NCBI GenBank assembly: GCA_963701125.1 | Contig: OY969568.1 | Location: 3,571,108-3,635,107, forward strand | Direction of reading: 5' to 3' | DNA: 64,000 bases | DNA from: an uncultured Actinomycetes bacterium | Lineage (GTDB): Bacteria > Actinomycetota > Thermoleophilia > Gaiellales > JAICJC01 | Shown here: positions 1 to 64,000 of the stretch, one piece after another | How the letters are laid out: every line of letters starts with the position of its first letter | Numbering within the stretch: position 1 is the stretch's first letter | Made by a program: the position numbers and the translations under genes | Notes under the pieces: model-generated | The model's input: only the letters and a program-made list of their open reading frames with translations | Database searches by the model: none | What the model was told of the DNA's origin: nothing

Positions 1-166
1 CACCACGTAGCACGGTCGCCTTGTGGGCTGGCTCGTCTGGCGCGGGTTGCTCGGTTCGGCCGTTTGCCCGCGGTTTGCCCGCCGGAGTTGATCTCAGGTG
101 ATCGAGCGTGGCACAATCCCGGGCAACCGGGCAGAATCCGAGGCTCGGTGGCGTCGTATCGAACGT

Positions 167-209
167 CTCATAACCCGAAGGTCGCAGGTTCGAATCCTGC
201 CCCCGCTAC
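167..209 (+). other. 3' fragment of an initiator-type tRNA-Met gene (anticodon loop to acceptor 3' strand); putative att site
   Basis: ctcataacccgaaggtcgcaggttcgaatcctgcccccgcta closely resembles the 3' half of bacterial tRNA-fMet: CAU anticodon loop, CCCGA stem strand, GGTTCGAATCC T-arm. The 5' side (aacgt instead of tcggg) cannot pair, and no matching acceptor 5' strand lies at tRNA distance. Confidence 0.7.
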
Positions 210-235
210 TCGATCAAATTGCTGCGCAGAACCGC

Positions 236-262
236 GAAACCGCCGCATTTGCAGGCGGTTTC
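236..262 (+). terminator. Hairpin (9-bp stem gaaaccgcc/ggcggtttc, 9-nt loop) downstream of the tRNA fragment; weak terminator candidate
   Basis: Perfect inverted repeat read directly. Only a short T run (ttt) follows it. Confidence 0.35.
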
Positions 263-564
263 GCTGCGAACAGGGGCGTAGATCTGCGAACGGCTGCGAA
301 CGCCGTTTGCAGGGGTTTTTGCGCCGTGCGTCCTACGGCTGGGTCGCGGACTCTTCCGGTTGGGGTCGCAGCTGCATTGCACGACGCCGAATGCAATGGA
401 ATCCGGCGCCCGGCGGCGACGCGTTGTGGGGGCGCCTGACGGCCTTTTCGGCGGCGAGGTGCACCGGTGCATTCGACCGTAGCGCGGCGACATGTGCCTG
501 CACGGAGCGCCCTGTCAGGCGTTCTCCGGCTGCATTTGTCCGGACGCTCGCTACAACGGGGTGT

Positions 565-765
565 ATGCACACCATCATCGCGTTTCCGGCCCGCGGCGAC
601 TTCGAGCCCTGGGTGTCTAAGCGGGTGCTGGCACGGCACCTCGGCTTCTCCACCCGCTGGGTCGAGCTGCGACATCGCGAAGGGCTGCCCTCGCAGCTGG
701 TCGGCGGGCGCCGCCGCTACCGCATCTCCGAAGTTGAGGCGTGGCTTCGCGAGGCCGGCCGATGA
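565..765 (+). CDS. Excisionase/MerR-like helix-turn-helix DNA-binding protein (Xis-like)
   Basis: The C-terminal 66 aa of ORF 64..765 (MHTIIAF...WVSKRVLARHLGFSTRWVELRHREGLPSQLVGGRRRYRISEVEAWLREAGR) looks like an excisionase-family HTH. It overlaps the start of the integrase. The upstream part of that ORF is R/C-rich and looks non-coding. Confidence 0.6.
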   Translation: MHTIIAFPARGDFEPWVSKRVLARHLGFSTRWVELRHREGLPSQLVGGRRRYRISEVEAWLREAGR

Positions 766-1841
766 TTATCGAGAGAAACGGCCGCTTCGGCGTCTTGGTG
801 TACGACCCGCGCGTCAAGCACAAGGTCTGGGTCGGCACCTATGACACGCGGGAGGAGGCCGAGATGCGCGAGGAACTGGCGAAGGCGGCCCCGCACATCC
901 CCGGCTACGGCGAGGACACCTGCGAGTCGTTCGCACGGCGCTGGCCCGTCGACTTTCCCCGCAACGCACGCGCCACCCAGAACACCTACCGCTATGCGCT
1001 GAAGCGGTTCATCGAGCGGTTCGGCCCGCTTCGGCTGATCGAGCTTGACCGGCCCACCTGCTACCAGTGGGCGCTGACACAGCCCTACGGCACCGCAGTC
1101 GTCTGCCGAAACATGCTGAATGACGCCATCAACGCCGGCCTCTACCGCGGCCCCAACCCGTTCGCCGGCCTTCGCCGGCCGAAGTCCAAGGGGCGCCGCG
1201 ACATCGACGTGATGACCCACACCGACCTCGACGACCTGGTCGCGTGTGCCGTGCACTGCCACGGCGAGTACGGCGAGTCGGTGTTCGGGCCGCTGTTGAT
1301 CTTCCAGGCGTTCGTGACCACCCGCCCTGCCGAGCTCTATTTCATCGAGCGCACAGACGTCCGCGGCGACGAGGTGTACGTCCTCGACTCCGACGACGGC
1401 AGCGGCGACCCGAAGTTGCCCAAGAACTCCAACAAGCGCAAGGTCGTCTTACCGCCGCCAGCCGCCGAGGCGATCGCCCGCGTCCCTGCCCGCATCGGCG
1501 TGCCGTGGCTGTTCTACACGAAGACGGGAAAGCAGTTCAACAAGAGCAACCTTCGCTACTACTGGGATCCCGTGCAGAAGATGTTCGGCCGCCCAGACCT
1601 TGACTTCTACGAGCTGCGCCACTTCGGCGGCGCCTACATGACCAACGAGCTCGACTTGCCGCCGGAGGTGACGGCGATCCAGATGGGCCATCGAGACCAT
1701 GGCCGGCTGGTGCGGGAACTCTACGGGCACAAGTCAGAGAACCTGGCCCGCGAGGAGCTGAAGGACGCCTACCGCCGCCGCTACCACCGGCCCCGCCAGG
1801 CCCGCCGCGAGCCCCCGTTTCCGCCGGAGCGGTCGGCGTGA
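741..1841 (+). CDS. int: Tyrosine recombinase / phage-type integrase
   Basis: The N-terminus has an AP2-like arm-binding segment (GRFGVLVYDPRVKHKVWVGTYDTREEAE). The C-terminus carries YELRHFGG, MGHRDHG and LYGH (R, HxxR, Y catalytic pattern). An alternative ATG lies at 762. Confidence 0.9.
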   Translation: MASRGRPMIIERNGRFGVLVYDPRVKHKVWVGTYDTREEAEMREELAKAAPHIPGYGEDTCESFARRWPVDFPRNARATQNTYRYALKRFIERFGPLRLIELDRPTCYQWALTQPYGTAVVCRNMLNDAINAGLYRGPNPFAGLRRPKSKGRRDIDVMTHTDLDDLVACAVHCHGEYGESVFGPLLIFQAFVTTRPAELYFIERTDVRGDEVYVLDSDDGSGDPKLPKNSNKRKVVLPPPAAEAIARVPARIGVPWLFYTKTGKQFNKSNLRYYWDPVQKMFGRPDLDFYELRHFGGAYMTNELDLPPEVTAIQMGHRDHGRLVRELYGHKSENLAREELKDAYRRRYHRPRQARREPPFPPERSA

Positions 1842-2651
1842 TCCACCGCCGCGCGGCCGGCTATGGGGTGGCGGTGTATGACCCGACCACCAAGCGCATG
1901 CGCTGGGTCGGTACCTATCCGAGCGAGGCGGCGGCCAAACGCGCCGAGGCCGAGGCGGCTGCGCAGGTCGCCGGTGCCGCCACCGGCTATCCGACCCGCT
2001 GGCTGGCGGAACGTCCGCGGCCAGCCGCGCGCACCCGCCGCATGTATACGCGGGCCGTCCGCCTGTTCATCGAACGCTTCGGACGGACCGCTGGACGCGG
2101 TCGAGCCGGTTGATGTGTGGGCCTGGGCGGCGAGCCAACAGCGGGCATTGGCGGTCGCCGTGCAGACGATGTTCTCCGACGCCATCCGCGACGGAGTACA
2201 CCCGGGGCCCAACCCGCTTCGCCGCTTCGCCGGGAGCCGCGGCGGCGGCCGCCGTCCCGGCCAGCTCTCAGAAGACGAGGTCTACCGCCTGGCGGAATGC
2301 GCGGTCGACGCATGGGGCAGCTACGGGCTCGAGGTGCTCGCACCGGCCATCCTTACCACCGCCTATGCCCACCTCACGCGCGCCGAGCTATTTGACCTCA
2401 GACCAGGCGACCTTGACGGCGAGATCCTGCGGGTGCGCCGGGGCGGCCACGTGGATGAGCATCGACTGCCGCCAGAACTGGCCGCCGAGCTGGCCACGCG
2501 CACCCAACGCGGAGCCGAGTGGATGTTCGAGACGATCCGCGGGCGCAAGCTCACCGAAGGCACCCATTACCGCTACTGGAGCGCGATCCGCGTCGCCTAC
2601 GGCCGTCCTGACATGCACTTCCACGAGGTGAGGCTCGATCACGAGCTCTAG
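1838..2651 (+). pseudogene. Second integrase paralogue, frameshifted and 3'-truncated
   Basis: The N-terminus (YGVAVYDPTTKRMRWVGTYPSEAAAKRAE...FIERFG) parallels int. The frame breaks near 2085-2095 and continues in ORF 1863..2651. The sequence ends at DMHFHEVRLDHEL, before the HxxR and Tyr motifs. Confidence 0.8.
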
Positions 2652-2687
2652 CGTGGCGTCTCTCGGCCCGGAACAAGCTCACGGCGA

Positions 2688-3248
2688 TTGGCCTGGAGTA
2701 AAGAAAAGCCGCATGATGGGGATCGTATGAGGGTGGAGCTTCTTGACGACTGTTCGGGCGGTGCCCCTCTCGTGGGAGCGACGCGCGACGCCATCGAGGC
2801 CATCTATCGCCGCTCGTACCCGGACTTCCTTCGCGTCGCGACCGCGATCACCGCGGACGAAGCGGAGGCAGCCGACGCGGTACAGGACGCATTCGCTAGC
2901 GCGCTGCGATCGAGGCGTGGGTACCGCGGTAGCGGATCGCTGGACGCGTGGCTTTGGCGCGTGGTCGTCAACGCTGCGCGCAAGCGCCGCGCAGCCAGGC
3001 CGAATGTGTCGGATGCGTCCGCCGGCGAGCCGGCCGGCGGTTCCGATGACCCTGGTGATGAATCAGTCCGTGCCCTGGTCGCGGCGCTCCCCGAGCGACA
3101 GCGCTTGGTGCTGTTCCTGCGGTACTACGCCGACCTCGACTACCGCGCCATCGGCCGCGTCCTCGGTATCCGGTCCGGAACGGTCGGCGCCACGTTGAGC
3201 GCCGCCCATCAGGCGCTTCGCGCCCACCTGGAGGACAACGATGAGTGA
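2688..3248 (+). CDS. ECF-type RNA polymerase sigma factor (sigma-70 family)
   Basis: Region 2-like segment (YRRSYPDFLRVA...DAVQDAF) and region 4 HTH (LPERQRLVLFLRYYADLDYRAIGRVLGIRSGTVGATLSAAHQALR). The start is uncertain, with an ATG at 2727. Confidence 0.85.
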   Translation: MAWSKEKPHDGDRMRVELLDDCSGGAPLVGATRDAIEAIYRRSYPDFLRVATAITADEAEAADAVQDAFASALRSRRGYRGSGSLDAWLWRVVVNAARKRRAARPNVSDASAGEPAGGSDDPGDESVRALVAALPERQRLVLFLRYYADLDYRAIGRVLGIRSGTVGATLSAAHQALRAHLEDNDE

Positions 3249-4230
3249 GTTCGACCCGATCGTCAGCGGCATTCTGGACAGGTATGTGGAGCGCCGAGAC
3301 GCCGCGACGGGCGATTGGGCCAACGTGCTTCAGCGTGCGCACGCCTCGTCGTCGCGATCACGGTTGCTGACACGACGCCGCGCCGTCGTCGCGGCGATCG
3401 CCATCATGGCGCTGACCGCCTCCGCCGCCGAGGCCGGCGTGCTGCAGCGGGCCGCCCGTGCCTTCACAGACCTCCTCTCGCCTGCCTCCCCCAAAGCCAC
3501 GCAGGTGATCGCGTCCGCCGGCCGCCGGTTCAGTCTGGAACTGCAGACGATGGGGCGCGAGTTGCCCCACAAGGTGACGGGGTCGGCGCCAGTTCTTCGC
3601 CTCGGCCCGGCCCGCCAGGTTTCGACGCTTCCCACCCCGTTGGGCCGCGTGGCTTGGGACGCCGCCGTCGATCGGAACGGACGGGGCTACTGTCAGGTGG
3701 CAGTCCGCCACAACCGCAGCCTCGGCGGTGACTGCCAAGTCACGGACGAGCGCGGGTTCGCGCTCAGCGTCGCGACCTCCGGCGACACCTCCAGACTCGT
3801 GATCATTACCGGTCTGGTTCCGACGTCGGCTGCGAAGGTCGTCATCGCACGGCCGTCCCACCCATCCGCACAGGCACGACGGATTGGCCGCTTCTTCTTC
3901 GCGACGGTGCCCGAAGGATCTCCCCTGACAGTCACGGTCACGGCTGACGATGGGCATGTCTTGCGCAATGCCGCGTTCACCGACCCGGTCTGCACCAATG
4001 GCGTCGACCCGAGAGGGCTCCGCCTCCTGGCTGGCCTCGGGTTCACCTACTGCGGGCAAGGGGGCGTGATCGGTCGCTTCCCAGCAAACCCGAATTCGCC
4101 CCCGTGTGCGCGGCAAGCGGATGCGGCACCCCGATCATCCGAAACAACGAACAACCGATGCCCGCCGCCGCGCCGTCGACCGCGAAGGCCCTGCTACGGC
4201 AACTGCGGGAGAACCTGGGCACGGCCCTGA
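3241..4230 (+). CDS. Hypothetical single-pass membrane protein, possible anti-sigma factor
   Basis: The start overlaps the sigma factor stop. There is one TM segment (AVVAAIAIMALTASAA). The last ~40 aa are R/P-rich, so the real end may lie near 4100 or shift frame into the next ORF. Confidence 0.45.
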   Translation: MSEFDPIVSGILDRYVERRDAATGDWANVLQRAHASSSRSRLLTRRRAVVAAIAIMALTASAAEAGVLQRAARAFTDLLSPASPKATQVIASAGRRFSLELQTMGRELPHKVTGSAPVLRLGPARQVSTLPTPLGRVAWDAAVDRNGRGYCQVAVRHNRSLGGDCQVTDERGFALSVATSGDTSRLVIITGLVPTSAAKVVIARPSHPSAQARRIGRFFFATVPEGSPLTVTVTADDGHVLRNAAFTDPVCTNGVDPRGLRLLAGLGFTYCGQGGVIGRFPANPNSPPCARQADAAPRSSETTNNRCPPPRRRPRRPCYGNCGRTWARP

Positions 4231-4823
4231 TCGAGGACGCCCGCCTTGGCGCGCCCCCCGACGGTTACGGCAAGGGCGGCCACTGGCTCTACGTTCGCAT
4301 CGCCGCCGCCCACGGCGTCGAGGGCGCGCTCGCCGACTTCTACGCCCTCCTGCTGGCCGGCGCCTACGGCAGGGAAGCGCCACTCGGCCATCTGCCGCCG
4401 CTGGGTGGGCTCACCTACTACGACGACGCCCGCACTCCAGGGTGTGGACGGTCTGCCGACGATCCGACCTGCTCCGGCGTGTCGTGGCGCGCCCATCCCC
4501 AGATCGGCGCCGGCGGCCGTACAGACGCCGCCACGGTTGAGTCAGAAATCCGACTCGCACTCGCTCGACTGGGACTGGTTCCCGTCTCGATCAAGCTCGT
4601 CAGACCGCTCGATAGCCTTGCTGCCATCGTGGTCGCGCGCACAGATCGTCCGGCTGGACTCAACCTTGCGAGGCTCGCGGACCAAGTCTTCGGCTCCAAC
4701 CCCGGCCTCGAGGGCACATACCTCGAGATACTCGACCATGACGGTCATCCCCTGGCAGCCCAGGCCGCGGAAGACTCGCTCGGAATCGGGATTGGGTGGG
4801 CCGCGCACAAACCGCGCGGGTAG
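4104..4823 (+). CDS. Hypothetical protein
   Basis: Balanced, protein-like composition over 239 aa. An internal ATG at 4158 is a plausible start. No family recognised. Confidence 0.4.
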   Translation: MCAASGCGTPIIRNNEQPMPAAAPSTAKALLRQLRENLGTALIEDARLGAPPDGYGKGGHWLYVRIAAAHGVEGALADFYALLLAGAYGREAPLGHLPPLGGLTYYDDARTPGCGRSADDPTCSGVSWRAHPQIGAGGRTDAATVESEIRLALARLGLVPVSIKLVRPLDSLAAIVVARTDRPAGLNLARLADQVFGSNPGLEGTYLEILDHDGHPLAAQAAEDSLGIGIGWAAHKPRG

Positions 4824-4989
4824 TCGCGGGTGCCCTGGACGAGCTTGTCAACGCCGCCTGGCAACCAGAGTGCCATGCGGCCTCCAGACGGCTGCCAGAG
4901 GCGGCAAGGCGGCAGCCTTGCGCTGTTACCGCAGCGGTCTGAACGGCTGGCCGCCTTGGCCGCATCTCGCGGCTTCTTTCGCGGAACTC

Positions 4990-5790
4990 CTAGGCGGAGG
5001 AGAGCTTCGCGTCCAGGTAGGTGAGCAGCGACCGGCCGACGTTGATCACGAGCCGGGCTTCCTCGTCTCCGAGCAGCTCCTCGTTTGGGTGCGCGACGCT
5101 GGCGCGGTTCCGAAGGGGAAGCAGGGCGTCGAGGATCGCCCCGGATGCGTTCAGCACCTTCGCGATGTCATCCGCCCGGGGCCCGAGATCACGCAGGCCC
5201 GAGTGGTCGCGCCGGAGCTTCCGCAAGAGCGCGGGCATCGGGTCGGTCTCCTCGTAGGCGACCCCCGCGGTGCGGCACTGGAGCACCAGGTAGCCGTGGA
5301 GGGCGGTGTGCACCCGGTCGACTGCGCTCGTCGGGCCGGATGTCTGAATCAGCGTCTCGGCATCCCGCAGCGCCCTGTCGACGACGTCGCTCGTCATCTG
5401 CGGGACGGGAGGCAGGACGCCCGGCTGCCGCTCGAGGCGAGCGGCGACCTCGAGCAGCGAGTCACGGGCCGCAGCCGTCCGCGTCGCCGGTGCGTCCGCA
5501 GCCTCGATCGGGAACCGCTCGATCACGCCGCGGATGATCTTCGCCTGGTCGCCGGGATGGCGGCTCGAAAGGATCTGGATGAAGCGCTCCCGTGTGGTGC
5601 CCTCGTACTCGTACGGGTTGATGTCGAGGTCGCAGTATTCCGGGTAGAAGTCCGCGTGTGTGCGGTAGGAGAAGTCTCCAAGGTAGCCGCCGCTCACGCC
5701 GACGTAGCGGTTCACAAGCCGCGTGATCTCCATGGCCGTCATGCCGCCAGGCGACGGAGCGGACGGCGGGTGTCTGGCTGGGATACTCAC
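4990..5790 (-). CDS. HEPN-type Abi_C / AbiJ-like protein (putative abortive-infection RNase)
   Basis: The C-terminal LPLRNRASVAHPNE fits the HEPN Rx4-6H motif in an Abi_C-like context. The N-terminus (GYLGDFSYRTHADFYPEYCDLDINPYEYEGTTRERF) resembles AbiJ N-terminal domains from memory. Alternative ATG starts lie at 5742 and 5733. Confidence 0.6.
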   Translation of the reverse strand: MSIPARHPPSAPSPGGMTAMEITRLVNRYVGVSGGYLGDFSYRTHADFYPEYCDLDINPYEYEGTTRERFIQILSSRHPGDQAKIIRGVIERFPIEAADAPATRTAAARDSLLEVAARLERQPGVLPPVPQMTSDVVDRALRDAETLIQTSGPTSAVDRVHTALHGYLVLQCRTAGVAYEETDPMPALLRKLRRDHSGLRDLGPRADDIAKVLNASGAILDALLPLRNRASVAHPNEELLGDEEARLVINVGRSLLTYLDAKLSSA

Positions 5791-5864
5791 CCGAGAGATG
5801 GTAGAGAGCCGGTCGGACCCGATCCGCGGAGCGGCCGGTGCGGTCAGCGAAACGCTCCCAAAGA

Positions 5865-5901
5865 AAAGTGTAGTCAGGTAGTGTTTACTTCGCTACACTT
5901 T
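5865..5901. promoter_or_regulatory. Perfect 9-bp inverted repeat (aaagtgtag N19 ctacacttt) in an AT-rich divergent promoter region
   Basis: Read directly. It lies between the HEPN gene (minus) and the ATPase gene (plus), in one of the few low-GC patches of the window. Confidence 0.5.
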
Positions 5902-5906
5902 GTCTA

Positions 5907-7325
5907 ATGACGAGCAAAGGCTTCATCGGTCGGGACGCTGAGATGGCCGAGCTGGGGGCGCACCTCGAGTTCGTGCAGGAGCGTGGCGCCGGACGGATGC
6001 TCGCGATGCGCGGCCGCCGCCAGATCGGAAAGTCACGGCTGGTTGAGGAGTTCATCCGCCGAAGCGGCGCAGACGCGATCTTCTACACCGCCTCCAAGCA
6101 GTCCAGCGAGGACGAGCTGCGCATCTTCGGCGAGCAGGTCGCGCTCCTGGACACCCCTGGCGGGCAGATCGCCCAGGCCGGCCCGGTCGGTTCATGGGAG
6201 GCCGCGCTGACGATCGCCGCGACCGGCGCGTCGGCGGAGTCGCCGATCATCATCGTCATCGATGAGTTGCCGTTCCTGATCGATAGCGAGTCCGCGATCG
6301 AGGGGATCATCCAGAAGCAGTGGGACCGAGGGCTCGAGCGGCAGCCGGTGCTCTTGCTGCTGGTCGGCTCCGACCTCTCCATGATGGAAGCCCTCAACGA
6401 GTACGACCGCCCGCTGTACGGCCGATTCACCGAGATGGTCGTCCGGCCGTTCTCGCCCAACGCCATCAGTTCGATGCTCCGCCTCGATGCGGCAGACGCG
6501 CTGGACGCCTACCTCGTGATCGGTGGATTCCCGCGCCTGGCCGAGATCTGGCATCGCGGCGACGATGTATGGAAGTTCCTGCGCCGCGAGCTCCAGAATC
6601 CCCAGTCGCCGCTGATCGTCCTGGCGGAACGCTCCCTCAACGCCGAGTTCCCCGCCGACATGAAGGCCCGCGACGTGATCGAGGCGATCGGCGCCGGCGA
6701 GCGATCGTTCAGCACCATCCTCAGCCGGGCCGGCGTCTCCAACAAGACGCTCGAGACGACCCTGGAGACCCTGATCGACAAGCGGGTGATCCGAAAGGCG
6801 CTGCCCTACTCGGCGACTCCGCGGCCGAAGCTGTCGCGCTACCACATCGCAGATCCATACCTGCGGTTCTGGCTACGGTTCGTCCGTCCAAACCTGCCCG
6901 CCATCGAACGTGGCCGTGGCGATCTCGTCTACAAGGACATCCGCGCCCAGTGGCAGACCTACGCCGGCCGGGCGATCGAGCCGACCGTGCGGGGCGCCGT
7001 CGAGAACCTGTTGCCCGATCCTCGGTTCGCCGACGCGCAGTTCGTCGGCGGCTTCTGGAATCGTGACAACAGCATCGAGGTCGACCTGGTCGGCGGCCGA
7101 AACGCCGACACGTCCGACACCATCGACTTCGTGGGATCGATCAAATGGCGTGACAACGCGGCCTTCAACCGCCACGACCTGAGCCGCCTCATCGAACATC
7201 GAGCGGCCGTGCCGGGAGCGACCTCGGACGCGCGACTTGTGGGCGTTTCACGCAGCGGATTTACCGCCGAGGGCCTCGACGTCCAACTCGATCCACAGAC
7301 GATCCTCGACGCCTTCCCAGCCTGA
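5907..7325 (+). CDS. AAA-type ATPase (archaeal-ATPase/ORC-like) with a DUF234-like, PD-(D/E)xK-like C-terminal region
   Basis: Walker A GRRQIGKS and Walker B IIIVIDELPF. The C-terminus has IEVDLVGG...FVGSIKWRD, an E-x-D...S-x-K pattern typical of restriction-endonuclease-fold tails on these ATPases. Confidence 0.75.
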   Translation: MTSKGFIGRDAEMAELGAHLEFVQERGAGRMLAMRGRRQIGKSRLVEEFIRRSGADAIFYTASKQSSEDELRIFGEQVALLDTPGGQIAQAGPVGSWEAALTIAATGASAESPIIIVIDELPFLIDSESAIEGIIQKQWDRGLERQPVLLLLVGSDLSMMEALNEYDRPLYGRFTEMVVRPFSPNAISSMLRLDAADALDAYLVIGGFPRLAEIWHRGDDVWKFLRRELQNPQSPLIVLAERSLNAEFPADMKARDVIEAIGAGERSFSTILSRAGVSNKTLETTLETLIDKRVIRKALPYSATPRPKLSRYHIADPYLRFWLRFVRPNLPAIERGRGDLVYKDIRAQWQTYAGRAIEPTVRGAVENLLPDPRFADAQFVGGFWNRDNSIEVDLVGGRNADTSDTIDFVGSIKWRDNAAFNRHDLSRLIEHRAAVPGATSDARLVGVSRSGFTAEGLDVQLDPQTILDAFPA

Positions 7326-7491
7326 CGACGGCGGACGGTACGAGGTGTCCGAGGCCCGACCCCCACGTCGCCGCAGCCAAACCGTGCGGCGCACGGCGAG
7401 CTCTGATATACGTCTACCGAGAACGCCGCAGTTCGCCGGGTCGCACGGTAGGTAGCAGGAGCAGCGCGCTTTCCGCGCTGGGAACCATGTT

Positions 7492-7520
7492 TCGCAGGGA
7501 GTTGCACTAATCCCCGCTAC
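7492..7520 (+). repeat. Degenerate copy of the tRNA 3' end (TCGCAGG-N13-CCCCGCTAC), putative distal att site
   Basis: It shares both flanking blocks with 182-209, but the T-loop region has diverged. Confidence 0.4.
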
Positions 7521-7527
7521 CTCGGAG

Positions 7528-7552
7528 AAGGCCCGCCTGTGCGGGCCTTTTT
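7528..7552 (+). terminator. Rho-independent terminator
   Basis: aaggcccgc ctgt gcgggcctt followed by ttt: a 9-bp GC-rich stem, 4-nt loop and T run. Confidence 0.75.
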
Positions 7553-7574
7553 CGTTCGACGCCTGGGGGAGACC

Positions 7575-8141
7575 GTGACAACCCTTGAGAACCGGCCGAA
7601 CACTGCACTACTCGTGGTCGACGTCCAGAACGCCGCCGTCGAGCGGGCGCACGAGCGCGACGCCGTCGTCGCCAACGTCGGCAGCCTTGTCGAGCGGGCG
7701 CGGCGCGAGGGGGTGCCGGTGGTCTGGGTGCAGCACTCCGACGCGGAGCTTGCAAGGGGCAGCGACGGCTGGCGGATCGTCTCCGAGCTGACTCCGGGCG
7801 CCGCCGAGCCGCTGGTCGAGAAGAGCTACGGCGACTCCTTCGAGGACACCACGCTCGAGACCGTCCTTCGGAGTCTCGGTGTCGGGCGGCTGGTCGTCGT
7901 CGGCGCGCAGACCGATTGGTGTGTGCGCTCGACGCTGCATGGCGCCCTCGCAAGGGGCTACGACACCATGCTCGTCGGCGACGCCCACACGACGGAGGAC
8001 CAGACCGAGTGGGGCGCGCCGCCGCCGGAGGCCGTCATCGCGCACACGAACCTGTACTGGGCATACCAGACGGCGCCAGGGCGAACCGCTGGGACCGTCA
8101 GCTGCAATGACGTCGACTTCGGCGACGCCCGCGCCTCTTAA
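7575..8141 (+). CDS. Isochorismatase-family cysteine hydrolase
   Basis: ALLVVDVQNA...VVWVQH...LVVVGAQTDWCVRST pattern. GTG at 7575 is preceded by gggggag. The longer ORF start at 7539 sits inside the terminator hairpin. Confidence 0.8.
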   Translation: MTTLENRPNTALLVVDVQNAAVERAHERDAVVANVGSLVERARREGVPVVWVQHSDAELARGSDGWRIVSELTPGAAEPLVEKSYGDSFEDTTLETVLRSLGVGRLVVVGAQTDWCVRSTLHGALARGYDTMLVGDAHTTEDQTEWGAPPPEAVIAHTNLYWAYQTAPGRTAGTVSCNDVDFGDARAS

Positions 8142-8746
8142 GCGAGATTGCGCACTGCGAGCCAGGGTGGGTCGCAGTCGAAGTCGTAGTAGCGAGTGCG
8201 TTCGATGACGAGGCTGTCGGCGCCCAGGAACGGCCCGGGCACCACGCCGGTGTGCAGCCGGACCGAGTGGTAGTGACGCGGGGTGAGCTCGACAGCGCGC
8301 CGATGCAGGGCATGACCATCGACGCGCTTTGGCGCATCCGGTGCCGCACAGAGGATCAGGTTGCCGTATCCACCATCGGCGAGCGCGACGTCGTAGTAGC
8401 AGAGCACACCCGGGATCGTCTCGAGCGAGGCGACGATACCCGCTTCGAGCTCGTCGATCGGCACATGGTCGATGTCGGTGCGTGCCCGGCCGAAGAACCC
8501 GACCGCCGTCATCCCAGCCGCGGCCCGGAGCGCCGCCAGGTCGGGCGCGCGGATCCAGTGGCGATGCCCGTCCGAATCCGGCTCGCGGATGAGCAAGCCT
8601 GTCGTGTCCCCAGAACAGCCGGCCACCCGCACCCGCAGCCGCTCCAGCATCGTCTGCATGATCCCGGCGTCGCGAACCGTGTGGGCCGGTGCCGCGAACG
8701 GCCGGCCGGCACACTCCTCGTTCGCGGACAGCTCGACAGCGCCCAT
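8138..8746 (-). CDS. Hypothetical protein
   Basis: The C-terminal ~200 aa of ORF 8138..9082 have normal composition. The N-terminal extension is R/G/C-rich and would overlap the divergent lipoprotein gene. ATG at 8746. Confidence 0.5.
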   Translation of the reverse strand: MGAVELSANEECAGRPFAAPAHTVRDAGIMQTMLERLRVRVAGCSGDTTGLLIREPDSDGHRHWIRAPDLAALRAAAGMTAVGFFGRARTDIDHVPIDELEAGIVASLETIPGVLCYYDVALADGGYGNLILCAAPDAPKRVDGHALHRRAVELTPRHYHSVRLHTGVVPGPFLGADSLVIERTRYYDFDCDPPWLAVRNLA

Positions 8747-8914
8747 CGCCACCGCCGATCCTACAACCGCTCGCAGCGAGGTCGGATCCGGTCGCTGCGC
8801 GCGGGTACGTACGGCCGCCCGCGTCAGCCGGATTGTCGCGCCGCTCACAATCCCCGCCCCGTTCGGCGTCCGTAGCTCCCCTCGAACGACTGATCCCCAA
8901 GAGGAGCAACGACA

Positions 8915-9445
8915 ATGAACTTGCATATCGGAACACGAGCACGAGCAGCCCTGGCCGTCGCGTCGATCGCCCTGGCGGCGGCGTGCGGGTCGGCCTCCGC
9001 CGGCACCGGGACGCACCAGGCGTCCGGTGTCGTCGGGACGGCCCAGAACGCCACCCTCGCGAGCAGGGTGCTCGTGAATCATCAGGGGATGACCCTCTAC
9101 ACGCTCTCGGCCGAGCGCAACGGCCGCTTCATCTGCACGGCGACTGCCAAGATTGCCGGAAGCTCGCAGCGGTGCCTCCAGGTGTGGAAGCCTCTGCTGG
9201 TGAAGGGCGCGGCGCCCACGGGCACGATCGCCGGCCTCGGCGCCGTCATGCGGCCCGACGACGGCGACACGCAGCTCACCTACAAGGGGCTGCCGCTGTA
9301 CACGTTCACCGGCGATCGCGCGGCGGGCGACGCCGCCGGCAACGGCTTCAAGGACGTCGGCACGTGGCAGGCCGCCACCGTCGGCGCGGCAGCCTCTGCT
9401 TCGGCCTCGACGACGCAGTCAAGCGGCGGCGGGTACGGCTACTGA
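8915..9445 (+). CDS. Secreted lipoprotein with Yx(FWY)xxD repeat (COG4315-like)
   Basis: Signal peptide with lipobox LAAAC, motifs LYTLSAE and LYTFTGD, and an agaggag RBS upstream. Confidence 0.75.
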   Translation: MNLHIGTRARAALAVASIALAAACGSASAGTGTHQASGVVGTAQNATLASRVLVNHQGMTLYTLSAERNGRFICTATAKIAGSSQRCLQVWKPLLVKGAAPTGTIAGLGAVMRPDDGDTQLTYKGLPLYTFTGDRAAGDAAGNGFKDVGTWQAATVGAAASASASTTQSSGGGYGY

Positions 9446-9508
9446 GGCACTCCGCTCACGCCCAGGGGAGCTCGCCCGCTCCCCTGGGCGCCCGGGCGGC
9501 GTGGTCGG

Positions 9509-10651
9509 TCACCTGTAGCGGCGGATCTTGAGGGTGGCGCGGCGCTGCGTGAGGGCGAGTGGGCCGGTATCGAACCCGGCGGTGAGGGGCGTCGTGTTTG
9601 GGGTGATCAGCCCTGTGTACACACGTGTGGTGAAGCGCAGAGTCCGTCCCTGATCAATGCATGAGTGGTGGGTGATGGCCGGTGCCCGGGTGGAGGCGAA
9701 GGTGGCAGACCCGGTCATGAACGGGTTGCCGGCGGCGAAGACCTCGGCGGTGGCTCCGCGGGTCGAGTGGGCCGGCCGCGGCAGGGTCGAGACCGCGGTT
9801 ATCGCCGCCATCGAGTGAGCCTCGGAGGCGACGCTGGGACTCGCGGGGTTCGTACCGGTGAACACAGATTCGCTCACGGCGCGCCGGCCGCGAATCTTCT
9901 CGAACGACCAGGACTGGGTCTGGCTGCCTGCCTCGAGGCTTTCGCGGCCGGGACAGCCGCGATTTTCCGCCGAGGGGGGTGGTGCCGCCGAGCCCTTACA
10001 GCCAGGGTCGTAGATGAGACGGGCGCGCACCGGCCCGCCGGTGAGCGTGCCGAAGAAGGGTGACGTGGGGGTGGCGATGCTGAAGGCCGCGTACGCCAGG
10101 GTGCCCGAGACGTGGCGCCGGTTGCCGTGGCCGCCGTTCGACAGGCTGCAGGCGGTCGTCGTTTGCCGGCCGGAAGCGGTGAAGGTGGTCGTCAGCATGC
10201 TCGGCGCGATCGAGGCGGCCATGTCGAGCGTGGCGGTCGCAAGCGTCCTTCGGGCGATGGTGAAGGTCGCGCCCGACTGGGGGTCGAACACGTAGTCGTG
10301 GGACTGAAACGCGATCGGCGATCCACCCGGCGGCGCCGAGCGGGCGAGATCCACAACCACCGACGGCGGGAACTGGGGGATTCCGGGAAATGCGAAGGCC
10401 AGGAGCCGCATCTCGTACCGCACGCCGGAGATCAGGACTTCCCGCGGCCCGGCGACGAGCGTCACCGCCGCCGCGAGTCGGGGCGGCGCAACGCGGGCGA
10501 GCCGCATGCTCCGCCACCGCACGAGCGCGCCTGAGCGAGGCGCTGCGGCGACGGAGGTGCCGGCCGCCAGGCAGAGCACAAAGACCAGCGCCGCGACACT
10601 GCCGACCGCGACCCGCCTGCACGCACCCTGTCGACCCCAGGCATCCCGCAT
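9509..10651 (-). CDS. Secreted hypothetical protein
   Basis: ATG at 10651 is preceded by aaggggag, and a signal peptide (VAALVFVLCLAAGTSVAAA) follows. The upstream part of the long ORF looks non-coding. Confidence 0.6.
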   Translation of the reverse strand: MRDAWGRQGACRRVAVGSVAALVFVLCLAAGTSVAAAPRSGALVRWRSMRLARVAPPRLAAAVTLVAGPREVLISGVRYEMRLLAFAFPGIPQFPPSVVVDLARSAPPGGSPIAFQSHDYVFDPQSGATFTIARRTLATATLDMAASIAPSMLTTTFTASGRQTTTACSLSNGGHGNRRHVSGTLAYAAFSIATPTSPFFGTLTGGPVRARLIYDPGCKGSAAPPPSAENRGCPGRESLEAGSQTQSWSFEKIRGRRAVSESVFTGTNPASPSVASEAHSMAAITAVSTLPRPAHSTRGATAEVFAAGNPFMTGSATFASTRAPAITHHSCIDQGRTLRFTTRVYTGLITPNTTPLTAGFDTGPLALTQRRATLKIRRYR

Positions 10652-10723
10652 GCTCGCTCCCCTTGGAGGTTGTGCGGATCCGCACTCTAACCGCGGACAG
10701 GTGCCGAGGCCAAGGCGGTTATC

Positions 10724-11113
10724 GTGCAGACCATGAACGATGACGACATCCGTGCCGCGATCGCCGCTCACTGGGCTGCGTCCGACGCGCAGGACTTCGA
10801 GGTCGAGCACCAGATCTACGCCGAGGACGCCGTGCTCGAGTATCCCCAGTCCGGCGAGCGCATCCGCACGCGGAAGAACATCCAGACCACGCGGACGCTC
10901 CAACCCAACGACAAGCGATTCTCGGTCCGGCGGACGGTCGGCTCGGGCCGCCTCTGGATCACCGAGCTCATCCTGAGCTACGACGGAAGGCCGTACCCCA
11001 CCGTCAGCATCATGGAGCTCGGACCCGACGGCAAGGTGTGCCGCGAGACCCAGTACTTCTGCGACCCGTTCCCTGCCAGCGAGTGGCGCTCCCAGTGGGT
11101 CGAGCAGATGTGA
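10724..11113 (+). CDS. SnoaL/NTF2-like fold protein
   Basis: ~129 aa with the typical pattern IRAAIAAHWAASDAQDF...YAEDAVLEYPQSGERI. Confidence 0.6.
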   Translation: MQTMNDDDIRAAIAAHWAASDAQDFEVEHQIYAEDAVLEYPQSGERIRTRKNIQTTRTLQPNDKRFSVRRTVGSGRLWITELILSYDGRPYPTVSIMELGPDGKVCRETQYFCDPFPASEWRSQWVEQM

Positions 11114-11120
11114 GCTCGGC

Positions 11121-11441
11121 TCACTCGAGCCATTCCGTCGTGAACGTCGGGCTGGCGTGGATGCAGACGAGCTTCGACGGCCCCGGCCCCGTGTTTCGGA
11201 ACTTGTGCGGGACGCCGGGCGGCACGACGACGATGTCTCCCTCCGATGCCTCGAGCGTCTCGTCGCCGGCCGTGAACGTCAGCGTCCCCGCCACGACGAC
11301 CCACGTCTCGTCGTAGGGGTGGCGGTGCAGCCGGGGGCCGCCGCCCGGCTCGCTCTGGTCGAGGATGATGCAGACCGTGGCGCCGTGGTCGGCGCCGACC
11401 ATGTTTCCATCGGCAAGCGTGCCTGCAGGGATACGCGGCAT
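11121..11441 (-). CDS. Cupin-domain protein
   Basis: GPRLHRHPYDETWVVVAGTLTF...GDIVVVPPGVPHKFRN, with ggagg upstream of the ATG at 11441. Confidence 0.8.
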   Translation of the reverse strand: MPRIPAGTLADGNMVGADHGATVCIILDQSEPGGGPRLHRHPYDETWVVVAGTLTFTAGDETLEASEGDIVVVPPGVPHKFRNTGPGPSKLVCIHASPTFTTEWLE

Positions 11442-11517
11442 TGGTGACCTCCGTCTCGATTCAATCGGCTCCCGTGTCCTTCCGGGCAGCAGATACCCGC
11501 ATGGTGGTCCAACACGG

Positions 11518-12390
11518 ATGGTGACGACCCGGGTCGCCGTCGTCGGGGTCGGTGCGATCGGAGCGACGATCGCGGCCGCCGTCCAGGCATCCGGGGGCGC
11601 TGAGCTCGTCCTCTGCGGCCGCACGGCGGTCCGAGAGGTCATCGTCCACTCGCCGTGGAGCGGGTCGAGCATCGCGGTCGGCCCCGTCCTCGCCACGCCG
11701 GCGGATGTGAGCGAGGCACGCTGGGTGCTGCTCGCGGTGAAGGCACACCAGACGCCGGACGCGATCGGCTGGCTGCGCCGGCTCACCGGCTCCGGCACCG
11801 TCGTCGCGGTGCTCCAGAACGGCGTCGAGCACCGCGAACGCGTCGCGCCGCTCGTCCCCGGCGCCGAGATCCTTCCCACGGTCATCTGGTTCGGAGCGCA
11901 CACAACGGCACCGGGCCGGGTGACGGTGAGCTCCGCGCCGAGGCTCACGGTGCCGGATTCGGCGCACGGCCGCGCGTTCGCCGACCTCCTCGGCGGCGGC
12001 GCGGAGGTCGCCCTGACCGGCGACTTCCTGACCGAGTCGTGGCGCAAGCTCTGCCGCAATGCCGTTGCGGCGCTGATGGCGCTCACGCATCGACCGGCCG
12101 AGATCTTCCGCGACGACGGCGTGCACACGCTCGCGCTCAGGCTTGCCGACGAGTGCGTCCGCGTCGGACGTGCCGAGGGCGCCGCGCTGCCGGATTCGCT
12201 CGCGCGCGAGATCGCAGACGGCTTTGCCCGCCAACCGCCCGGGAGCGGATCGTCGATCCTTGCCGACTCGATCGCCGGCAGGCCGCTCGAGTGGGACGCC
12301 CGCAACGGGGTCATCCGCCGTCTGGGAGCCCGCCACGGCATCCCGACACCCGTCAGCGACACCCTTGTGCCACTGCTCGGAGCGCGGTAG
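11518..12390 (+). CDS. panE: 2-dehydropantoate 2-reductase (ketopantoate reductase family)
   Basis: VAVVGVGAIGATIAAA Rossmann motif, plus WRKLCRNAV and ILADSIAGRPLEWDARNGVI (ApbA_C-like). Confidence 0.75.
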   Translation: MVTTRVAVVGVGAIGATIAAAVQASGGAELVLCGRTAVREVIVHSPWSGSSIAVGPVLATPADVSEARWVLLAVKAHQTPDAIGWLRRLTGSGTVVAVLQNGVEHRERVAPLVPGAEILPTVIWFGAHTTAPGRVTVSSAPRLTVPDSAHGRAFADLLGGGAEVALTGDFLTESWRKLCRNAVAALMALTHRPAEIFRDDGVHTLALRLADECVRVGRAEGAALPDSLAREIADGFARQPPGSGSSILADSIAGRPLEWDARNGVIRRLGARHGIPTPVSDTLVPLLGAR

Positions 12391-13528
12391 GGCTCAAACC
12401 GCGCACCGCCGCCGCGGCCAGGTGCGGCGCCATCCGGTCGACCACGTGGTCCCATCCGCCGGCCACGAGGATCTCGGCATGCGCGGTTCGGCCCATCGAC
12501 CGCGCGCGATCGGGCGATGAGAGCAGCTCGGTGAGCGCGCCGGCGAGCGCGTGCGCGTCGCGGGGCGGGACGAGCAGGCCCGTGACGCCGTCCGTGATGA
12601 TCTCGGGCATCGCGAGCTGGTCGGTGCCGATGCACGGCAGGCCGTGCGCCATCGCCTCCTGGAACGCGTGCCCCCACGCCTCGAAGTGCGAGGGCATGAC
12701 GAACACCGAGGCGCCGGCGTAGATTCGCGCGAGCTCGGTGCGGTCGGAGACGTAGCCGTGCCAGCGAACGCCGTCCGGGCTGTCGCGGCGGGCGTGCGGT
12801 CCGACGATGCGAAGCTCGGCGCCGGGGACGCGCCGGCGTACCTCGGGCCACGCCGTGAGCAGCGTTTCGCCGCCCTTGATCGCAAACTTGTCCCCGACGA
12901 ACAGCGCCACCGGGCGGTCGTTGCGCTTCGTCGAGCTGTCCTGGGGGGCGAGGTTCGTCCCTCCGCCCACCGCGACGACGCGCGCGGGGTCGCAGCCGTA
13001 CTCGTCGATCACCGCCCTGCGGACGAACTCCGACATGGTGAAGACGACGTCGGCGTCGGTGCAGACGGCGCGCTCGAGCGCCGTCCAGCGCGCGCCCCGG
13101 CGCCGTCCGAGCGGCGCCCAGGCCGGATAGAACCGCTCGGTCAGCGGGTAGATGTTGTCGGTGTAGACGGTGTAGGGACGCGCGTACGGTGCTGACCCCG
13201 GCGCGAACAGCGTCTGCAGCTGCAGGAGCACGTCGTAGCGGCCCTCCCAGCCCGCCAGCTCGGCGCCGGCCAGCTCGCTGCGCCGGCGGAAGGCCCACGG
13301 GCTCAGGCTGTGGCGCGCCGACCACGCCGGCCTGCGCGGATGGATCGCGCCGAGCGACCGCAGGTAGTACTCGCGGTCCGGGATCTGCGGCCGCACGAAC
13401 CCGACCAGGTCGTACCGGCGGTCGAGCGCCGCGAACAGGCCGGCGTAGCGGGTGAACGACGTGCGAAACGCGGAGAGGTTCTGGTTCGAGCAGGCCAGCA
13501 CCCGCAGGGTCTGCGGAGCGTCCGTCAT
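12353..13528 (-). CDS. Glycosyltransferase, GT4 (group 1) family
   Basis: C-terminal SHFEAWGHAFQEAMAHGLPCIGTD...GVTGLLVPP (E-x7-E region). ATG at 13528. Confidence 0.8.
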   Translation of the reverse strand: MTDAPQTLRVLACSNQNLSAFRTSFTRYAGLFAALDRRYDLVGFVRPQIPDREYYLRSLGAIHPRRPAWSARHSLSPWAFRRRSELAGAELAGWEGRYDVLLQLQTLFAPGSAPYARPYTVYTDNIYPLTERFYPAWAPLGRRRGARWTALERAVCTDADVVFTMSEFVRRAVIDEYGCDPARVVAVGGGTNLAPQDSSTKRNDRPVALFVGDKFAIKGGETLLTAWPEVRRRVPGAELRIVGPHARRDSPDGVRWHGYVSDRTELARIYAGASVFVMPSHFEAWGHAFQEAMAHGLPCIGTDQLAMPEIITDGVTGLLVPPRDAHALAGALTELLSSPDRARSMGRTAHAEILVAGGWDHVVDRMAPHLAAAAVRGLSPTALRAVAQGCR

Positions 13529-14694
13529 GGGGAGATCGAGCCCACGAGCTCGCCGTAGAGCTCCTCGATCGTGTGGACGAAGCTGGGCAGGTCGAACCTG
13601 TCGCGCCGGCGGCGTCGCGCGGCCGCGCCGAGCCGGTACCGCAGGTCGGGGTCGGCGCAAAGACGCGTGAGCGCCGCTGCCAGGTCTGCGGGCGAGCCGG
13701 GCGCGACGAGCAGGCCCTCGCACTCGTCGCGGATCGTGTCGGGCACCCCGCCGACGCGGCTCGCGGCGATGCCAAGGCCGGCCTGCATGTACTCGAGGAG
13801 CGCGAGCGGCGTGCCCTCGCGGTCGGAGCAAAGAACGCCGATGTCGGCGGCGGCCAGGATCGCCGGCACGTCCGTGCGAGTGCCGAGGAAGCGCACCCGC
13901 GACCCGAGACCCAGCGTCTCTGCCTGCGCCTCGAGGGCGTCGCGCTCGACTCCGTCGCCGGTGACGAGCGTGACGACGCCTGCGCCGCCGGGACCGAGTT
14001 GGGCGAGGGCTGTGACGAGGACATCGTGGCGCTTCTCGGGGCGTAGCATGGCGGTGGCGACGATCACGATGTCGTCCTGCGCAATGCCGAGCGCGAGGCG
14101 GGCGTCGGCCCTCGAGGCTGGGGAGATTTCGGGTGCCGGAATCCCGAGCGGGACCAGCCGCACCTTGCGCCGCGGCAGGTGCTCGACGGCGACGAGCCGG
14201 GCGTGGTCGGCCTCCGAGACGCACAGGACGACGGTCGCCAGACGCCCCATCAGATGCCGGTCGGCCAGCTTCCGTGCCCGCGAGAGGCCGAAGTGCACGC
14301 CGTCGCCATGGGCGAGATGCTCGTGGGCGATCACGGGCACGCCCGCGAGGCGCCCGACGACGACTGCGGAGTAGTTCGCCCCGGTCTTGTGGCTGTGCAG
14401 GACATCGACGCCGCGCCGGCGCAGGAGCCGCACGACCGAGAGCCATGCCCGCGGGCTGAGCCGCGACCGGCGGCGGATGCCGACGACGCGCACCCCGGCG
14501 GCTTCGAGGCGTGCGATCACGCCGGCGCCGGCAGCCGAGGCGGCCACCGCCGGATCCCATCGCGTGACGATCAGCGTGCGCTCGAACCGGGCCGGGTCGA
14601 GCGCCAGGAGCTGGTGGACGAGCAGGCGCTCGGCGCCGCCCGAGACCGGGATGACGTCGTTCATGACCGCGACGTGGATCGGCTCGACGACCAT
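13525..14694 (-). CDS. Glycosyltransferase, GT4 family
   Basis: SGGAERLLVHQ..., REGTPLALLEYMQAGLGIAASRVGGVPDTI. The start overlaps the upstream stop (TGATG). Confidence 0.8.
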   Translation of the reverse strand: MVVEPIHVAVMNDVIPVSGGAERLLVHQLLALDPARFERTLIVTRWDPAVAASAAGAGVIARLEAAGVRVVGIRRRSRLSPRAWLSVVRLLRRRGVDVLHSHKTGANYSAVVVGRLAGVPVIAHEHLAHGDGVHFGLSRARKLADRHLMGRLATVVLCVSEADHARLVAVEHLPRRKVRLVPLGIPAPEISPASRADARLALGIAQDDIVIVATAMLRPEKRHDVLVTALAQLGPGGAGVVTLVTGDGVERDALEAQAETLGLGSRVRFLGTRTDVPAILAAADIGVLCSDREGTPLALLEYMQAGLGIAASRVGGVPDTIRDECEGLLVAPGSPADLAAALTRLCADPDLRYRLGAAARRRRRDRFDLPSFVHTIEELYGELVGSISP

Positions 14695-16154
14695 CACACC
14701 GCCGGCTCCTTGGCGGCCCGCGGCCACAGGCCGGCCCGGGCTGCGATGGCGTGGAGGTCGAGGAGCCCGAACGCGAAGGCCGCGATCGGAAACGCCGACA
14801 CCGAGAGCGCGACCGCGAGCGGGGTGGCAAGCGCTGTCGCCGCCCATCCGCCGAGCCCCCCGGCCGTGATCGCCCCGGCGTAGCGGATCGCGCGGCTCGC
14901 CGTGGGAAGCTCGAGCCCCACCACCTGCCTGCACACGCGCACGTGGGCGGCGATGTAGATGGCGAAGGCGACGTCGGTGCCGATCGCCGCCCCGACGGCG
15001 CCCAGGTGCGGGATGAGGATCAGGTCGAGGACGACGTTCACGATCACCGTCGCGACCGCCGCCGGCAGCCGGCGGCGGGCCTCGCCCGCATAGCTCGCCG
15101 TCATCGTCAGCAGCGGGGCCAGGCCCCACAGCATCAGATAGGGCGACATCACGAGCGCGATCGTGCCGCAGGCGGCATAGCCGCCGCCCAGGCCGAAGCG
15201 GGCGGCCGACCCGAACCAGATCGCGATCGGGATCACGAGCGCGGACTGGAGCAGCACCAGGTATCCGAGCGTGCGGCCAAGCAGCGCACGGTCGGCGCCG
15301 CTCACCTGGCCCGCGAACCGAGGCGCGAGCGCGATCGCCACGGCCAGGCCGGGATAATGCATGAGGCCGGCGATGCGCACCACGGCGTCGAACCGGCCGG
15401 CGGCGGCGGGGCCGGCAAGCGGGCCGAGCAGCACCGAGTCGATGCGCGTGAACATCACGAAGGCGCCCTCGACGACCGCCACCGCTCCGGCATAGCGCAG
15501 GAGCGCGCGCGGGCTGACGACGCGTGGGCCTGGCCGCTGCATGCCGAGCGTCCTTGCCATCAGCACGACGGCCACGAGCGCTCCCGCCGCGTAGCCCGCC
15601 AGGCGGCCGGCGGCGGCGGCCGTGGCGGTGCCCGTGAGGAGCACGGCCGCGCCCGTGGCGACGGACTCGACCAGGCTCTCGACGCAGACCGCAGCGAGGC
15701 TCACCCGGGTTCGGCGCACGGCGTTCAGCGTTCCGATCGCGCTCGCGAAGATCGCCTGGGCGGCCGTGGCGACGGCCATCACCCGCAGCGGCCATGCGGC
15801 GGCGCCGGCGCCCAGGAGGTGAGTGATCGGTCCGCTCTCGACCACGATCGCGATCGCCACCACGAGCGAGAGGACGAGCTTCAGGGCGAGGGCGTCGCGC
15901 GCCACCCGCGCCGCAGCGCTCCGCGACTCGAAGCGCTCGGCGATGAACCGGGCGGCCGACATCGAGAGGCCCAGGTCGCACACGAGCCCGGCGATGGTCG
16001 CAAAGCCGAAGACGATCGCGTAGACGCCGTACTCGTGGGGGCCGAGCAGTCGCATGGTCACGACCGCTGTGACCAGTGTGAACCCGGCGCTCACCGCCTG
16101 CGCGGCGAATGCCTCGGCGATCCCTCGCCGCAGGAGGGGCGGCCGCTCGGTCAT
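14694..16154 (-). CDS. wzx: Polysaccharide flippase (Wzx, MOP/MATE-like superfamily)
   Basis: ~486 aa, about 12-14 hydrophobic segments. ATGA overlap with the upstream gene. Confidence 0.7.
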   Translation of the reverse strand: MTERPPLLRRGIAEAFAAQAVSAGFTLVTAVVTMRLLGPHEYGVYAIVFGFATIAGLVCDLGLSMSAARFIAERFESRSAAARVARDALALKLVLSLVVAIAIVVESGPITHLLGAGAAAWPLRVMAVATAAQAIFASAIGTLNAVRRTRVSLAAVCVESLVESVATGAAVLLTGTATAAAAGRLAGYAAGALVAVVLMARTLGMQRPGPRVVSPRALLRYAGAVAVVEGAFVMFTRIDSVLLGPLAGPAAAGRFDAVVRIAGLMHYPGLAVAIALAPRFAGQVSGADRALLGRTLGYLVLLQSALVIPIAIWFGSAARFGLGGGYAACGTIALVMSPYLMLWGLAPLLTMTASYAGEARRRLPAAVATVIVNVVLDLILIPHLGAVGAAIGTDVAFAIYIAAHVRVCRQVVGLELPTASRAIRYAGAITAGGLGGWAATALATPLAVALSVSAFPIAAFAFGLLDLHAIAARAGLWPRAAKEPAV

Positions 16155-17296
16155 CGCCGGGCTGCGGCCTCGAAGAACGCGCCGAGCCGCGCCGACTCGG
16201 CCTCGAGCGTGTGCGTGCGGACGACGGCACGGCCCGCGTCGGCCATGCGCTGGCGCTCGCCGGGGTCGCGTTCGAGGCGAAGGAGGCGGGCTGCGATCGC
16301 GTCGGCGTCTCCGGATGCGACCAGGGCGACGCTGTCGCCGAAGGTGGCCCTGATGCCGCCGACATCGGTGCTGACGACGGGCAGCCCGGACGCCAGGGCC
16401 TCGACGATCGTCTGCGGGACGCCCTCCGACCGTGACGGTACGACGAGCGCGTCGGAGTGCCGGTAGAGCTGCAGGAGCGCCTCGCCGAACTGGACGTAGC
16501 CCTCGAAGCGCACGGCGCCGTCGAGCGCGAGCTCGCGGACGCGCGCCTCGAGCACGCCGCGCAGGGTTCCCTCGCCGCAGATGCGAACGCTCCAGCGCGC
16601 GTCCGTGCTGCGCAGCCGCGCGAGCACGTCGAGCAGGAGCAGCGGGTTCTTCTCGGAGTCCAGCCGCCCGACGCTCAGGAGCTCGTGCCCCGATCCGCTC
16701 GCGGCGGCGGGGCCGGCGGTGACGTCGCCCTCGCGCACGAGCGAGACGGTGAGCATGTGCAGCCGGCGGGATGCGCGGTACGTCTCGGCCAGCTGCGGCC
16801 CCACGACGACGCACGGGAGCCGTCTTGCCAGGCGCCGCCACGCCGTCTCCATCGCATTTGCCGCGGCGATGAACGGCCGCCGCCCCGGATAGCGGGAGGC
16901 CACGTATGACGGAAGGTCGGAGCGGACGCCGAGCACGACGGGCAGGCGGCGGGCCCGGGCCGCGAGCACGAACGCGATCGCGATCGGGTTGGGGCCGAGG
17001 ATCCAGGCGACGTCGGCGTGCGCGGACGCGCGCGTGAACGCCCGCAGCGCGGCGGGCAGCGTGCGCAGGGCGGTGCCGGGATTGGCGAGGCTCTCGTAGT
17101 ACGGCATTCCGGCGAAAGTGACCGAGTCGGCGAGCCGGTAGCGCGGCGACACCTGGCCCTCGGCCCCTTCCCGGCCGACGATCGTCAGATCGTGGTGGCG
17201 GGCGATCTCGTTCAGGAAGAGCGCGAACGCGCGCTCGGTCCAGATCCCGTCGTCGTGGCGGACGTAGCGGTAGTCGGTGAAGACGGCGATCCTCAC
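16151..17296 (-). CDS. Glycosyltransferase, GT4 family
   Basis: VGRLDSEKNPLLLLD..., SRSEGVPQTIVEALASGLPVVSTDVGG. The GTG start overlaps the upstream stop (GTGA). Confidence 0.8.
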   Translation of the reverse strand: MRIAVFTDYRYVRHDDGIWTERAFALFLNEIARHHDLTIVGREGAEGQVSPRYRLADSVTFAGMPYYESLANPGTALRTLPAALRAFTRASAHADVAWILGPNPIAIAFVLAARARRLPVVLGVRSDLPSYVASRYPGRRPFIAAANAMETAWRRLARRLPCVVVGPQLAETYRASRRLHMLTVSLVREGDVTAGPAAASGSGHELLSVGRLDSEKNPLLLLDVLARLRSTDARWSVRICGEGTLRGVLEARVRELALDGAVRFEGYVQFGEALLQLYRHSDALVVPSRSEGVPQTIVEALASGLPVVSTDVGGIRATFGDSVALVASGDADAIAARLLRLERDPGERQRMADAGRAVVRTHTLEAESARLGAFFEAAARR

Positions 17297-18252
17297 CGCC
17301 GCCACCCGAAGCGGGCCAGGCCCGACAGGTAGCCGAGACCCCACGCGCCGTGCATGGTCACGAAGACCGCCGGCAGCGCCAGGCGGTCGGAGGCGCCCAG
17401 CGGCGCACGCGCCGATGTGGCCGCGACGCCGGCCCCATACGCCCCCAGGACGAGCCATGCGGGCAGTTGCAGCGGGCTCGGCACGGCGGCGGCGGCAGCG
17501 GTCAGCACGAGGCCCGGGCAGACGAGGTGCGCCCGGCGGCGCGTGGCCGGGTGGCGCACGGCCGACTTGGCGCGGTAGTGCCCGTAGCGGGCGTACTGGC
17601 GCGCGAGCGCGCGCAGGCTCGACCGCGGCCGGTAGCCGGCCGCCATCGACGGGATCGACACCGCCGTGCCGCCCGCCCGGTGGAGCCGGGCCGCGAGCTC
17701 GACGTCCTGGTTCACCGGCCAGCCCTCGTCCCACCCTCCCAGCGCGCGCAGCGTGTCGGCCCGCCACACGCCGGTGAATCCGCTGAACACGGGGCGCTCG
17801 TGGTCGAGGTCATGCTTGTCCGCGCCGCCGGATCCGAGCGGCGTCAGAAGCGCGCAGGCGATCCGGCGCGACCACCCGCTCGCGCCGACCGGCAGCACCG
17901 GGCCGTGGACGGCCTGGACGTCGCCGCGGCGCAGCCGCTCGATGCCCTGGGAGAGGTAGTCGTCGGGATAGCGGCTGTGCGCGTCCATCCGCGCGACGAA
18001 CTCACCGCGGGCCGCGGTGAGGCCGATGTTGAGCGCCCGCGGCGTCGTCCGCCCCGGGTTCTCGAGCAGCACGAAGCGCGGGTCGCGCGCGCACAGATCT
18101 GCGAGGAAGGCGCGGCTGCCGTCGGTCGAGCCGCCGTCGATCATCAGGAACTCGGCGTCGCCGGCGACGCGCTGCGCGGACATCGCCGCGGTCGCCTCGG
18201 CGAGATGGGCCATCCCGTTTCGGACGGGGACGAGGACGCTCACCTCAGGCAT
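17293..18252 (-). CDS. Glycosyltransferase, GT2 family
   Basis: VSVLVPVRNG...LMIDGGSTDGS...ARMDAHS (DxD/DxH-type motifs). Confidence 0.8.
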   Translation of the reverse strand: MPEVSVLVPVRNGMAHLAEATAAMSAQRVAGDAEFLMIDGGSTDGSRAFLADLCARDPRFVLLENPGRTTPRALNIGLTAARGEFVARMDAHSRYPDDYLSQGIERLRRGDVQAVHGPVLPVGASGWSRRIACALLTPLGSGGADKHDLDHERPVFSGFTGVWRADTLRALGGWDEGWPVNQDVELAARLHRAGGTAVSIPSMAAGYRPRSSLRALARQYARYGHYRAKSAVRHPATRRRAHLVCPGLVLTAAAAAVPSPLQLPAWLVLGAYGAGVAATSARAPLGASDRLALPAVFVTMHGAWGLGYLSGLARFGWRR

Positions 18253-19597
18253 GGGCGTCCGGCTCCAATCGCAGCAGGAACCGCGAGTTGGGCGGCGTCC
18301 GGCCGTACTGGCGGTCGGCGACCAGCGTCCGCAGCGTCTCGACCATGATCAGCGCGTCGAAGGTGAGTGTGCGGCGGTTCAGGTAGTACAGGTCGTGGCC
18401 GATCTTCCAGCCCGTCCCGAGCGTGGTGCCGGCATACCCGCACCGCACCTGCGCCCAGCCGGTGACGCCGGGGACGACGAGGTGGCGGCGCGAGTAGTAG
18501 GGGATCTCCCGCTCGAGCACCTCGACGATCGCCGGCTGCTCGGGCCGGGGGCCGACGAGCGTCATCTCCCCGCGCAGGACGTTGATCAGCTGGGGCAGCT
18601 CGTCGAGGTGCAGCCGCCGCAGCCATGCTCCGAGCGGCGTGATGCGCGGGTCATCCGCGGCGGCCCAGCGGGCGTCGGCAACCGGCTCTGCCCGCATCGT
18701 CCGGAACTTGAGGAGCTCGAACTCGGCGCCGCCCTTGCCCACCCGCCGCTGGCGGAACAGGATCGGCCGCCCGTCCTTTGCGGCGAGCAGGAGCGCGATG
18801 ACCGCCATCACTGGCGCCAGCACCACGGCGAGCGTCAGCGCCACCTGGACGTCGCGGATGTGCTGGAGCCGGTGGTGGCTCGCCGGCCGCTCGGGATCGA
18901 GCACGGCGCGGAACCAGGCCGACCGGATCACGGCGATGGGCACGTGTCCGAGGATGCGTTCGTAGAGGGTGGCGCCGTCGGTCAGCGGGATGCCGATCTC
19001 GACGCAGGCGTCGACCGTGCGCTCGACCTCGGGCGAGGACATCACCCGGTTCTCGATGACCACCAGATCGATTCGCTCGCTCGTCACGAGCTTCCTGAAC
19101 CGGTCGACGGACGTGCTCGGCGCGCACGATGCGGCGAACACGAAGCCACGCACCCCACTGTCTGCGAACTGGCGGGCGAGCAGCTCGGTGAACGAGTCGT
19201 CGCCGATCACCGCGACCCGGATCTCGGCCATCGAGAACACAACGTCGACGAGTGCGATGCATGCGGCCACCGCGCCCGCGGCCGCCACGGTGGCGGCGGC
19301 CCGCATCGGCGTGGCGTCGGAGTTCAGATAGGTCGGCGCGACCGCGGCGGCCGCCCCGACCATCGCGCAGGCGACGCGAAGGGCAAACCGCGCCGTCGCC
19401 ATCAGGTGCATCGGGTAGTGCTCGAGCCGCGCGCCCCAGCAGACGAGCGCGATCACCGCGAAGACCCAGCCGCACTCGGCGACGTTGTGCGTCGTCGCCG
19501 TCACGGCGGCGCCGGCGAGGGCCGGGCCGAGCACGTGCAGCCGGCCGGACAGCAGGGAGCGCTGGTGCCAGGTTGCCGCCGGATTGGTGCGGTTCAC
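18245..19597 (-). CDS. Polyprenyl-phosphate glycosyl-1-phosphate transferase (priming sugar transferase, WbaP/EpsL-like)
   Basis: C-terminal PILFRQRRVGKGGAEFELLKFRTM...DELPQLINVLRGEMTLVGPRPE. The N-terminus has TM segments and a Rossmann-like linker. Confidence 0.85.
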   Translation of the reverse strand: MNRTNPAATWHQRSLLSGRLHVLGPALAGAAVTATTHNVAECGWVFAVIALVCWGARLEHYPMHLMATARFALRVACAMVGAAAAVAPTYLNSDATPMRAAATVAAAGAVAACIALVDVVFSMAEIRVAVIGDDSFTELLARQFADSGVRGFVFAASCAPSTSVDRFRKLVTSERIDLVVIENRVMSSPEVERTVDACVEIGIPLTDGATLYERILGHVPIAVIRSAWFRAVLDPERPASHHRLQHIRDVQVALTLAVVLAPVMAVIALLLAAKDGRPILFRQRRVGKGGAEFELLKFRTMRAEPVADARWAAADDPRITPLGAWLRRLHLDELPQLINVLRGEMTLVGPRPEQPAIVEVLEREIPYYSRRHLVVPGVTGWAQVRCGYAGTTLGTGWKIGHDLYYLNRRTLTFDALIMVETLRTLVADRQYGRTPPNSRFLLRLEPDAHA

Positions 19598-20982
19598 GTC
19601 GTCACCTCGGCCAGCCGGCCGGCGCTGAGATTGCCCAGCGGCCCGCGCAGGTGCGGCTCGGACCGGGGTGTCGTGACGATGCGATAGAGGCCGACGCAGA
19701 CCGCCGCGACCAGCCAGAGCTGCTTGTTCACCTCGAGCGTGAGGAAGAACGCTCCGACCGAGATGCCGGCCAGCCCGATCACGAACGCCTGGGCCAGGAA
19801 GGCCATGTCGTGCTCGCCGGCGCAGGCGAAGCGCCGCGCGGCGGCGATCCCGCAGGCGCCCGCGATGCCGAGCATGGCGACGAACGAGACGAGTGCGGGC
19901 GCACCCCCCTCGGCGGAGAGCTGCAGGTAGGTGTTGTGGGCGACCTTGCGCTGGTCGATGACGAGGTCGCTGCGCGAGATCGCTCCCGGCTGGACGAGAT
20001 AGGCCGGCGACTCGGTCACGTAGTTGCCGACACCGACGCCGGTGAACGGGTTCGCCGTGGTCATCCGCCATGCGAGCGTCCAAAGCGTCGTGCGGTTCGA
20101 CGTGTTGCTGTCGGAGAGATGTGAGGCGGGGGACGGCAGCGCGGCGCCCGAGGCGATCACGATCGCCGCCACCGTGCCCAGGCCGAGCACGGGGATCGCC
20201 CAGCTCCACCAGCGCCGGCCGAGGCCGATCGCGACGGCGGCAGCCGCCATGAGCGAGATGGCGCCGCCCCGCGAGCCGGTCATCACGAGGCCGGTCAGCG
20301 CGACTGCCCCGCCGAGCACCACCAGCGCCGCCGTCACGTGCGCGTGCCGGGCGCGCGCCCACGCGTAGAGCGGGGGAACGAGGGCGATCGCCGCCACGAG
20401 CGCGATGGCGAGCTCGTTGGCGTCGCCGACCGTCCCGGCCAGCCGGCCCTGCTGCGATCCGATGCCGGTTGCAAGTCCCATGCCGGCGGCGACCGCGGCG
20501 CCGGCGACGAACGCCGCGGCGACCATCATCGCGTCGTCGCGGCGCCGCATCACCGCGATGCCGACCGTGGCGGTCACGATCAGCTGTGCGAGCCGGCTGA
20601 TCACGTCGAGCCCCGCGCTCAGATCGGTCGCCCACACCAGGCTGAGCGTCGTCCAGCCCGCGAACGCCGTCAGCGAGAAGATGAACGCGAGCGGAACGCG
20701 CCCGGACTGCGAGCGGCCGCGCTGGAGCAGCCAGATCACGACGAACAGCAGCGCGAACGCCTTTACGAGCGTGACCGCGGGCAGGATCTGCGCGGGGACG
20801 AGCGCGACGAACGACGCGAACGAGACCATCGCCAGGCCGAACACCGGCCGGCTCCATGCGTACCAGGAGCACCCGGCGACGACCACTCCGGCAAGGCCGA
20901 TCGCCGGCTGGACGGTCGCGGTGAGCCCGGCCACCACGGCGACCACCATGACGGCCAAGACCACGAACGCGCGGTCACCCAT
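19594..20982 (-). CDS. wzy: O-antigen ligase/polymerase-like membrane protein (Wzy_C family)
   Basis: Polytopic membrane protein with TGSRGG and AHNTYLQ motifs. 8-nt overlap with the upstream gene. Confidence 0.7.
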   Translation of the reverse strand: MGDRAFVVLAVMVVAVVAGLTATVQPAIGLAGVVVAGCSWYAWSRPVFGLAMVSFASFVALVPAQILPAVTLVKAFALLFVVIWLLQRGRSQSGRVPLAFIFSLTAFAGWTTLSLVWATDLSAGLDVISRLAQLIVTATVGIAVMRRRDDAMMVAAAFVAGAAVAAGMGLATGIGSQQGRLAGTVGDANELAIALVAAIALVPPLYAWARARHAHVTAALVVLGGAVALTGLVMTGSRGGAISLMAAAAVAIGLGRRWWSWAIPVLGLGTVAAIVIASGAALPSPASHLSDSNTSNRTTLWTLAWRMTTANPFTGVGVGNYVTESPAYLVQPGAISRSDLVIDQRKVAHNTYLQLSAEGGAPALVSFVAMLGIAGACGIAAARRFACAGEHDMAFLAQAFVIGLAGISVGAFFLTLEVNKQLWLVAAVCVGLYRIVTTPRSEPHLRGPLGNLSAGRLAEVTT

Positions 20983-22561
20983 GGAAGGCGCCCGCGGTTG
21001 CGGGCAGGAGCCTGTGATCGCGAACCTTCGCATGGCGCCTGCCCACGACGACCGTGCCGCTTTCGGCACCTTCGAGCTCGGCAACGGCCTGTGCCAGCGG
21101 CTCGAGCCGGGTCGCGCCCACCCGCACGACCAGCAGGGCGAGGTCGGCGAGGGCGACGAGCGGCACGCTGTCACCGGTCGTGCCGAGCGGCGGCGCGTCG
21201 ACGATCACAAGGTCGGCGAGGTCGCAGAGGCTGCGGATCATGTCGGTAATTCGTCCCGGCTCAGGCAGGTCGGCGAGCGTTGACGGCGGCCTGCCGGCGG
21301 GGAGCACGCGCAGCCGGGGGGAGAGGCCGCGCGGGGTGGTGAGCGCGACGTCGGCGGAGGCGCGGTCGGCGAGGACGTCCTGCACGTCGTAGTCGAGCAG
21401 GCCGAGCGCATCGGCGAGCGCGCCCTTGCGCAGGTCGACCTCGACGAGGATCGTGTCGCGGCCGGCCTCGGCTGAGGCTTCGGCGAGGGCCATCGCCACG
21501 GTCGTTCGGCCCTCACAGCCGGAGGCGCCGGTGACGAGCACGCAGTGGCGTCCGGCCAGGCGGTGGCTCAGCGTGCGGATCTGCTCCGATGCGGCCCGAC
21601 CCAGCACGTGCGGTGGGATCGGGCGCCGCTGCTGTCCGCGGGCGCCGTGGCTGCGCGCGGGCGAGATGGTGGCGATGACCGGAGCCGCGAACAGCCGGCG
21701 CAGCTGACCCGCGGTGCGCAGCCGCGGATCGCGCGACTCGAGCGCGAACGCGCCGAGCACGCCCACGAGCAGGCCGACGAGCGCGGCACCCGCGAGGATG
21801 ATCTGCGGCTTGGGCCAGCTCGGCGCCGACGGCGCCGTCGCGGGCTGGAGGATGTGGACGGACGGGTCTCCGACCAGGCGCAGTGCGGTGAGGTCCTGGA
21901 TCTCGCCGCCCGTCGCCGCGGCCGCGAACGATCCGGGCCGCTCGGCCTTGAGGTCGCCCTGCAGCTGGGCGACAAGACGATCGATCGTGGGCCGCAGGTC
22001 GGCTGCGCGCACGGTCCTGACTCCATAGGCGTCGGCGTTTGCGATCGCCGCCGCGGTCGCGGCGCTGGACGCCGTCGCGGCGATGTCGACCACGTCTGCG
22101 CCCGCGACGGGCTGCGCGACGATGTGCGCAGCGATCGAGCCGGGCGAGGGATGCCCGCCGAGCCTCGCCGAGGCGACGGTGGCGACCCGGCGCGTCATCG
22201 CGAGCCACGCCACGGTCTGGGCGGGGCGGCCGGCGTCCGCCGAGACGTGCAGCAGGCCGAGGTCCTCGAGCGCGGGCTGGTACGTCGGGCTCACGCTGAC
22301 GAGCAGCTCGGCGTGCGCCTCGTAGCGGCGCGGCGCGACGCTGACATACGCCGCCGAGACGGCAACGGTGAGGAGGGTTGCGGCCACGATCAGCCACGGA
22401 TGCGACCGAACGACCGCGAAGTGGGCGCTCCACGGCGTGGGCGGCCGGCGGCGATCCAGAGCCGGGGCGACGTTGCGCGGATCGAACCCGGAGCTGGTCT
22501 CGGTGCCCCGGGTGTCACGGGCAGGCTGCTTCATTGCCGTAACATCGACCCGGGGTGTCAC
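20975..22561 (-). CDS. Polysaccharide co-polymerase (Wzz-like) fused to a BY-kinase-like P-loop domain with a degenerate Walker A
   Basis: Two TM segments flank a ~190-aa extracytoplasmic region. The C-terminal domain has GASGCEGRTT (Walker A with R in place of K), ILVEVDLR (A') and LVIVDAPP (B). There is no C-terminal Tyr cluster. Confidence 0.7.
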   Translation of the reverse strand: MTPRVDVTAMKQPARDTRGTETSSGFDPRNVAPALDRRRPPTPWSAHFAVVRSHPWLIVAATLLTVAVSAAYVSVAPRRYEAHAELLVSVSPTYQPALEDLGLLHVSADAGRPAQTVAWLAMTRRVATVASARLGGHPSPGSIAAHIVAQPVAGADVVDIAATASSAATAAAIANADAYGVRTVRAADLRPTIDRLVAQLQGDLKAERPGSFAAAATGGEIQDLTALRLVGDPSVHILQPATAPSAPSWPKPQIILAGAALVGLLVGVLGAFALESRDPRLRTAGQLRRLFAAPVIATISPARSHGARGQQRRPIPPHVLGRAASEQIRTLSHRLAGRHCVLVTGASGCEGRTTVAMALAEASAEAGRDTILVEVDLRKGALADALGLLDYDVQDVLADRASADVALTTPRGLSPRLRVLPAGRPPSTLADLPEPGRITDMIRSLCDLADLVIVDAPPLGTTGDSVPLVALADLALLVVRVGATRLEPLAQAVAELEGAESGTVVVGRRHAKVRDHRLLPATAGAFHG

Positions 22562-22662
22562 GAGTCGACGGTAGTTTCTACGCGACGCCGCTCACGCGTT
22601 TTGGGGGGGCTGGTACCTGCCGGCCGCACCCCCGACCGCGCCGTGCGACACTGTAAGCCGCG

Positions 22663-25212
22663 GTGATCAGGGTCGCCTTCAAGAGCCTGCTCGGACGCAA
22701 GCTGCGGCTCGTGCTGACGTCGCTCGCGATCGTGATGGGCGTGGGGATGGTGAGCGGCACGTATGTCCTCACCGACACGATCAACGCCAGCCTGGGGACG
22801 CTCCTGAACGGCGTCTACGCCAAGTCCGACGCCGTCGTCACGGGCAAGGCGGCGTTCGGCGGCAGCGGCAACGCGCCGTCGTTCCCCGAGTCGACGGTCG
22901 CCCGGATCGCGAACCTTCCGGGCGTCGCGGCCGCCGCCGGGTCGGTCGGCGCCGAGGTCGAGATCGTCGGCGCCGACGGCAAGGTCGTCTCGCGCGGCTC
23001 CGCGCTCCAGCTCGGCCTCAGCATCGCCCCCGGCTCGCAGCGGTTCAGCCCGTTTCGGATCGTCTCCGGCGCGTGGCCCACCGGCCCGGGCGAGGTCGCG
23101 ATCGACGCCCAGACGGCCGGTTCCGAGCACTACCGGGTCGGCGACCGGGTCGGGCTGATCGTGAACGGCGGCAGCGAGCAGCACTTCCGCATCACCGGCA
23201 TCGCCGACTACGGCAGCTCGTCGTCGCTTGCGGGCGACACGCTCTCGATCTTCGACCTTCCCACCGCACAGCGGCTGTTCGGGGAACCGGGGAAGCTCGA
23301 CCAGATCGACGTCGCGTCGCGGCCGGGCACCTCGAAAGCGGCGCTGCTGCGCCAGATCCGGTCGGTGCTGCCCGCGCACACGCAGGTGCGCACGAGCGCG
23401 AAGCAGGCGCACGCGACGTTCGAGGACTACGACTCGGCGATCACGACGCTGCGTTACTTCCTGCTCGCGTTCGGCGGCATCGCCCTCTTCGTCGGGTCAT
23501 TCGTGATCGCAAACACGCTGTCGATCACCGTCGCCCAGCGCTCGCGCGAGTTCGCGACACTGCGCACGCTCGGCGCCACCGTCCGCCAGGTGCGCCGCTC
23601 GGTCCTGATCGAGGGCTTCGCGATCGGCCTCCTGGCGTCGATCGTCGGGCTGTTCGTCGGCCTCGGCCTCGCCAAGGGGCTCGAGGCGCTCTTCCGGGCC
23701 GAGGGGCTGAAGCTGCCGCTCGCCGGGCTCGTCTTTGCGACCCGCACCGTGATCGTGTCGCTCGTCGTCGGCACCGGCGTCACGCTCCTCGCCAGCTTCT
23801 GGCCGGCCCTGCGCGCGACGCGCGTGCCTCCGATCGCGGCCGTCCGCGAGGGATCGCTGCTGCCGCCCTCGCGGCTCGCGCGCTTCGGGCCGGCGGTCGC
23901 GCTGGCCGTCTGCGCGATCGCGCTCGTGCTCGTCTGCGTCGGCGCGTTCGTCTCGGCCATCGCCACGGGCCCGCGCCTGGTCGTCCTCGGCATCGGGGTG
24001 CTCCTGCTCTTCGTCGGCGTGGCGATGGTCGCGCCGAGCATCGCGCGCCCGCTCGCGCGGGTGCTCGGGTGGCCGGCGACCAGGATCGGCGGCGCCGCCG
24101 GAGAGCTGGCGCGCCGAAACGCGATGCGCAACCCGGCGCGCACCGCCTCGACCGCGGCGGCGCTCATGATCGGCCTCGCGCTCGTGACCGCCTTCGCCGT
24201 GCTCGCACAGGGCCTCAAGCAGTCGATCATCGGATCGGTCAGGGACGAGTTCCGGGGCAACTACGTCCTCACCTCCGAGAACGGGTTCACGCCCACGTCG
24301 GTCGCCTCGGCGGACGCGCTTCGGCGGGCGCACATCGCCACCGTCGTCGCCGGCGAGCGTTCGGGCGAGGCGCGCGTGTTCGGCCAGACGATCGGCGTGG
24401 CCGGACTCGACCCGGGGCTCTCGCAGCTCCTGGCGCTCAAGTGGAAGCAGGGTACGAACGCCGCGATGGCGTCGCTCGGCACCGGCGGCGTGATCGTCGA
24501 CAAGGATTTCGCGAAGAGCCATCATCTCGCCGTCGGCTCGCACATCACCATGGAGACGCCCTCCGGCCACACGATCGAACTGCGGGTGAACGGCATCTAC
24601 GCCCCGCCGCAGGCCGAGAACCCGCTCGGGACGATCTCGATCTCGTCGCGCACCTTCGACACGCTCTACCCGAATCCCGAGAACGTCTTCACCCTGATCG
24701 CGACTCCGGGCGGCGTGACCGCCCATAACACGGCTGCCCTGAACCGCGTGCTGGCGCGCTTCCCCGACGCGAAGCTCCAGTCCGAGCAGCAGTTCATCAG
24801 CTCGCAGCAGGCCTCGATCCAGAGCGAGCTCAACCTGCTCTACATCCTGCTCGCGCTCTCGATCGTCGTCAGCCTGTTCGGGATCGTGAACACGCTCGTG
24901 CTCACCGTCTTCGAGCGCACCCGCGAGCTCGGGCTGCTGCGCGCCGTCGGCATGACCCGCCGCCAGACCCGGCGCATGATCCGCCACGAGGCCGTGATCA
25001 CCGCGCTCCTCGGCGCCACGCTCGGCATCCCGGTCGGCATCGGGCTTGCGGCGGTGCTCGACCGCGCCCTGGGCAACATCCCCTTCGCGGTGCCGGTCGG
25101 CACGATCATCGAGTTCGTCGTCGCCGCCATCGTCGTCGGACTGATCGCGGCGATCTTCCCCGCCCGGCGCGCGGCGCGGCTGAACGTTCTGAACGCGCTC
25201 CAGTACGAATAG
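22663..25212 (+). CDS. ABC transporter permease, FtsX/MacB-like, double FtsX domain
   Basis: 849 aa with a duplicated four-TM FtsX architecture (LRTLGAT...; LRAVGMTRRQ...). No ATPase gene lies adjacent in this window. Confidence 0.8.
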   Translation: MIRVAFKSLLGRKLRLVLTSLAIVMGVGMVSGTYVLTDTINASLGTLLNGVYAKSDAVVTGKAAFGGSGNAPSFPESTVARIANLPGVAAAAGSVGAEVEIVGADGKVVSRGSALQLGLSIAPGSQRFSPFRIVSGAWPTGPGEVAIDAQTAGSEHYRVGDRVGLIVNGGSEQHFRITGIADYGSSSSLAGDTLSIFDLPTAQRLFGEPGKLDQIDVASRPGTSKAALLRQIRSVLPAHTQVRTSAKQAHATFEDYDSAITTLRYFLLAFGGIALFVGSFVIANTLSITVAQRSREFATLRTLGATVRQVRRSVLIEGFAIGLLASIVGLFVGLGLAKGLEALFRAEGLKLPLAGLVFATRTVIVSLVVGTGVTLLASFWPALRATRVPPIAAVREGSLLPPSRLARFGPAVALAVCAIALVLVCVGAFVSAIATGPRLVVLGIGVLLLFVGVAMVAPSIARPLARVLGWPATRIGGAAGELARRNAMRNPARTASTAAALMIGLALVTAFAVLAQGLKQSIIGSVRDEFRGNYVLTSENGFTPTSVASADALRRAHIATVVAGERSGEARVFGQTIGVAGLDPGLSQLLALKWKQGTNAAMASLGTGGVIVDKDFAKSHHLAVGSHITMETPSGHTIELRVNGIYAPPQAENPLGTISISSRTFDTLYPNPENVFTLIATPGGVTAHNTAALNRVLARFPDAKLQSEQQFISSQQASIQSELNLLYILLALSIVVSLFGIVNTLVLTVFERTRELGLLRAVGMTRRQTRRMIRHEAVITALLGATLGIPVGIGLAAVLDRALGNIPFAVPVGTIIEFVVAAIVVGLIAAIFPARRAARLNVLNALQYE

Positions 25213-25229
25213 GCGACCGGCCCGCGAGG

Positions 25230-26942
25230 TCAGGGCATCGGCTGATCGCCGACGTAGGACACGGCGCTCTCTTCGGCCGTGTCGGGGTGGATGTCGCGGC
25301 CGCCGCGCAGGGCCGAGGCGAACGCTCCGAGCAGCGAGAGCACCGCCGCGACGCTGAAGACGACGACGAGCCCCTGGTGGAACGGGGCCGAGATCAGGTG
25401 GGGGAAGAACTCGCGGCTCGTGAGCGTATGCCGGTTCGCCGCCCGCAGCCGGCCGAGGGTGCCGGTCGGCGCCAGCAGGTGCTGCACCGGGTTCTCGCCG
25501 AGCACGGCCGCGAAGAGCGACGACACCGGCGGCAGCGATGCGACGTGGTGGGCGACGGCGTGGGGGACGCCCTGGCGCTCGAGGCCGTTCGTGAGCGCGC
25601 TCGGAAGTGCGCTCGCAAGGCCGGCGATCATGAGCGAGAAGAAGACGCCGATCGAGACGGCCGTGCCGGTGTTCTGGAACGTCGAGCGCATGCCGGACGC
25701 CGCGCCCCGCTGGCGCGCGGGCACGCTGCTCATGATCGACGCCGAGTTGGGGGCGCTGAACATGCCCACGCCGATGCCGTTTGCGAGGATCAGCAGAGCG
25801 AACGCCCAGTAGGGGAAGACGACCGGCAGCAGCATCAGCCCGACGAAGCTCGCGCCGAACACGAGCATTCCGGCGGTCGCAAAGCCACGGGCGCCGAACT
25901 TGTCGGAGAGGTAGCCGGACAGCGGCCCCGAGACGAGGAACGCCGCCGTCAGCGGCAGCAGGTAGATCCCGGCCCAGAGCGGCGTCTCGGTATACGCGTA
26001 CCCGTGCAGCGGCAGCCAGATTCCCTGCAGCCAGATGATGAGCATGAACTGCAGGCCGCCGCGCGCCGCCGAGGCGACCAGGCCCGCGATGTTGCCCGCG
26101 GCGAACGCGCGGATGCGGAAGAGCGTGAGCTGGAACATCGGCTCGGCGACACGGGTCTCGATCAGCCCGAACACGACCAGGAGCAGCGCGCCGCCGGTGA
26201 GCCCGGCGATCACGGCAGGGTTCGTCCAGCCCATCGTGTCGCCGCCGTAGGGCTGGATGCCCGCGGTGATCGCGATCAGCACCGCGCCCAGGCCGATGGC
26301 GAAGGTGACGTTTCCCCACCAGTCGATGCGGGCCGGATGCCGCTCGCCCGAGTCGCGCAGCTTGCGATAGGCCCACACCGTCCCGAACACGCCGACGGGC
26401 ACGTTCACCCAGAACACCGCCCGCCAGTCGAGGGCGGCCAGCAGACCGCCCGCGATCAGGCCGATGAACTGGCCCGCGATTGCCGCGATCTGGTTGATGC
26501 CGAGCGCCAGGCCGCGCTGGTCGCGCGGAAACGCGTCGGTCAGGATCGCGGCGGAGTTGGCGGTCAGCATCGAGCCGCCGACGGCCTGCAGCACGCGCCA
26601 CCCGATCAGCCAGTCCGCGCCGTGCCCGCCCCGGAACGGGTCGAACGAGAGCAGCACCGACGCCCCGGCGAAGACGGCGAAGCCGGCGTTGTAGATCCGC
26701 ACCCGGCCGTACATGTCGCCCATGCGCCCGAGCGTGACCACGAGCACCGCCTGGACGAGGCGGTAGCCCATGATCATCCACAGCAGGTAGGTGATGTTGC
26801 CCGGCGCGAGCGGGTCCAGGTGGATGCCGCGGAAGATCGCGGGCAGCGCGATGATGACGATCGAGCCGTCGAGCGCCGACATGAACACGGCCATGGTCGT
26901 GTTCGAGAGCGCCACCCACTTGGAGCGCTCGCCCGCCGGCAT
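25230..26942 (-). CDS. MFS transporter, DHA2 (EmrB/QacA-like, 14-TM) family
   Basis: SNTTMAVFMSALDGSIVIIALP..., LGRMGDMYGR motif; ~570 aa. Confidence 0.85.
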   Translation of the reverse strand: MPAGERSKWVALSNTTMAVFMSALDGSIVIIALPAIFRGIHLDPLAPGNITYLLWMIMGYRLVQAVLVVTLGRMGDMYGRVRIYNAGFAVFAGASVLLSFDPFRGGHGADWLIGWRVLQAVGGSMLTANSAAILTDAFPRDQRGLALGINQIAAIAGQFIGLIAGGLLAALDWRAVFWVNVPVGVFGTVWAYRKLRDSGERHPARIDWWGNVTFAIGLGAVLIAITAGIQPYGGDTMGWTNPAVIAGLTGGALLLVVFGLIETRVAEPMFQLTLFRIRAFAAGNIAGLVASAARGGLQFMLIIWLQGIWLPLHGYAYTETPLWAGIYLLPLTAAFLVSGPLSGYLSDKFGARGFATAGMLVFGASFVGLMLLPVVFPYWAFALLILANGIGVGMFSAPNSASIMSSVPARQRGAASGMRSTFQNTGTAVSIGVFFSLMIAGLASALPSALTNGLERQGVPHAVAHHVASLPPVSSLFAAVLGENPVQHLLAPTGTLGRLRAANRHTLTSREFFPHLISAPFHQGLVVVFSVAAVLSLLGAFASALRGGRDIHPDTAEESAVSYVGDQPMP

Positions 26943-27379
26943 CAGATCGTCTGTGCCAGGCGCTCGAGCAGCGGTGCCGCCGCCCGCAGCTGGTCGAGCT
27001 CCGCGGGCGTGAACCCGCTCGCGAGCGCCTGGGCGAGCTGCTCGGTACGTGCGTTTCGGCGGTCGCGCAGGAGGCGGCGGCCGGCGTCGGTGAGCGACAT
27101 GACGACCCGGCGGCCGTCGCGTGGGTCGGCGCCGCGGGCGACGAGCCCGCGCGCCTCGAGGGCGGCGACGGTCGCGCCCATCGACTGGGGGCTGATCTGC
27201 TCGAGCCGTGCGAGCGCGCTCGGCGTCTGCGCGCCGCCGCGGTCGAGGCGGGCAAGCACCGCGGTCTCGGGCAGCGTCGGATCGCCCTCGGCGTGCGGCT
27301 GTCGCAGCCGCCGCAGCAGCAGGCCGATGCTGACCCGGATCGCCGCCGCGAGCTCGGTCTGATCAGGGCCCGCCGGCAT
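26942..27379 (-). CDS. MarR-family transcriptional regulator
   Basis: Winged-helix pattern LARLDRGGAQTPSALARLEQISPQSMGATVAALEARGLV...DGRRVVMSLTDAG. ATGA overlap with the MFS gene. Confidence 0.85.
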   Translation of the reverse strand: MPAGPDQTELAAAIRVSIGLLLRRLRQPHAEGDPTLPETAVLARLDRGGAQTPSALARLEQISPQSMGATVAALEARGLVARGADPRDGRRVVMSLTDAGRRLLRDRRNARTEQLAQALASGFTPAELDQLRAAAPLLERLAQTI

Positions 27380-27380
27380 A

Positions 27381-27408
27381 TGATAAGCCTAGACTGATAA
27401 GTCTAGAC
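27381..27408. promoter_or_regulatory. Tandem 14-nt repeat (tgataagcctagac / tgataagtctagac) containing the palindrome ctagac-N6-gtctag; likely MarR operator
   Basis: Read directly. It starts 2 nt upstream of the marR start codon, in an AT-rich divergent intergenic region. Confidence 0.55.
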
Positions 27409-27458
27409 TTGCAAATTTTCGGGGTTGCCGCCCCCTCGTATGCGGGTACCCTGGAGGC

Positions 27459-28397
27459 GTGGGAGGTCGGGAGGCACAGGGATGGGGGCGGTGCGCGCGC
27501 GGGCTCGTGCGCGCGGCGTGCCTCGCGGCGGTCGCTCTGGCGGGCGTCTCGGCGGGCGCCGTCGTGCCGCCGCCGGCCGACGCGGCGACGCCGTGCGGCC
27601 CGAGCAAGACGATCCCGCGCTACACGCACATCGTCGTGATCGCGTTCGAGAACACGTCGTACGCGTCCGTTCTCGGCCCGTCGGCGCCCGCGAGCTACTT
27701 CAAGACGCTCGCCGGCGAGTGCGGCTCGGCGACCCACTTCACCGCCACGGAGTTCCCGCACAGCCTGCCGAACTACCTCGCGGTCACCGGCGGGACCACC
27801 GGCTCGGTCACCGGCGACTGCCTGCCCGGCACTTCGTGCAGCGTCCCCGGCGGCGGCATCTTCGGCCAGGTCGGCCCCAGCCAGTGGCGCGTGTGGGCGG
27901 AGTCGATGCCGCAGGCGTGCTCCAAGGCGAACGCCTCGCCCTACGTCGCGCGCCACAACCCGCCGGCCTACTACACGGGGACCTCGGCGGCGACGTGCCG
28001 GGCCGACGACCTGCCGATGCCCGCGAAGCTCCCCGCGCCGGCGCGGTCGTTCACCTGGATCAGCCCGAACCTCCAGGACGACCTGACGCTCGGCACGGTG
28101 AGCGATGCCGGCACGTGGCTCCAGGGCGTGCTCGGCGGCTCGACCGGCCTGCTGAACACGAAGCCCTACAACCAGGGCCATACGGCCATCTTCATCTGGT
28201 TCGACACGGCGGCCGACACCGATGCCGCGTCGACCCCGATCCCGCTGATCGTCGTTGCGCCGAGCACGGGGCATCGCACGGTGGCGACGGCGTTCAGCAA
28301 CTATGCGCTCCTGCGCGGCTTCGAGAACATGCTCGGGCTGCCGTGCCTGGGCGGCGCCTGCACCGCCATCGGGTTCAACAACGCCTTTCGGCTCTGA
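27459..28397 (+). CDS. Secreted phosphoesterase-family protein (acid phosphatase/phospholipase C-like)
   Basis: Signal peptide followed by YTHIVVIAFENTSY and SLPNYLAVTGG, typical of the phosphoesterase family. Confidence 0.65.
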   Translation: MGGREAQGWGRCARGLVRAACLAAVALAGVSAGAVVPPPADAATPCGPSKTIPRYTHIVVIAFENTSYASVLGPSAPASYFKTLAGECGSATHFTATEFPHSLPNYLAVTGGTTGSVTGDCLPGTSCSVPGGGIFGQVGPSQWRVWAESMPQACSKANASPYVARHNPPAYYTGTSAATCRADDLPMPAKLPAPARSFTWISPNLQDDLTLGTVSDAGTWLQGVLGGSTGLLNTKPYNQGHTAIFIWFDTAADTDAASTPIPLIVVAPSTGHRTVATAFSNYALLRGFENMLGLPCLGGACTAIGFNNAFRL

Positions 28398-28427
28398 TCG
28401 CACGCCCACCGCGGATACAGTGCAGGC

Positions 28428-28760
28428 ATGAGCAAGAAGCGTGACCGCCGCTCGCGACCGGGGCGCCTGCGCCGGCGTCTCATCATCGGAAGCGCGTTCG
28501 TGCTGGTCGAGATGGTGGGCCTCCGGCTGCGCACGGGGCGCGTCGCCGGCAAGGTCGTCGTCCGCTGCCGCCAGGGGCACCTGTTCACGACGATCTGGAT
28601 CCCGGGCGCGTCCTTCAAGGCCGTCCGGCTCGGCATGTGGCGTTTCCAGCGCTGCCCGGTCGGCCGCCACTGGACGCTCGTGGCGCCGGTGAACCCGGAC
28701 GAGCTCACCGACGAGGAGCGGCGCGTCGCGGCCGAGCACCGCGACACGCGCATCCCCTGA
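28428..28760 (+). CDS. Small conserved hypothetical protein, possible zinc-ribbon
   Basis: One TM-like segment, then VVVRCRQGHLFTTIWIPGASFKAVRLGMWRFQRCPVGRHW (C..H...C..H spacing). Confidence 0.55.
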   Translation: MSKKRDRRSRPGRLRRRLIIGSAFVLVEMVGLRLRTGRVAGKVVVRCRQGHLFTTIWIPGASFKAVRLGMWRFQRCPVGRHWTLVAPVNPDELTDEERRVAAEHRDTRIP

Positions 28761-28784
28761 CGAGCCGGAGAGGCCTCGATGAGC

Positions 28785-29663
28785 TCAGCAGGCCGGGTAG
28801 GCGGCTGCGAGCCTTCGGCAGGCGGCGCGCGTGGGCGAGGGGCCGATGATCCCGGGTTCGGGGCATTCCCAGCCGGGGTTCACGTACCAGCCGTAGGCGG
28901 ATTGCGCGACCAGGGCGCCGCAACGGTCGTGCAGCTGCCAGGCAAACCCGTCCACCCCGTCGGCGAGTGCGTTCAGCTTGGGGTAGAAGGCGTTGAAGCG
29001 AGCGGCGAAGCGGTGGCGAGTCGAGACGGTCAGCCGTGCGGTCGCGGCGAGCCGGTCAGGCTGGGAGAAGGTGATCGCCGCGACCGCGAACCCGGCTGTC
29101 CGCGCCGCGCGGGTGATCCGCACGACCAGGTCGTGTCTGGACGGCTGGCGGGTGAACGTCGGGCGTGCGTCGAGCGGCTCGCTCTCCACCGCTTGCGTTT
29201 GCCCGTGGTCGCGAACGCCCTCGCTTTCGCCACGCACGCGCGCGCCGCGCCCAGGGATCGCGGCGAGGTAGGCGCGCTCGAACACCTGGGCCTGCCAGAT
29301 GACCCAGTCGCGGGCGTCTTCCTGGGTCGGTGTGGTGGTGCGGGTGAGGAGCGGCGCCCGCACCACAACCGACACCCAATCCGGCCCGCGGACCGCTCGG
29401 AACTGGCGGAATTCGCGGGGAGCGCGACCGAAGTGGACGCTCGCGATCGCTACCCTGCCCATCCCCTCCAGTATGCCCTCGGCGCGCCGGCGCATCGCAG
29501 CGGTACCGCCCGTCACCGACACCGGCGTCGCAGACGCTCGCGCCACGACCATAACCATCGACCGGTGCGAGCCCGGCGGGGCGCTCACACGGCCGCCAGC
29601 GCCACACCCCGACGCGAACACCACGCCGACCACACACACCAGACAGGCACCCACGATTCGCAC
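28785..29663 (-). CDS. Hypothetical lipoprotein
   Basis: N-terminal CLVCVVGVVFASGC lipobox. No family recognised. Confidence 0.5.
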   Translation of the reverse strand: MRIVGACLVCVVGVVFASGCGAGGRVSAPPGSHRSMVMVVARASATPVSVTGGTAAMRRRAEGILEGMGRVAIASVHFGRAPREFRQFRAVRGPDWVSVVVRAPLLTRTTTPTQEDARDWVIWQAQVFERAYLAAIPGRGARVRGESEGVRDHGQTQAVESEPLDARPTFTRQPSRHDLVVRITRAARTAGFAVAAITFSQPDRLAATARLTVSTRHRFAARFNAFYPKLNALADGVDGFAWQLHDRCGALVAQSAYGWYVNPGWECPEPGIIGPSPTRAACRRLAAAYPAC

Positions 29664-29758
29664 TGGTCACCGCCGACGTTGACGAATGGGCACAGACTAT
29701 CTGCGATGGGAAGCCGAAGGGCGCCGAGGTCCGGCGCGAGCCGTTTCGCTCGCCTCTT

Positions 29759-30844
29759 CTACGCCGGCCCGCGCTCCTGCAGGTAGCGGGTGTTGAAGCC
29801 GTCGAGCAGGGAGTCCTTCTCGGCCAGCACGCCGTGGGTGAAGGCGCGCGAGCGCACGCCGCGCTGCACCCGCTCGCACACGACGTAGTCCTGGTGGGCG
29901 ACGAGCTCGACGAACTCGACGATCTCGGACGGGTCGAAGCCGGGATCGGCGATCGCCTCGGGCCGGAACAGGTAGTCGGTGATGACGGTCGTGTGTCCGG
30001 GCTCGCGTGGCAGCAGCGTGGTCGCGATCGCGCCGGTGCCGGTCACGTCGATGAACATGTTCGGGAACACGGTGCAGCCGTAGAGCGAGGTCGAGTCGTG
30101 CTCGTCGAGCCCCGGCATCACCGGCAGGCTGGACTGGCCGGTGCGCGTGAAGCTCGTCCCGCCGCCCGCGATCGCGACGCCGCCGTCGCCGCGGTGGGCG
30201 TCGTACACCGATCCCTTGCGGAACGCCGGCACGACGGCGACCAGCTCGGGGTGCACCGTCGGGCAATGCAGGCACTCGTTGTAGTTCTCGATCAGGATCT
30301 TCCAGTTGGCCTGCACCTCGTTCACGGTCATATGGCCGCTGCGCAGGTCGGTCAGGTTGAAGCGGGCAAATGAGAGCGGCCCGTCGTGCTGGCCGCCAAG
30401 CCAGGTCTCGAGCGGCTGCGGGTCGGGATCGAGGTGCACGAAGAGGAACCCCTCCCAGACGTCCACCTCGACCGGCCACAGGCCGAGCGCATCGCGGTCG
30501 AGCTCGTCCTTGCCGACGTTGGGGGTGCCGATCAGGCGGCCGTCGAACGAGTATGACCAGGCGTGGTAGGGGCACTTGACGGCGCCCTTCATCCGCCCGG
30601 ACAGCTCGTCGCACAGCCGCGAGCCGCGGTGGCGGCACACGTTGTAGAAGCCGTGCAGCCGGCCGTCCTTGTCGCGCAGGACGATCACGCTCTCGCCCGC
30701 GACGTCGACCGTCATGAAGTCGCCCGCCTCGGCGAGCGCATCGGCGCGGCCGGCGTAGAACCAGTTGCGGGCGAAGATCCGCTCGCGCTCCACCTCGAAC
30801 ACCTCGGCCGCGTGATAGTCGCGGCCGGACAGCGTCTTCATCAT
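29759..30844 (-). CDS. Rieske [2Fe-2S] aromatic-ring-hydroxylating oxygenase alpha subunit-like protein
   Basis: CRHRGSRL...CPYHAWSY Rieske motif, and NYNECLHCPTVHPEL mononuclear-iron region. ATG at 30844. Confidence 0.85.
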   Translation of the reverse strand: MMKTLSGRDYHAAEVFEVERERIFARNWFYAGRADALAEAGDFMTVDVAGESVIVLRDKDGRLHGFYNVCRHRGSRLCDELSGRMKGAVKCPYHAWSYSFDGRLIGTPNVGKDELDRDALGLWPVEVDVWEGFLFVHLDPDPQPLETWLGGQHDGPLSFARFNLTDLRSGHMTVNEVQANWKILIENYNECLHCPTVHPELVAVVPAFRKGSVYDAHRGDGGVAIAGGGTSFTRTGQSSLPVMPGLDEHDSTSLYGCTVFPNMFIDVTGTGAIATTLLPREPGHTTVITDYLFRPEAIADPGFDPSEIVEFVELVAHQDYVVCERVQRGVRSRAFTHGVLAEKDSLLDGFNTRYLQERGPA

Positions 30845-30929
30845 CGGTACCGCCAAAACTGCCTCCTCGTAGCCCGTCGAACCGGCTTCCAGCCTACCAT
30901 TCGGGCCCGTTCCGGCCGATACTGCACCG

Positions 30930-31778
30930 ATGCAGATCGTCCGTCCCCCCGGCGCACAGGATGCGCTCGAGATGGTGCAGGAGCCCCTGCGGGCGAGCGG
31001 CGCGGCGGGTGAGGTCTCGTTCGGGATCCTGACCCGGCTCGTCGCCGAGCCCGACGCGTGGGGGGCCGAGGTGACCATCCTGATGGCGGTCGAGTCGGGC
31101 CGCCCTGCGGCCCTGGTGACGATGACGGGGCCGCATCCGGCGCTGATCGTCGCCTTCGCCGAGCTGCGCACGGAGGTCTACGCGGGGCTCGTCGCGGCGA
31201 TGCTCGACGACGGCCGCCGCCCGAGCGCGGTGAACGGCGCCCGGCAGGCGGCCGAGGCGTTCGCGGCCGCGTTCGGCGCCGCCGGGGCACGGGTGCAGGT
31301 GCGTCGTGACGTGCGCGTGTTCGAGCTTCGGGAGGTGCGCCCGCCGGCGCGGCCGCCGGGGCGGGTGCGGCCCGCGGCGGCTGCCGAGACCGACCTGCTC
31401 GAGCGGTGGACGCTCGCGTTCTTCGCCGACGTGGGGGAGCCGGAGACGCCCGCCGCGGCCGCCCGCACCGTCGCGCACAAGCTGGCGCACGACGATCTGC
31501 TCGTCTGGGAGCGCGACGGCCGCGTCGTCTCGATGGCCGGCGTCGTGCGGCGCACCGCCCGGTCGTCGTCGATCGCGCTGGTCTACACGCCGCCCGAGCT
31601 GCGCGGCAACGGCTATGCCAGCGCGGTCGTCGCGGCGCTCTCCCAGCGCGAGCTCGATGCGGGCCAGGAGTGGTGCTCGCTGCTGGCCGACGTCGCCAAC
31701 CCGACCACGAACCACATCTACGCCGCGATCGGGTACGAGCCGAAGTGCGACATGCGCCACCTGCTGCTCACCTGGTGA
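30930..31778 (+). CDS. GNAT-family N-acetyltransferase
   Basis: C-terminal VYTPPELRGNGYASAVVAALSQRE...NPTTNHIYAAIGYE (acetyl-CoA binding motif A). Confidence 0.7.
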   Translation: MQIVRPPGAQDALEMVQEPLRASGAAGEVSFGILTRLVAEPDAWGAEVTILMAVESGRPAALVTMTGPHPALIVAFAELRTEVYAGLVAAMLDDGRRPSAVNGARQAAEAFAAAFGAAGARVQVRRDVRVFELREVRPPARPPGRVRPAAAAETDLLERWTLAFFADVGEPETPAAAARTVAHKLAHDDLLVWERDGRVVSMAGVVRRTARSSSIALVYTPPELRGNGYASAVVAALSQRELDAGQEWCSLLADVANPTTNHIYAAIGYEPKCDMRHLLLTW

Positions 31779-31861
31779 CCCGCCTGCGCACATTCGACAA
31801 CGTGCGTTATTGACGCTATGTTGTCTCACGGGTACGCGCACGGGCGGCGTTGTGAAGCGGG

Positions 31862-33280
31862 GTGAACGCAATGGGGCGCGACGACGGGTCTCGCCGACCG
31901 GCGAGGGCGATACCGGGTGACCTTTCAGAGACGACGCAGGCGATCGCGATCGCGCGCGTGAGCGACGCGGTGATGGTCGAGGTCAGCGACGGCTTCTGCG
32001 ATCTGGTCGGCCGTTCGCGGGACGAGATCCTCGGCCACACGGCGGCGGAGCTTGGTATCAGCGAGCGTGACCGCCTCGACTGGCTGATCGCCCGCTTCCC
32101 GGAGCCGGGGCGCAGCCATCGCCAGCGGCGAGTGTTCAACACTCCGAACGGCCGCCGCGTCGCCGACCTCGACATCCACGGGATCGCGATCGGCGGCGAA
32201 CGCCTCATCGTCTCGGTGATCACCCCCTTGCCGATCTCCGACACGAATCCCGACGTGCTGGGCGCCGTCCTCGACGCGGCCCCGCTCGGGATGGTCGTCT
32301 ATGACCGCAACCTTCGCATCGTGCGCCTGAACCGGGCCGTCGAGACCACCGGCGCCTTCGGTGCGCGCGACGTCGGCAAGCGCCTTCAGGACGTCATCCC
32401 CGACGTCGCCGGTGCGACCGTCGAGGCGATCGAGCGGGTGTTCCAGACCGGCGAGCCGGTGGTCGGCATGGAGACGGTGGGAGTCGACGGCGGCGCCTAC
32501 CTGCTCACGATCTTCCCGATCATGGGCGCGACCGACGAGGTCGAGCGCGTCGGCACGATGGCGCTCGACGTCACCGGGCGGGCGTCGGCCGAGCGGGCGC
32601 TCGTCGAGAGCGAGGAGCGCCGTCGCGAGATCCTCGCGAGCATGCTCCAGGCCGAGGAGGTCGAGCGCAGCCGGATCGCGACCGAGCTCCACGACGACAC
32701 GGTGCAGGTGATGGCGGCGGCGCTGATCTCGCTCGACCGCGTCGCGCTCGTGGCGACGCGGACAGGCAACGAGCGCCTGAGCGCGGCGCTCGCGGTGACG
32801 CGCGCGACGCTCGAGGAGGCGACCGAGCGCACCCGCAGGCTGATGTTCGAGCTGCGCCCGGCCGTGCTGCACGACCACGGGCTGCTCGAGGCGATGCGCG
32901 TGCTCGCGGCCCAGGTCGCCCGCGAGGTCGGCGCCCGGGCCGAGGTGGTCGGCACCGCTGCCCGCTACGACCTGACCGTCGAGGAGCTCGTGTACCGCAC
33001 CGCGCAGGAGGCGCTCGCAAACGTGCGCAAGCACGCAAGCCCCTCGCGGATCTCGGTCGCGATCGCCGAGCGCGGCGGCCGCATCGTCGCCGACATCGAG
33101 GACGACGGCTGCGGGTTCGACCCGGCCGACGTGCGCTCGCGCCCGTCCGCGGCCCTGCATCTGGGCCTCGACTCGATGGTCGAGCGCATCCGGGCGGCCG
33201 GGGGAGAGGTCACGCTCGACTCGGCGCCGGGCGCCGGCACGCGCGTCCGCTTCTCGGTGCCGGTGGGCGTGTCGCGGTAA
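31862..33280 (+). CDS. Cytoplasmic PAS-PAS sensor histidine kinase (HisKA_3/NarL-partner type)
   Basis: SRIATELHDDTVQVM H-box, HATPase region (DDGCGF..., GLDSMVERI), two PAS-like segments and no TM. No response regulator lies adjacent. Confidence 0.8.
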   Translation: MNAMGRDDGSRRPARAIPGDLSETTQAIAIARVSDAVMVEVSDGFCDLVGRSRDEILGHTAAELGISERDRLDWLIARFPEPGRSHRQRRVFNTPNGRRVADLDIHGIAIGGERLIVSVITPLPISDTNPDVLGAVLDAAPLGMVVYDRNLRIVRLNRAVETTGAFGARDVGKRLQDVIPDVAGATVEAIERVFQTGEPVVGMETVGVDGGAYLLTIFPIMGATDEVERVGTMALDVTGRASAERALVESEERRREILASMLQAEEVERSRIATELHDDTVQVMAAALISLDRVALVATRTGNERLSAALAVTRATLEEATERTRRLMFELRPAVLHDHGLLEAMRVLAAQVAREVGARAEVVGTAARYDLTVEELVYRTAQEALANVRKHASPSRISVAIAERGGRIVADIEDDGCGFDPADVRSRPSAALHLGLDSMVERIRAAGGEVTLDSAPGAGTRVRFSVPVGVSR

Positions 33281-33382
33281 AACACGAACCTCGAAAGGGC
33301 TGCAAAGCTCACCATTCCGCAAGGTTCACATACGGCGTTTCGGCCCGTAAATCGGCGCCGGCGCGACGATTACCGGGCCACG

Positions 33383-33589
33383 ATGACCTTCCAGCCCCAC
33401 CCAGATCCGGTGATCGCCTACGAGACCCAGGCGCGCTATGCGCCCGGCGAGGCGTGGATCACGCTTGACGTCAGCGTCTCGCGCACCGTCGCCGTCGATG
33501 AGGCGTTCTTCCGCCAGGATCCCTGGGGCCGGATGCCCACCGAGGTGCGGGTGCGAAGCGTCCTGCACGGCCCGCACAACGATCTGTAG
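33383..33589 (+). CDS. Small hypothetical protein
   Basis: 68-aa ORF with balanced composition that fills the gap before trpS. No homology recognised. Confidence 0.3.
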   Translation: MTFQPHPDPVIAYETQARYAPGEAWITLDVSVSRTVAVDEAFFRQDPWGRMPTEVRVRSVLHGPHNDL

Positions 33590-33595
33590 CGCGGC

Positions 33596-34604
33596 TCAGT
33601 AGGCGGTGTGCATGAGGCTGTGGACGTGGCCGAGCGTCTCGTCGGCGACCGCCTGTGCCCGCTCGCTGCCGGCCCGCAGCACCGAGCGCAGGTGGCCGCG
33701 GTCGGCGAGCAGGGCGCGGCGCCTGGCGCGCACGGCCCGGAAGCGCTCGTTGACCGCATCGGTGACGAGGCGTTTGAGGGCGGCCGAGCCGCCTGTCGCC
33801 GACCGACGCCGCCACCGCCTCCGGCGGCTCGTCGAGGCAGAGCGCGGCCAGCAGCACCAGGTTTGCCACCTCGGGCCGGCGGTCGGGCTCGTAGGTGATG
33901 GCCCGCTCGGCATCGGTCCGGGCCGAGCGGATCAGGCGGGCCGTCTCGTCCTCGCTCGCGCCGATCGCGATCGCATTTCGGCGGCTCTTGCTCATCTTCC
34001 CGCCGTCGACGCCCAGAAGCAGCGGCGCCGACCCGAGCATCGCCTCGGGCTCGGGGAAGAAGGGGCCGTCCGACGGGGCGTAGCGCGCGTTGAACCGCCG
34101 TGCGATCAGCCGCGCGATCTCGACGTGCGGCAGCTGATCGCGGCCGACCGGCACGAGGTTCGCGCGGCAGAACAGGATGTCGGCCGCCTGATGGACGGGG
34201 TAGGTGAACATCAGCGCCGACATCGCCGCCGCGCCGCTCGCGCGCATCTCGTCCTTGACGGTCGGGTTGCGCCGTACCTCGGTGACGCTCACGAGGCTCA
34301 GGAACGGCACCAGCAGCTGGTTGAGCCCACTCACCTGGCTGTGCGCGAAGATCGTCGCCCGGCCGGGGTCGATCCCGACGGCGAGATAGTCGGCCACGAG
34401 CGCGTCGACGTCCTCGGCGAGCCCCGCCGGCGAGTCGCGATCGGTGATCGTCTGGTAGTCGGCGACGACCACGAAGAGCTCGACGCCCTCGTCCTGGAGC
34501 CGGACGCGGTTTTCGAGCGTCCCGAAGTAGTGGCCGAGGTGGAGCGGGCCCGTGGGCCGGTCGCCCGTGAGCACGCGGGGCGTTGTGGGATCGATATGGA
34601 ACAC
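33596..34604 (-). pseudogene. trpS: Tryptophan--tRNA ligase with an apparent single frameshift near 33790-33800
   Basis: HIGH motif (PLHLGHY) and KMSKS are present in ORF 33471..34604. The conserved C-terminus (GGSAALKRLVTDAVNERF...AQAVADETLGHVHSLM) is in ORF 33596..33913, another frame. Confidence 0.85.
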
Positions 34605-34820
34605 GAGAACCTCCTTCAGGTGAGCGGCGGAGCGGCCTCACAGGGGTTCACGTCGATCATGCAGGCGAACCGTCCGAAGACCGGCCCGCCGTGGGTGCAC
34701 GAAGCTACGGGCCGCTCAGAGCGGCCGCCACCAGCACGTGTGCGCGTGCGTGTGCATGTCTCGCACCGTAGCACGGGCGCCGTCACGGCCGCCCGGCCGG
34801 CGGGTGCCTACGCTTGGGGG

Positions 34821-35783
34821 ATGCGACGGCGCGTCGACCTGTGGCTCCTCGGGACGGCGCTCGCGCTCTCATTCGCGACGGGAGTCCTCTCGCTCTGGGT
34901 GAGCGAGCGGCACGCGGGCATCGTCGTTTGGGCGCACGGGGCGAGCGGTCTCGCCGTGGTGCTGCTCGTGTGGAGCAAGGTCGGTGTGATCCGCCGCGGC
35001 CTGCGCCGCCGCTGGCCGGACGTCGGCGCGTCGCTGATCGCCGCGGGATGCGCCGTGGCCCTGCTCGCCTCCGGCCTTGCCCACTCGGCCGGTGTGCGCG
35101 ACCTCGGGCCGCTGACGGCGCAGGGCTGGCACGTCACGTTCGCGCTCGTCCTCGCGCCGCTGCTCGTGGCGCACCTCCTGAGCCGGCCGATCCGGCTACG
35201 CGAGGGCGACCTGACGCGGGGCGCGTTCCTGCGGCTGGCGGCGCTCACCATGGGCGCGGTGGCCGCCAAGCTCGCGTTCGACCGCGTGCTCGGCGCGCCG
35301 CGCGCGGGGACGGGCTCGCTCGAGCAGGCGCAGCCGGCGCCGACGATCTGGCTCGACGACTCCGTGCCGCAGATCGACCCGGGCGCGTGGCGGCTCTCGG
35401 TCGGCGGCGCGCGGCTCGGGCTGGACGACCTCGCCCGTCTGCCGCAGCGCGAGTGGACGGTCGAGCTCGACTGCACGAGCGGGTGGTATGCCCGCAACCG
35501 CTGGCGCGGCGTGCGCGTGTCCGATCTCCCGCTCGGCTCGGCGGCGGGCAGCTCGAGCATCGAGGTGCGCTCGGCGACCGGCTACTCGCGCCGGTTCGAC
35601 CCGTCGGTGGCGGGCGGGCTCATGATCGCCACGCATCTGGACGGCGCGCCGCTCGCCGCCGGCCACGGCGCCCCGGCGAGGCTCGTCGCACCCGGCCGGC
35701 GCGGGTTCTGGTGGGTGAAGTGGGTCACGGCGATCGACCGCAGCTCGAAGCCGGCCTGGTGGCAGTCGCCGTTTCCGCTGTGA
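34821..35783 (+). CDS. Membrane-anchored molybdopterin-dependent oxidoreductase (sulfite-oxidase/YedY-like fold)
   Basis: Four N-terminal TM segments, then the Oxidored_molyb pattern (LDCTSGWYARNRWRGV...GAPARLVAPGRRGFWWVKWV). ATG at 34821. Confidence 0.7.
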   Translation: MRRRVDLWLLGTALALSFATGVLSLWVSERHAGIVVWAHGASGLAVVLLVWSKVGVIRRGLRRRWPDVGASLIAAGCAVALLASGLAHSAGVRDLGPLTAQGWHVTFALVLAPLLVAHLLSRPIRLREGDLTRGAFLRLAALTMGAVAAKLAFDRVLGAPRAGTGSLEQAQPAPTIWLDDSVPQIDPGAWRLSVGGARLGLDDLARLPQREWTVELDCTSGWYARNRWRGVRVSDLPLGSAAGSSSIEVRSATGYSRRFDPSVAGGLMIATHLDGAPLAAGHGAPARLVAPGRRGFWWVKWVTAIDRSSKPAWWQSPFPL

Positions 35784-35995
35784 ACGACTCGCAGTACCAT
35801 GCACGCGTGCAGGACGCCCGGCTCACCGCCGCCGCGACCGCGGCGCTCGACGAGGCGATCGAACGCATGGGCGCGGATGTGTGCATCTGGTCGGTCGACC
35901 TTCTGATCGACCAGATCGCAGCGGACATCGCCACCGACCCGGCCGAGGAGGAGCATCTCCGCGCGGTCCTGCGCGCGCGCCAGGGCCTGGCCTGA
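35780..35995 (+). CDS. Small hypothetical protein (GTGA-coupled to the upstream gene)
   Basis: The in-frame GTG overlaps the upstream TGA. 71 aa, acidic, balanced composition. Confidence 0.3.
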   Translation: MNDSQYHARVQDARLTAAATAALDEAIERMGADVCIWSVDLLIDQIAADIATDPAEEEHLRAVLRARQGLA

Positions 35996-36014
35996 CGCGC
36001 CCGCCAGGGCCTGG

Positions 36015-36665
36015 GTGACGCGGGCCGGTGTAGCATCGGGTGCGATGGGCGACGATCTGCGACCGGACATCGACGGGTGGGCGCGTGCGCACGGCTTCGA
36101 CCCGTCGGACGACCAGATCGGCGGGACGACTCCGCTCCTGCGCCTGGGCATGCTGGACACGACGGATGCCACCTACCGCGGGACGATCGACGGGCAGGAC
36201 GCCATCCTGGCGGAGTTCTCGGTCGGCTCGCCCGACTGGTCGGAGGCGTTCACCGCCTCGGGCATCCGCTCGAGCGGCTTCACGCTGATCCTGATCTTCG
36301 TCGACGCCTCGCGGTGGCCGCGCCTCACCGTCCATCCGAGCCGCTTCAACGACCATGACTGGGCCCGTCGGCTGCTCGGCGCCGACCACCGCGTGCACAC
36401 GCTCTCGGAGCGGATGGACGCGCGGTATCGCGTCGTGGCGTCGGCCGGCATCGGCGCCGACCGGCTCGGCCGGCTCTTCACCTCCGAGCTGGTCGAGTGG
36501 TGGCTCGCGCAGGAGCCCGAGGTGATCGTGGACATCGAGGATCACGGAGACGGGGCGGGCTTCCTCACGGTCGCCCAGCTCGGCATCGGCATCGGCGACG
36601 AGGCGCTCACGACCCTGCAGGCACAGGCGTCGCACCTGCTCGCCGCATTCTCCGCCGTCACGTAG
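36015..36665 (+). CDS. Hypothetical protein
   Basis: 216-aa ORF with normal composition. A possible ATG start lies at 36045. Confidence 0.45.
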   Translation: MTRAGVASGAMGDDLRPDIDGWARAHGFDPSDDQIGGTTPLLRLGMLDTTDATYRGTIDGQDAILAEFSVGSPDWSEAFTASGIRSSGFTLILIFVDASRWPRLTVHPSRFNDHDWARRLLGADHRVHTLSERMDARYRVVASAGIGADRLGRLFTSELVEWWLAQEPEVIVDIEDHGDGAGFLTVAQLGIGIGDEALTTLQAQASHLLAAFSAVT

Positions 36666-36679
36666 TCGTCACATAGCCG

Positions 36680-38158
36680 TCACGGCCGGCGTTCGGGGTC
36701 TGACCCCAGTGCGGCCTCGAGCGGCGAGAGGTCGGCCAGCGGCGGCTCGCCCTCGCGCCGCCGCGGCGCGTGGCTGCGGACGAGGTCATATGCGCGGCGC
36801 GTGCCCTCGCCGAGCTCGCCCGCGCGGTCGCGCAGGTCGACGGCCTGCGCCGCCAGGTAGAGCTCGACCGCGGCGACGTAGGTGCCGAGGCGGGTCATCT
36901 CCTCGACCCGGCGGGCGGCCACGGGAGTGGGGATGACGCGATCCTCGATGCCCTCGGCGGTGGTCGACGTCGACAGGTCGAGCGTCGCCGGCATCGCCAG
37001 CAGGCGCGCCTCGGCCGCGGCGGCGCTCGCGCCGTAGACCACGATGCCGAGGCCGTCCGCGCTGGCCGAGTCGTCGTCGCGCAGGCCGGTCGGCAGTCCG
37101 CTGAACCCGGAGTGGACGAGCTTGTTCGCCCGCTCGCACGAGGCCGTGATCACGTGCGCGAGCGCGATCCGCACGTAGTCGAGGGTGATCCCGTAGGGGA
37201 CGGAATCGAAGTTCCCGTTCGAGAGCGCGCGGCCGTCCGGCGTGATGCTCGGGTTGTCGTGCGACGAGACGAGCTCGGCCTCGACGATCTCGCGGGCGTG
37301 GCGCAGAGCGTTGCGGGCAGCTGCGTGCGTCTGGGGAACGACCCTCATCGTCAGCGGATCCTGCAGGTGCCGGTGCAGTGTCCCGCCGAGCAGGCTGCCG
37401 CCGCGCAGGAGCGCCTGCAGCCGCTCGATCTCGTCGGCGATCCCGGGCACCGGGCGCGCGTCGGCGACGGCCGGGTCGAACGCCTGCACGTTGCCCAGCA
37501 TGCCCTCGAACGTGAGCGCGGCCGCCGCGTCGAAGCGGTCGAGCAGCGTGCCGGCACCGATCAGGCCGAGCGCCGACCAGCCGAGCGAGAACCCGTTCGC
37601 GTTCACGAAGGCGAGCGCCTCCTTGGCCGTCGGCTCCCACGGCGTGAGGCCGAGCCGCTCGAGCTCGCCGGACCATGTGCCCTCGCCGGTCAGGGCGGCC
37701 GCGAGGTCGGCCAGCGGACCGAGGTCTGACTGACCCAGCGAGCCCGTCGTGCGCACGTGCGGGACGAGCCCGGCGTTCAGCGCCGCGATCAGGTGATCGG
37801 CCAGCAGCGGCCGCACGCCGGAGCGCCCGCGCGCGAAGCCGGCCACCTGGGCGAGCATGACGGCGCGCACGACCCGCTCGGGCACGTCGGGGCCCGTCCC
37901 GGTGCGGTGCGAGAGCAGCATGAGCCGGTTGAACGCGAGCTGCTCGTCGCGCTTGACGGCCACGCGCTTGAGCGCGCCGACGCCGGTCGTCAGGCCGTAC
38001 ACGCGCTCGCCGCGGGCAAGGAGCGCGTCGGTCACCTCGCGGGCGCGCTCGATGCGCGCACGGGCGGCGTCGGCCAGCTCCACGCGCCGGCCGCGCACGG
38101 CGACGTCGGCCACGTCCTCGAGCGTGAGGCTCGCGTCGAGCAGGAGCGCGCCGGTCAC
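36680..38158 (-). CDS. HAL/PAL-fold (aromatic amino acid lyase family) protein lacking the Ala-Ser-Gly MIO triad
   Basis: Family-wide similarity (YGLTTGVGAL..., GSLGQSDLGPLADL, QDPLTMRVVPQ, SHDNP, NGNFDS). Canonical G-A-S-G-D-L is replaced by G-Q-S-D-L. The GTG start overlaps the upstream TGA. Confidence 0.75.
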   Translation of the reverse strand: MTGALLLDASLTLEDVADVAVRGRRVELADAARARIERAREVTDALLARGERVYGLTTGVGALKRVAVKRDEQLAFNRLMLLSHRTGTGPDVPERVVRAVMLAQVAGFARGRSGVRPLLADHLIAALNAGLVPHVRTTGSLGQSDLGPLADLAAALTGEGTWSGELERLGLTPWEPTAKEALAFVNANGFSLGWSALGLIGAGTLLDRFDAAAALTFEGMLGNVQAFDPAVADARPVPGIADEIERLQALLRGGSLLGGTLHRHLQDPLTMRVVPQTHAAARNALRHAREIVEAELVSSHDNPSITPDGRALSNGNFDSVPYGITLDYVRIALAHVITASCERANKLVHSGFSGLPTGLRDDDSASADGLGIVVYGASAAAAEARLLAMPATLDLSTSTTAEGIEDRVIPTPVAARRVEEMTRLGTYVAAVELYLAAQAVDLRDRAGELGEGTRRAYDLVRSHAPRRREGEPPLADLSPLEAALGSDPERRP

Positions 38159-39257
38159 GATGTCCGGAAGAACGGCTCGCCGAGCGCCTCGACCCGCACG
38201 GTCACGCCGAGGCCCGGCGCGGCCGGCGCGGCGCGGCGGCCGCCCTGCGGCTCGGGCAGGCCGTCGGCGTTTTGCGATCGTGACCCAGTCGGTGAAGTCG
38301 ACGGTGTGGGCGCGGTTGGGCTCGGGGGTCGAGTGCGACAGGTGCAGCATGGCGGCGGTGTCGATCGTAGCCCCGCCGGTGTCCTCGACCGTCACGGTCA
38401 TGCCGAGCTCGACCGCCGCGTCGCGCATGGCCGCCGCCCGCGTGACCCCGCCGACACGCGCGAGCTTGATCGTGACGCCGTCGGCTCCCGCCTCGCGCCG
38501 GGCGCGCACGAGCTCCGGGAGCGACACGATCGACTCGTCGAGCACGAGCGGATGGCTGCAGTGGGCGCGCAGCGCCGCGCACTCCTCGAGGGTCGCGCAC
38601 GGCTGCTCGAGCGTGTGGTCGATGTTCTCGGTCGCGCGCATGAACCGCCGCGCGGCCGACGTCGTCCAGCCGCCGTTTGCGTCGGCGAAGAGGACGATGT
38701 CCGGGCCGACGGCGTCACGCACGGCGCCGAGCCGGGCCGCGTCTGCGGCCGGGTCGCCGCCGACCTTGATCTGCAGCCGCCGGTAGCCGGCGCCGACGTG
38801 GCTGCGTGCGCGCTCCACGACATCGTCGAGCGTCGCCGGGCGAGATCGAGCGGTAGAGGTCGACCGCCGCCCCGAAACGGCCGCCGAGGGCCTCGCACAG
38901 CGGCTGGCCGTGCAGGCGCGCGGTCGCGTCCCAGCAGGCCATGTCGAGCGCCGACTTGACGTACGGCTGGCCGCGCATGGCGGCGTCCATGAGCTGCACG
39001 ATCCGGCGCGGCTGGCGGGGGTCTGCGCCCACGACGTGCGGGGCGAGCAGGACGATGCCGGCGCGGGCGCCCTCGGCGAACGCGTCGGCGTAGAAGGCGC
39101 CGAGCGGTGCCATCTCGCCCCAGCCGGTCACACCCTCGTCGGTGTCCACCGCGACGACGAGCGAGTCGAAGCCGTCGGTCGCGCCGCCCGACGTCGAGTA
39201 GGGGCCGGCCGCGAACGGCTGCAGCTGGCGGTATGCGCGGACGCCGCTGATGCGCAT
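38155..39257 (-). pseudogene. Enolase-superfamily (MR/MLE) enzyme interrupted by two +1 frameshifts
   Basis: The N-domain (VTGWGEM...KSALDMACWD) is in ORF 38715..39536, and the barrel (QIKVGG, DANGGW, LEQP, LDES, IKLARVGG) in ORF 36680..38818. The C-terminus (NADGLPEP...APGLGVTVRVEAL) is in a third frame. Breaks lie near 38845 and 38270. Confidence 0.8.
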
Positions 39258-39267
39258 CGAGGCGCGA

Positions 39268-40704
39268 CTAGTCCCCGAGCTCCGCGCGGCGGCGCACGAC
39301 GTAGGCATCGAGCTGCGCCCGCACGTCGGGATCGAGCGGCGGCTGCTCGTAGGACTCGATCGTCGCGCGCCAGATCTCGCCCGCCCGCTCGGCCGCGTCG
39401 CGCGAGCCCTTCGACTTCCACCGCTCGAAGTTCTCGGTCGAGGACAGGAGCGGCCGGTAGAAGCAGGTGCGGAACCGCTCCAGCGTGTGCGCGGCGCCCA
39501 GGAAGTGCCCGCCGTGGCCGACCTCCTCATGCGCACCGTAGGCCAGGCTCGCCTCGTCCACCTCGAGCGGCGTGAACTCCTCCTGCAGCATCCGCAGCAT
39601 CTCGATGTCGATGATGAACTTCTCGTAGGAGGCCACGAGCCCGGACTCGAGCCAGCCGGCCGCGTGCTCGACGTAGTTGGCGCCCGCCAGGAACGCGGGC
39701 AGCATCGTGTTCAGCCCCTCGTAGGCCGCCTGCGCGTCAGGCGTCTGGCTCGACGTGAGGAAGCCGCCGCCGGCCCGCCACGGCACGCCGAAGCGGCGCG
39801 CCACCTGGCCCGAGCAGAGCAGGCCCATCGCCGACTCGGGGCCGCCGAACCCGGGCGATCCCGACTGCATGTCGGTGTGGGACAGGAACGAGCCGAGCAC
39901 GACGGGCGCGCCCGGGCGCACGAGCTGCGCGAGCGCCAGGCCGGCCAGCGCCTCGGCCGTCTGCTGCACAAGCGCCGCCGGCACCGATGCCGGCGACATC
40001 GCGCCCATGAGCAGGAACGGCGTGATGATCACCGCCTGCCCGGCCTCGGCGTAGATCGTCATCGCCTCGAGCATGCGGGTGTCGTAGCGAAGCGGCGAGT
40101 TGGCGTTGACGACGCCGAACATGCGCACCTCGCCGTCGGCGGGGCCGCCGTGCAGGATGTCGGTCATCGCGACCGAGTCCGCCGCGGCGTCCTGCGAGAT
40201 GACCGCGCCCATGTACGGCTTGTCCGTGAGCGTCTGCACGGCGAGCAGCATGTCGAGGTGACGCGAGTCGAGCGGGCGGTCGCCCGGCTCGCAGCAGAGG
40301 CCGCCCGGCGTGTCCAGCTGGTCGAACGACTGGCTCAGCCGGCAGAACTGCTCGAAGTCGTGCATCGTCGCCTCGCGGCGGTCCGCGCCCTCACGCACGA
40401 ACGGCGGCCCCTGGGTGGGGGCGAAGAACATGTGCCGGCCGCCCACGTGCACGCTCCGATCCGGGTTGCGCGCGACCAGCGGGAACTCCCGCGGCGTCGT
40501 CGCGACCTGCTCGAGCACCCAGTCGGGGTCGAAGCGCACGACCGAGTCCTCGACCCGCTGCCCCGCGGCGCGGAAGCGATCGAGCGACTCGTCGTGCAGG
40601 AACTCGATCCCGATGTCGGACAGGAGCCGCCGCCAGCCGCGCTCGAGCACGGCCATCGCATCCTCCGAGAGGATGTCGTAGCGGGGCATGTCGTTTCGGA
40701 ACAT
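39268..40704 (-). CDS. MttB-superfamily methyltransferase, non-pyrrolysine type (quaternary-amine/betaine methyltransferase-like)
   Basis: 478 aa with an uninterrupted frame and no internal TAG. Similar to trimethylamine methyltransferase family proteins along its whole length (from memory). Its start overlaps the kinase stop. Confidence 0.75.
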   Translation of the reverse strand: MFRNDMPRYDILSEDAMAVLERGWRRLLSDIGIEFLHDESLDRFRAAGQRVEDSVVRFDPDWVLEQVATTPREFPLVARNPDRSVHVGGRHMFFAPTQGPPFVREGADRREATMHDFEQFCRLSQSFDQLDTPGGLCCEPGDRPLDSRHLDMLLAVQTLTDKPYMGAVISQDAAADSVAMTDILHGGPADGEVRMFGVVNANSPLRYDTRMLEAMTIYAEAGQAVIITPFLLMGAMSPASVPAALVQQTAEALAGLALAQLVRPGAPVVLGSFLSHTDMQSGSPGFGGPESAMGLLCSGQVARRFGVPWRAGGGFLTSSQTPDAQAAYEGLNTMLPAFLAGANYVEHAAGWLESGLVASYEKFIIDIEMLRMLQEEFTPLEVDEASLAYGAHEEVGHGGHFLGAAHTLERFRTCFYRPLLSSTENFERWKSKGSRDAAERAGEIWRATIESYEQPPLDPDVRAQLDAYVVRRRAELGD

Positions 40705-42095
40705 CAGCGCACCGGCCCGCGGCCGGCGGCGGGGAGGGAGATGCCGAAGGTGGTGGATCCCGGCTGCGATCGCACCGTGATCGCACCTCGGTGGCCGATG
40801 ACGATCCGCCGCGCGATGTCGAGGCCGAGGCCGCTGCCGTCGCCGACCGACTTCGTCGTGAAGAAGGGCTCGAAGATGCGCGACTGGACCTCGGCGGGAA
40901 TGCCGGGGCCGTCGTCTGCGATCTCGACCAGGATGTCGTCGCCGAGCGCCCGGGTCGTGATCGTGATCGTGCCCCTGGGCCGGCCGGCGAGGGCGTCGAG
41001 GGCGTTCGTGAGCAGGTTCGTCCACACCTGGTTCAGCTCGGAGCCGTGCACGGTCACGGGCGGAAGGGTGCGGTCATAGCTGCGCTCGATCTTCACGGGC
41101 TCGTGCTTGATGCGGAACTTCAGCATGGTCAGCGTGCTGTCCAGGCCGTCGTGCACATCGACGTCCTCGACCGCGGCCCGGTCCATGTGCGTGTAGTCCT
41201 TGATCGCGGCCACGAGCTCGGAGATCCGCGCGGTCGACTCGTGCAGCTCGCCGACGAGCGTGTGGGCGGTGAGCGACGCCGCCACCCACTCGAGGGCCGG
41301 GCCGGTCGCCGGCCCCGCGGCCGTCGCCACCTGCTCGAGCCACTCCTCGTTCAGGCAGGCCCGGGCCAGCGGCTCGGCCAGCCGCCAGCCCTCCTGGCCC
41401 ATGTCGTCGAGCAGGACGGCCAGCCGGTCTTCGCGGTCGGCCGAGGCGACCGAGCCGTCGCCCTCGCCGGCGCGCGCGAGCGCGGACTGCTGCAGCGCGA
41501 CCAGCCGGGCGGCGTCCTCGCGCTCGACGCCGCTCGACACGAAATGGTGCACCGTGTCCTGCAGCGTCGCGAGCGCCTCACCGAGCTCGGTGGCCGTCCG
41601 CCGTGCCGCCGCCGCCGGGTTGTTCAGCTCGTGGGCGAGGCCGGCCGAGAGCGTGCCGAGCGCCGCGAGCTTCTCCTGCTGGCGCACGAGCGCGTCGGCC
41701 GCCTGGGCGATCGGCGCGATCAGGCGCACGGCGGTGCGCATCGCGCTCGGCGTTTCGCGCAGGAACGATCGGAACGTGGCGGCGTCCCAGGTCAGGAGCC
41801 GCACGTCGGTCGTCGCGTGGCCGCTCGCGAGCAGGGGGTCGCCGGTGAGCAGGTTGGCGGCGCCCGCGTAGGTGGGCGCCTCGCGCTCGCTCAGGAACAC
41901 GTCGACGCCGTTGATGCAGCGCGTCCACTCGACGCGGCCTTCGACGACGACCGAGAAGCGCTCGAGCTTCGTGCCTTCGGTGAAGAGCGCCTCGCCGATC
42001 CCGAGGTGCGCCTCCTGTCCTTGCGCGGCGAACGCGGTCAGCGCGTCGGGATCGACGCCCTCGAAGAGGTCGAGCTGCTCGAGCACCTCGATCAC
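40704..42095 (-). CDS. Sensor histidine kinase with an N-terminal CAP/cNMP-binding-like domain
   Basis: CAP beta-barrel-like N-terminus, H-box LAHELNNP, N box WTNLLTNALDA, G boxes DDGPGI and GSGLGL. No TM segment. Confidence 0.8.
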   Translation of the reverse strand: MIEVLEQLDLFEGVDPDALTAFAAQGQEAHLGIGEALFTEGTKLERFSVVVEGRVEWTRCINGVDVFLSEREAPTYAGAANLLTGDPLLASGHATTDVRLLTWDAATFRSFLRETPSAMRTAVRLIAPIAQAADALVRQQEKLAALGTLSAGLAHELNNPAAAARRTATELGEALATLQDTVHHFVSSGVEREDAARLVALQQSALARAGEGDGSVASADREDRLAVLLDDMGQEGWRLAEPLARACLNEEWLEQVATAAGPATGPALEWVAASLTAHTLVGELHESTARISELVAAIKDYTHMDRAAVEDVDVHDGLDSTLTMLKFRIKHEPVKIERSYDRTLPPVTVHGSELNQVWTNLLTNALDALAGRPRGTITITTRALGDDILVEIADDGPGIPAEVQSRIFEPFFTTKSVGDGSGLGLDIARRIVIGHRGAITVRSQPGSTTFGISLPAAGRGPVR

Positions 42096-43777
42096 ACGGC
42101 CGCCGCCAGGTACTCGTGCACGAAGTGCACCGCCATCGAGCCCTCGCCGACGGCCGAGGCGACCCGCTTCATCGACTCGCTGCGCACGTCGCCGGCCACG
42201 AACACGCCCGCCATGCTCGTCTCGAGCAGGTAGGGGTCGCGGTCGAGGCGCCAGCGCGGCCGCACCTCCTCGCGCAGCACCTCGGCGCCCGCGAGCACGA
42301 AGCCGCGCCCGTCGCGGGCGACGCCGTCGGGCAGCCAGTCGGTCTGCGGGCGGGCGCCGATGAAGACGAACATGGCCGCGAGTTCGACCTCGTCCTCGGC
42401 GCCGGTGACCGTGTCGCGCACCGTGACCCGCTCGAGCGAGTCGCTGCCGTGGGCCGCGGTGACCTCGCCGTTCAGGCGCACGTCGATGTTGGGCGTGGCC
42501 TCGATGGTGTCGATCAGGTAGCGCGACATGCTCTTCGCAAGGCTCGTGCCGCGGTAGAGCAGCGTCACCCGCTGGGCGTAGCCGGCGAAGTAGATCGCCG
42601 CCTGGCCGGCCGAGTTGGCGCCGCCCACGACGACGACGTGCTCGTCGCGGCACGACACGCCCTCGCTGCGCGAGCCGCCGTAGTAGACGCCGCGGCCCGA
42701 GAGCGCCTCGATGCCGGGGGCGTCGAGCCGGCGGTAGTCCACGCCGGTGGCGATGATGATGGCCTTGGCGCCCAGCTGGTCGTGCCCGGCCAGGTGCACG
42801 AGCCGCGCCGGGCCGCGCTCGTCGATCGCCGTCACCTCCTGCACGGTCAGGAGCTCGGCGCCGAAGCGGGTCGCCTGCGCCGTCGCACGGCGGGCGAGGT
42901 CGGCGCCGGAGAGCCCCACCGGGAAGCCGAGGTAGTTCTCGATCCGCGAGCTCTGACCGGCCTGGCCGCCGGGCGCCTCGCGCTCGATCAGCGCGGTGCG
43001 CAGGCCCTCGGACGCGCCGTACACCGCCGCGGCGAGGCCGGCCGGGCCGCCGCCCACGATCACGAGGTCGTAGAACTCGAGCTCGGCGCGGCGGCGGACA
43101 CCGGCCCGCTCGGCCAGCTCCGCCACCGTCGGCCCGTGCAGCACGCCGCCGTCGGGGAAGAGCACGAGCGGCAGCGCCGCCGACCCGTCGGCCGCCGCCA
43201 GCAGGCGTTGCCCCTCGTCGTCGCGCTCGACGTCGAGCCAGCGGTAGGGCACCTGGTTTCGGGCCAGGAAGTCGCGGGCGTCATGTGACTCGCGCGACCA
43301 CCGGTGGCCGACCACCTGGATGCGGTCGGCGTCGGCGGGCGCGTCGGCCTTCCAGGCGTCGAGCAGGTCGTCGAGCACCGGGTAGAGCTGCTCGTCGGGC
43401 GGATCCCACGGCTTCAGCAGATAGTGGTCGAGCGAGACGCGGTTGATCGCGTCGATGGCCGCCTGGGTGTCGGCATACGCGGTGAGGAGCACGCGTTTGG
43501 CCTCGGGGGCGACGCGCATCGCCTCCTCGAGGAACTCGACGCCCGACATCTCCGGCATGCGCTGGTCGGCGAGCAGGAGCGCGACCGCGGCACCGCGCAG
43601 CTTTGACTCGCGGACGGCTGCGAGCGCCGCCTCGCCGCTCTCGGCGCGCAGGATGCGATAGTCGCGCCCGTAGCGCCGGCGCAGGTCGCGCTCGACCGCC
43701 CGCGCGACCGACGGCTCGTCGTCGACGGCGAGCAGCACGGGGCGTGCGCCCTCGCGCGTCTCGGGAACGCTGCTCAC
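42092..43777 (-). CDS. Fused response-regulator receiver / thioredoxin-fold linker / thioredoxin-reductase-like flavoprotein
   Basis: Receiver (LLAVDDEP, LLLADQRMPEMSG, LLTAY, KPW), two Rossmann motifs (VIVGGGPAGL, VVVGGANSAG) and GVFVAGDV. The whole protein has a single Cys and no CxxC. Confidence 0.85.
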   Translation of the reverse strand: MSSVPETREGARPVLLAVDDEPSVARAVERDLRRRYGRDYRILRAESGEAALAAVRESKLRGAAVALLLADQRMPEMSGVEFLEEAMRVAPEAKRVLLTAYADTQAAIDAINRVSLDHYLLKPWDPPDEQLYPVLDDLLDAWKADAPADADRIQVVGHRWSRESHDARDFLARNQVPYRWLDVERDDEGQRLLAAADGSAALPLVLFPDGGVLHGPTVAELAERAGVRRRAELEFYDLVIVGGGPAGLAAAVYGASEGLRTALIEREAPGGQAGQSSRIENYLGFPVGLSGADLARRATAQATRFGAELLTVQEVTAIDERGPARLVHLAGHDQLGAKAIIIATGVDYRRLDAPGIEALSGRGVYYGGSRSEGVSCRDEHVVVVGGANSAGQAAIYFAGYAQRVTLLYRGTSLAKSMSRYLIDTIEATPNIDVRLNGEVTAAHGSDSLERVTVRDTVTGAEDEVELAAMFVFIGARPQTDWLPDGVARDGRGFVLAGAEVLREEVRPRWRLDRDPYLLETSMAGVFVAGDVRSESMKRVASAVGEGSMAVHFVHEYLAAAV

Positions 43778-44055
43778 GCCCCTCCCGCGACGGTGAAGAC
43801 CACCTCGTCGGTGTAGCACCAGAACCAGTCCTCGCCTGGCTCGGCCGACCGGATCACGACGTGGCCGCTCGAGTTGACGTGCGCGGTCGCGTGCCGGTTG
43901 GGCGAGGAGTCGCAGCAGCCGATGTGGCCGCAGGTCGTGCACATCCGCAGGTGCAGCCAGCGCGAGCCCATCGCCAGGCACTCCTCGCACCCGGCGATCG
44001 TCTCCGGAAGCTCGGTCACCTCGATCTGATCCATATGGGTGCAGGTTTCCGCCAC
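43774..44055 (-). CDS. UBP-type zinc-finger protein
   Basis: CTHMD...CEECL...WLHLRMCTTCGHIGCCDSSPNRHATAH...GH pattern. Its TGA stop overlaps the GTG start of the downstream RR/TrxR-like gene (GTGA). Confidence 0.8.
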   Translation of the reverse strand: MAETCTHMDQIEVTELPETIAGCEECLAMGSRWLHLRMCTTCGHIGCCDSSPNRHATAHVNSSGHVVIRSAEPGEDWFWCYTDEVVFTVAGGA

Positions 44056-44141
44056 GTGGGCCCCCCTTGTCGGCGCGGTCGAATTCTTCGACCGATGCCT
44101 ACCACAACCGCGGCGGGGATGCGCGGCGGATCCCGGCGTTT

Positions 44142-44178
44142 GGGGACTGTCCCCGGTTTGCGGGGACAGTCCCCGGTT
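44142..44178. repeat. Doublet of the 13-bp palindrome: GGGGACTGTCCCCggtt tgc GGGGACAGTCCCCggtt
   Basis: Read directly. It lies between the MCP 3' end and the zf-UBP operon start. Confidence 0.9.
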
Positions 44179-44188
44179 CTCGGGATGC

Positions 44189-45919
44189 CTAGAGGCGGAA
44201 GTGCGAGACGAGCCGCTCGAGCGTCTGTGCGGTGGCCGCGAGCTCCTGCGACGAGGCGTTGATCTGCTGTGCGGCGGCGCTCGTCTCCTCGGCCGACGAC
44301 GAGACCTCCTGCGTGGCGGCAGAGGACTCCTCGGCGACGACCGCGACCTGCGACGAGGACGCCGCGATCTGCTCGATCCGGTGAGTCATGTCCTCGACGG
44401 CGGCGCCGATCTGGCCGAAGGCCGTGCGCGCCTCGGCCACGATGGCCGCGCTCTCGTCGCTGCGCTGGGCGCTCTCGGTGGCGGCGGCGACCGTGCGCTG
44501 CGTCTCGACCTGGATCTCGCCGATCAGGCCGGCGATCTGCTCGGCGGCGCGGCGCGACTCCTCGGCCAGCTTGCGCACCTCCTCGGCGACGACGGCGAAG
44601 CCGCGGCCCTGCTCGCCGGCGCGGGCGGCCTCGATGGCCGCGTTGAGCGCCAGCAGGTTCGTCTGGCCGGCGATGCCCGAGATCGTCTCGACGATCCCGC
44701 CGATCCGCTCCGAGCGGTTCGCCAGCTCGCCGATGGCATCGGCCATGTCGGCCGACGACTGGCGGACGGCCGCCATCGCACCGGTGGCCTGCTCGGCGGC
44801 GCCGACGCCGCGGGCGGCCACCTCGCTCGCCTGCCCGGCGGCCGTGGCGGACTCGGACGCGAGATCGCGGGTCGTCTGCACCATCGCCAGCTGGCGGTCG
44901 GCGCCGCCGGCGACGTTCTGGACAGCGCGCGCGATGTCGTCGACGGCCCGGCTCGTCTCGCTCGACGTGGCGGTCAGCTCCTGCGATGCCCCGCTCAGGT
45001 GCGTCGCCGCGCCCGACACCTCGGTGATCACGTTTCGGAGCGCCTCGACCATCCGGGCGACCGCGTGCGAGAGGACGTCGTGCTCGGACTTCGGCGTGAC
45101 CTCGACCGCCAGGTCGCCGCCGGCGACCCGTGTCACCGAGTCGGCGAGCTCCTGCAGGTAGGCCATCATCCGGCCGAACGCGCGGGTGGCGTCGCCGAGC
45201 TCGTCGGTGTTCTCGGTGTTCACGTCGTGGTCGAGCTCGCCCAGCGCGATGCCCTCGGCCGCTGCCAGCAGCCGCTGGGCGCGCCGGCCGATGCGGCGGG
45301 TGAGCAGCGTCGCGAGCGCCGTCGCCGTCACGAGGGCCGTCAGGCTGAACAGCGCGATTGCCCACTCCGCGTGGCTCGAGGTGCTCCCGGCCTGCGCCGT
45401 CAGCGTCGTCTCACGCGTCCGAAGCGTCGACTGATAGGCGGTGAGCGCCTCGACGATGCCGTCGCTGGCCTGGTCGGCGGAGCCGTTGAGAATCGCCTTG
45501 GCCTGCGCATGGCGGCCGGCGGTGAGCAGTCCGAACATCCGCGTGCCGACGGCGTTGGAATGGGCGACGGCGGCGTCGATGCGTGCGACCGCGGCGTGGT
45601 CGCTGCCGGTGCCCGCCAGCGCGTCCAGCCGGTGGAGCGCCCGCATGAAGGTCGTGTGATCGGCCGCGTAGTCGGCCTGCGCGCTCGCGGTCGAGGCGAG
45701 CACCGCGCGCGTCTGCGAGAAGTGCATGTCGGCGGCCGCAGAGCGGACGTCGTCCGCAGCGATCAGGCGCGGGGTCACCGAGCGGTCGACGCTGTTCGAG
45801 ACCGAAGTCAGCTCCGAGAGGCCCCACCATGCGACGCCGGAGAGCCCGAGCAGCAGGAGCACGACGACACCGAAGCTCAGGCCGAGCTTCGACCTGATCG
45901 TCCCTGCGATGGCTGGCAT
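44189..45919 (-). CDS. Methyl-accepting chemotaxis protein (4HB-type sensor, HAMP, MA domain)
   Basis: The highly conserved signalling hairpin [40 protein letters not shown], with two TM segments. ATG at 45919 follows ggag. Confidence 0.9.
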
Positions 45920-46001
45920 GTGCGGCTCCTGATCCGAACGACGGCTTGGCGCGGGCGACGCGCGCCGCGCATCCGGGTGATCGGCCGCTCCCCGATCTGG
46001 A

Positions 46002-46973
46002 TTAGGCGACGAGGCGCGCAGCCGCCCGCGTGCGGGCGTCATCCGGCGCGAACGAGGCGTCGAGCGCCGCGCGGTTGCAGCGGGCCAGGTCGGCATCCGA
46101 CCAGGCGAACGTGGCCCGCAGCCGCGCGTACTCGCGCTCGAGGTCGATGTCGGTGGTCGCGCGGCAGTCGGTGTTCACACCGAGCGACACGCCCCGCCGG
46201 TAGAGCGCGTCGATCGGGTGATCGGCGTAGGTGTCGCACAGGTCGGTCTGGACGTTGGACGACGGGCACAGCTCGAGGTGGATGCCCGTCTCGACCAGGT
46301 GGTCGACCAGCGCCGGATCCTCGATGCTGCGCGCGCCGTGGCCGATGCGCTCGGGCCGCAGCCGGCGCAGCGTCTCCCACACGCTCGCGGGCCCCGACCC
46401 CTCGCCGGCGTGGGCGGTGCGGCGCAGGCCGTGCTCCTCGGCGAGGCGGAACGCGGCCTCGTGCGCGTCGAGCGGATAGCCGGCCTCGTCACCGGCGATG
46501 TCGAGCGCGACCACGAGCGATCCCCGGAACCGGTCGACGAGCTCCACGGTCTCGAGACTCTGGGCGGCGGCGAAGTGGCGCAGCGTGCACAGGATCAGGC
46601 GGGCATCGACGCCGCTTGCGGCGATCGCCCGACCGACCGCAGCATCGACGATCTCGACGACCTCGGTCGCGGTCAGGTCGCCCTCGGTGTGCAGGTGGGG
46701 CGCGAACCGGGCCTCGGCATAGACGACGTTGTCGCGCGCGAGCTGGTCGAACAGGTCGTCGACCATCACCTCGAGGCCGCGCCTGTCCTGCATCAGCGCC
46801 ACGATGCGCGGCGGCCGCAGCAGGAAGTCGGCCAGGTTGGTGCACTTGGCGGGGGCGACGAAGTCGGTTCGGTACTGCTCGAGCGTCACCTCGGGCCGCA
46901 GCCGGGCGACGGCGGCATGGCTCGCGGCACAGTCGAGGTGGAGGTGCAGCTCGACCTTGGGCAGCCCCGGCAT
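46002..46973 (-). CDS. add: Adenosine deaminase
   Basis: [10 protein letters not shown], ...HAGE..., and [12 protein letters not shown] (SxNTDD-like). Confidence 0.85.
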
Positions 46974-47008
46974 CGGCGGATCGTAGTCCGGCGATACTGT
47001 CGGGCGGC

Positions 47009-47698
47009 ATGCCCGGCCGCCAGCACCTGATCTTCGACGCCGACGACACGCTGTGGGAGAACAACATCGTGTTCGAGGCGGTGATCGCGGACTTCATCAC
47101 CTGGATCGACCATCCGCAGCTGGCCGAGGCCGAGGTGCGGGCGGTGCTCGACGAGGTCGAGCGCCTGCACGCGGCCGAGCACGGGTACGGCACCAAGGTC
47201 TTCGCGCTCACGCTCGAGGTGACGGCGCGGCGGCTGCGCGAAGGCGAGCTCACCGACCCGGATCGCGAGCAGATCGCACGGCTGCTGTCGCGGCTCGCAT
47301 GGGATCAGCTCGAGATCATCGAGGGCGTGCCCGAGACGCTGGCCGAGCTGCGCGGCCGGCACGACCTGCTCCTCCTGACCAAGGGCGACCACGAGGAGCA
47401 GGCCCACAAGATCGCCCGCTCTGGCCTCGCGCAGTACTTCCGGCGCACGGTGATCACGCCCGAGAAGAACGCGGAGACCTACCGCGACCTGGTCGTGACC
47501 GCCATGCTCGACCCGGCCCGGACGTGGATGATCGGGAACTCGCCGCGCTCGGACATCCTGCCGGCGGTCGAGGCCGGCCTGCGCGGCGTGTTCGTCCCCC
47601 ACGAGCACACCTGGCGCCTGGAGCATTCCGAGCTGCCCGAGACGCACGACCGCATCCTGCGGCTGCCGCACTTTCGCGCCCTGCTCGACCACTTCTAG
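47009..47698 (+). CDS. HAD-superfamily hydrolase
   Basis: LIFDADDTLW (DxDxT), LLTKGD, and MIGNSPRSDI motifs. ATG at 47009, only 35 bp from the divergent add start. Confidence 0.75.
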   Translation: MPGRQHLIFDADDTLWENNIVFEAVIADFITWIDHPQLAEAEVRAVLDEVERLHAAEHGYGTKVFALTLEVTARRLREGELTDPDREQIARLLSRLAWDQLEIIEGVPETLAELRGRHDLLLLTKGDHEEQAHKIARSGLAQYFRRTVITPEKNAETYRDLVVTAMLDPARTWMIGNSPRSDILPAVEAGLRGVFVPHEHTWRLEHSELPETHDRILRLPHFRALLDHF

Positions 47699-47731
47699 CG
47701 GCCGCGCAGCCGGGAAGCGGGACGGAGAGGC

Positions 47732-47765
47732 GGGGACTGTCCCCGATCGATCGGGGACAGTCCCC
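47732..47765. repeat. Doublet of the 13-bp palindrome forming a perfect 34-bp palindrome (GGGGACTGTCCCC gatcgatc GGGGACAGTCCCC)
   Basis: Read directly. It lies between the convergent HAD and ahcY 3' ends and is a possible bidirectional terminator. Confidence 0.9.
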
Positions 47766-47787
47766 AGCGCTTCGCGCTTGCCGCCGC

Positions 47788-49242
<1,455 letters not shown>

Positions 49243-49264
49243 GAAGGCTCCAGAAGGGTCGGAA

Positions 49265-50206
49265 TCAGGGCTGTGAGACGAGCTCGACGGGCGTGTGCTC
49301 GAACGTGCTGATGCGGGTCAGGCCGTCGACGCGGGTGCGGATCTCGTCCGAGCGCAGCCGCGCGACGCGGTCGGTGCCGAACTCCTCCACGTTGAACGAC
49401 GCGAGCGCCGTTCCGTACGCCATCGCCTGTCGCAGCACGTCGTCGGTGACGCCGTGCTCCACATGCCGTGCAACATAGCCCAGGAAGCCGCCCGCGAACG
49501 TGTCACCGGCGCCCGTCGGGTCGACGACGCTCTCGAGCGGGAAGGCGGGCAGCGAGAAGTACGAGTCGGGCGTGAACATGGCGGCGCCGTACTCGCCCTG
49601 CTTGGAGACGATCACGCGCGGCCCCATCAGCAGCAGGTCGCGCGCGGCCGTGACGAGGTTCGGCTTGCCGGTGAGCTGGCGCAGCTCGGCGTCGTTCAGG
49701 AGCACGCAGTCGACCCGCCGGATCACGTCCATCAGCTCGTCCCGGGCGCTCGAGATCCAGTAGTTCATCGAGTCGAGGGCGACGAAGCGCGCCGAGGTGC
49801 AGCTCTCGCGCACCGCGAGCTGGAGCGACGGCTGGATGTTGGCCAGGAAGAGGACGTCGCAGGCGCGCGACGCCGGCGAGAGCTTCGGCTCGAACTCGGC
49901 GAAGACGCCGAGCTCGGTCGCGAGCGTGTGGCACTGGTTCAGGTCCCAGCCGTACTCGCCGTGCCAGAAGAACGTCCGCCCGCCGGACACCCGCTCGATG
50001 TCCGAGACGTCGGTGCCACGGGTGCGCAGGACGTCGATCTCGGCGTCGCCGAAGTCGTCGCCCACCGGTCCGACGACGCTGACCGTGTCGAAGAACGACG
50101 CCGCCAGGGCGAAGTAGGTCGCGGCGCCGCCGAGCATCCGCTCGCGCTCGCCGAAGGGGCTCTTGACCCGATCAAAGGCGATCGAGCCGACGACCGTTAC
50201 GCCCAT
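49265..50206 (-). CDS. PfkB-family kinase (adenosine/sugar kinase-like)
   Basis: [13 protein letters not shown] motif and PfkB fold pattern. ATG at 50206. Confidence 0.75.
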
Positions 50207-50222
50207 CGGGCGCCGCGCCTGG

Positions 50223-51458
50223 TCATGCCGACACCGCGGCGGCCGCGCCGAGCCCGGCGGCGGCGCGCAGGATGTCGGCGCGGTCGGTGCGCTCCCAGGT
50301 GAAATCGGGATCGTCGCGGCCGAAGTGGCCATAGGCGGCGGTCTTCTGATAGATCGGCCGGTGCAGGCGCAGCTCCTCGCGGAACGCTCCGGGGCGAAGG
50401 TCGAAGTGCTCCGAGATCAGCTCGGCGATCCGTCCCCGGCCGATGCGCTCGGTGCCGAACGTCTCGACCATCACCGAGACCGGATGCGCCACGCCGATCG
50501 CGTAGGCCACCTGCACCTCGGCGCGGCCGGCCAGGCCCGCCGCGACGACGTTCTTGGCCACCCAGCGCGCGGCGTAGGCGGCGGAGCGGTCGACCTTGGA
50601 CGGGTCCTTGCCACTGAACGCGCCCCCGCCGTGGCGGGCCATGCCGCCGTAGGTGTCGACGATGATCTTGCGGCCGGTGAGGCCGCAGTCGCCCATCGGG
50701 CCGCCGATCACGAACCGGCCGGTCGGGTTGACCAGGAAGTCGCGCCGCAGGAGGCGCTCGTCGTACAGGTCGATCGGGAGCACGTGCCGAACGACATGCT
50801 CCCAGAGGTCCGGCTTGATCTGCGTCTCGCAGTCGATGCCGTCGGCGTGCTGGGTCGAGATCAGGAGCTTCTCGACCGCGACCGGGCGGCCGTCGCGGTA
50901 ACGCACGGTCACCTGCGTCTTGCCGTCGGGGCGCAGATAGGGGATGAGGCCGCTCTTCCGGACTTCCGCCAATCGCCGCGCCAGGCCGTGGGCGAGGGCG
51001 ATCGGCATCGGCATCAGCTCGGGTGTCTCGTCCGTCGCGTAGCCGAACATCATCCCCTGGTCGCCCGCGCCGGCAGCCGCCACGCGATCGTCGTCGTCGC
51101 CGCCGCCGCGCGTCTCGTAGGCGTGGTCGACCCCCTGGGCGATGTCGGGCGACTGGCGGTCGATCGTGTTCATGACGGCGCAGGTGTCGCAGTCGAAGCC
51201 GTAGGCGGCGTTGTCGTAGCCGATCCGGCGCACCGTCTCGCGGGCGATGCCCTGGACGTCGACGTAGGTGGATGTCGAGATCTCGCCCGAGACGACGATC
51301 AGGCCCGTGTTCACCAGCGTCTCGCAGGCGACCCGTCCATACGGATCATCCGCGAGCACGGCGTCGAGGACGCCGTCCGAGATCTGATCGGCCATCTTGT
51401 CCGGGTGGCCCTCGGTCACCGACTCGGACGTGAAGAGATACTCGTTGTCTGCGGTCAT
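50223..51458 (-). CDS. metK: S-adenosylmethionine synthetase
   Basis: [25 protein letters not shown], and [19 protein letters not shown]. Confidence 0.95.
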
Positions 51459-53197
51459 GCGGGTGGAGCCTCGCTTTCTGCGGCTCGCGTCACCTCGACG
51501 AGGTACGCGATGATGACGTTCCGGTCTCCCAGGCGCAGGTGGTACGCGTCCGACAGCTGCTCCACCCGGTGGATCTGCTCCTCCTTGTCCTCGAACAGGT
51601 CCGAGAACTCGAAGAACCCGAAGTCTACGACCCTGGACGCGAATCCTGCCCGGTCGAGCAGCGCGGCGGTGCGCCGCTGGCCGATGATCGAGAGCTGCAT
51701 CAGGTAGAGAACGCCGTCTGCGGCGAGCGCCTCGGGCAGCATCGCGATCAGCCGATCGATCAGATTGCGGCCCCAGTAGTCGAGCGGCCGGTGGGTCGAG
51801 ACGGGCTCGAAGGGGTCGACCGGCGTCTGGTAGAGGCTCGCGACGATCACGTCGTAGCGCTCCTCGGGCACCCACGGGTAGAGGTCGACGGCCGCCGCTG
51901 TTACCCGGCCGGCGACGCCGTTTCGAAACGCGTTCGTGAGCGTGTTCTGCGCCGCACGGCGGTCGACGTCGATCGCGTGCACATGCTCGGCGCCGTTGCG
52001 GGCGAGCTGCACGGTCTGCAGGCCGGTGCCGCAGCCGACGTCGAGGCAGCGCAGGCCGGCGCCCACCCGCTGGCTGAACAGGTACTTCCACACCAGGTAG
52101 CTGCCCTGGGTGGGCACGAACACGCCCGGCTCGCACAGGATGTCGGGGAAGTCGAGCGGGTAGAGCGACGAGCCGCGGGCGTCCGTCCAGGGCTCGACCC
52201 GCGCCCCGGGGGGCAGCACGCCCTCGTCCGCCTCGGTGCCGACGAGTTCGAGCGGGCGCGCATTGCCGGGGCGGGTGCCGTCGAGGGCGGCGCGGGCGGC
52301 GGCGACGTGCTCGGGGCCGACACCGCAGCACCCGCCGACGATCTGGGCGCCCTCGTCGCGCCAGCGCAGGGCCATCTGCGCGTACTCCGCTCCGCCGATG
52401 CCCGACTCGGTGCGCCAGCCGGCCGTCGAGAGGTAGCCGAGGTTGGGGTACGCGCCGAGTGGCAGGTCGGTGAAGTCGCGCATCCACGAGATCATCCCGC
52501 CCACGTGGTCGGGGGGAATGCAGTTCACGAGCAGGGCGCTCACGCCCATCTGCTCGAACCGGCGGGCGGCGCGGCCGAACGAGTCGCCCTCCGGCCCGCC
52601 CCAGTGCTCGCCGTAGACGCCGCAGACGCCGCTTCGGCAGCGCCGGAAGCTGAGCCACACCGGCAGCGCCGTGCCCAGCAGGCGCTCGACGGTGTCGTAG
52701 GTCGTGGGGCGCACGAGCGAGAGCGTCTCGAGCAGGATGACGTCGGGCGGGTCGTCCTCGAACACGCGCGCGAGCAGGCGGATCGTCTCGGCCCCCTCGG
52801 GCGTGTCAACGTCGCCGTTCAGGCTGAACGCGACCGCGCACTCGCCGGTGCGGCCGGCGTCGGCGACCGCCTGGCGCGCGAGCTGCACGCCGCGGCGGGC
52901 GACGTCCATCCAGTGCACCGGCCGCTCGGCCTCCCACAGCTGCGGCCGCTCGTCGCGCAGCGCCGTCGGCAGGCCCCACGTGTCGGTGCTGATCACGTCG
53001 CAGCCGACCTCGACGTAGCGGCGGTGCACGCGCAGCACGTCCTCGGGGGAGCGCACGAGCGCGCCGGTGCCCCACAGCCGGTCTTCGAGCTCGGGATGCT
53101 CGCCCGCCGGCTCCCGCAGCTCCGTGGCGGTGCCGCCGTCGAGGATGACGCAGCGGTCCTGCTCGATCAGCTCGATGATCCGGGCGTGCGCGCTCAA
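51455..53197 (-). CDS. Fusion protein: homocysteine S-methyltransferase domain plus class I SAM-dependent methyltransferase domain
   Basis: N-terminal half: [10 protein letters not shown]...LLETL...[11 protein letters not shown]-terminal half: [30 protein letters not shown] overlap with metK. The start is uncertain: TTG at 53197, or ATG at 53299, which would overlap the divergent cupin gene. Confidence 0.75.
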
Positions 53198-53207
53198 GGA
53201 GCCCGGA

Positions 53208-53555
53208 ATGGTAGGGGACGGGGGTATCCTGGCGCGCGTGAAGACGCCGCTCGTGATCGACTGGGACCGGCGCGAGTTCGCCGAGCTGCGGCCGCGCATC
53301 CACGGCAGTACGGTCGTCTCGGACGACCTGACCGTGACGATGTACCGCTACGGGCCCGGCTCGGAGTGGGAGGAGCACCGCCATCCCGAGGATCAGCTCA
53401 CGATCGTCGTCGAGGGCGAGATCGCATTCACCTCGGGCGGCGCCGAGCTGCGCCTCGGCCCCGGCCAGCAGGTGCTGATCCCCGGCGGCGTTCCGCACTC
53501 GGCCCGCGCCGGCGCCGCCGGCGTGGTCACGCTGAACGTGTGGCCGCCGCGGTAG
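53208..53555 (+). CDS. Cupin-domain protein
   Basis: EEHRHPEDQLTIVVEGEIAF...IPGGVPHSA. aaggag lies 6 nt upstream of the ATG at 53208; an alternative GTG is at 53238. Confidence 0.7.
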   Translation: MVGDGGILARVKTPLVIDWDRREFAELRPRIHGSTVVSDDLTVTMYRYGPGSEWEEHRHPEDQLTIVVEGEIAFTSGGAELRLGPGQQVLIPGGVPHSARAGAAGVVTLNVWPPR

Positions 53556-53559
53556 CGAT

Positions 53560-53587
53560 GGGGACTGTCCCCCTGGGGACAGTCCCC
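53560..53587. repeat. Doublet of the 13-bp palindrome with a 2-nt spacer (GGGGACTGTCCCC ct GGGGACAGTCCCC)
   Basis: Read directly. It lies 25 nt upstream of the P450 start codon and 5 nt after the cupin stop. Confidence 0.9.
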
Positions 53588-53612
53588 GCTTCTCGCGGTT
53601 TACGATGACCGC

Positions 53613-54818
53613 ATGGCGATCGCCTCCGACGCGCCCTACTTCGACGTCTCCGACCCGGACTTCTCGGTGGCGTCGGCCGAGGTGCGCGCCGCCCGCGACC
53701 GCAGCTGGTATGCACGCACCAATTTCGGCCTCGCGGTGCTGCGCTACGAGCAGACGAGCCTGCTCCTCAAGGACCGGCGCCTGCGCCAGGGCAGCTTCGC
53801 CTGGCCCGAGCAGCACGGCATCATGGAGGGGCCGCTTCACCGGTGGTGGTCGCTGATCATGCTGAGCGCCGAGGGCGACGACCACCGCCGCCTGCGCCGC
53901 ATGGCCAACCCGGCGTTCTCGCGCGCGCTGATGGAGCGGATGGTGCCCGGCTTCCGGCTGCTCGCGACCGAGCTCGTCGACGCCTTCGGCGACCGCGGGC
54001 GGTGCGAGTTTGTGTCGGAGTTCGCCGAGCCCTACTCGGCGCGCGTGCTGTGCCGCCTGGTCGGTCTCGACGAGGGCCGCTGGCACGACCTGTCGCACTG
54101 GTCGACCGACATCGGCCTCGCGTTCGGCGTGACGATCGCACGGGATCGCGATCGCATCGAGGCGGGCCTCGCACACATGTACGCGCTCGCCGGCGAGCTG
54201 GTCGCCGAGCGCCGGGCCGCGCCGGGCGACGACGTCATCTCGGCCCTCGTCGCCGCCCACGACGGCGACGGCCGCCTGACGCACGAGGAGCTCCTGGCGA
54301 TGATCACGCTGATCGTGTTCGGCGGCATGGACACGACCAAGAACCAGCTCGGCCTGGCGATGCAGCTCTTCATGGAGCGGCCGCAGCAGTGGGAGCTTCT
54401 GGCGGAGCGGCCGGAGCTGGCCGCAAACGCGGTCGAGGAGGTGATCCGCTGGAACCCGACCGTCGTCTGGACGACGCGGCGGGCGATGGAGGACATCGTC
54501 ATGGACGGCCTCGAGATCCCGGCCGGCACGACGCTGCACCTGCTGAGCCCGCCGGCGAACACCGACCCGCTCGCCGTCGGCACCGAGCCGTTCGACATCA
54601 CCCTCGAGCGGGGGACGCACTTCGGCTTCGGCGGCGGCGCCCACCACTGCCTGGGCCACTGGCTGGCGCGGATCGACATGCGCGAGGCGCTGCCCCTGCT
54701 CGCCCGGCGCCTGCGTGAGCCGCGCCTGGAGCGCCCGGCGACCCTGCGGCCGATCAGCGGCGTCACCGGACCCGTCGAGCTTCCGATCGCATTTCACCCA
54801 TCGCAGGAGGGACCATGA
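53613..54818 (+). CDS. Cytochrome P450
   Basis: Heme loop FGFGGGAHHCLG, I-helix FGGMDTT, and EEVIRW (ExxR). Confidence 0.9.
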   Translation: MAIASDAPYFDVSDPDFSVASAEVRAARDRSWYARTNFGLAVLRYEQTSLLLKDRRLRQGSFAWPEQHGIMEGPLHRWWSLIMLSAEGDDHRRLRRMANPAFSRALMERMVPGFRLLATELVDAFGDRGRCEFVSEFAEPYSARVLCRLVGLDEGRWHDLSHWSTDIGLAFGVTIARDRDRIEAGLAHMYALAGELVAERRAAPGDDVISALVAAHDGDGRLTHEELLAMITLIVFGGMDTTKNQLGLAMQLFMERPQQWELLAERPELAANAVEEVIRWNPTVVWTTRRAMEDIVMDGLEIPAGTTLHLLSPPANTDPLAVGTEPFDITLERGTHFGFGGGAHHCLGHWLARIDMREALPLLARRLREPRLERPATLRPISGVTGPVELPIAFHPSQEGP

Positions 54819-55003
54819 AAGTGACCGTCGACACCCAGACGTGCGACCACCACGGCCAGTGCATGATCGCCTGCCCCGAGGTGTTCAACCTGGTGGCGCC
54901 CGACAAGCTCGAGTACGTCGCCGAGCCGGACGAGAGCCTGCGCGACTGCGTCGAGGAGGCCGAGGCGGCCTGCCCGACGCTGTCGATCATGATCGAAGAC
55001 TGA
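54815..55003 (+). CDS. Small ferredoxin (3Fe-4S/4Fe-4S single-cluster type), P450 redox partner
   Basis: CDHHGQCMIACP...CP pattern. ATGA overlap with the P450 gene. Confidence 0.8.
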   Translation: MKVTVDTQTCDHHGQCMIACPEVFNLVAPDKLEYVAEPDESLRDCVEEAEAACPTLSIMIED

Positions 55004-55061
55004 CCGGCCGCCGGTAGAGCAGATTGCCCGCTGCGGGGAGGGCAGACCCCCCGATCGGCGT

Positions 55062-56024
55062 ATGGGAATCGCGGCGGCCGTGGTCGAGCCTTGCGGAATG
55101 CTCCGACCCACTCGCCTCCTCGTCGCCGTCGCGGCCCTCGCGGCCGCCCTCGCCGCCGCCGCGCCCGCCGCGCTCGCCACCTCGATCATCCCCAGCTCGG
55201 GCGCCTACCTCGGCGCGTTTGCCAACGAGCCGGGCGGCATCACCACCCTCGAATCCGACATGGGCCGCACGCTCGCCCTCGACCGCAGCTACATGCCGTG
55301 GACGTTCACCGGCTGGGCCAAGCGGATCGCCCCCGACGTGGCCGCCGGGCGCATCCCCGAGCTGGCCTGGTCGGCCGCGCCGACGACGACGGCCGCCGCC
55401 ATCGCCTCGGGGTCCCAGGACAAGGTCATCACCGCCGCCGCGAAGGCCATGCGTGCCACCGGCGCCCAGATCCTGCTCGTGCCGTGGTACGAGTTCGACC
55501 AGCCCAAGGGGCACCCGCGCTTCATCGGCGGCCCCAAGCGGGTGCGGGTCGCCTGGCGGCGGATGTTCGACATCTTCCAGAAGGTCGGCGCGACCAACGT
55601 GCACCTCGTGTGGACGCCCATGGCCTATGACTTCGGCCCGCACGCGAAGGTCGACGCCGCGTCGTTCTACCCCGGCGACGCCTACGTCCACTGGATCGGC
55701 GCCGATGCCTACAACCTGCCCGGCGCCCCGTTCCGCGCCCAGGCCGACCTGCTGAACCCGGCCGTGGCGTTCGCGACCCTGCACCGCAAGCCGTTCCTGG
55801 TCGGCGAGACGGCCAGTCTGACCGCGCTCGCGAGCACGCCCGCCTGGATCGAGGCCTACGGCGCGTGGGCGGCGCTGCACCCGGCGGTCAAGGCGATCAA
55901 CTTCTTCGACTCGATATCGCCCAAGGGCAACGACTTCCGCCTGATCGCCTATCCCGCGGCGCTGTCGGCGTTCACCGCGCTCGGCCAGGAGACGAACATG
56001 CAGGCGATGCCCGTCTCGCCATAG
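55062..56024 (+). CDS. Secreted glycoside-hydrolase-like protein (GH26-like)
   Basis: Signal peptide; LLVPWYEFD, YPGDAYVHWIGADAYN and FLVGETA resemble GH26 catalytic regions (from memory). A possible start lies at 55098. Confidence 0.5.
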   Translation: MGIAAAVVEPCGMLRPTRLLVAVAALAAALAAAAPAALATSIIPSSGAYLGAFANEPGGITTLESDMGRTLALDRSYMPWTFTGWAKRIAPDVAAGRIPELAWSAAPTTTAAAIASGSQDKVITAAAKAMRATGAQILLVPWYEFDQPKGHPRFIGGPKRVRVAWRRMFDIFQKVGATNVHLVWTPMAYDFGPHAKVDAASFYPGDAYVHWIGADAYNLPGAPFRAQADLLNPAVAFATLHRKPFLVGETASLTALASTPAWIEAYGAWAALHPAVKAINFFDSISPKGNDFRLIAYPAALSAFTALGQETNMQAMPVSP

Positions 56025-56041
56025 GGCACGCCCGCCCCTTG

Positions 56042-56284
56042 CTAGGAGTGGCCGTCCATCCAGCTCGACGCGTCGACCAGGTAGTCGGGCGCGCGGTCGG
56101 CCTGGATCTGCGTCAGGCCGCGGATCTCGTCGGCGCGGTAGAGCCGCGCGCGCCCGGTGCCGCGCCGGTACGAGCGCAGCCGCCCGCGTGACGCGTAGGC
56201 GTAGAGCGTGGCCCGCTTGACGCCGAGCACCGCGGCGGCCTCATCGGCGGTCAGGTACTCGATTCCCTCGACCATCACGGGCAT
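56042..56284 (-). CDS. Excisionase/MerR-type helix-turn-helix DNA-binding protein
   Basis: YLTADEAAAVLGVKRATLYAYASRGRLRSYR. ATG at 56284. Confidence 0.65.
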   Translation of the reverse strand: MPVMVEGIEYLTADEAAAVLGVKRATLYAYASRGRLRSYRRGTGRARLYRADEIRGLTQIQADRAPDYLVDASSWMDGHS

Positions 56285-56329
56285 CGGCTCAGTGTACGGG
56301 GCGGCGGCATGGGCGACGGTGCTATCATC

Positions 56330-56359
56330 ACAAATCAATCTATGTCAAGACAAATCAAT
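56330..56359. promoter_or_regulatory. Direct repeat ACAAATCAAT x2, 20 bp apart, in an AT-rich divergent promoter; the second copy lies just inside the start of the HMGL-like gene
   Basis: Read directly at 56330-56339 and 56350-56359. Confidence 0.5.
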
Positions 56360-57586
56360 AATACTCGCGCACCGAACCGCCATCGCGGCGTGTACCCCGA
56401 GGGCGAGGCGCCGCGGCTGGCCGCAGGCCCGGCCGGCGTGCGCCTGCGCATCACCGACACGACGTTCCGCGACGGCCAGCAGGCCGGCGAGCCGTTCACG
56501 CTCGCTGCGGCGCTCGGCCTGCACCGCGTCCTGGCAGCCCTCGACGCCGGCAGCGGGCGCATCGCCCAGACCGAGCTCTTCCTCTACGCCGACCGCGACC
56601 GCGCCCTGCTCGAGGCGATCCGCGAGACCGGAGCGCGCTTCCCCGAGCCGACGGCCTGGATCCGGGCCGACGCCCGCGACCTGCACCTCGTCCAGGCCGC
56701 AGGCGTCGCCGAGACCGGCATCCTGTGCTCGGCGTCCGACCACCACATCTACGGCAAGCTCGGCTGGACGCGGCAGGAGGCGTTCGACCGCTACATCGAC
56801 CTCGTCCGGGCCGTGATCGACGCGGGCATCCGCCCGCGCGTGCACCTCGAGGACGTCACCCGCGCCGACCTCGACGGGTTCGTCCTGCCGCTCGCATGCG
56901 CGCTGGCCGAGCTCGGCAGGCAACGGGGCGTCCCGGTCAAGCTGCGCCTGTGCGACACGCTCGGCCTGGGCCTGCCCTGGCGGGAGGCCGCGCTGCCGCG
57001 CAGCGTGCCCCGGCTCGTCGAGGCCCTGATCGCGTCGGCGGGCATCGCCCCCGACGACCTGGAGTGGCACGGCCACGACGACCTGGGCAAGGTGCACGCG
57101 AACGCCACCGCCGCGTGGCTCGCGGGCTGCGCGGCCGTGAACGCGACGCTGGGCGGGATCGGCGAGCGCACCGGCAACGAGCCGATCGAGCTCGCGGCTC
57201 TCGAGCTGGCCGGCATCGATCCAGGGTGTGGGCTCGACCTCTCGGCGCTCGGCGAGCTGCCCCAGGCGCTCGCGGCCGCCGGCGCGCCCGTCGCCGCCCG
57301 CCGTCCCGTGATCGGCGCCGACGCGTTCCTGACCCGTGCGGGCGTCCACATCGACGGGCTGCTGAAGGATCCCGAGATCTACCTCCCGTTCGACCCCGCG
57401 CTCGTCGGCCGCGCGGCTGACGTGGCCCTGAACGACCGCTCCGGCGCGGCCGGGGTGGCCTGGGTGCTCGGCCGCGACAAGCGCGACCCGGTGGTGGCGG
57501 CCGTCGCGGAGCGGATCGCCGAGGAGTACGCCGGCGGCCGCACGACCGACGTCACACCCGCCGAGGTGCGGGAGCTCGCCGGCTAG
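56342..57586 (+). CDS. HMGL-like (DRE-TIM) 2-oxoacid:acetyl-CoA synthase family protein (homocitrate/isopropylmalate/citramalate synthase-like)
   Basis: ITDTTFRDGQQ, LRLCDTLG, EWHGHDDLG, and GIGERTGNEP. Confidence 0.75.
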   Translation: MSRQINNTRAPNRHRGVYPEGEAPRLAAGPAGVRLRITDTTFRDGQQAGEPFTLAAALGLHRVLAALDAGSGRIAQTELFLYADRDRALLEAIRETGARFPEPTAWIRADARDLHLVQAAGVAETGILCSASDHHIYGKLGWTRQEAFDRYIDLVRAVIDAGIRPRVHLEDVTRADLDGFVLPLACALAELGRQRGVPVKLRLCDTLGLGLPWREAALPRSVPRLVEALIASAGIAPDDLEWHGHDDLGKVHANATAAWLAGCAAVNATLGGIGERTGNEPIELAALELAGIDPGCGLDLSALGELPQALAAAGAPVAARRPVIGADAFLTRAGVHIDGLLKDPEIYLPFDPALVGRAADVALNDRSGAAGVAWVLGRDKRDPVVAAVAERIAEEYAGGRTTDVTPAEVRELAG

Positions 57587-58650
57587 GCCGCCGCGGGCGT
57601 CGGGCGGCGGGCCGCCCAGACGCAGTTGCGTCCGCCCCGCTTGGCGGCGTAGAGCGCGGCGTCCGTACGTGCGATCACGGTCTCGGCCGTCTCGCCCGCG
57701 TCAGTCACCAGCGCCACCCCGGCCGAGACGGTGATCGGGATCGCGCCGGCGGTCGTTGCGAACGGCCGCTCCGCGGCGGCGGAGCGGACGCGCTCGGCGA
57801 TCGTCATCGCGAAGTCGGCGTCGGCCGTGTGCGGCAGCAGGATCAGGAACTCCTCGCCGCCCCAGCGGATCAGCTCGTCACCGGCGCGCAGCGTCGTGCG
57901 CACCCGGCGGACGAGCTCTCGCATGACCTCGTCCCCGACCGGGTGCCCGTGCACATCGTTCACAAGCTTGAAGTGGTCGATGTCGAGCATGACGAGCGCC
58001 GGGCGCTCAGGGCCGCGCATCCGCTCGCGGCCGAGCTCGGCCTCGAGCCGGACGAGGCCGTAGCGCCGCGAGCGCGCGCCGGTGAGGGGGTCGGTGTAGG
58101 CGTCGGCCTCGGCGGCCGTGCGCGTCTCGCGGAGGGCCACGATCTGGCTGTACCCCATCAGCCCGACCACGGCGAGCGCGATGATCCCGACAACCGTCTC
58201 GAGCACGCTCGCGCCGGCGACGCCGCCACGGAGCGTGGCCGCCGCGAGCGCGGCCGATTCGAGCGCGATGGCGAGCGCCGTCATGCGCAACGAGAGCCAC
58301 GAGCCCACCCAGCCGACGGGGAGCACGAGCATCAGCACCAGGTAGGCGTTCGGCGGGCGGGCCACGTCCAGCTGCAGCGCATACCACCACGCCGGCACGG
58401 CGAGCACCTGGACCGCCCACACCCAGCCGGGAACCGGCCGCTTGACCAGGCAGCGCCCGGCGATGAGGAGCAGCACCGCGGAGCTCACGAGCAGCGTGAG
58501 CGCCGGCCGTGTGTGCGGATGGGCGAGCCAGGCAGCCGCGAGGCCGACCGGCGCGAGCGTTCCCAGGAGCGCCGCCGCTGACACGCGCTGGACGCCGGCG
58601 CCGTCCTCCTTGAAGGGTGCGACGAGCGTGTGATGCCAGCTGCGGTCCAT
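57583..58650 (-). CDS. Membrane-bound diguanylate cyclase (GGDEF, with I-site)
   Basis: About 5-6 TM segments, then RAGDELIRWGGEEFLILLP (RxxD I-site five residues before GGEEF). ATG at 58650; the ORF track extends to a TTG at 58689. Confidence 0.85.
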   Translation of the reverse strand: MDRSWHHTLVAPFKEDGAGVQRVSAAALLGTLAPVGLAAAWLAHPHTRPALTLLVSSAVLLLIAGRCLVKRPVPGWVWAVQVLAVPAWWYALQLDVARPPNAYLVLMLVLPVGWVGSWLSLRMTALAIALESAALAAATLRGGVAGASVLETVVGIIALAVVGLMGYSQIVALRETRTAAEADAYTDPLTGARSRRYGLVRLEAELGRERMRGPERPALVMLDIDHFKLVNDVHGHPVGDEVMRELVRRVRTTLRAGDELIRWGGEEFLILLPHTADADFAMTIAERVRSAAAERPFATTAGAIPITVSAGVALVTDAGETAETVIARTDAALYAAKRGGRNCVWAARRPTPAAA

Positions 58651-58682
58651 CACCTCATGAGATCGGCCCGGGGCGTGCGCGT

Positions 58683-58717
58683 TTGACAAATCAGATCTTT
58701 ACGTACAAAATCAGATT
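58683..58717 (+). promoter_or_regulatory. Promoter-like AT-rich region (TTGACA ... TACAAA) with direct repeat ACAAATCAGAT / ACAAAATCAGAT
   Basis: ttgaca at 58683-58688. Repeats lie at 58686-58696 and 58705-58716, just upstream of the arsR-like ATG at 58722. Confidence 0.5.
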
Positions 58718-58721
58718 TGCA

Positions 58722-59279
58722 ATGCAGGATGTCCTCTACCTCGAGCGCGTCGACCAGGCCGAGACGCTCCTGAAGCCTCGTCGCGTCGACCTGCTCAAGC
58801 GTCTGGCCGAGGAGCGCACGTGTACCGAGCTCGCCGCCGAGCTCGGTGAGTCGCCCCAGCGGGTCTACTACCACGTGAAGAAGCTGGAGGCCGCGGGACT
58901 GGTGGAGCGCGTGCGCGAGCGGCGCGTCCGCGGCATCGCCGAGGGCATCTACCGGGCGCGCGCCCGGGCCTACTGGCTCTCGCCCCGGCTCGTCGGCGAG
59001 CTCGGCGGCCCCCGGCGCGCCCGCGACGCGTTCAGCCTCGGATTCCTGCTCGACCTGGCCGAGCAGCTCGCCGGCGACGTCGCCGAGCTGGCGCAGCACG
59101 GCACCGAGACACCCTCGCTCGGGCTGACGGGCGAGGTGATGCTCGCGCCCGATCGCCGCGACGCCTTCCTGCGCGACCTGCAAGCGACGTTCGAGGCGCT
59201 GCTCGAGCGGCACGGCGGCGGCGAAGGCGAGCCGTTCGCCCTCGCGCTCGCCTGCTATCCGAAGGGAGACCCACAGTGA
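58722..59279 (+). CDS. ArsR-family HTH transcriptional regulator
   Basis: RVDLLKRLAEERTCTELAAELGESPQRVYYHVKKLEAAGLV. Confidence 0.8.
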   Translation: MQDVLYLERVDQAETLLKPRRVDLLKRLAEERTCTELAAELGESPQRVYYHVKKLEAAGLVERVRERRVRGIAEGIYRARARAYWLSPRLVGELGGPRRARDAFSLGFLLDLAEQLAGDVAELAQHGTETPSLGLTGEVMLAPDRRDAFLRDLQATFEALLERHGGGEGEPFALALACYPKGDPQ

Positions 59280-60136
59280 CCGAGACCGTGACATATGCCC
59301 TCGCGCACCGCATCGAGGCCGCGCCTGCGACCGTGTTCGAGGCGCTGACCGAGCCCGCCGCCATGTGCGAATGGCTCGCGGACGACGCGGACGTCGATCT
59401 GAAGGCCGGCCGGTACGAGTTCTCCGGGCCGACGGTGCCCGGCAAGGAGCGAGCGCGCCAGCGGCTTCTGAGCGCCGACGAGGCCCGGCGGCTGCGATTC
59501 GTGTGGCGCCTCGACGGGCTCGACACCGACGTGCGGATCGCCCTGGAGCCCGACGGCGACGCCAGCACGCTCACCCTGACCCACGCCGGCGTGCGAGCGC
59601 GTGAGGGCGCCGAGCCGTCGGTGCGCGACTGGTGGCACCTGACGCTCGACAACCTGGCGAGCTTCGCCGAGGGCCGCGGCCTCGCGCCCCGCGTCGACCT
59701 GACGCGGCCGCCGGGAACCAGCGTCGATGGTGCGGTCGACATCGACGCCCCGGCGGAGCAGGTGTGGCGCTCGCTGATCGAGCCGGCACAGCTCGATCGC
59801 TGGATCGCCGCGCGCGCAACGGTTGAGCCGCAGGTCGGCGGCGTCTACGACTTCGGCTGGGATCACGGCCCGATGCGGATCCTCGCGCTCGAGCCGGAGC
59901 GGCGGCTGGCGTACTCGTGGCGCCGGCCCGGCGACCCCGACACCGTCGTCACGTGGGAGCTCGAGGACTCCGGGGGCCGTACGCGGCTGACCCTCGTCCA
60001 CAGCGGCTTCACCGACGCCCGCTCGGCGGGCGGCTACAACGTCGGCTGGGGCGCGTTCCTCGCGAGCTTCAAGCGCATGCACGAGCTCGAGGGCCGCTGG
60101 CGGCCGGTGCAGAGCGTCGAGCCCGTCACCGCCTGA
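59276..60136 (+). CDS. Tandem SRPBCC/AHSA1-domain protein
   Basis: Two repeats of the AHSA1-like pattern (IEAAPATVFEALTEPAAMCEWL; IDAPAEQVWRSLIEPAQLDRWI). GTGA overlap with arsR, a common pairing. Confidence 0.75.
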   Translation: MTETVTYALAHRIEAAPATVFEALTEPAAMCEWLADDADVDLKAGRYEFSGPTVPGKERARQRLLSADEARRLRFVWRLDGLDTDVRIALEPDGDASTLTLTHAGVRAREGAEPSVRDWWHLTLDNLASFAEGRGLAPRVDLTRPPGTSVDGAVDIDAPAEQVWRSLIEPAQLDRWIAARATVEPQVGGVYDFGWDHGPMRILALEPERRLAYSWRRPGDPDTVVTWELEDSGGRTRLTLVHSGFTDARSAGGYNVGWGAFLASFKRMHELEGRWRPVQSVEPVTA

Positions 60137-60160
60137 CGGCATCGCTAGACTCGGCCGGCA

Positions 60161-60799
60161 ATGGCCGACTGGGTGACAATCTCGTCGCTTGCGACGGCGG
60201 GCGGGACGCTGGTTCTGGCGGTGGCGACGTTCTCGTCGGTGCGCTCGGGGAGCCGCTCGGCCCGCGTGGCCGAGCGATCGCTGATGGCCGGCATCCGGCC
60301 CGTGCTGATGCACTCGCACCTGGAGGACCCGCCGATCAAGGTCGGGTTCGCCGACAACCACTGGATGATGGTCCCCGGCGGCAGCGGAAAGGCGGACGTC
60401 ACACCGGAGGCGATCTACCTGGCCATGTCGCTGCGAAACGTCGGCAACGGCATCGCGGTGCTGCACGGCTGGCGCTTCTGGCCGCAGCGCCAGACCGGCG
60501 CCGACGCAGAGGCGCCGCCGCTCGAGGAGTTCAACCGCCTGACGCGCGACATCTACCTCCCGGTGGGCGAAGTGGGCTTCTGGCAGGGGGTCTTCCGCGA
60601 CGCCGCGAGCCAGGCGTTCGCCGAGGCGGCGGCGGCGATCGAGCGCCGCGACGCCGTCACGATCGACGTGCTCTACGGCGACCACGAGGGCGGCCAGCGC
60701 GCGATCACCCGCTTCGGGATGAGCCCACGGCCCGACGGCGACACCTGGATCGTGGCGGCCGCCCGGCACTGGAACGTCGACCGCGACGATCCGCGCTGA
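60161..60799 (+). CDS. Hypothetical membrane-anchored protein
   Basis: N-terminal TM (ISSLATAGGTLVLAVATF) and balanced composition. No family recognised. Confidence 0.5.
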   Translation: MADWVTISSLATAGGTLVLAVATFSSVRSGSRSARVAERSLMAGIRPVLMHSHLEDPPIKVGFADNHWMMVPGGSGKADVTPEAIYLAMSLRNVGNGIAVLHGWRFWPQRQTGADAEAPPLEEFNRLTRDIYLPVGEVGFWQGVFRDAASQAFAEAAAAIERRDAVTIDVLYGDHEGGQRAITRFGMSPRPDGDTWIVAAARHWNVDRDDPR

Positions 60800-60857
60800 G
60801 GGTTGAGTCACCGGCGGCTCCCGCCGATATTCGCCTCGTGGCAACAACTGGAGGCGA

Positions 60858-61379
60858 ATGATGGACCTGCCGGTGTGGGTGACGGTGATCGTGGGGCGGA
60901 TCGTCGGTGGCGTCGTGACCGGTTTCTTCGCGGGCGTCGTGCTCGCGAGCGTGCTGTTCGCACATTCGGCGGGCAGCGGCCTGTCGCAGTCGACGACGCT
61001 CACGTACTCCCTCGTGATCGCGTGTGCGGGCGCCGCCGTGACCGGCGTGGTGACGGCCCTCCTGCTCCCGTACCTGTCCGGGTGCACCGTCGCGATCGGC
61101 ACCGCGGTGCTGGCGTCGTTCGTGGGTGAGATGGTGCCGTTCGTCGGGTCGGCCCTGTTCATGCGCGCCGCGCTCGACTCGCACGGGTACTCGTCGTGGA
61201 CGCTGCTCGCCGGCGTCTCGCCGCTGCTCGGGCTGGGACTGACCGCCGTGGGCGTGCTCCTGACCGTGTGGATGATCCAGTCGTCCACGACGATCGGCGG
61301 GTCGCGCCGCGGCCCGAACATCGACCTCTACAGCCGCGCCCGGCAGACCAGCCTGGACGAGCCGCCGCCCGAGCTCTAG
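60858..61379 (+). CDS. Hypothetical integral membrane protein
   Basis: Four to five hydrophobic segments in 173 aa. Confidence 0.55.
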   Translation: MMDLPVWVTVIVGRIVGGVVTGFFAGVVLASVLFAHSAGSGLSQSTTLTYSLVIACAGAAVTGVVTALLLPYLSGCTVAIGTAVLASFVGEMVPFVGSALFMRAALDSHGYSSWTLLAGVSPLLGLGLTAVGVLLTVWMIQSSTTIGGSRRGPNIDLYSRARQTSLDEPPPEL

Positions 61380-61405
61380 CGGCACCCGCCGCATACACTG
61401 ACTGC

Positions 61406-62245
61406 ATGAGCCTTCCGGCCCGCGCAGGCACCGTCACCCGCACACGGCTGACCGCGGTCGACCTCGGCGACGGCCGCCGCCGCACCGCCGATGCCCTCGC
61501 CACCGAGGAGCCGATGGAGATCCGTGTCGATGCGCCCGGGATGGAGCAGCGCCGCGTGGCCGTGACGATGCGCACGCCGGGCAGCGACTTCGAGCTCGCC
61601 GCCGGCTTCCTCTTCACCGAGGGCATCATCGGCGGCACGCGCGACGTGACCACGGTGCGCTACTGCTCGGTGCCGCGCGAGGAGCAGATGTACAACGTCG
61701 TCACGGTCGACCTGAGCCGGCCTTATGACGCCGACCTCCTGCAGCGCAACTTCTACACGACGTCGAGCTGCGGCGTGTGCGGGAAGGCGTCGCTCGACTC
61801 GATCGCGGTGCGCTGCGCCCCGGTGGCCGAGGGGCCCGACGTGGCCGAGTCGGTCGTCGTCGCGTTGCCCGACCGCCTGCGCGCGGCCCAGCAGGTCTTC
61901 GAGCGCACCGGCGGGCTGCACGCCGCCGGCCTCTTCGACACCTCCGGGGAGCTGCTCGAGCTGCGCGAGGACGTGGGCCGGCACAACGCCGTCGACAAGC
62001 TGGTCGGCCGGGCGCTGCTCGCCGGCGAGCTGCCCCTGTCCGACCGCGTGCTGATGGTGTCGGGCCGGCTGAGCTTCGAGATCGTGCAGAAGGCCGCCGT
62101 GGCCGGCATCCCGATCGTGTGCGCCGTCTCGGCGCCGTCAAGCCTCGCGGTCGACACCGGCCGCCGGTTCGGGATGACGCTCGTCGGCTTCCTGCGCGGC
62201 AGCCGATTCAACATCTACACCCACCCCGGGCGCATCACTGAATAA
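61406..62245 (+). CDS. fdhD: Formate dehydrogenase accessory sulfurtransferase FdhD
   Basis: SSCGVCGKAS, GGLHAAGLF, VGRHNAVDK, and SGRLSFEIVQKAAVAGIPIV. Confidence 0.9.
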   Translation: MSLPARAGTVTRTRLTAVDLGDGRRRTADALATEEPMEIRVDAPGMEQRRVAVTMRTPGSDFELAAGFLFTEGIIGGTRDVTTVRYCSVPREEQMYNVVTVDLSRPYDADLLQRNFYTTSSCGVCGKASLDSIAVRCAPVAEGPDVAESVVVALPDRLRAAQQVFERTGGLHAAGLFDTSGELLELREDVGRHNAVDKLVGRALLAGELPLSDRVLMVSGRLSFEIVQKAAVAGIPIVCAVSAPSSLAVDTGRRFGMTLVGFLRGSRFNIYTHPGRITE

Positions 62246-62262
62246 CACGGGCCAGGCCCGAT

Positions 62263-63207
62263 TTATTCAGGCTTGCGGTTCTGCACGTACTGGAAGCCGA
62301 AGCGGCCCTTGATGCAGAGGTTGCCGTGCGTGACGTCGTGGTCGAGCGGCGAGGTGACCTTGACGATCTTGTTGTCCTGCACGTGCAGCTCAGGCTGCAG
62401 CCGACGCCGCAGTAGGGGCAGATCGTCTCGGTCATGCGTCTGCGCCGACTCGTCCCAGGTGCCCGCCGCGCGCATGGTCGTGCTCGCTCTTGAACATCAG
62501 CGCGCCCGTCGGGCAGACGGCGATGCAGTTGCCGCAGTAGACGCAGGCCGAGTCGGGCAGCGGCGCGGCGAACTCGGTCGCGATGCGGGCGTCGAACCCG
62601 CGTCCGGCGACGGCGATGGCAAACGTGTTCTGCCAGTCGGTGCCGCAGCCCTCGACGCACTTGTAACAGAGGATGCACTTCGCGTAGTCGCGCACGTAGA
62701 GCTCGTTGTCGACCTTGACCGGCTGGGCGACGGTGGCCGCGGTCTGACCGTCGCCGGCGTGGTGATGGCCGGCGCGGGCGTGATCGCGGACGCCGGCCGG
62801 CGCGGGCGGCGCCGGCGGGCCGTAGCGCTCGCGGCTGCGCCCCGTACTCGGCCGATCCAGCCGTCCGACGTCTCGGCGTCGTCGAGAGGTCGACGCTCGA
62901 GCCCAGGAACTCGAGCACCATCTTGCGGCTGTGGCGGACGCGCTCGGACGCCGTGCTGCACCACCATGCCCGTCCTCGGCCTTGCGCGCGCACGACGGCA
63001 CGAGCACGCGCGAGCCCTCGACCTCGACCATGCAGACGCGGCAGGCGTTCACCGGCGTGAGCGTCTCGCCGTAGCAGAGGGTCGGGATGTCCAGGCCCTG
63101 CGCGCCGGCAGGCGTCGAGGATCGTCTCGCCCTCGCGACGCCGCACCGCCTCGCCGTCGATCTCGAGCTCGACGGTGCGGCGCACTGCTGACAGGCACGG
63201 CGCTCAT
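62263..63207 (-). pseudogene. NuoG/FdhA-like Fe-S N-terminal region of an NAD-linked formate dehydrogenase alpha subunit, multiply frameshifted and lacking the molybdopterin catalytic domain
   Basis: Conserved pieces are scattered over all three minus frames: TVELEIDGEAV..ILDAC; LDIPTLCYGETLTPVNACRVCMVEVEG; KMVLEFLGSS; CILCYKCVEGC; CVYCGNCIAVCPTGAL; ETICPYCGVGC; VQDNKIVKVTSP..HGNLCIKGRFGF. The reading frame stops at 62263. Confidence 0.8.
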
Positions 63208-64000
63208 GCGACGCCCGCCTCGGCGAACGGCCGCAGGCTCGCGGATCGCGGACTCGATCGCGCTGGCCGCGGTCTGGCCGAGGCCGCAGATCGAGGCGTC
63301 GCGCATCGCCTGGGCGATCTCGTCCAGCAGCGCGAGCTCGTCCGCGACCGTGCCCCGCGGCCGGTCCGATCGCGAGCCGCAGCAGCGCCTCCTGCTGGCG
63401 CACGGTGCCGACCCGGCAGGGCACGCACTGGCCGCAGGACTCGTCGCGGAAGAAGGCCGCGATGCGGAGCAGGATCGGCACGAGGTCGACGGTATCGTCG
63501 AACACCATGATCACGCCCGAGCCGAGCGTCGCTCCCGCTGCGCGCGTGGCCTCGAACGAGAGCTCGAGGTCGAGCAGGTCGGGCCCGACGAACGCCGCCG
63601 GCGGCGCCGCCGAGGAGCACCGCCTTCAGCTCGCGCCCGCCGGCGACGCCGCCCGCCATGCTCGATCACCTCGCGCAGCGTGATCCCGAACGGCGCCTCG
63701 TAGAGGCCCGGCCGCTCGACGCAGCCCGAGACGGCAGAACAGGCGCGTGCCGGTCGACTGCTCGGTGCCGATCTCGGCGAAGTGCGCCGCCGCCCTCGAG
63801 CACGATGTCGAGCACGTTGATCAGGCGTCTCGACGTTGTTCACGACGGTCGGCTTCCGGAACAGGCCCGACGTCGACCGGGAACGGCGGCTTGTTGCGCG
63901 GCTCGCCGCGGAAGCCCTCGATCGAGTTGAAGAGCGCCGTCTCCTCGCCGCAGATGTAGGCGCCCGCCCCCTTGCGCAGCTCGATGTCGAAGCGCAGGCC
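63204..64000 (-). pseudogene. NuoF-like (FdsB-like) NAD/FMN/4Fe-4S subunit, partial at the window edge and multiply frameshifted
   Basis: Pieces lie in different frames: VERPGLYEAPFGITLREVIEH; GSGVIMVFDDTVDLVPILLRIAAFFRDESCGQCVPCRVGT; MRDASICGLGQTAASAIESAIR. Its TGA overlaps the ATG of the downstream pseudogene. Confidence 0.75.

What the first reader, a model, noticed from the sequence alone, without database searches (positions are those of the whole stretch)
42092..43777. Response-regulator receiver fused to a thioredoxin-reductase-like flavoprotein with no CxxC anywhere
The receiver has all the phospho-acceptor signatures: DD, D in LLLADQRMP, T in LLTAY, and K in KPW. The output is a two-Rossmann TrxR-like module. 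Where TrxR has C-A-T-C-D, this protein reads Y-G-G-S-R-S-E-G-V-S-C (42650-42691), and the whole 561-aa protein contains one cysteine. The ~70-aa linker (IQVVGHRWSRESHDARDFL...LPLVLFPDG) looks like a glutaredoxin/thioredoxin fold, but its CxxC position reads W-S-R-E-S-H. It therefore cannot work as a dithiol-disulfide reductase. A phosphorylation-gated NAD(P)H:flavin or ferredoxin-type oxidoreductase is more plausible, and that is an unusual two-component output.
Basis: partly seen in the sequence, partly recalled or inferred. Interest (0 to 1): 0.6.

Follow-up and report, generated by a model that had tools for sequence, protein, structure and literature searches.

The report
Cysteine-less thioredoxin-reductase-like response regulator
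This gene encodes a two-component response regulator whose output is a glutaredoxin-like domain fused to a thioredoxin-reductase-like flavoprotein, both without their redox cysteines; it belongs to a very widespread, already catalogued family whose chemistry has never been established.

Summary
Window 42092-43777 (minus strand) is an intact 561-aa gene. It encodes a canonical receiver (D19, D20, D71, T99, K122), a Cys-free NrdH/glutaredoxin-fold domain (residues ~152-226, WSRES where CxxC would be) and a TrxR-fold FAD/NAD(P)H module. In that module the C-x-x-C-D centre is replaced by Y-G-G-S-R-S-E. The protein has one, non-conserved cysteine (C376).

The loss is family-wide, not a frameshift. 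All 61 intact orthologue frames from about ten phyla, and the 60 diverse representatives inspected, lack the active-site CxxC, and some have no cysteine at all.

The gene is translationally coupled (GTGA overlaps) to an upstream UBP-type zinc-finger gene and to a downstream soluble histidine kinase with a CAP-like sensor domain. The kinase is adjacent in 54 of 56 orthologues that carry the full DDDTK receiver signature. The zinc-finger gene co-occurs with the family.

This architecture is already listed in response-regulator censuses (REC-TrxB type, e.g. S. coelicolor SCO7298). This scan has also met the family on other DNA, in at least 62 genomes. Function is untested.

Most likely reading: a phosphorylation-gated NAD(P)H flavoenzyme with a non-disulfide acceptor. 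A redox-sensing pseudoenzyme is the main rival. Verdict: an ordinary new member of a known, uncharacterised kind, of moderate interest.

The parts
43774..44055 (-). UBP-type zinc-finger protein gene (93 aa). Its stop overlaps the regulator's GTG start (GTGA).
   Evidence: Pfam zf-UBP, E = 6.7e-12. The closest solved homologue is 2IDA, E = 2.5e-30. A homologue is adjacent in 25 of 80 related loci. It is present in 33 of 46 family-positive genomes against 10 of 105 family-negative genomes in a phylum sample.
42092..43777 (-). Response regulator gene, 561 aa: REC + NrdH/Grx-like domain + TrxR-like flavoprotein.
43343..43741 (-). Receiver domain, residues 13-145, with phospho-acceptor D71 and a long alpha-5 helix (127-145).
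   Evidence: Response_reg 54.5 bits. The DDDTK signature is conserved in 59 orthologues. Secondary structure comes from the AF2 model.
43100..43324 (-). Cys-free NrdH/glutaredoxin-fold domain, residues 152-226. It has W160-S-R-E-S164 at the CxxC position and P203 at the cis-Pro position.
   Evidence: AF2 topology is b-a-b-a-b-b-a. Foldseek matches BC3987, cGrx1 and NrdH at TM 0.7-0.85. S161 and P203 are nearly invariant or invariant.
42104..43075 (-). TrxR-fold FAD/NAD(P)H module, residues 235-558. It has GGGPAG (242-247) and GGANSAGQ (385-392). R409 is kept, but TrxR's HRR..R reads YRG..A here.
   Evidence: Pyr_redox_2 1.8e-37. TIGR01292 scores 219.5 bits, below its 343.45 cutoff. Foldseek gives TMt 0.93 to TrxRs in the FR conformation.
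42659..42691 (-). Former redox-centre segment G363-V-Y-Y-G-G-S-R-S-E-G373. The family motif is G-x-G-V-[YF]-Y-G-A-x-x-[ST]-E-A.
   Evidence: HMMER alignments to TrxRs. Y366 is present in 82/87 and E372 in 77/87 representatives.
40704..42095 (-). Cognate soluble histidine kinase, 463 aa: CAP-like (cNMP_binding) domain + H-box (H155) + HATPase_c. Its GTG start overlaps the regulator's stop (GTGA).
   Evidence: Pfam cNMP_binding 5.6e-09 and HATPase_c 1.1e-24. The gene junction is shown. A homologous kinase is adjacent in 58 of 80 loci, and in 54 of 56 DDDTK-type loci. The H, N, G1, F and G2 boxes are invariant in 47 orthologues.

Best explanation
The gene encodes the response regulator of a soluble two-component system. 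The adjacent kinase has a CAP-like sensor domain that lacks the usual cyclic-nucleotide contacts. It senses an unknown ligand and phosphorylates D71 of the receiver.

The output is a fossil 'reductase plus redoxin' pair: an NrdH-like domain fused to a TrxR-like FAD/NAD(P)H module. Both CxxC centres are replaced by Ser/Gly. The FAD site, the pyridine-nucleotide site and the former acid catalyst (Asp, here E372) are all strongly conserved.

Most likely the module still takes a hydride from NAD(P)H onto FAD and passes electrons to a non-disulfide acceptor. NAD(P)H specificity is probably relaxed, because two of the three 2'-phosphate arginines are lost. Receiver phosphorylation would act through the long alpha-5 helix and the NrdH-like pseudo-substrate domain. 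It would gate the rotation between the FAD and NAD(P)H domains on which TrxR-type enzymes depend.

The acceptor is unknown. The co-occurring UBP-type zinc-finger metalloprotein is the best genomic candidate as partner or acceptor. Small acceptors such as O2, quinones or metal chelates are alternatives.

Shown here: the domain anatomy, the folds, the absence of cysteines, the conservation of cofactor motifs, and the operon and kinase pairing. Inferred: phosphotransfer, gating, catalysis and the acceptor.
For: - Canonical receiver with an invariant acidic pocket and lysine.
- A kinase with intact H/N/G boxes is adjacent in 54/56 DDDTK-type orthologues and is translationally coupled here.
- FAD and NAD(P)H motifs are invariant across 87 diverse representatives: G242/G244/G247, G270-G271-Q272, G385, N388-S389, R409.
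- A family-specific motif at the ex-CxxC site keeps an acid (E372, 77/87) and Ser/Thr (59/87) where TrxR has Asp and the flavin-proximal Cys.
- Further family-specific invariant residues (M417-S-x-Y-L421, W481, W509, R513, P515) argue for a conserved site that TrxR does not have.
- The AF2 model is confident (pLDDT 88.3, pTM 0.75). Its reductase part superposes on TrxRs in the flavin-reducing conformation (TMt 0.93 against 0.6 for the FO form).
- The linker is NrdH-like, that is, like a natural TrxR substrate.
- The same NrdH-like + TrxR-like module occurs behind cNMP-binding domains, behind pseudo-receivers, and alone. It therefore behaves as a regulated effector cassette.
- A cNMP-type relative oxidised NADPH and NADH with DTNB (PMC6544261).
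- zf-UBP co-occurs with the family: 33/46 against 10/105 genomes.
Against: - No member of the receiver-type family has been assayed.
- No acceptor can be named from sequence.
- zf-UBP is adjacent in only 25/80 loci, and its co-occurrence is not corrected for phylogeny or genome size.
- More than half of the wider family have receivers without the acceptor Asp. Phosphorylation therefore cannot be the general control mechanism of the cassette.
- Conserved cofactor sites are equally expected for a redox sensor.
Confidence: 0.5

Rival explanations
1. Redox-sensing pseudoenzyme. The FAD/NAD(P)H module does not turn over a substrate. It reports the NAD(P)H/NAD(P)+ or flavin redox state through the FO/FR domain rotation. 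That state is integrated with receiver phosphorylation to control a protein partner (for example the zf-UBP protein) or the kinase itself.
For: - Both redox centres are systematically replaced by Ser/Gly while the overall reductase-redoxin architecture is retained. This is typical of repurposed scaffolds.
- Many family members carry pseudo-receivers, which suggests structural or allosteric roles.
- There is tight phyletic coupling to a small zinc-finger protein and to no enzyme or substrate-pathway gene. Only the kinase and zf-UBP recur in neighbourhoods.
Against: - A new, strongly conserved motif (Y366, S/T371, E372) and an invariant insertion (W509, R513, P515) sit where a substrate site would be.
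- A cNMP-type relative showed real NAD(P)H turnover in vitro (PMC6544261).
Confidence: 0.25
2. TrxR-type ferredoxin/flavodoxin (or rubredoxin-like metalloprotein) NAD(P)H reductase. In this reading the Cys-rich zf-UBP protein could be the one-electron acceptor.
For: - It lacks CxxC, as YumC-type FNRs do.
- A small Cys/His metalloprotein gene is coupled to it.
Against: - Sequence matches to TrxR-type FNRs are weak (3lzw 3.4e-11, 2zbw 1.6e-15) compared with TrxR (1.4e-44).
- The sequence ends with the last TrxR helix, so there is no C-terminal extension.
- No ferredoxin or flavodoxin gene recurs nearby.
- The closest solved homologue of the zf-UBP is deposited as a hypothetical protein (2IDA). 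Whether it binds iron is unknown.
Confidence: 0.12
3. A genuine thioredoxin/disulfide reductase that works by a non-classical route, as most database names and the ATII-TrxR paper imply.
For: - JGI and some NCBI records name homologues 'thioredoxin reductase'.
- ATII-TrxR, a cNMP-domain relative, was reported to reduce DTNB and to oxidise NADPH in a thioredoxin/insulin assay (PMC6544261).
- S. coelicolor trxB3 (SCO7298) is induced by polysulfide (PMC9952706).
Against: - There is no CxxC in either domain, and some family members have no cysteine at all.
- TIGR01292 scores 219.5 bits, below its 343.45 cutoff.
- The genome has a canonical TrxB with CAVC.
- The C. metallidurans homologue to which ATII-TrxR is 87% identical has no CxxC. 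The paper's insulin assay followed A340 only, so NADPH oxidase activity is not excluded.
Confidence: 0.06
4. Sequencing or assembly artefact: a frameshift hides a real CxxC.
For: None found.
Against: - The frame is uninterrupted.
- A 93%-identical orthologue (L007) and 60 further intact orthologue frames read the same motif.
Confidence: 0.01

Closest known systems
Low-Mr thioredoxin reductase (TrxB, TIGR01292; e.g. PDB 4gcm, 5uth, 1tde/1f6m)
   Same: The same two-Rossmann FAD/NAD(P)H fold (Foldseek TMt up to 0.93, about 30% identity). The FAD and NAD(P)H glycine motifs are present. An acid residue sits at the Asp139-equivalent position.
   Different: No C-x-x-C. It scores below the family cutoff. 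HRR..R is reduced to a single Arg. It has a 2-residue insertion (MSxYL motif) and a ~15-residue insertion with invariant W509/R513/P515. It carries N-terminal REC and NrdH-like domains.
AhpF (alkyl hydroperoxide reductase subunit F; PDB 1hyu, 4o5q)
   Same: Thioredoxin-fold domain(s) are fused N-terminally to a TrxR-like module. AhpF is the best full-length Foldseek E-value (4.3e-35).
   Different: AhpF has two Trx folds and two CxxC centres that relay electrons to AhpC. Here there is one Grx/NrdH fold, no cysteines, and a receiver in front. TIGR03140 scores 173 bits against a cutoff of 502.9.
REC-TrxB-type response regulators of published censuses (Galperin et al., PMC5847659; P2CS 'TrxB' class, S. 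coelicolor SCO7297/SCO7298, PMC9739842)
   Same: The same architecture and the same pairing with a histidine kinase. Streptomyces orthologues are 59-62% identical and share the RR-HK-zfUBP gene order.
   Different: None in kind. This is another member, from a Gaiellales-like actinobacterium. The censuses list only the architecture. They do not remark on the missing cysteines or the Grx-like domain.
cNMP-binding-domain TrxR-like proteins (RefSeq 'cyclic nucleotide-binding domain-containing thioredoxin-disulfide reductase'; ATII-TrxR, PMC6544261)
   Same: The same NrdH-like + CxxC-less TrxR-like cassette (46% identity to the paralogue in this genome) with the same family motifs.
   Different: A one-component design, with a CAP-like domain fused directly instead of kinase plus receiver.
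TrxR-type ferredoxin-NADP reductases (YumC; PDB 3lzw, 2zbw)
   Same: TrxR fold without a redox disulfide.
   Different: Much weaker sequence similarity, a different clade, and no C-terminal extension in the sequence.
NrdH-redoxin / BC3987 / mycoredoxin (PDB 3zij, 4fiw, 1h75, 2lqo)
   Same: The linker domain has the same compact glutaredoxin fold (TM 0.7-0.85, rmsd about 1.9 A) and a conserved cis-Pro position (P203).
   Different: CxxC is replaced by S-x-x-S, so it is redox-inactive. It is covalently fused between a receiver and a reductase-like module.

Membership tests
Two-component response regulator (receiver domain, PF00072) | Receiver fold with an acidic pocket (DD), phospho-acceptor Asp, conserved Thr/Ser and Lys | tested here: met
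   Response_reg scores 54.5 bits against a cutoff of 30.2. D19, D20, D71, T99 and K122 are present. They are invariant or at least 90% conserved in 59 orthologues.
Two-component response regulator (receiver domain, PF00072) | Cognate histidine kinase | tested here: met
   The adjacent, translationally coupled kinase has intact H/N/G boxes. A homologous kinase is adjacent in 54/56 DDDTK-type orthologues.
Two-component response regulator (receiver domain, PF00072) | Actual phosphotransfer to the acceptor Asp | not testable with these tools
   Needs a biochemical assay.
Thioredoxin-disulfide reductase (TrxB, TIGR01292) | Redox-active C-x-x-C next to the flavin | tested here: not met
   TrxR 'CAVCD' aligns to 'GGSRSE'. 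The protein has a single Cys at 376. The family-wide motif is Y-G-A-x-x-[ST]-E-A.
Thioredoxin-disulfide reductase (TrxB, TIGR01292) | Score above the curated equivalog cutoff | tested here: not met
   219.5 bits against a cutoff of 343.45.
Thioredoxin-disulfide reductase (TrxB, TIGR01292) | FAD-binding GxGxxG and NAD(P)H-binding GxGxxA Rossmann motifs; two-domain fold | tested here: met
   GGGPAG (242-247) and GGANSA (385-390) are invariant in the family. Foldseek gives TMt 0.93 to TrxRs.
Thioredoxin-disulfide reductase (TrxB, TIGR01292) | HRRxxxR 2'-phosphate (NADPH) signature | tested here: not met
   It reads Y408-R409-G410...A414. Only R409 is conserved (85/87). Position 410 is Gly in 60/87.
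AhpF (TIGR03140) | N-terminal double Trx fold with CxxC plus a TrxR-like module with CxxC; score above cutoff | tested here: not met
   173 bits against a cutoff of 502.9, and the match covers only the reductase part. There are no cysteines in either centre.
Glutaredoxin/NrdH-redoxin | Trx-type b-a-b-a-b-b-a fold with a cis-Pro before beta-3 | tested here: met
   AF2 topology. Foldseek matches to BC3987, cGrx1 and NrdH. P203 is invariant.
Glutaredoxin/NrdH-redoxin | Active-site CxxC (or at least the N-terminal Cys) | tested here: not met
   The position reads W-S161-R-E-S164. S161 is nearly invariant and no Cys occurs there in 59 orthologues. No Pfam Glutaredoxin hit was found.
TrxR-type ferredoxin-NADP reductase (YumC clade) | Closest sequence kinship to the FNR clade and a C-terminal extension beyond the TrxR fold | tested here: not met
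   FNR chains match at 1e-11 to 1e-15, against 1e-44 for TrxR. The sequence ends at the last TrxR helix.
REC-TrxB-type response regulators (census class) | Receiver fused to a COG0492/TrxB-like domain and paired with a histidine kinase | tested here: met
   The class is described in PMC5847659 and PMC9739842.

The most novel reading that the evidence does not exclude
The Cys-free NrdH-like + TrxR-like cassette is not an oxidoreductase in the usual sense. It is a repurposed 'reductase-substrate' fossil that works as an NAD(P)H/flavin-driven conformational switch. Receiver phosphorylation and pyridine-nucleotide redox state would be integrated through the FO/FR domain rotation. The output would be binding or release of the co-evolving UBP-type zinc-finger protein. 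That would be a new kind of two-component output, based on protein-protein signalling by a pseudo-thioredoxin system.
Probability: 0.15. Interest if true: 0.7.

Novelty: new member of a known kind. Interest (0 to 1): 0.35.

Why it matters
The family is very large: thousands of 50%-identity clusters across about ten phyla, including Streptomyces, Mycobacterium, Nocardia, Nostoc and Burkholderiales. It is routinely mislabelled 'thioredoxin reductase', yet it cannot use the classical disulfide relay.

Establishing its acceptor and how phosphorylation controls it would have three benefits:
- It would correct a widespread annotation.
- It would add an enzymatic (or pseudo-enzymatic) output type to two-component signalling.
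- It would assign a role to bacterial UBP-type zinc-finger proteins.

For this particular window the finding adds only another member. It offers no new principle.

Tried and rejected
- Promoter and terminator consensus scans of 40400-44500 found nothing. This is uninformative at 73% G+C.
- Literature searches for 'REC-TrxB' and for bacterial UBP-type zinc fingers returned nothing useful.
- I tried to tie the published ATII-TrxR to the CxxC-less family through its Cys numbering. The Cys206/Cys223 spacing matches the C. metallidurans homologue, but Cys376/Cys467 do not map exactly. The link therefore rests on the stated 87% identity and on the absence of any CxxC in CH34.
- Model coordinates are not exposed. 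I could not measure where the NrdH-like domain or the receiver docks on the reductase, nor which residues face the flavin.
- Frameshift or artefact was rejected.
- Membership of the YumC-type FNR, AhpF and YpdA families was rejected on scores and motifs.
- Neighbourhood clustering of 3535 ORFs from 80 loci gave no recurrent partner beyond the kinase, zf-UBP and an SDR in 10 loci.
Full report
**Observation.** The finding's coordinates hold an intact minus-strand gene, 42092-43777, of 561 codons. Its GTG start overlaps the TGA of the upstream gene (GTGA). Its own TGA overlaps the GTG of the downstream gene (GTGA). The product has exactly one cysteine, C376.

Pfam finds Response_reg at residues 16-127 (54.5 bits, cutoff 30.2) and Pyr_redox_2 at 236-546 (E = 1.8e-37). 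It finds nothing for residues ~150-230. NCBIfam's TrxB equivalog scores 219.5 bits, below its 343.45 cutoff. AhpF (173 vs 502.9) and YpdA (64 vs 339.9) also fail their cutoffs.

Against PDB sequences the best matches are low-Mr thioredoxin reductases (4gcm, 1.4e-44). The printed alignments put TrxR 'GRGVSYCA-VCDG' opposite 'GRGVYYGGSRSEG'. The Asp that follows it in TrxR is a Glu here (E372).

**Not an artefact, and a family-wide trait.** More than 8000 close homologues exist, the nearest being Gaiellales and other actinobacterial MAG proteins at 81-92% identity. A full-library search found 3683 50%-identity cluster representatives at E <= 1e-30. Among the top representatives none has a CxxC at the TrxR site, and several have no cysteine at all.

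In an 87-sequence alignment the former redox segment is a conserved motif of its own, G-x-G-V-[YF]-Y-G-A-x-x-[ST]-E-A:
- Y366 is present in 82/87.
- E372 is present in 77/87.
- Ser/Thr occupies the flavin-proximal Cys position in 59/87.

The FAD and NAD(P)H glycine motifs and R409 are invariant or nearly so. TrxR's HRR..R signature is reduced to one Arg: G410 in 60/87, and A414 where R181 would be. Family-specific features absent from TrxB include M417-S-x-Y-L421, W481 and a ~15-residue insertion with invariant W509, R513 and P515.

All 61 intact orthologue frames fetched from named genomes lack the active-site CxxC. The genome has a separate canonical TrxB with C-A-V-C.

**The linker.** AlphaFold2 was run with a 59-orthologue alignment. 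It gives a confident full-length model (mean pLDDT 88.3, pTM 0.75). Residues 153-225 fold as beta-alpha-beta-alpha-beta-beta-alpha. The isolated domain folds the same way (pLDDT 85.9).

Foldseek's best PDB matches for the isolated domain are the NrdH-like redoxin BC3987, clostridial cGrx1, NrdH-redoxins and mycoredoxin-1. TM scores are 0.7-0.85 and rmsd is about 1.9 A. The CxxC position reads W-S161-R-E-S164, with S161 nearly invariant. The cis-Pro position (P203) is invariant.

NrdH-type redoxins are natural TrxR substrates (established knowledge). The protein thus looks like a fused reductase-substrate pair in which both redox centres were replaced.

Foldseek on the whole model ranks AhpF first by E-value (a Trx-fold + TrxR-like fusion, 4.3e-35). 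The reductase part superposes best on TrxRs crystallised in the flavin-reducing conformation (5mh4 and 3cty, TMt 0.93). It superposes less well on the FO form (5mjk, 0.63).

**Context.** The upstream gene, 43774-44055, encodes a 93-aa UBP-type zinc-finger protein (PF02148). Its closest solved homologue is 2IDA (E = 2.5e-30). The downstream gene, 40704-42095, encodes a 463-aa soluble histidine kinase with a cNMP_binding (CAP-like) domain and HATPase_c.

In 80 related loci from named genomes a homologous kinase lies next to the flavoprotein gene in 58. The source organisms include:
- Actinomycetota (Streptomyces, Nocardia, Mycobacterium and others)
- Chloroflexia
- Cyanobacteria
- Acidobacteriota
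- Gemmatimonadota
- Bacteroidota
- Burkholderiales
- Verrucomicrobia
- Dormiibacterota

A zf-UBP gene lies within the fetched flanks (up to 6 kb), usually adjacent, in 25 of the 80 loci. No other gene family recurs apart from an SDR in 10 loci.

Among 59 aligned orthologues, 56 carry the complete DDDTK receiver signature, and 54 of those have the adjacent kinase. One of the two exceptions sits at a contig edge. The three divergent sequences with altered signatures have no adjacent kinase. The kinase orthologues keep H155 and the N, G1, F and G2 boxes invariant.

Their CAP-like domain, however, lacks the cyclic-nucleotide contacts. Aligned to M. tuberculosis CRP, 'FGE...RTS' reads 'AGA...LLA' here. 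In 47 orthologues the Glu position is mostly Ala and the Arg position mostly Tyr. The sensed ligand is therefore probably not cAMP or cGMP (inference).

**Family context.** The NrdH-like + CxxC-less TrxR-like cassette occurs behind several kinds of N-terminal domain:
- Receivers: Pfam detects Response_reg in 21/87 representatives.
- cNMP-binding domains: 16/87. This group includes a 763-aa paralogue in this genome that also carries a C-terminal CPFS glutaredoxin and a GNAT domain.
- Receiver-like domains that a family-specific HMM detects in 70/87 representatives. Only 33 of those keep the acceptor Asp, so pseudo-receivers are common.
- No extra domain at all: a 423-aa form on a Cupriavidus basilensis plasmid.

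In a sample of 151 genomes of the phylum, the cassette (E <= 1e-60) was found in 46 and zf-UBP in 43. Thirty-three genomes have both, 13 have the cassette only and 10 have zf-UBP only. Seven of the 13 cassette-only genomes hold a distant ~40%-identity group with shorter open frames. This co-occurrence is strong, but it is not corrected for phylogeny or genome size.

**Literature.**
- The REC + thioredoxin-reductase architecture is mentioned as 'Mycobacterium-like' in Galperin's archaeal census (PMC5847659).
- S. coelicolor SCO7298 is listed as a TrxB-type regulator paired with kinase SCO7297 (PMC9739842).
- SCO7298 was measured as 'trxB3', induced by polysulfide (PMC9952706).
- A cNMP-domain protein, 'ATII-TrxR', 87% identical to a C. 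metallidurans protein, was reported to oxidise NADPH and NADH with DTNB and in a thioredoxin/insulin assay followed at 340 nm (PMC6544261). The likely CH34 counterpart of that protein, a cNMP-type homologue on the CH34 megaplasmid, has no CxxC anywhere and carries the family motif YYWASPVEA. The paper never discusses the missing redox centre.
- I found no study of the receiver-type proteins' chemistry.
- RefSeq names the receiver type 'FAD-dependent oxidoreductase' and the cNMP type 'cyclic nucleotide-binding domain-containing thioredoxin-disulfide reductase'.
- Earlier notes of this scan describe the same family on other DNA, in at least 62 genomes, with the same reading. I used them only as leads, for SCO7298 and P2CS.

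**Interpretation.** Shown: the anatomy, the folds, the missing cysteines, the conserved cofactor sites, the operon coupling and the kinase pairing.

Inferred: the kinase phosphorylates D71. Phosphorylation, acting through the long alpha-5 helix and the NrdH-like pseudo-substrate domain, gates NAD(P)H -> FAD -> acceptor electron flow in a TrxR-like dimer. The acceptor is not a protein disulfide handled by the classical relay.

The main rival is a redox-sensing pseudoenzyme that signals by conformational change to the zf-UBP partner. Less likely are a ferredoxin-type reductase and a non-classical disulfide reductase.

**Verdict.** The thing itself is an ordinary new member of a widespread, catalogued, functionally unassigned class.

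Noticed in passing
L002 1096-3387 (+), i.e. G000:C1 about 1041909-1044200 (outside the window): A paralogue in the same genome is a single 763-aa ORF. It combines a cNMP_binding domain, the same Cys-free NrdH-like linker, a TrxR-like module without CxxC (YAAGPPEQ), a C-terminal monothiol glutaredoxin/GST_N domain (CPFS) and a GNAT acetyltransferase domain.
   Followed up: partly
window 41700-42095 (-), N-terminal domain of the histidine kinase: The kinase's 'cNMP-binding' domain lacks the Glu and Arg that contact the cyclic nucleotide in CRP and PKA. This holds across 47 kinase orthologues, so the ligand is probably not cAMP or cGMP.
   Followed up: partly
window 39268-40704 (-): An MttB-superfamily (trimethylamine-methyltransferase-like) gene starts with an ATG that overlaps the kinase stop (TGATG). 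It may therefore be co-translated with the operon here. It is not conserved next to the system in other genomes.
   Followed up: partly
window about 44142-44176: A 14-bp G+C-rich inverted repeat (CCGGGGACTGTCCCCG-CAAA-CCGGGGACAGTCCCC, minus-strand reading) lies between the stop of the upstream methyl-accepting chemotaxis protein gene and the zf-UBP start. It could be a terminator or an operator. It has no T-run.
   Followed up: no
representatives P0122-P0271 (alignment A1): More than half of the wider family have receiver-like N-terminal domains without the phospho-acceptor Asp (33/70 keep it). Pseudo-receivers are thus common in front of this cassette.
   Followed up: partly
L088 1354-3135 (+), C. 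metallidurans CH34 megaplasmid: This cNMP-type homologue is probably the C. metallidurans protein to which the published 'ATII-TrxR thioredoxin reductase' is 87% identical. It has nine cysteines but no CxxC, and it carries the family motif YYWASPVEA. The published enzyme assignment therefore deserves re-examination (PMC6544261).
   Followed up: partly
L087 2971-4242 (+), Cupriavidus basilensis plasmid pRK1-1: A stand-alone 423-aa form of the cassette (NrdH-like + TrxR-like, with no sensor domain) sits at the end of a branched-chain amino-acid ABC transporter cluster.
   Followed up: no
phylum sample of 151 genomes: UBP-type zinc-finger genes co-occur with the flavoprotein cassette (33 of 46 cassette-positive against 10 of 105 cassette-negative genomes), even where the two are not adjacent. 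The figures are not corrected for phylogeny.
   Followed up: partly

Follow-up and report, generated by a model that had tools for sequence, protein, structure and literature searches.

The locus examined here raises the question of how one short palindrome came to be repeated, always in inverted pairs, at three places within 9.5 kb. We consider that the three doublets are probably copies of a REP/REPIN-type repeat of a superfamily linked to the TIRYT transposases, and that they were most likely spread by a TIRYT encoded elsewhere on the chromosome. The 13-mer family adds a member to a class of repeats, selfish or domesticated, that was already known, and is not a new kind of element. An earlier note on this DNA had described a new repeat family, REP-like or composed of paired sites for a dimeric protein, and its claims are discussed below together with the results that bear on them.

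The repeat and its doublets

The window, i.e., the whole stretch of 64 kb that was analysed, contains exactly six exact matches of the 13-mer GGGGACWGTCCCC (starts 44142, 44162, 47732, 47753, 53560, and 53575), compared to 0.01 copies expected by chance from dinucleotide-preserving shuffles, and the remaining 54 kb harbor none. The unit is a near-palindrome of 13 nt, GGGGAC-W-GTCCCC, whose orientation is marked only by the central A or T. The six copies pair into three inverted doublets, each made of a T-centred unit followed by an A-centred unit and separated by 7, 8, and 2 nt, respectively (Table 1). The positions and spacers given by the earlier note were recovered, as were the perfect palindrome of the second site and the neighboring genes (MCP and zf-UBP, the convergent HAD and AhcY genes, the P450 gene). 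Its statement that neither ggggac nor gtcccc occurs elsewhere in the window holds for the complete 13-mer, of which no further copy was found, but not for the hexamer, since 23 of its 35 occurrences lie outside the motif; with 59 occurrences expected by chance, the hexamer is depleted.

All three doublets are intergenic, as had been claimed, and each lies 4–33 nt past a stop codon; the third probably lies inside a cupin-P450-ferredoxin transcript. They are predicted to fold into hairpins of 12–17 bp, with RNA energies of -30 to -42 kcal/mol (z-scores -4.7 to -7.3) and single-stranded DNA energies of -15 to -21.5 kcal/mol. A terminator scan called none of the three doublets because the hairpins are followed by no U tract, no T run being present after the hairpin on either strand, in agreement with the earlier description. 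The GC hairpin of an intrinsic (Rho-independent) terminator is thus present at the three sites and its U tract is missing from all of them. No match to the Rfam 15 covariance models reached the gathering score anywhere in the window.

Two sister palindromes were also identified in the window, GGGGCCAGGCCCC at 15115 and GGGGTCTGACCCC at 36695. The latter overlaps the final codons of an ORF on the minus strand (36680-39127) and is possibly a single copy of the repeat family, its membership being uncertain.

Table 1. Doublets of the 13-mer and candidate single copy in the window, with neighboring genes and predicted hairpin energies
Feature	Position	Strand	Composition	Neighboring genes	Predicted hairpin (kcal/mol)
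Doublet 1, REPIN-like	44142..44174	.	GGGGACTGTCCCC + ggtttgc + GGGGACAGTCCCC; exact matches	14 nt past MCP stop codon (44189-44191, minus strand); 86 nt ahead of zf-UBP start at 44055	RNA -41.7 (plus strand), -36.9 (minus strand); single-stranded DNA -19.7
Doublet 2, REPIN-like	47732..47765	.	perfect 34-bp palindrome, spacer gatcgatc	between convergent HAD and AhcY 3' ends; 33 nt past HAD stop (47696-47698, plus-strand gene); 22 nt past AhcY stop codon (47788-47790, minus strand)	RNA -42.1 / -38.0
Doublet 3, REPIN-like	53560..53587	.	inverted pair, spacer ct	4 nt past cupin stop codon (53553-53555); 25 nt ahead of P450 ATG at 53613	RNA -31.7 / -29.8
Candidate lone sister 13-mer	36695..36707	.	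GGGGTCTGACCCC	convergent ends of two genes

Turnover of the repeats in related genomes

Five syntenic loci of 20 kb (L138-L142), from genomes 83–87% identical to the window, hold the same 13-mer or its sisters GGTGCCWGGCACC and GGGGCCWGGCCCC at orthologous intergenic spots. At the spot of doublet 1, L140 presents GGGGCCTGGCCCC and GGGGCCAGGCCCC separated by 7 nt. The spot of doublet 2 is occupied by the same 13-mers in L138, by GGTGCCWGGCACC in L139 and by GGGGAC-type copies in L141, and that of doublet 3 by GGTGCCWGGCACC, single or double, in L138-L142; L141 and L142 each contain two copies of GGGGTCAGACCCC. The repeats thus turn over among relatives, different palindromes being found at orthologous spots, and four core variants swap at orthologous gene ends within the clade, with both arms changing in step. 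The exact copies of the window, L138 and L141 are nevertheless all identical (10/10), whereas the surrounding DNA is merely 83–87% identical.

Distribution of the 13-mer across phyla

A pattern scan identified doublets or arrays of GGGGACWGTCCCC in at least 119 stretches of at least 99 assemblies, from ~15 phyla with a GC content of 38–74%; these 119 loci were picked by the doublet or array pattern itself, which is a sampling bias, and the counts are lower bounds. Additional single copies are found near the listed loci, and some of the cross-phylum copies are arranged in tandem or as directly repeated pairs (AA or TT). Among the matches listed, 35% of the copies in low-GC loci fall within ORFs of 150 aa or more, versus 76% for random positions, and 25 of the 65 clusters of high-GC loci are situated at most 40 nt past a stop codon versus 2% for random positions. 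In a scan of viral contigs with three sister palindromes, GGGGTCWGACCCC was commoner than the target 13-mer and the other two were absent, so this control does not single out the target.

Association with Y1 transposase genes

The earlier note had suggested looking for a RAYT/IS200-like transposase, and this search proved decisive through other genomes, where Y1 genes flanked by the repeat were found, while the 64 kb window and the five syntenic loci of 20 kb from L138-L142 contain no Y1 transposase ORF. Six of the 119 motif loci listed encode a Y1 (HUH) transposase (L074, L063, L112, L115, L019, and L016), compared to ~0.1 expected from the frequencies given in PMC6006769. The 13-mer directly flanks the gene in four of them (L074, L063, L112, and L016), although in L016 the copies are restricted to a single side, since the gene reaches the end of its contig. 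In one planctomycete MAG, the transposase with its flanking repeats (L074) is accompanied by more copies on another contig (L084). A protein-first search, in turn, found the exact 13-mer beside the gene in 3 of 80 metagenome loci (L166, L193, and L152).

A Y1 gene placed between inverted copies, which is the organization of a REPtron, was therefore seen in five loci from other genomes (L074, L063, L112, L166, and L193). Inversion is clean in four of these, with T-centred copies on one side of the gene and A-centred copies on the other, and mixed in L074. Which central base stands on which side of the gene varies between loci, the order being T-gene-A in L166 and L112 and A-gene-T in L193 and L063. 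This inverted flanking supports the claim of the earlier note that the doublets are REP-like and do not reflect simple terminator convergence.

Five flanked genes match the Y1_Tnp family (PF01797, E = 1e-13 to 8e-15), and the four aligned proteins match the NCBIfam model of REP-associated tyrosine transposases (NF047646), the first at 79.7 bits for a cut-off of 80. The flanked proteins (196–239 aa) exhibit NHFH, NHYH, NHIH, or NHVH, LWQGR, and YVERNP, YVDQNP, or YIHYNP motifs. The signature of subclass 2.1 is NHVH or NH[YF]H, W[EQ] or FQ, and Y...NP, in proteins of ~238 aa with a C-terminal tail, and TIRYT correspond to this subclass, their motifs being NH[VYF]H, W[EQ], and Y...NP (PMC6006769). 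Judged by motifs and length, the flanked proteins appear to belong to the "TIRYT" group, i.e., TnpA-Y1 subclass 2.1, or Group 1 of the RAYTs of Bertels (PMC5581495), and the enzymes of the superfamily as a whole appear to fit the same class.

The Y1 profile search yielded mainly proteins of Planctomycetota and Nitrospira. Within the clade of the flanked transposases, the repeat type follows the protein subclade: GGGGTCAG-type repeats flank many transposases, and other loci present inverted flank repeats such as GGGGACAGGCTAC (the reverse complement of GTAGCCTGTCCCC), GGGGTCAGATCCC, and GGGGACATTCTAC. Of the 70 loci with both flanks, 24 show GGGGWC within an inverted flank repeat. In L205, 11 copies of the sister 13-mer GGTGCCWGGCACC surround a Y1 gene. 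From the sequences, the core of the superfamily, GGGGWCAG / CTGWCCCC, is across phyla that of the terminal inverted repeats of RAYT-like Y1 (HUH) genes.

Origin of the doublets

No cognate transposase was found within the 64 kb of the window, and mobilization of the repeat in this genome is therefore a step that we infer. A single-copy TIRYT elsewhere on the 4.28 Mb chromosome would recognize the repeat folded on single-stranded DNA, then cut and rejoin it, thereby spreading and homogenizing the copies. Cutting and rejoining of hairpin-forming single-stranded DNA is known for the TnpA-REP of E. coli and the TnpA of IS200/IS605. Copies would survive at places that tolerate them, immediately 3' of stop codons. 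Secondarily, the transcribed hairpins would probably act like the REPs of E. coli and may block exonucleases at 3' ends, cause pausing or termination, or dampen the neighboring gene.

It is unlikely that the 13-mers are instead relics, or products of autonomous recombination, of a family that a transposase has ceased to serve or never served in this lineage, maintained and homogenized by gene conversion or replication slippage between the palindromes. The family switches at orthologous sites could stem from conversion, and no Y1 gene was found in ~165 kb of the window's clade or in ~35 Actinomycetota motif loci among the matches listed; however, its absence from 1.5% of the chromosome is expected because RAYT-type genes are typically single copy. 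Moreover, the perfect conservation of the copies and their agreement with those of distant phyla favor continuing sequence-specific recognition over decay.

Local origin as ordinary terminators or 3'-end stabilizers of the "I-shaped" kind that lacks a U tract, alike by convergence on a GC stem, seems quite improbable as an account of the doublets, even if it would explain their place behind stop codons and between convergent genes, their very stable hairpins, and the retention of some hairpin at the same spots in relatives despite sequence change. The switch from GGGGAC to GGGGCC in both arms, with the 7-nt spacer kept, even resembles compensatory evolution. Convergence hardly accounts, however, for six identical copies where 0.01 are expected, for the palindromic nature of each arm, which is superfluous in a terminator, or for the lack of any terminator call. 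Nor does it account for the presence of the 13-mer in ~15 phyla, with tandem arrays and AA or TT pairs in which the arms are not required to pair with each other, and beside Y1 transposase genes. A function of the hairpin at RNA 3' ends and a REP origin are compatible.

Finally, paired operators of a dimeric regulator or nucleoid protein, forming a regulon with two palindromic half-site pairs per locus, are highly improbable, and the idea of the earlier note that the doublets bind a dimeric protein is not supported: the perfect 6+1+6 palindrome and the pairing of invariant arms across variable spacers are operator-like, but all sites are located 3' of genes, a promoter is not expected at the one between convergent genes, the variation in spacing from 2 to 8 nt puts paired sites on different helical faces, other palindromes occupy the same spots in relatives, the neighbors are functionally unrelated (MCP, HAD/AhcY, cupin/P450), and no candidate regulator is linked, the cross-phylum copies being associated with a transposase instead.

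Comparison with known repeat systems

The REP/REPIN reading can be set against four known systems. "I-shaped" hairpin terminators without U tract are reported for high-GC Actinobacteria, and the doublets share with them a perfect GC-rich stem right after stop codons, so that their behavior at the RNA level is likely similar; unlike these terminators, whose sequence is specific to each locus, they repeat without change a motif with palindromic arms that is found across phyla and is linked to transposases elsewhere. As in IS200/IS605, where Y1 HUH enzymes recognize subterminal hairpins in single-stranded form, DNA hairpins are found at both ends of the transposase gene. However, an IS200/IS605 element is mobilized as a unit, exists in multiple near-identical copies, and often includes tnpB, whereas the dispersal seen here concerns nothing but the short repeat, and the enzymes show the class 2 signature Y...NP and not the class 1 signature Y...Q.

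The doublets also resemble the REP, BIME, and REPIN of Enterobacteria and Pseudomonas: a short palindrome is repeated extragenically far above chance within the 64 kb window, all three inverted pairs have a short spacer and form hairpins, and the doublets favor gene 3' ends and gaps between convergent genes. As in REPtrons, the transposase gene of other genomes lies between inverted copies and its Y1 HUH product matches the REP-associated model of NCBIfam, and, as in classical REP/RAYT systems, the repeat co-varies with the enzyme clade. The unit is nevertheless shorter (13 nt versus 20–40 nt) and lacks the 5' GT[AG]G foot, since it opens with GGGG and no GTAG or GTGG occurs in the flanks of the three sites, although GT[AG]G is present in sister repeats of the same transposase clade (GTAGCCTGTCCCC, GTAGAATGTCCCC). 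The associated enzyme appears to belong to subclass 2.1, unlike classical RAYTs (subclass 2.2 or 2.5).

Group 1, or subclass 2.1, is the largest and most widespread RAYT group and was reported to lack REPs; Quentin et al. (2018, PMC6006769) reported no REP-like sequences near subclass 2.1 genes, which speaks against the present reading. The CWG-centred 13-mers (GGGGACWGTCCCC, GGGGTCWGACCCC, GGTGCCWGGCACC, GGGGCCWGGCCCC) might tentatively be seen as the overlooked REP partners of this group. If so, there would be one pan-bacterial repeat system whose core is kept near-invariant over ~15 phyla through recognition by a conserved enzyme, and the clade of the window would offer a natural experiment in repeat-transposase co-evolution.

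The TIRtrons are among the closest known systems. Di Nocera, De Gregorio & Rocco (2013, PMC3733652) described a motif, GGGGWSAS, common to the terminal inverted repeats of TIRYT genes and also defined in PMC6006769; certain families of these repeats are self-complementary and form dimers or clusters. As such families were described in 2013, the word "new" of the earlier note is not supported in the strong sense. The 13-mer is also found in Actinomycetota, Bacillota, Omnitrophota, and other phyla that the accessible text of PMC3733652, PMC6006769, and PMC5581495 does not name as hosts of these repeats. The present repeat differs by a unit of just 13 nt, palindromic throughout except for its centre, and, in the window's lineage, by showing only dispersed doublets 3' of genes, with no transposase in view. 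It resembles TIRYT repeats in that GGGGWSAS is matched by GGGGACAG, with which the A-centred unit and, on its reverse strand, the T-centred unit begin, in that it flanks, inverted, Y1 proteins of ~200–235 aa in other genomes, whose motifs are NH[FYIV]H, WQ, and Y...NP, and in its very wide taxonomic spread. Like the terminal inverted repeats of S. maltophilia ORF 1152, it is self-complementary and found in dimers or clusters.

Repeat doublets at gene ends

The window (G+C about 72%) harbors six exact matches to GGGGACWGTCCCC, a 13-nt near-palindrome (GGGGAC-W-GTCCCC) whose central T or A is the sole mark of orientation, against 0.01 expected from dinucleotide-preserving shuffles. They form three doublets, all T-centred then A-centred and with the spacers that an earlier note had reported, and gene calls confirm that all are intergenic, as this note had stated, each lying 4-33 nt past a stop codon. 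The additional claim that ggggac or gtcccc occurs nowhere else in the window is wrong for the hexamer: of its 35 occurrences (59 expected), 23 do not belong to the motif. When up to two mismatches to GGGGACWGTCCCC are tolerated, only two extra palindromes appear in the window, GGGGCCAGGCCCC at 15115 and GGGGTCTGACCCC at 36695, the latter of which is possibly a sister repeat that has lengthened the 3' end of a gene or inserted into it. A window-wide listing of inverted repeats chiefly returned GC palindromes of coding regions, and a search against Rfam gave no match over its whole length.

At the RNA level, the doublets form 12-17 bp hairpins (-30 to -42 kcal/mol, z-scores of -4.7 to -7.3); folded as single-stranded DNA, they have energies of -15 to -21.5 kcal/mol. 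A lone 13-mer forms at most a 5-bp stem capped by a CWG triloop, at -6.4 kcal/mol in RNA. None of the three sites is followed by a T run and a terminator scan called none of them, in agreement with the hairpin lacking a U tract that had been proposed from the sequence.

Genes, clusters and repeats of the window, with genes called from third-position GC and Pfam
Feature	Position	Strand	Remarks
ORF	35907-36665	+	convergent with next ORF
ORF	36680-39127	-	
Single GGGGTCTGACCCC	36695-36707		at the convergent ends of the two ORFs, within the last codons of the second
Signalling cluster	39268-46096		
MttB	39268-41025	-	
Response regulator fused to pyridine-nucleotide oxidoreductase	42092-43990	-	
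zf-UBP	43774-44055	-	
Doublet 1	44142-44174		T then A, spacer ggtttgc; 14 nt past MCP stop, 86 nt before zf-UBP start
MCP	44189-46096	-	
Methyl-cycle cluster	46002-53299		
Adenosine deaminase	46002-46973	-	
HAD hydrolase	47009-47698	+	
Doublet 2	47732-47765		T then A, spacer gatcgatc, perfect 34-bp palindrome; 33 nt past HAD stop, 22 nt past AhcY stop
AhcY	47788-49242	-	
PfkB kinase	49265-50332	-	
MetK	about 50223-51460	-	
Homocysteine S-methyltransferase	51455-53299	-	
Cupin	53067-53555	+	
Doublet 3	53560-53587		T then A, spacer ct; 4 nt past cupin stop, 25 nt before P450 start
P450	53613-54818	+	

The signalling cluster is conserved in the syntenic relatives (L138-L142) and comprises MttB, a cNMP-binding HATPase, the response regulator-oxidoreductase fusion, a 93-aa zf-UBP and an MCP; in the relatives, the zf-UBP gene shares a few bases with that of the response regulator. 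The compact methyl-cycle cluster, kept in all relatives, encodes adenosine deaminase, AhcY, a PfkB-type kinase that is probably an adenosine kinase, MetK, and a fusion of homocysteine S-methyltransferase with a class I methyltransferase domain. Doublet 3 is probably located inside a cupin-P450 transcript. Doublets are found 4-14 nt past two of the stops and 25 nt ahead of the P450 start codon, and may thus affect the expression of neighbouring genes.

Turnover at orthologous sites

Searches with the HAD protein retrieved relatives at 83-85% and 70% protein identity, the best named homologues belonging to Conexibacter (59%) and to Micromonospora or Streptomyces (53-57%), from which the window probably derives from an uncultured actinobacterium. 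The syntenic loci L138-L142 show 83-87% DNA identity to the window, and their three corresponding intergenic positions are occupied by similarly built palindromes, the sequence of which is not always the same. We group GGGGACWGTCCCC with GGTGCCWGGCACC, GGGGCCWGGCCCC and GGGGTCWGACCCC as target and sister palindromes. Between HAD and AhcY, L138 harbors the same two 13-mers with a 6-nt instead of an 8-nt spacer, L139 carries GGTGCCTGGCACC ... GGTGCCAGGCACC, and L141 several GGGGAC-type copies. Between cupin and P450, one or two GGTGCCWGGCACC are found in L138-L142 in place of the GGGGACWGTCCCC doublet with its 2-nt spacer. Downstream of MCP, the counterpart in L140 (7200-7232) is made of GGGGCCTGGCCCC and GGGGCCAGGCCCC, separated by 7 nt as in the window, and the flank ggt[t/g]ctcggg is conserved between both. 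Four coordinated changes separate these two hairpins, two in each arm at positions 5 and 9 (GGGGCC-type in L140, GGGGAC-type in the window), and leave both arms palindromic and complementary; such a switch could stem from compensatory evolution or from replacement by another family master copy. The ten exact GGGGACWGTCCCC copies of the window, L138 and L141 are all identical, where neutral divergence would predict several changes, and all seven short-spacer inverted doublets of this clade read T then A.

Spread of the 13-mer across phyla

A scan of reference genomes for two 13-mer copies 0-30 nt apart, whose loci are thus selected by the pattern itself, yielded at least 119 stretches from at least 99 assemblies (by accession prefix). 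Hosts among the matches listed are Actinomycetota (Coriobacteriia, Thermoleophilia and others), Planctomycetota, Omnitrophota, Acidobacteriota, Bacillota, Bacteroidota, Kiritimatiellia and Lentisphaerae, Pseudomonadota, Patescibacteria, Armatimonadota, Thermotogota, Elusimicrobiota, WOR-3, Binatia and Myxococcota, and the GC content of the loci listed extends from 38% to 74%. Many loci exhibit isolated additional copies or tandem arrays repeating every 14-39 nt, and the 13-mer is often lengthened by a locus-specific complementary flank forming an outer stem (e.g., aaaaGGGGACAGTCCCCtttt). Adjacent pairs across phyla, among the matches listed, are mostly direct (AA 67, TT 52, AT 35, TA 15), hence the conserved unit is the single 13-mer and not the doublet hairpin. 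An obligatory arm-to-arm hairpin, tested by the complementarity of the centre bases, was discarded on the same ground.

In these hosts, the copies are biased away from genes. In the low-GC motif loci listed, 35% of the copies fall within ORFs of at least 150 aa, compared to 76% of random positions, and in the high-GC loci listed, 25 of 65 clusters lie at most 40 nt past a stop codon, compared to 2% of random positions. In a Lederbergia locus, the motif is found 3-5 nt past the stops of an MCP gene and of an amidase gene.

Lederbergia galactosidilytica (L049, 788-7487) and other Bacillaceae (L095, L105, L106), at 38-44% GC, harbor the 13-mer in nearly every intergenic gap of the stretch, often partnered by a second palindrome of ttaacgcgttaa type, a pairing that points to a composite repeat. 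In viral contigs, the target was present in four stretches, GGGGTCWGACCCC in 14, and the controls GGGGCAWTGCCCC and GGGGAGWCTCCCC in none; these counts are small and mixed, and therefore do not show the target to be special, GGGGTCWGACCCC being itself a sister repeat and hence no neutral control. Doublets of GGGGTCWGACCCC occur at six places on a single contig of 51 kb that bears a giant-virus MAG label (IMGVR_UViG_GVMAG-S-404869-41_000001), the chief source of the viral-scan loci L124-L137.

Several other identities were considered and rejected. The 14-39 nt periods carry near-identical "spacers", contrary to CRISPR-like arrays, and coding repeats do not fit intergenic copies with many periods (e.g., 28 or 25 nt) that are not multiples of three. 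DNA uptake sequences were dropped for lack of evidence. Literature searches with the exact 13-mer or 11-mer only matched eukaryotic primers and similar material.

Association with Y1 transposase genes

The RAYT/IS200-like transposase to which the earlier note had pointed was found in other genomes, as Y1 genes flanked by the 13-mer. Searches with phmmer and hmmsearch covered all ORFs of the window and of L001-L142, among which L120-L137 stem from the viral scan. In a planctomycete (L074), a 211-aa ORF between motif copies matched Pfam Y1_Tnp (IS200-like), and Y1 ORFs were present in six of the 119 motif loci listed (L074, L063, L112, L115, L019, L016). About 0.1 were expected from the frequency of class 2 TnpA-Y1 genes, present in about a quarter of species with one or two copies each (PMC6006769). 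No Y1 ORF was detected among the ORFs of the window or of L138-L142. Motif copies lie on both sides of the gene in L074, L063 and L112, and on one side only in L016, since the gene reaches the end of the contig. One MAG harbors both the flanked gene of L074 and dispersed copies on a second contig (L084).

The flanked proteins exhibit an HUH motif (NHFH, NHYH, NHIH or NHVH), LWQGR and a Y...NP tyrosine motif, and the four that were aligned all match NCBIfam NF047646, "REP-associated tyrosine transposase", the first with 79.7 bits for a cut-off of 80. A profile built on the four closest flanked transposases recovered more than 7,800 relatives; the matches listed came from Planctomycetota, Nitrospira and metagenomes, none of them recorded as actinobacterial. 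In a Nitrospira MAG (L224, 2002-13969), a RAYT-like gene resides within an island that combines defence with toxin-antitoxin genes (HicAB, PIN/Phd, Card1, Csm6, Cas2), and a Gemmataceae MAG (L225, 8965-9411 and 10001-10675) encodes two Y1_Tnp genes head to head, about 600 bp apart.

A protein-first scan of metagenomes gave 80 loci encoding relatives, in which GGGGACWGTCCCC is the commonest 13-mer palindrome. The exact 13-mer is beside the gene in three, arranged as T,T/gene/A,A in L166 and A/gene/T in L193, and on one side only in L152. Copies lie on both sides in five loci; four of them (L063, L112, L166, L193) are T-centred on one side and A-centred on the other, L074 being mixed. Other Y1 loci present inverted flank repeats with a GGGGWCAG/CTGWCCCC core, such as GGGGACAGGCTAC (reverse complement of GTAGCCTGTCCCC), GGGGTCAGATCCC, GGGGTCAGACTCC and GGTGACAGGCTAC, and three more Y1 genes on long contigs have GGGGACATTCTAC (reverse complement of GTAGAATGTCCCC) as flanking repeat. 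Overall, 62 of the 70 loci with both flanks available possess an inverted flank repeat of 10 nt or more, which includes GGGGWC in 24 of those 62. Proteins flanked by the exact 13-mer (L112, L166, L193, L152) are 36-45% identical and cluster with GGGGAC-type loci, GGGGTC-type loci grouping apart from them. On a metagenome contig of 48% GC (L205, 906-5625), 11 copies of (A/G)GTGCCAGGCACC, a sister 13-mer present in the relatives of the window, surround a Y1 gene, each within a longer unit, tgtcgccaaaAGTGCCAGGCACCaatggggac.

Origin and possible role of the repeats

The doublets are repeats that fold, occupy gene ends and turn over at orthologous sites. Their identical copies, the cross-phylum spread and the inverted flanks of Y1 genes elsewhere bear out the REP-like nature suggested earlier, and we consider it likely that they are REP-like repeats of the RAYT/TIRYT-associated kind. 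TnpA-REP of E. coli and TnpA of IS200/IS605 recognise, cut and rejoin a folded repeat on single-stranded DNA (work cited in PMC6006769). By analogy, a single-copy TIRYT encoded elsewhere on the chromosome of the window would recognise the folded repeat on single-stranded DNA, then cut and rejoin it, so that copies spread and are homogenised, those just 3' of genes surviving. REPs of E. coli protect mRNA from 3' exonucleases, cause pausing or termination, and dampen expression when close to a stop codon. Transcribed hairpins may similarly shield the upstream mRNA or pause or terminate transcription here, and might reduce expression if very near the stop codon.

A relic family without transposase, kept uniform by gene conversion, would agree with the lack of a visible Y1 gene in this lineage, but the window represents only 1.5% of a 4.28 Mb chromosome and we regard such a relic as unlikely. 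Independent terminators at each gene end, a quite improbable origin, would fit the doublet positions and the hairpin-preserving changes among relatives, but leave unexplained the identical palindromic arms, the identity across phyla, the tandem or direct arrangements and the transposase link, all of which support the earlier dismissal of simple terminator convergence. Operator pairs for a dimeric regulator, also proposed at first, are very improbable given sites 3' of genes, one of them between convergent genes, the variable spacing and the substitution of other palindromes at orthologous sites.

If the assignment to RAYT/TIRYT-associated repeats is true, systems of the REP/REPIN-RAYT type reach an uncultured high-GC actinobacterial lineage and many other phyla, and a simple 13-nt signature is available for finding them. 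The assignment would also account for very stable gene-end hairpins devoid of U tract, which annotation pipelines would take for odd terminators.

Comparison with known repeat systems

To our knowledge, work on REP/REPIN-RAYT systems has been nearly confined to Proteobacteria, and we know of no accepted repeat partner for the largest RAYT group (Group 1 or subclass 2.1, TIRYT). In Di Nocera et al. (PMC3733652), "TIRYT" designates RAYT-like genes flanked by terminal inverted repeats, within "TIRtrons"; many of these repeats have GGGGWSAS in common, and a number of them constitute genomic families of moderate abundance, in some cases self-complementary and found in dimers or clusters. Quentin et al. 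assign TIRYT to TnpA-Y1 subclass 2.1, present in 14.9% of strains and characterised by NHVH/NH[YF]H, W[EQ] and Y...NP motifs, the median protein being 238 aa long, and report that REP-like sequences were not found next to these genes (PMC6006769). From their motifs and lengths, the transposases flanked by the 13-mer would belong to this subclass. Bertels et al. place TIRYT proteins in Group 1, the most widely distributed RAYT group, whose flanking 16-mers are only mildly repeated, with about 12 copies (PMC5581495); such a census of 16-mers would mostly overlook a 13-nt unit whose flanks vary.

The earlier note had announced a new family, which holds for the host lineage and for the short palindromic unit; the kind of repeat, TIRYT-associated, was already known. 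GGGGACAG in the unit of the window fits GGGGWSAS as given for TIRYT repeats (PMC3733652). Compared to known RAYT/TIRYT-associated repeats, the unit described here is unusually short, fully palindromic and found in a new host lineage.
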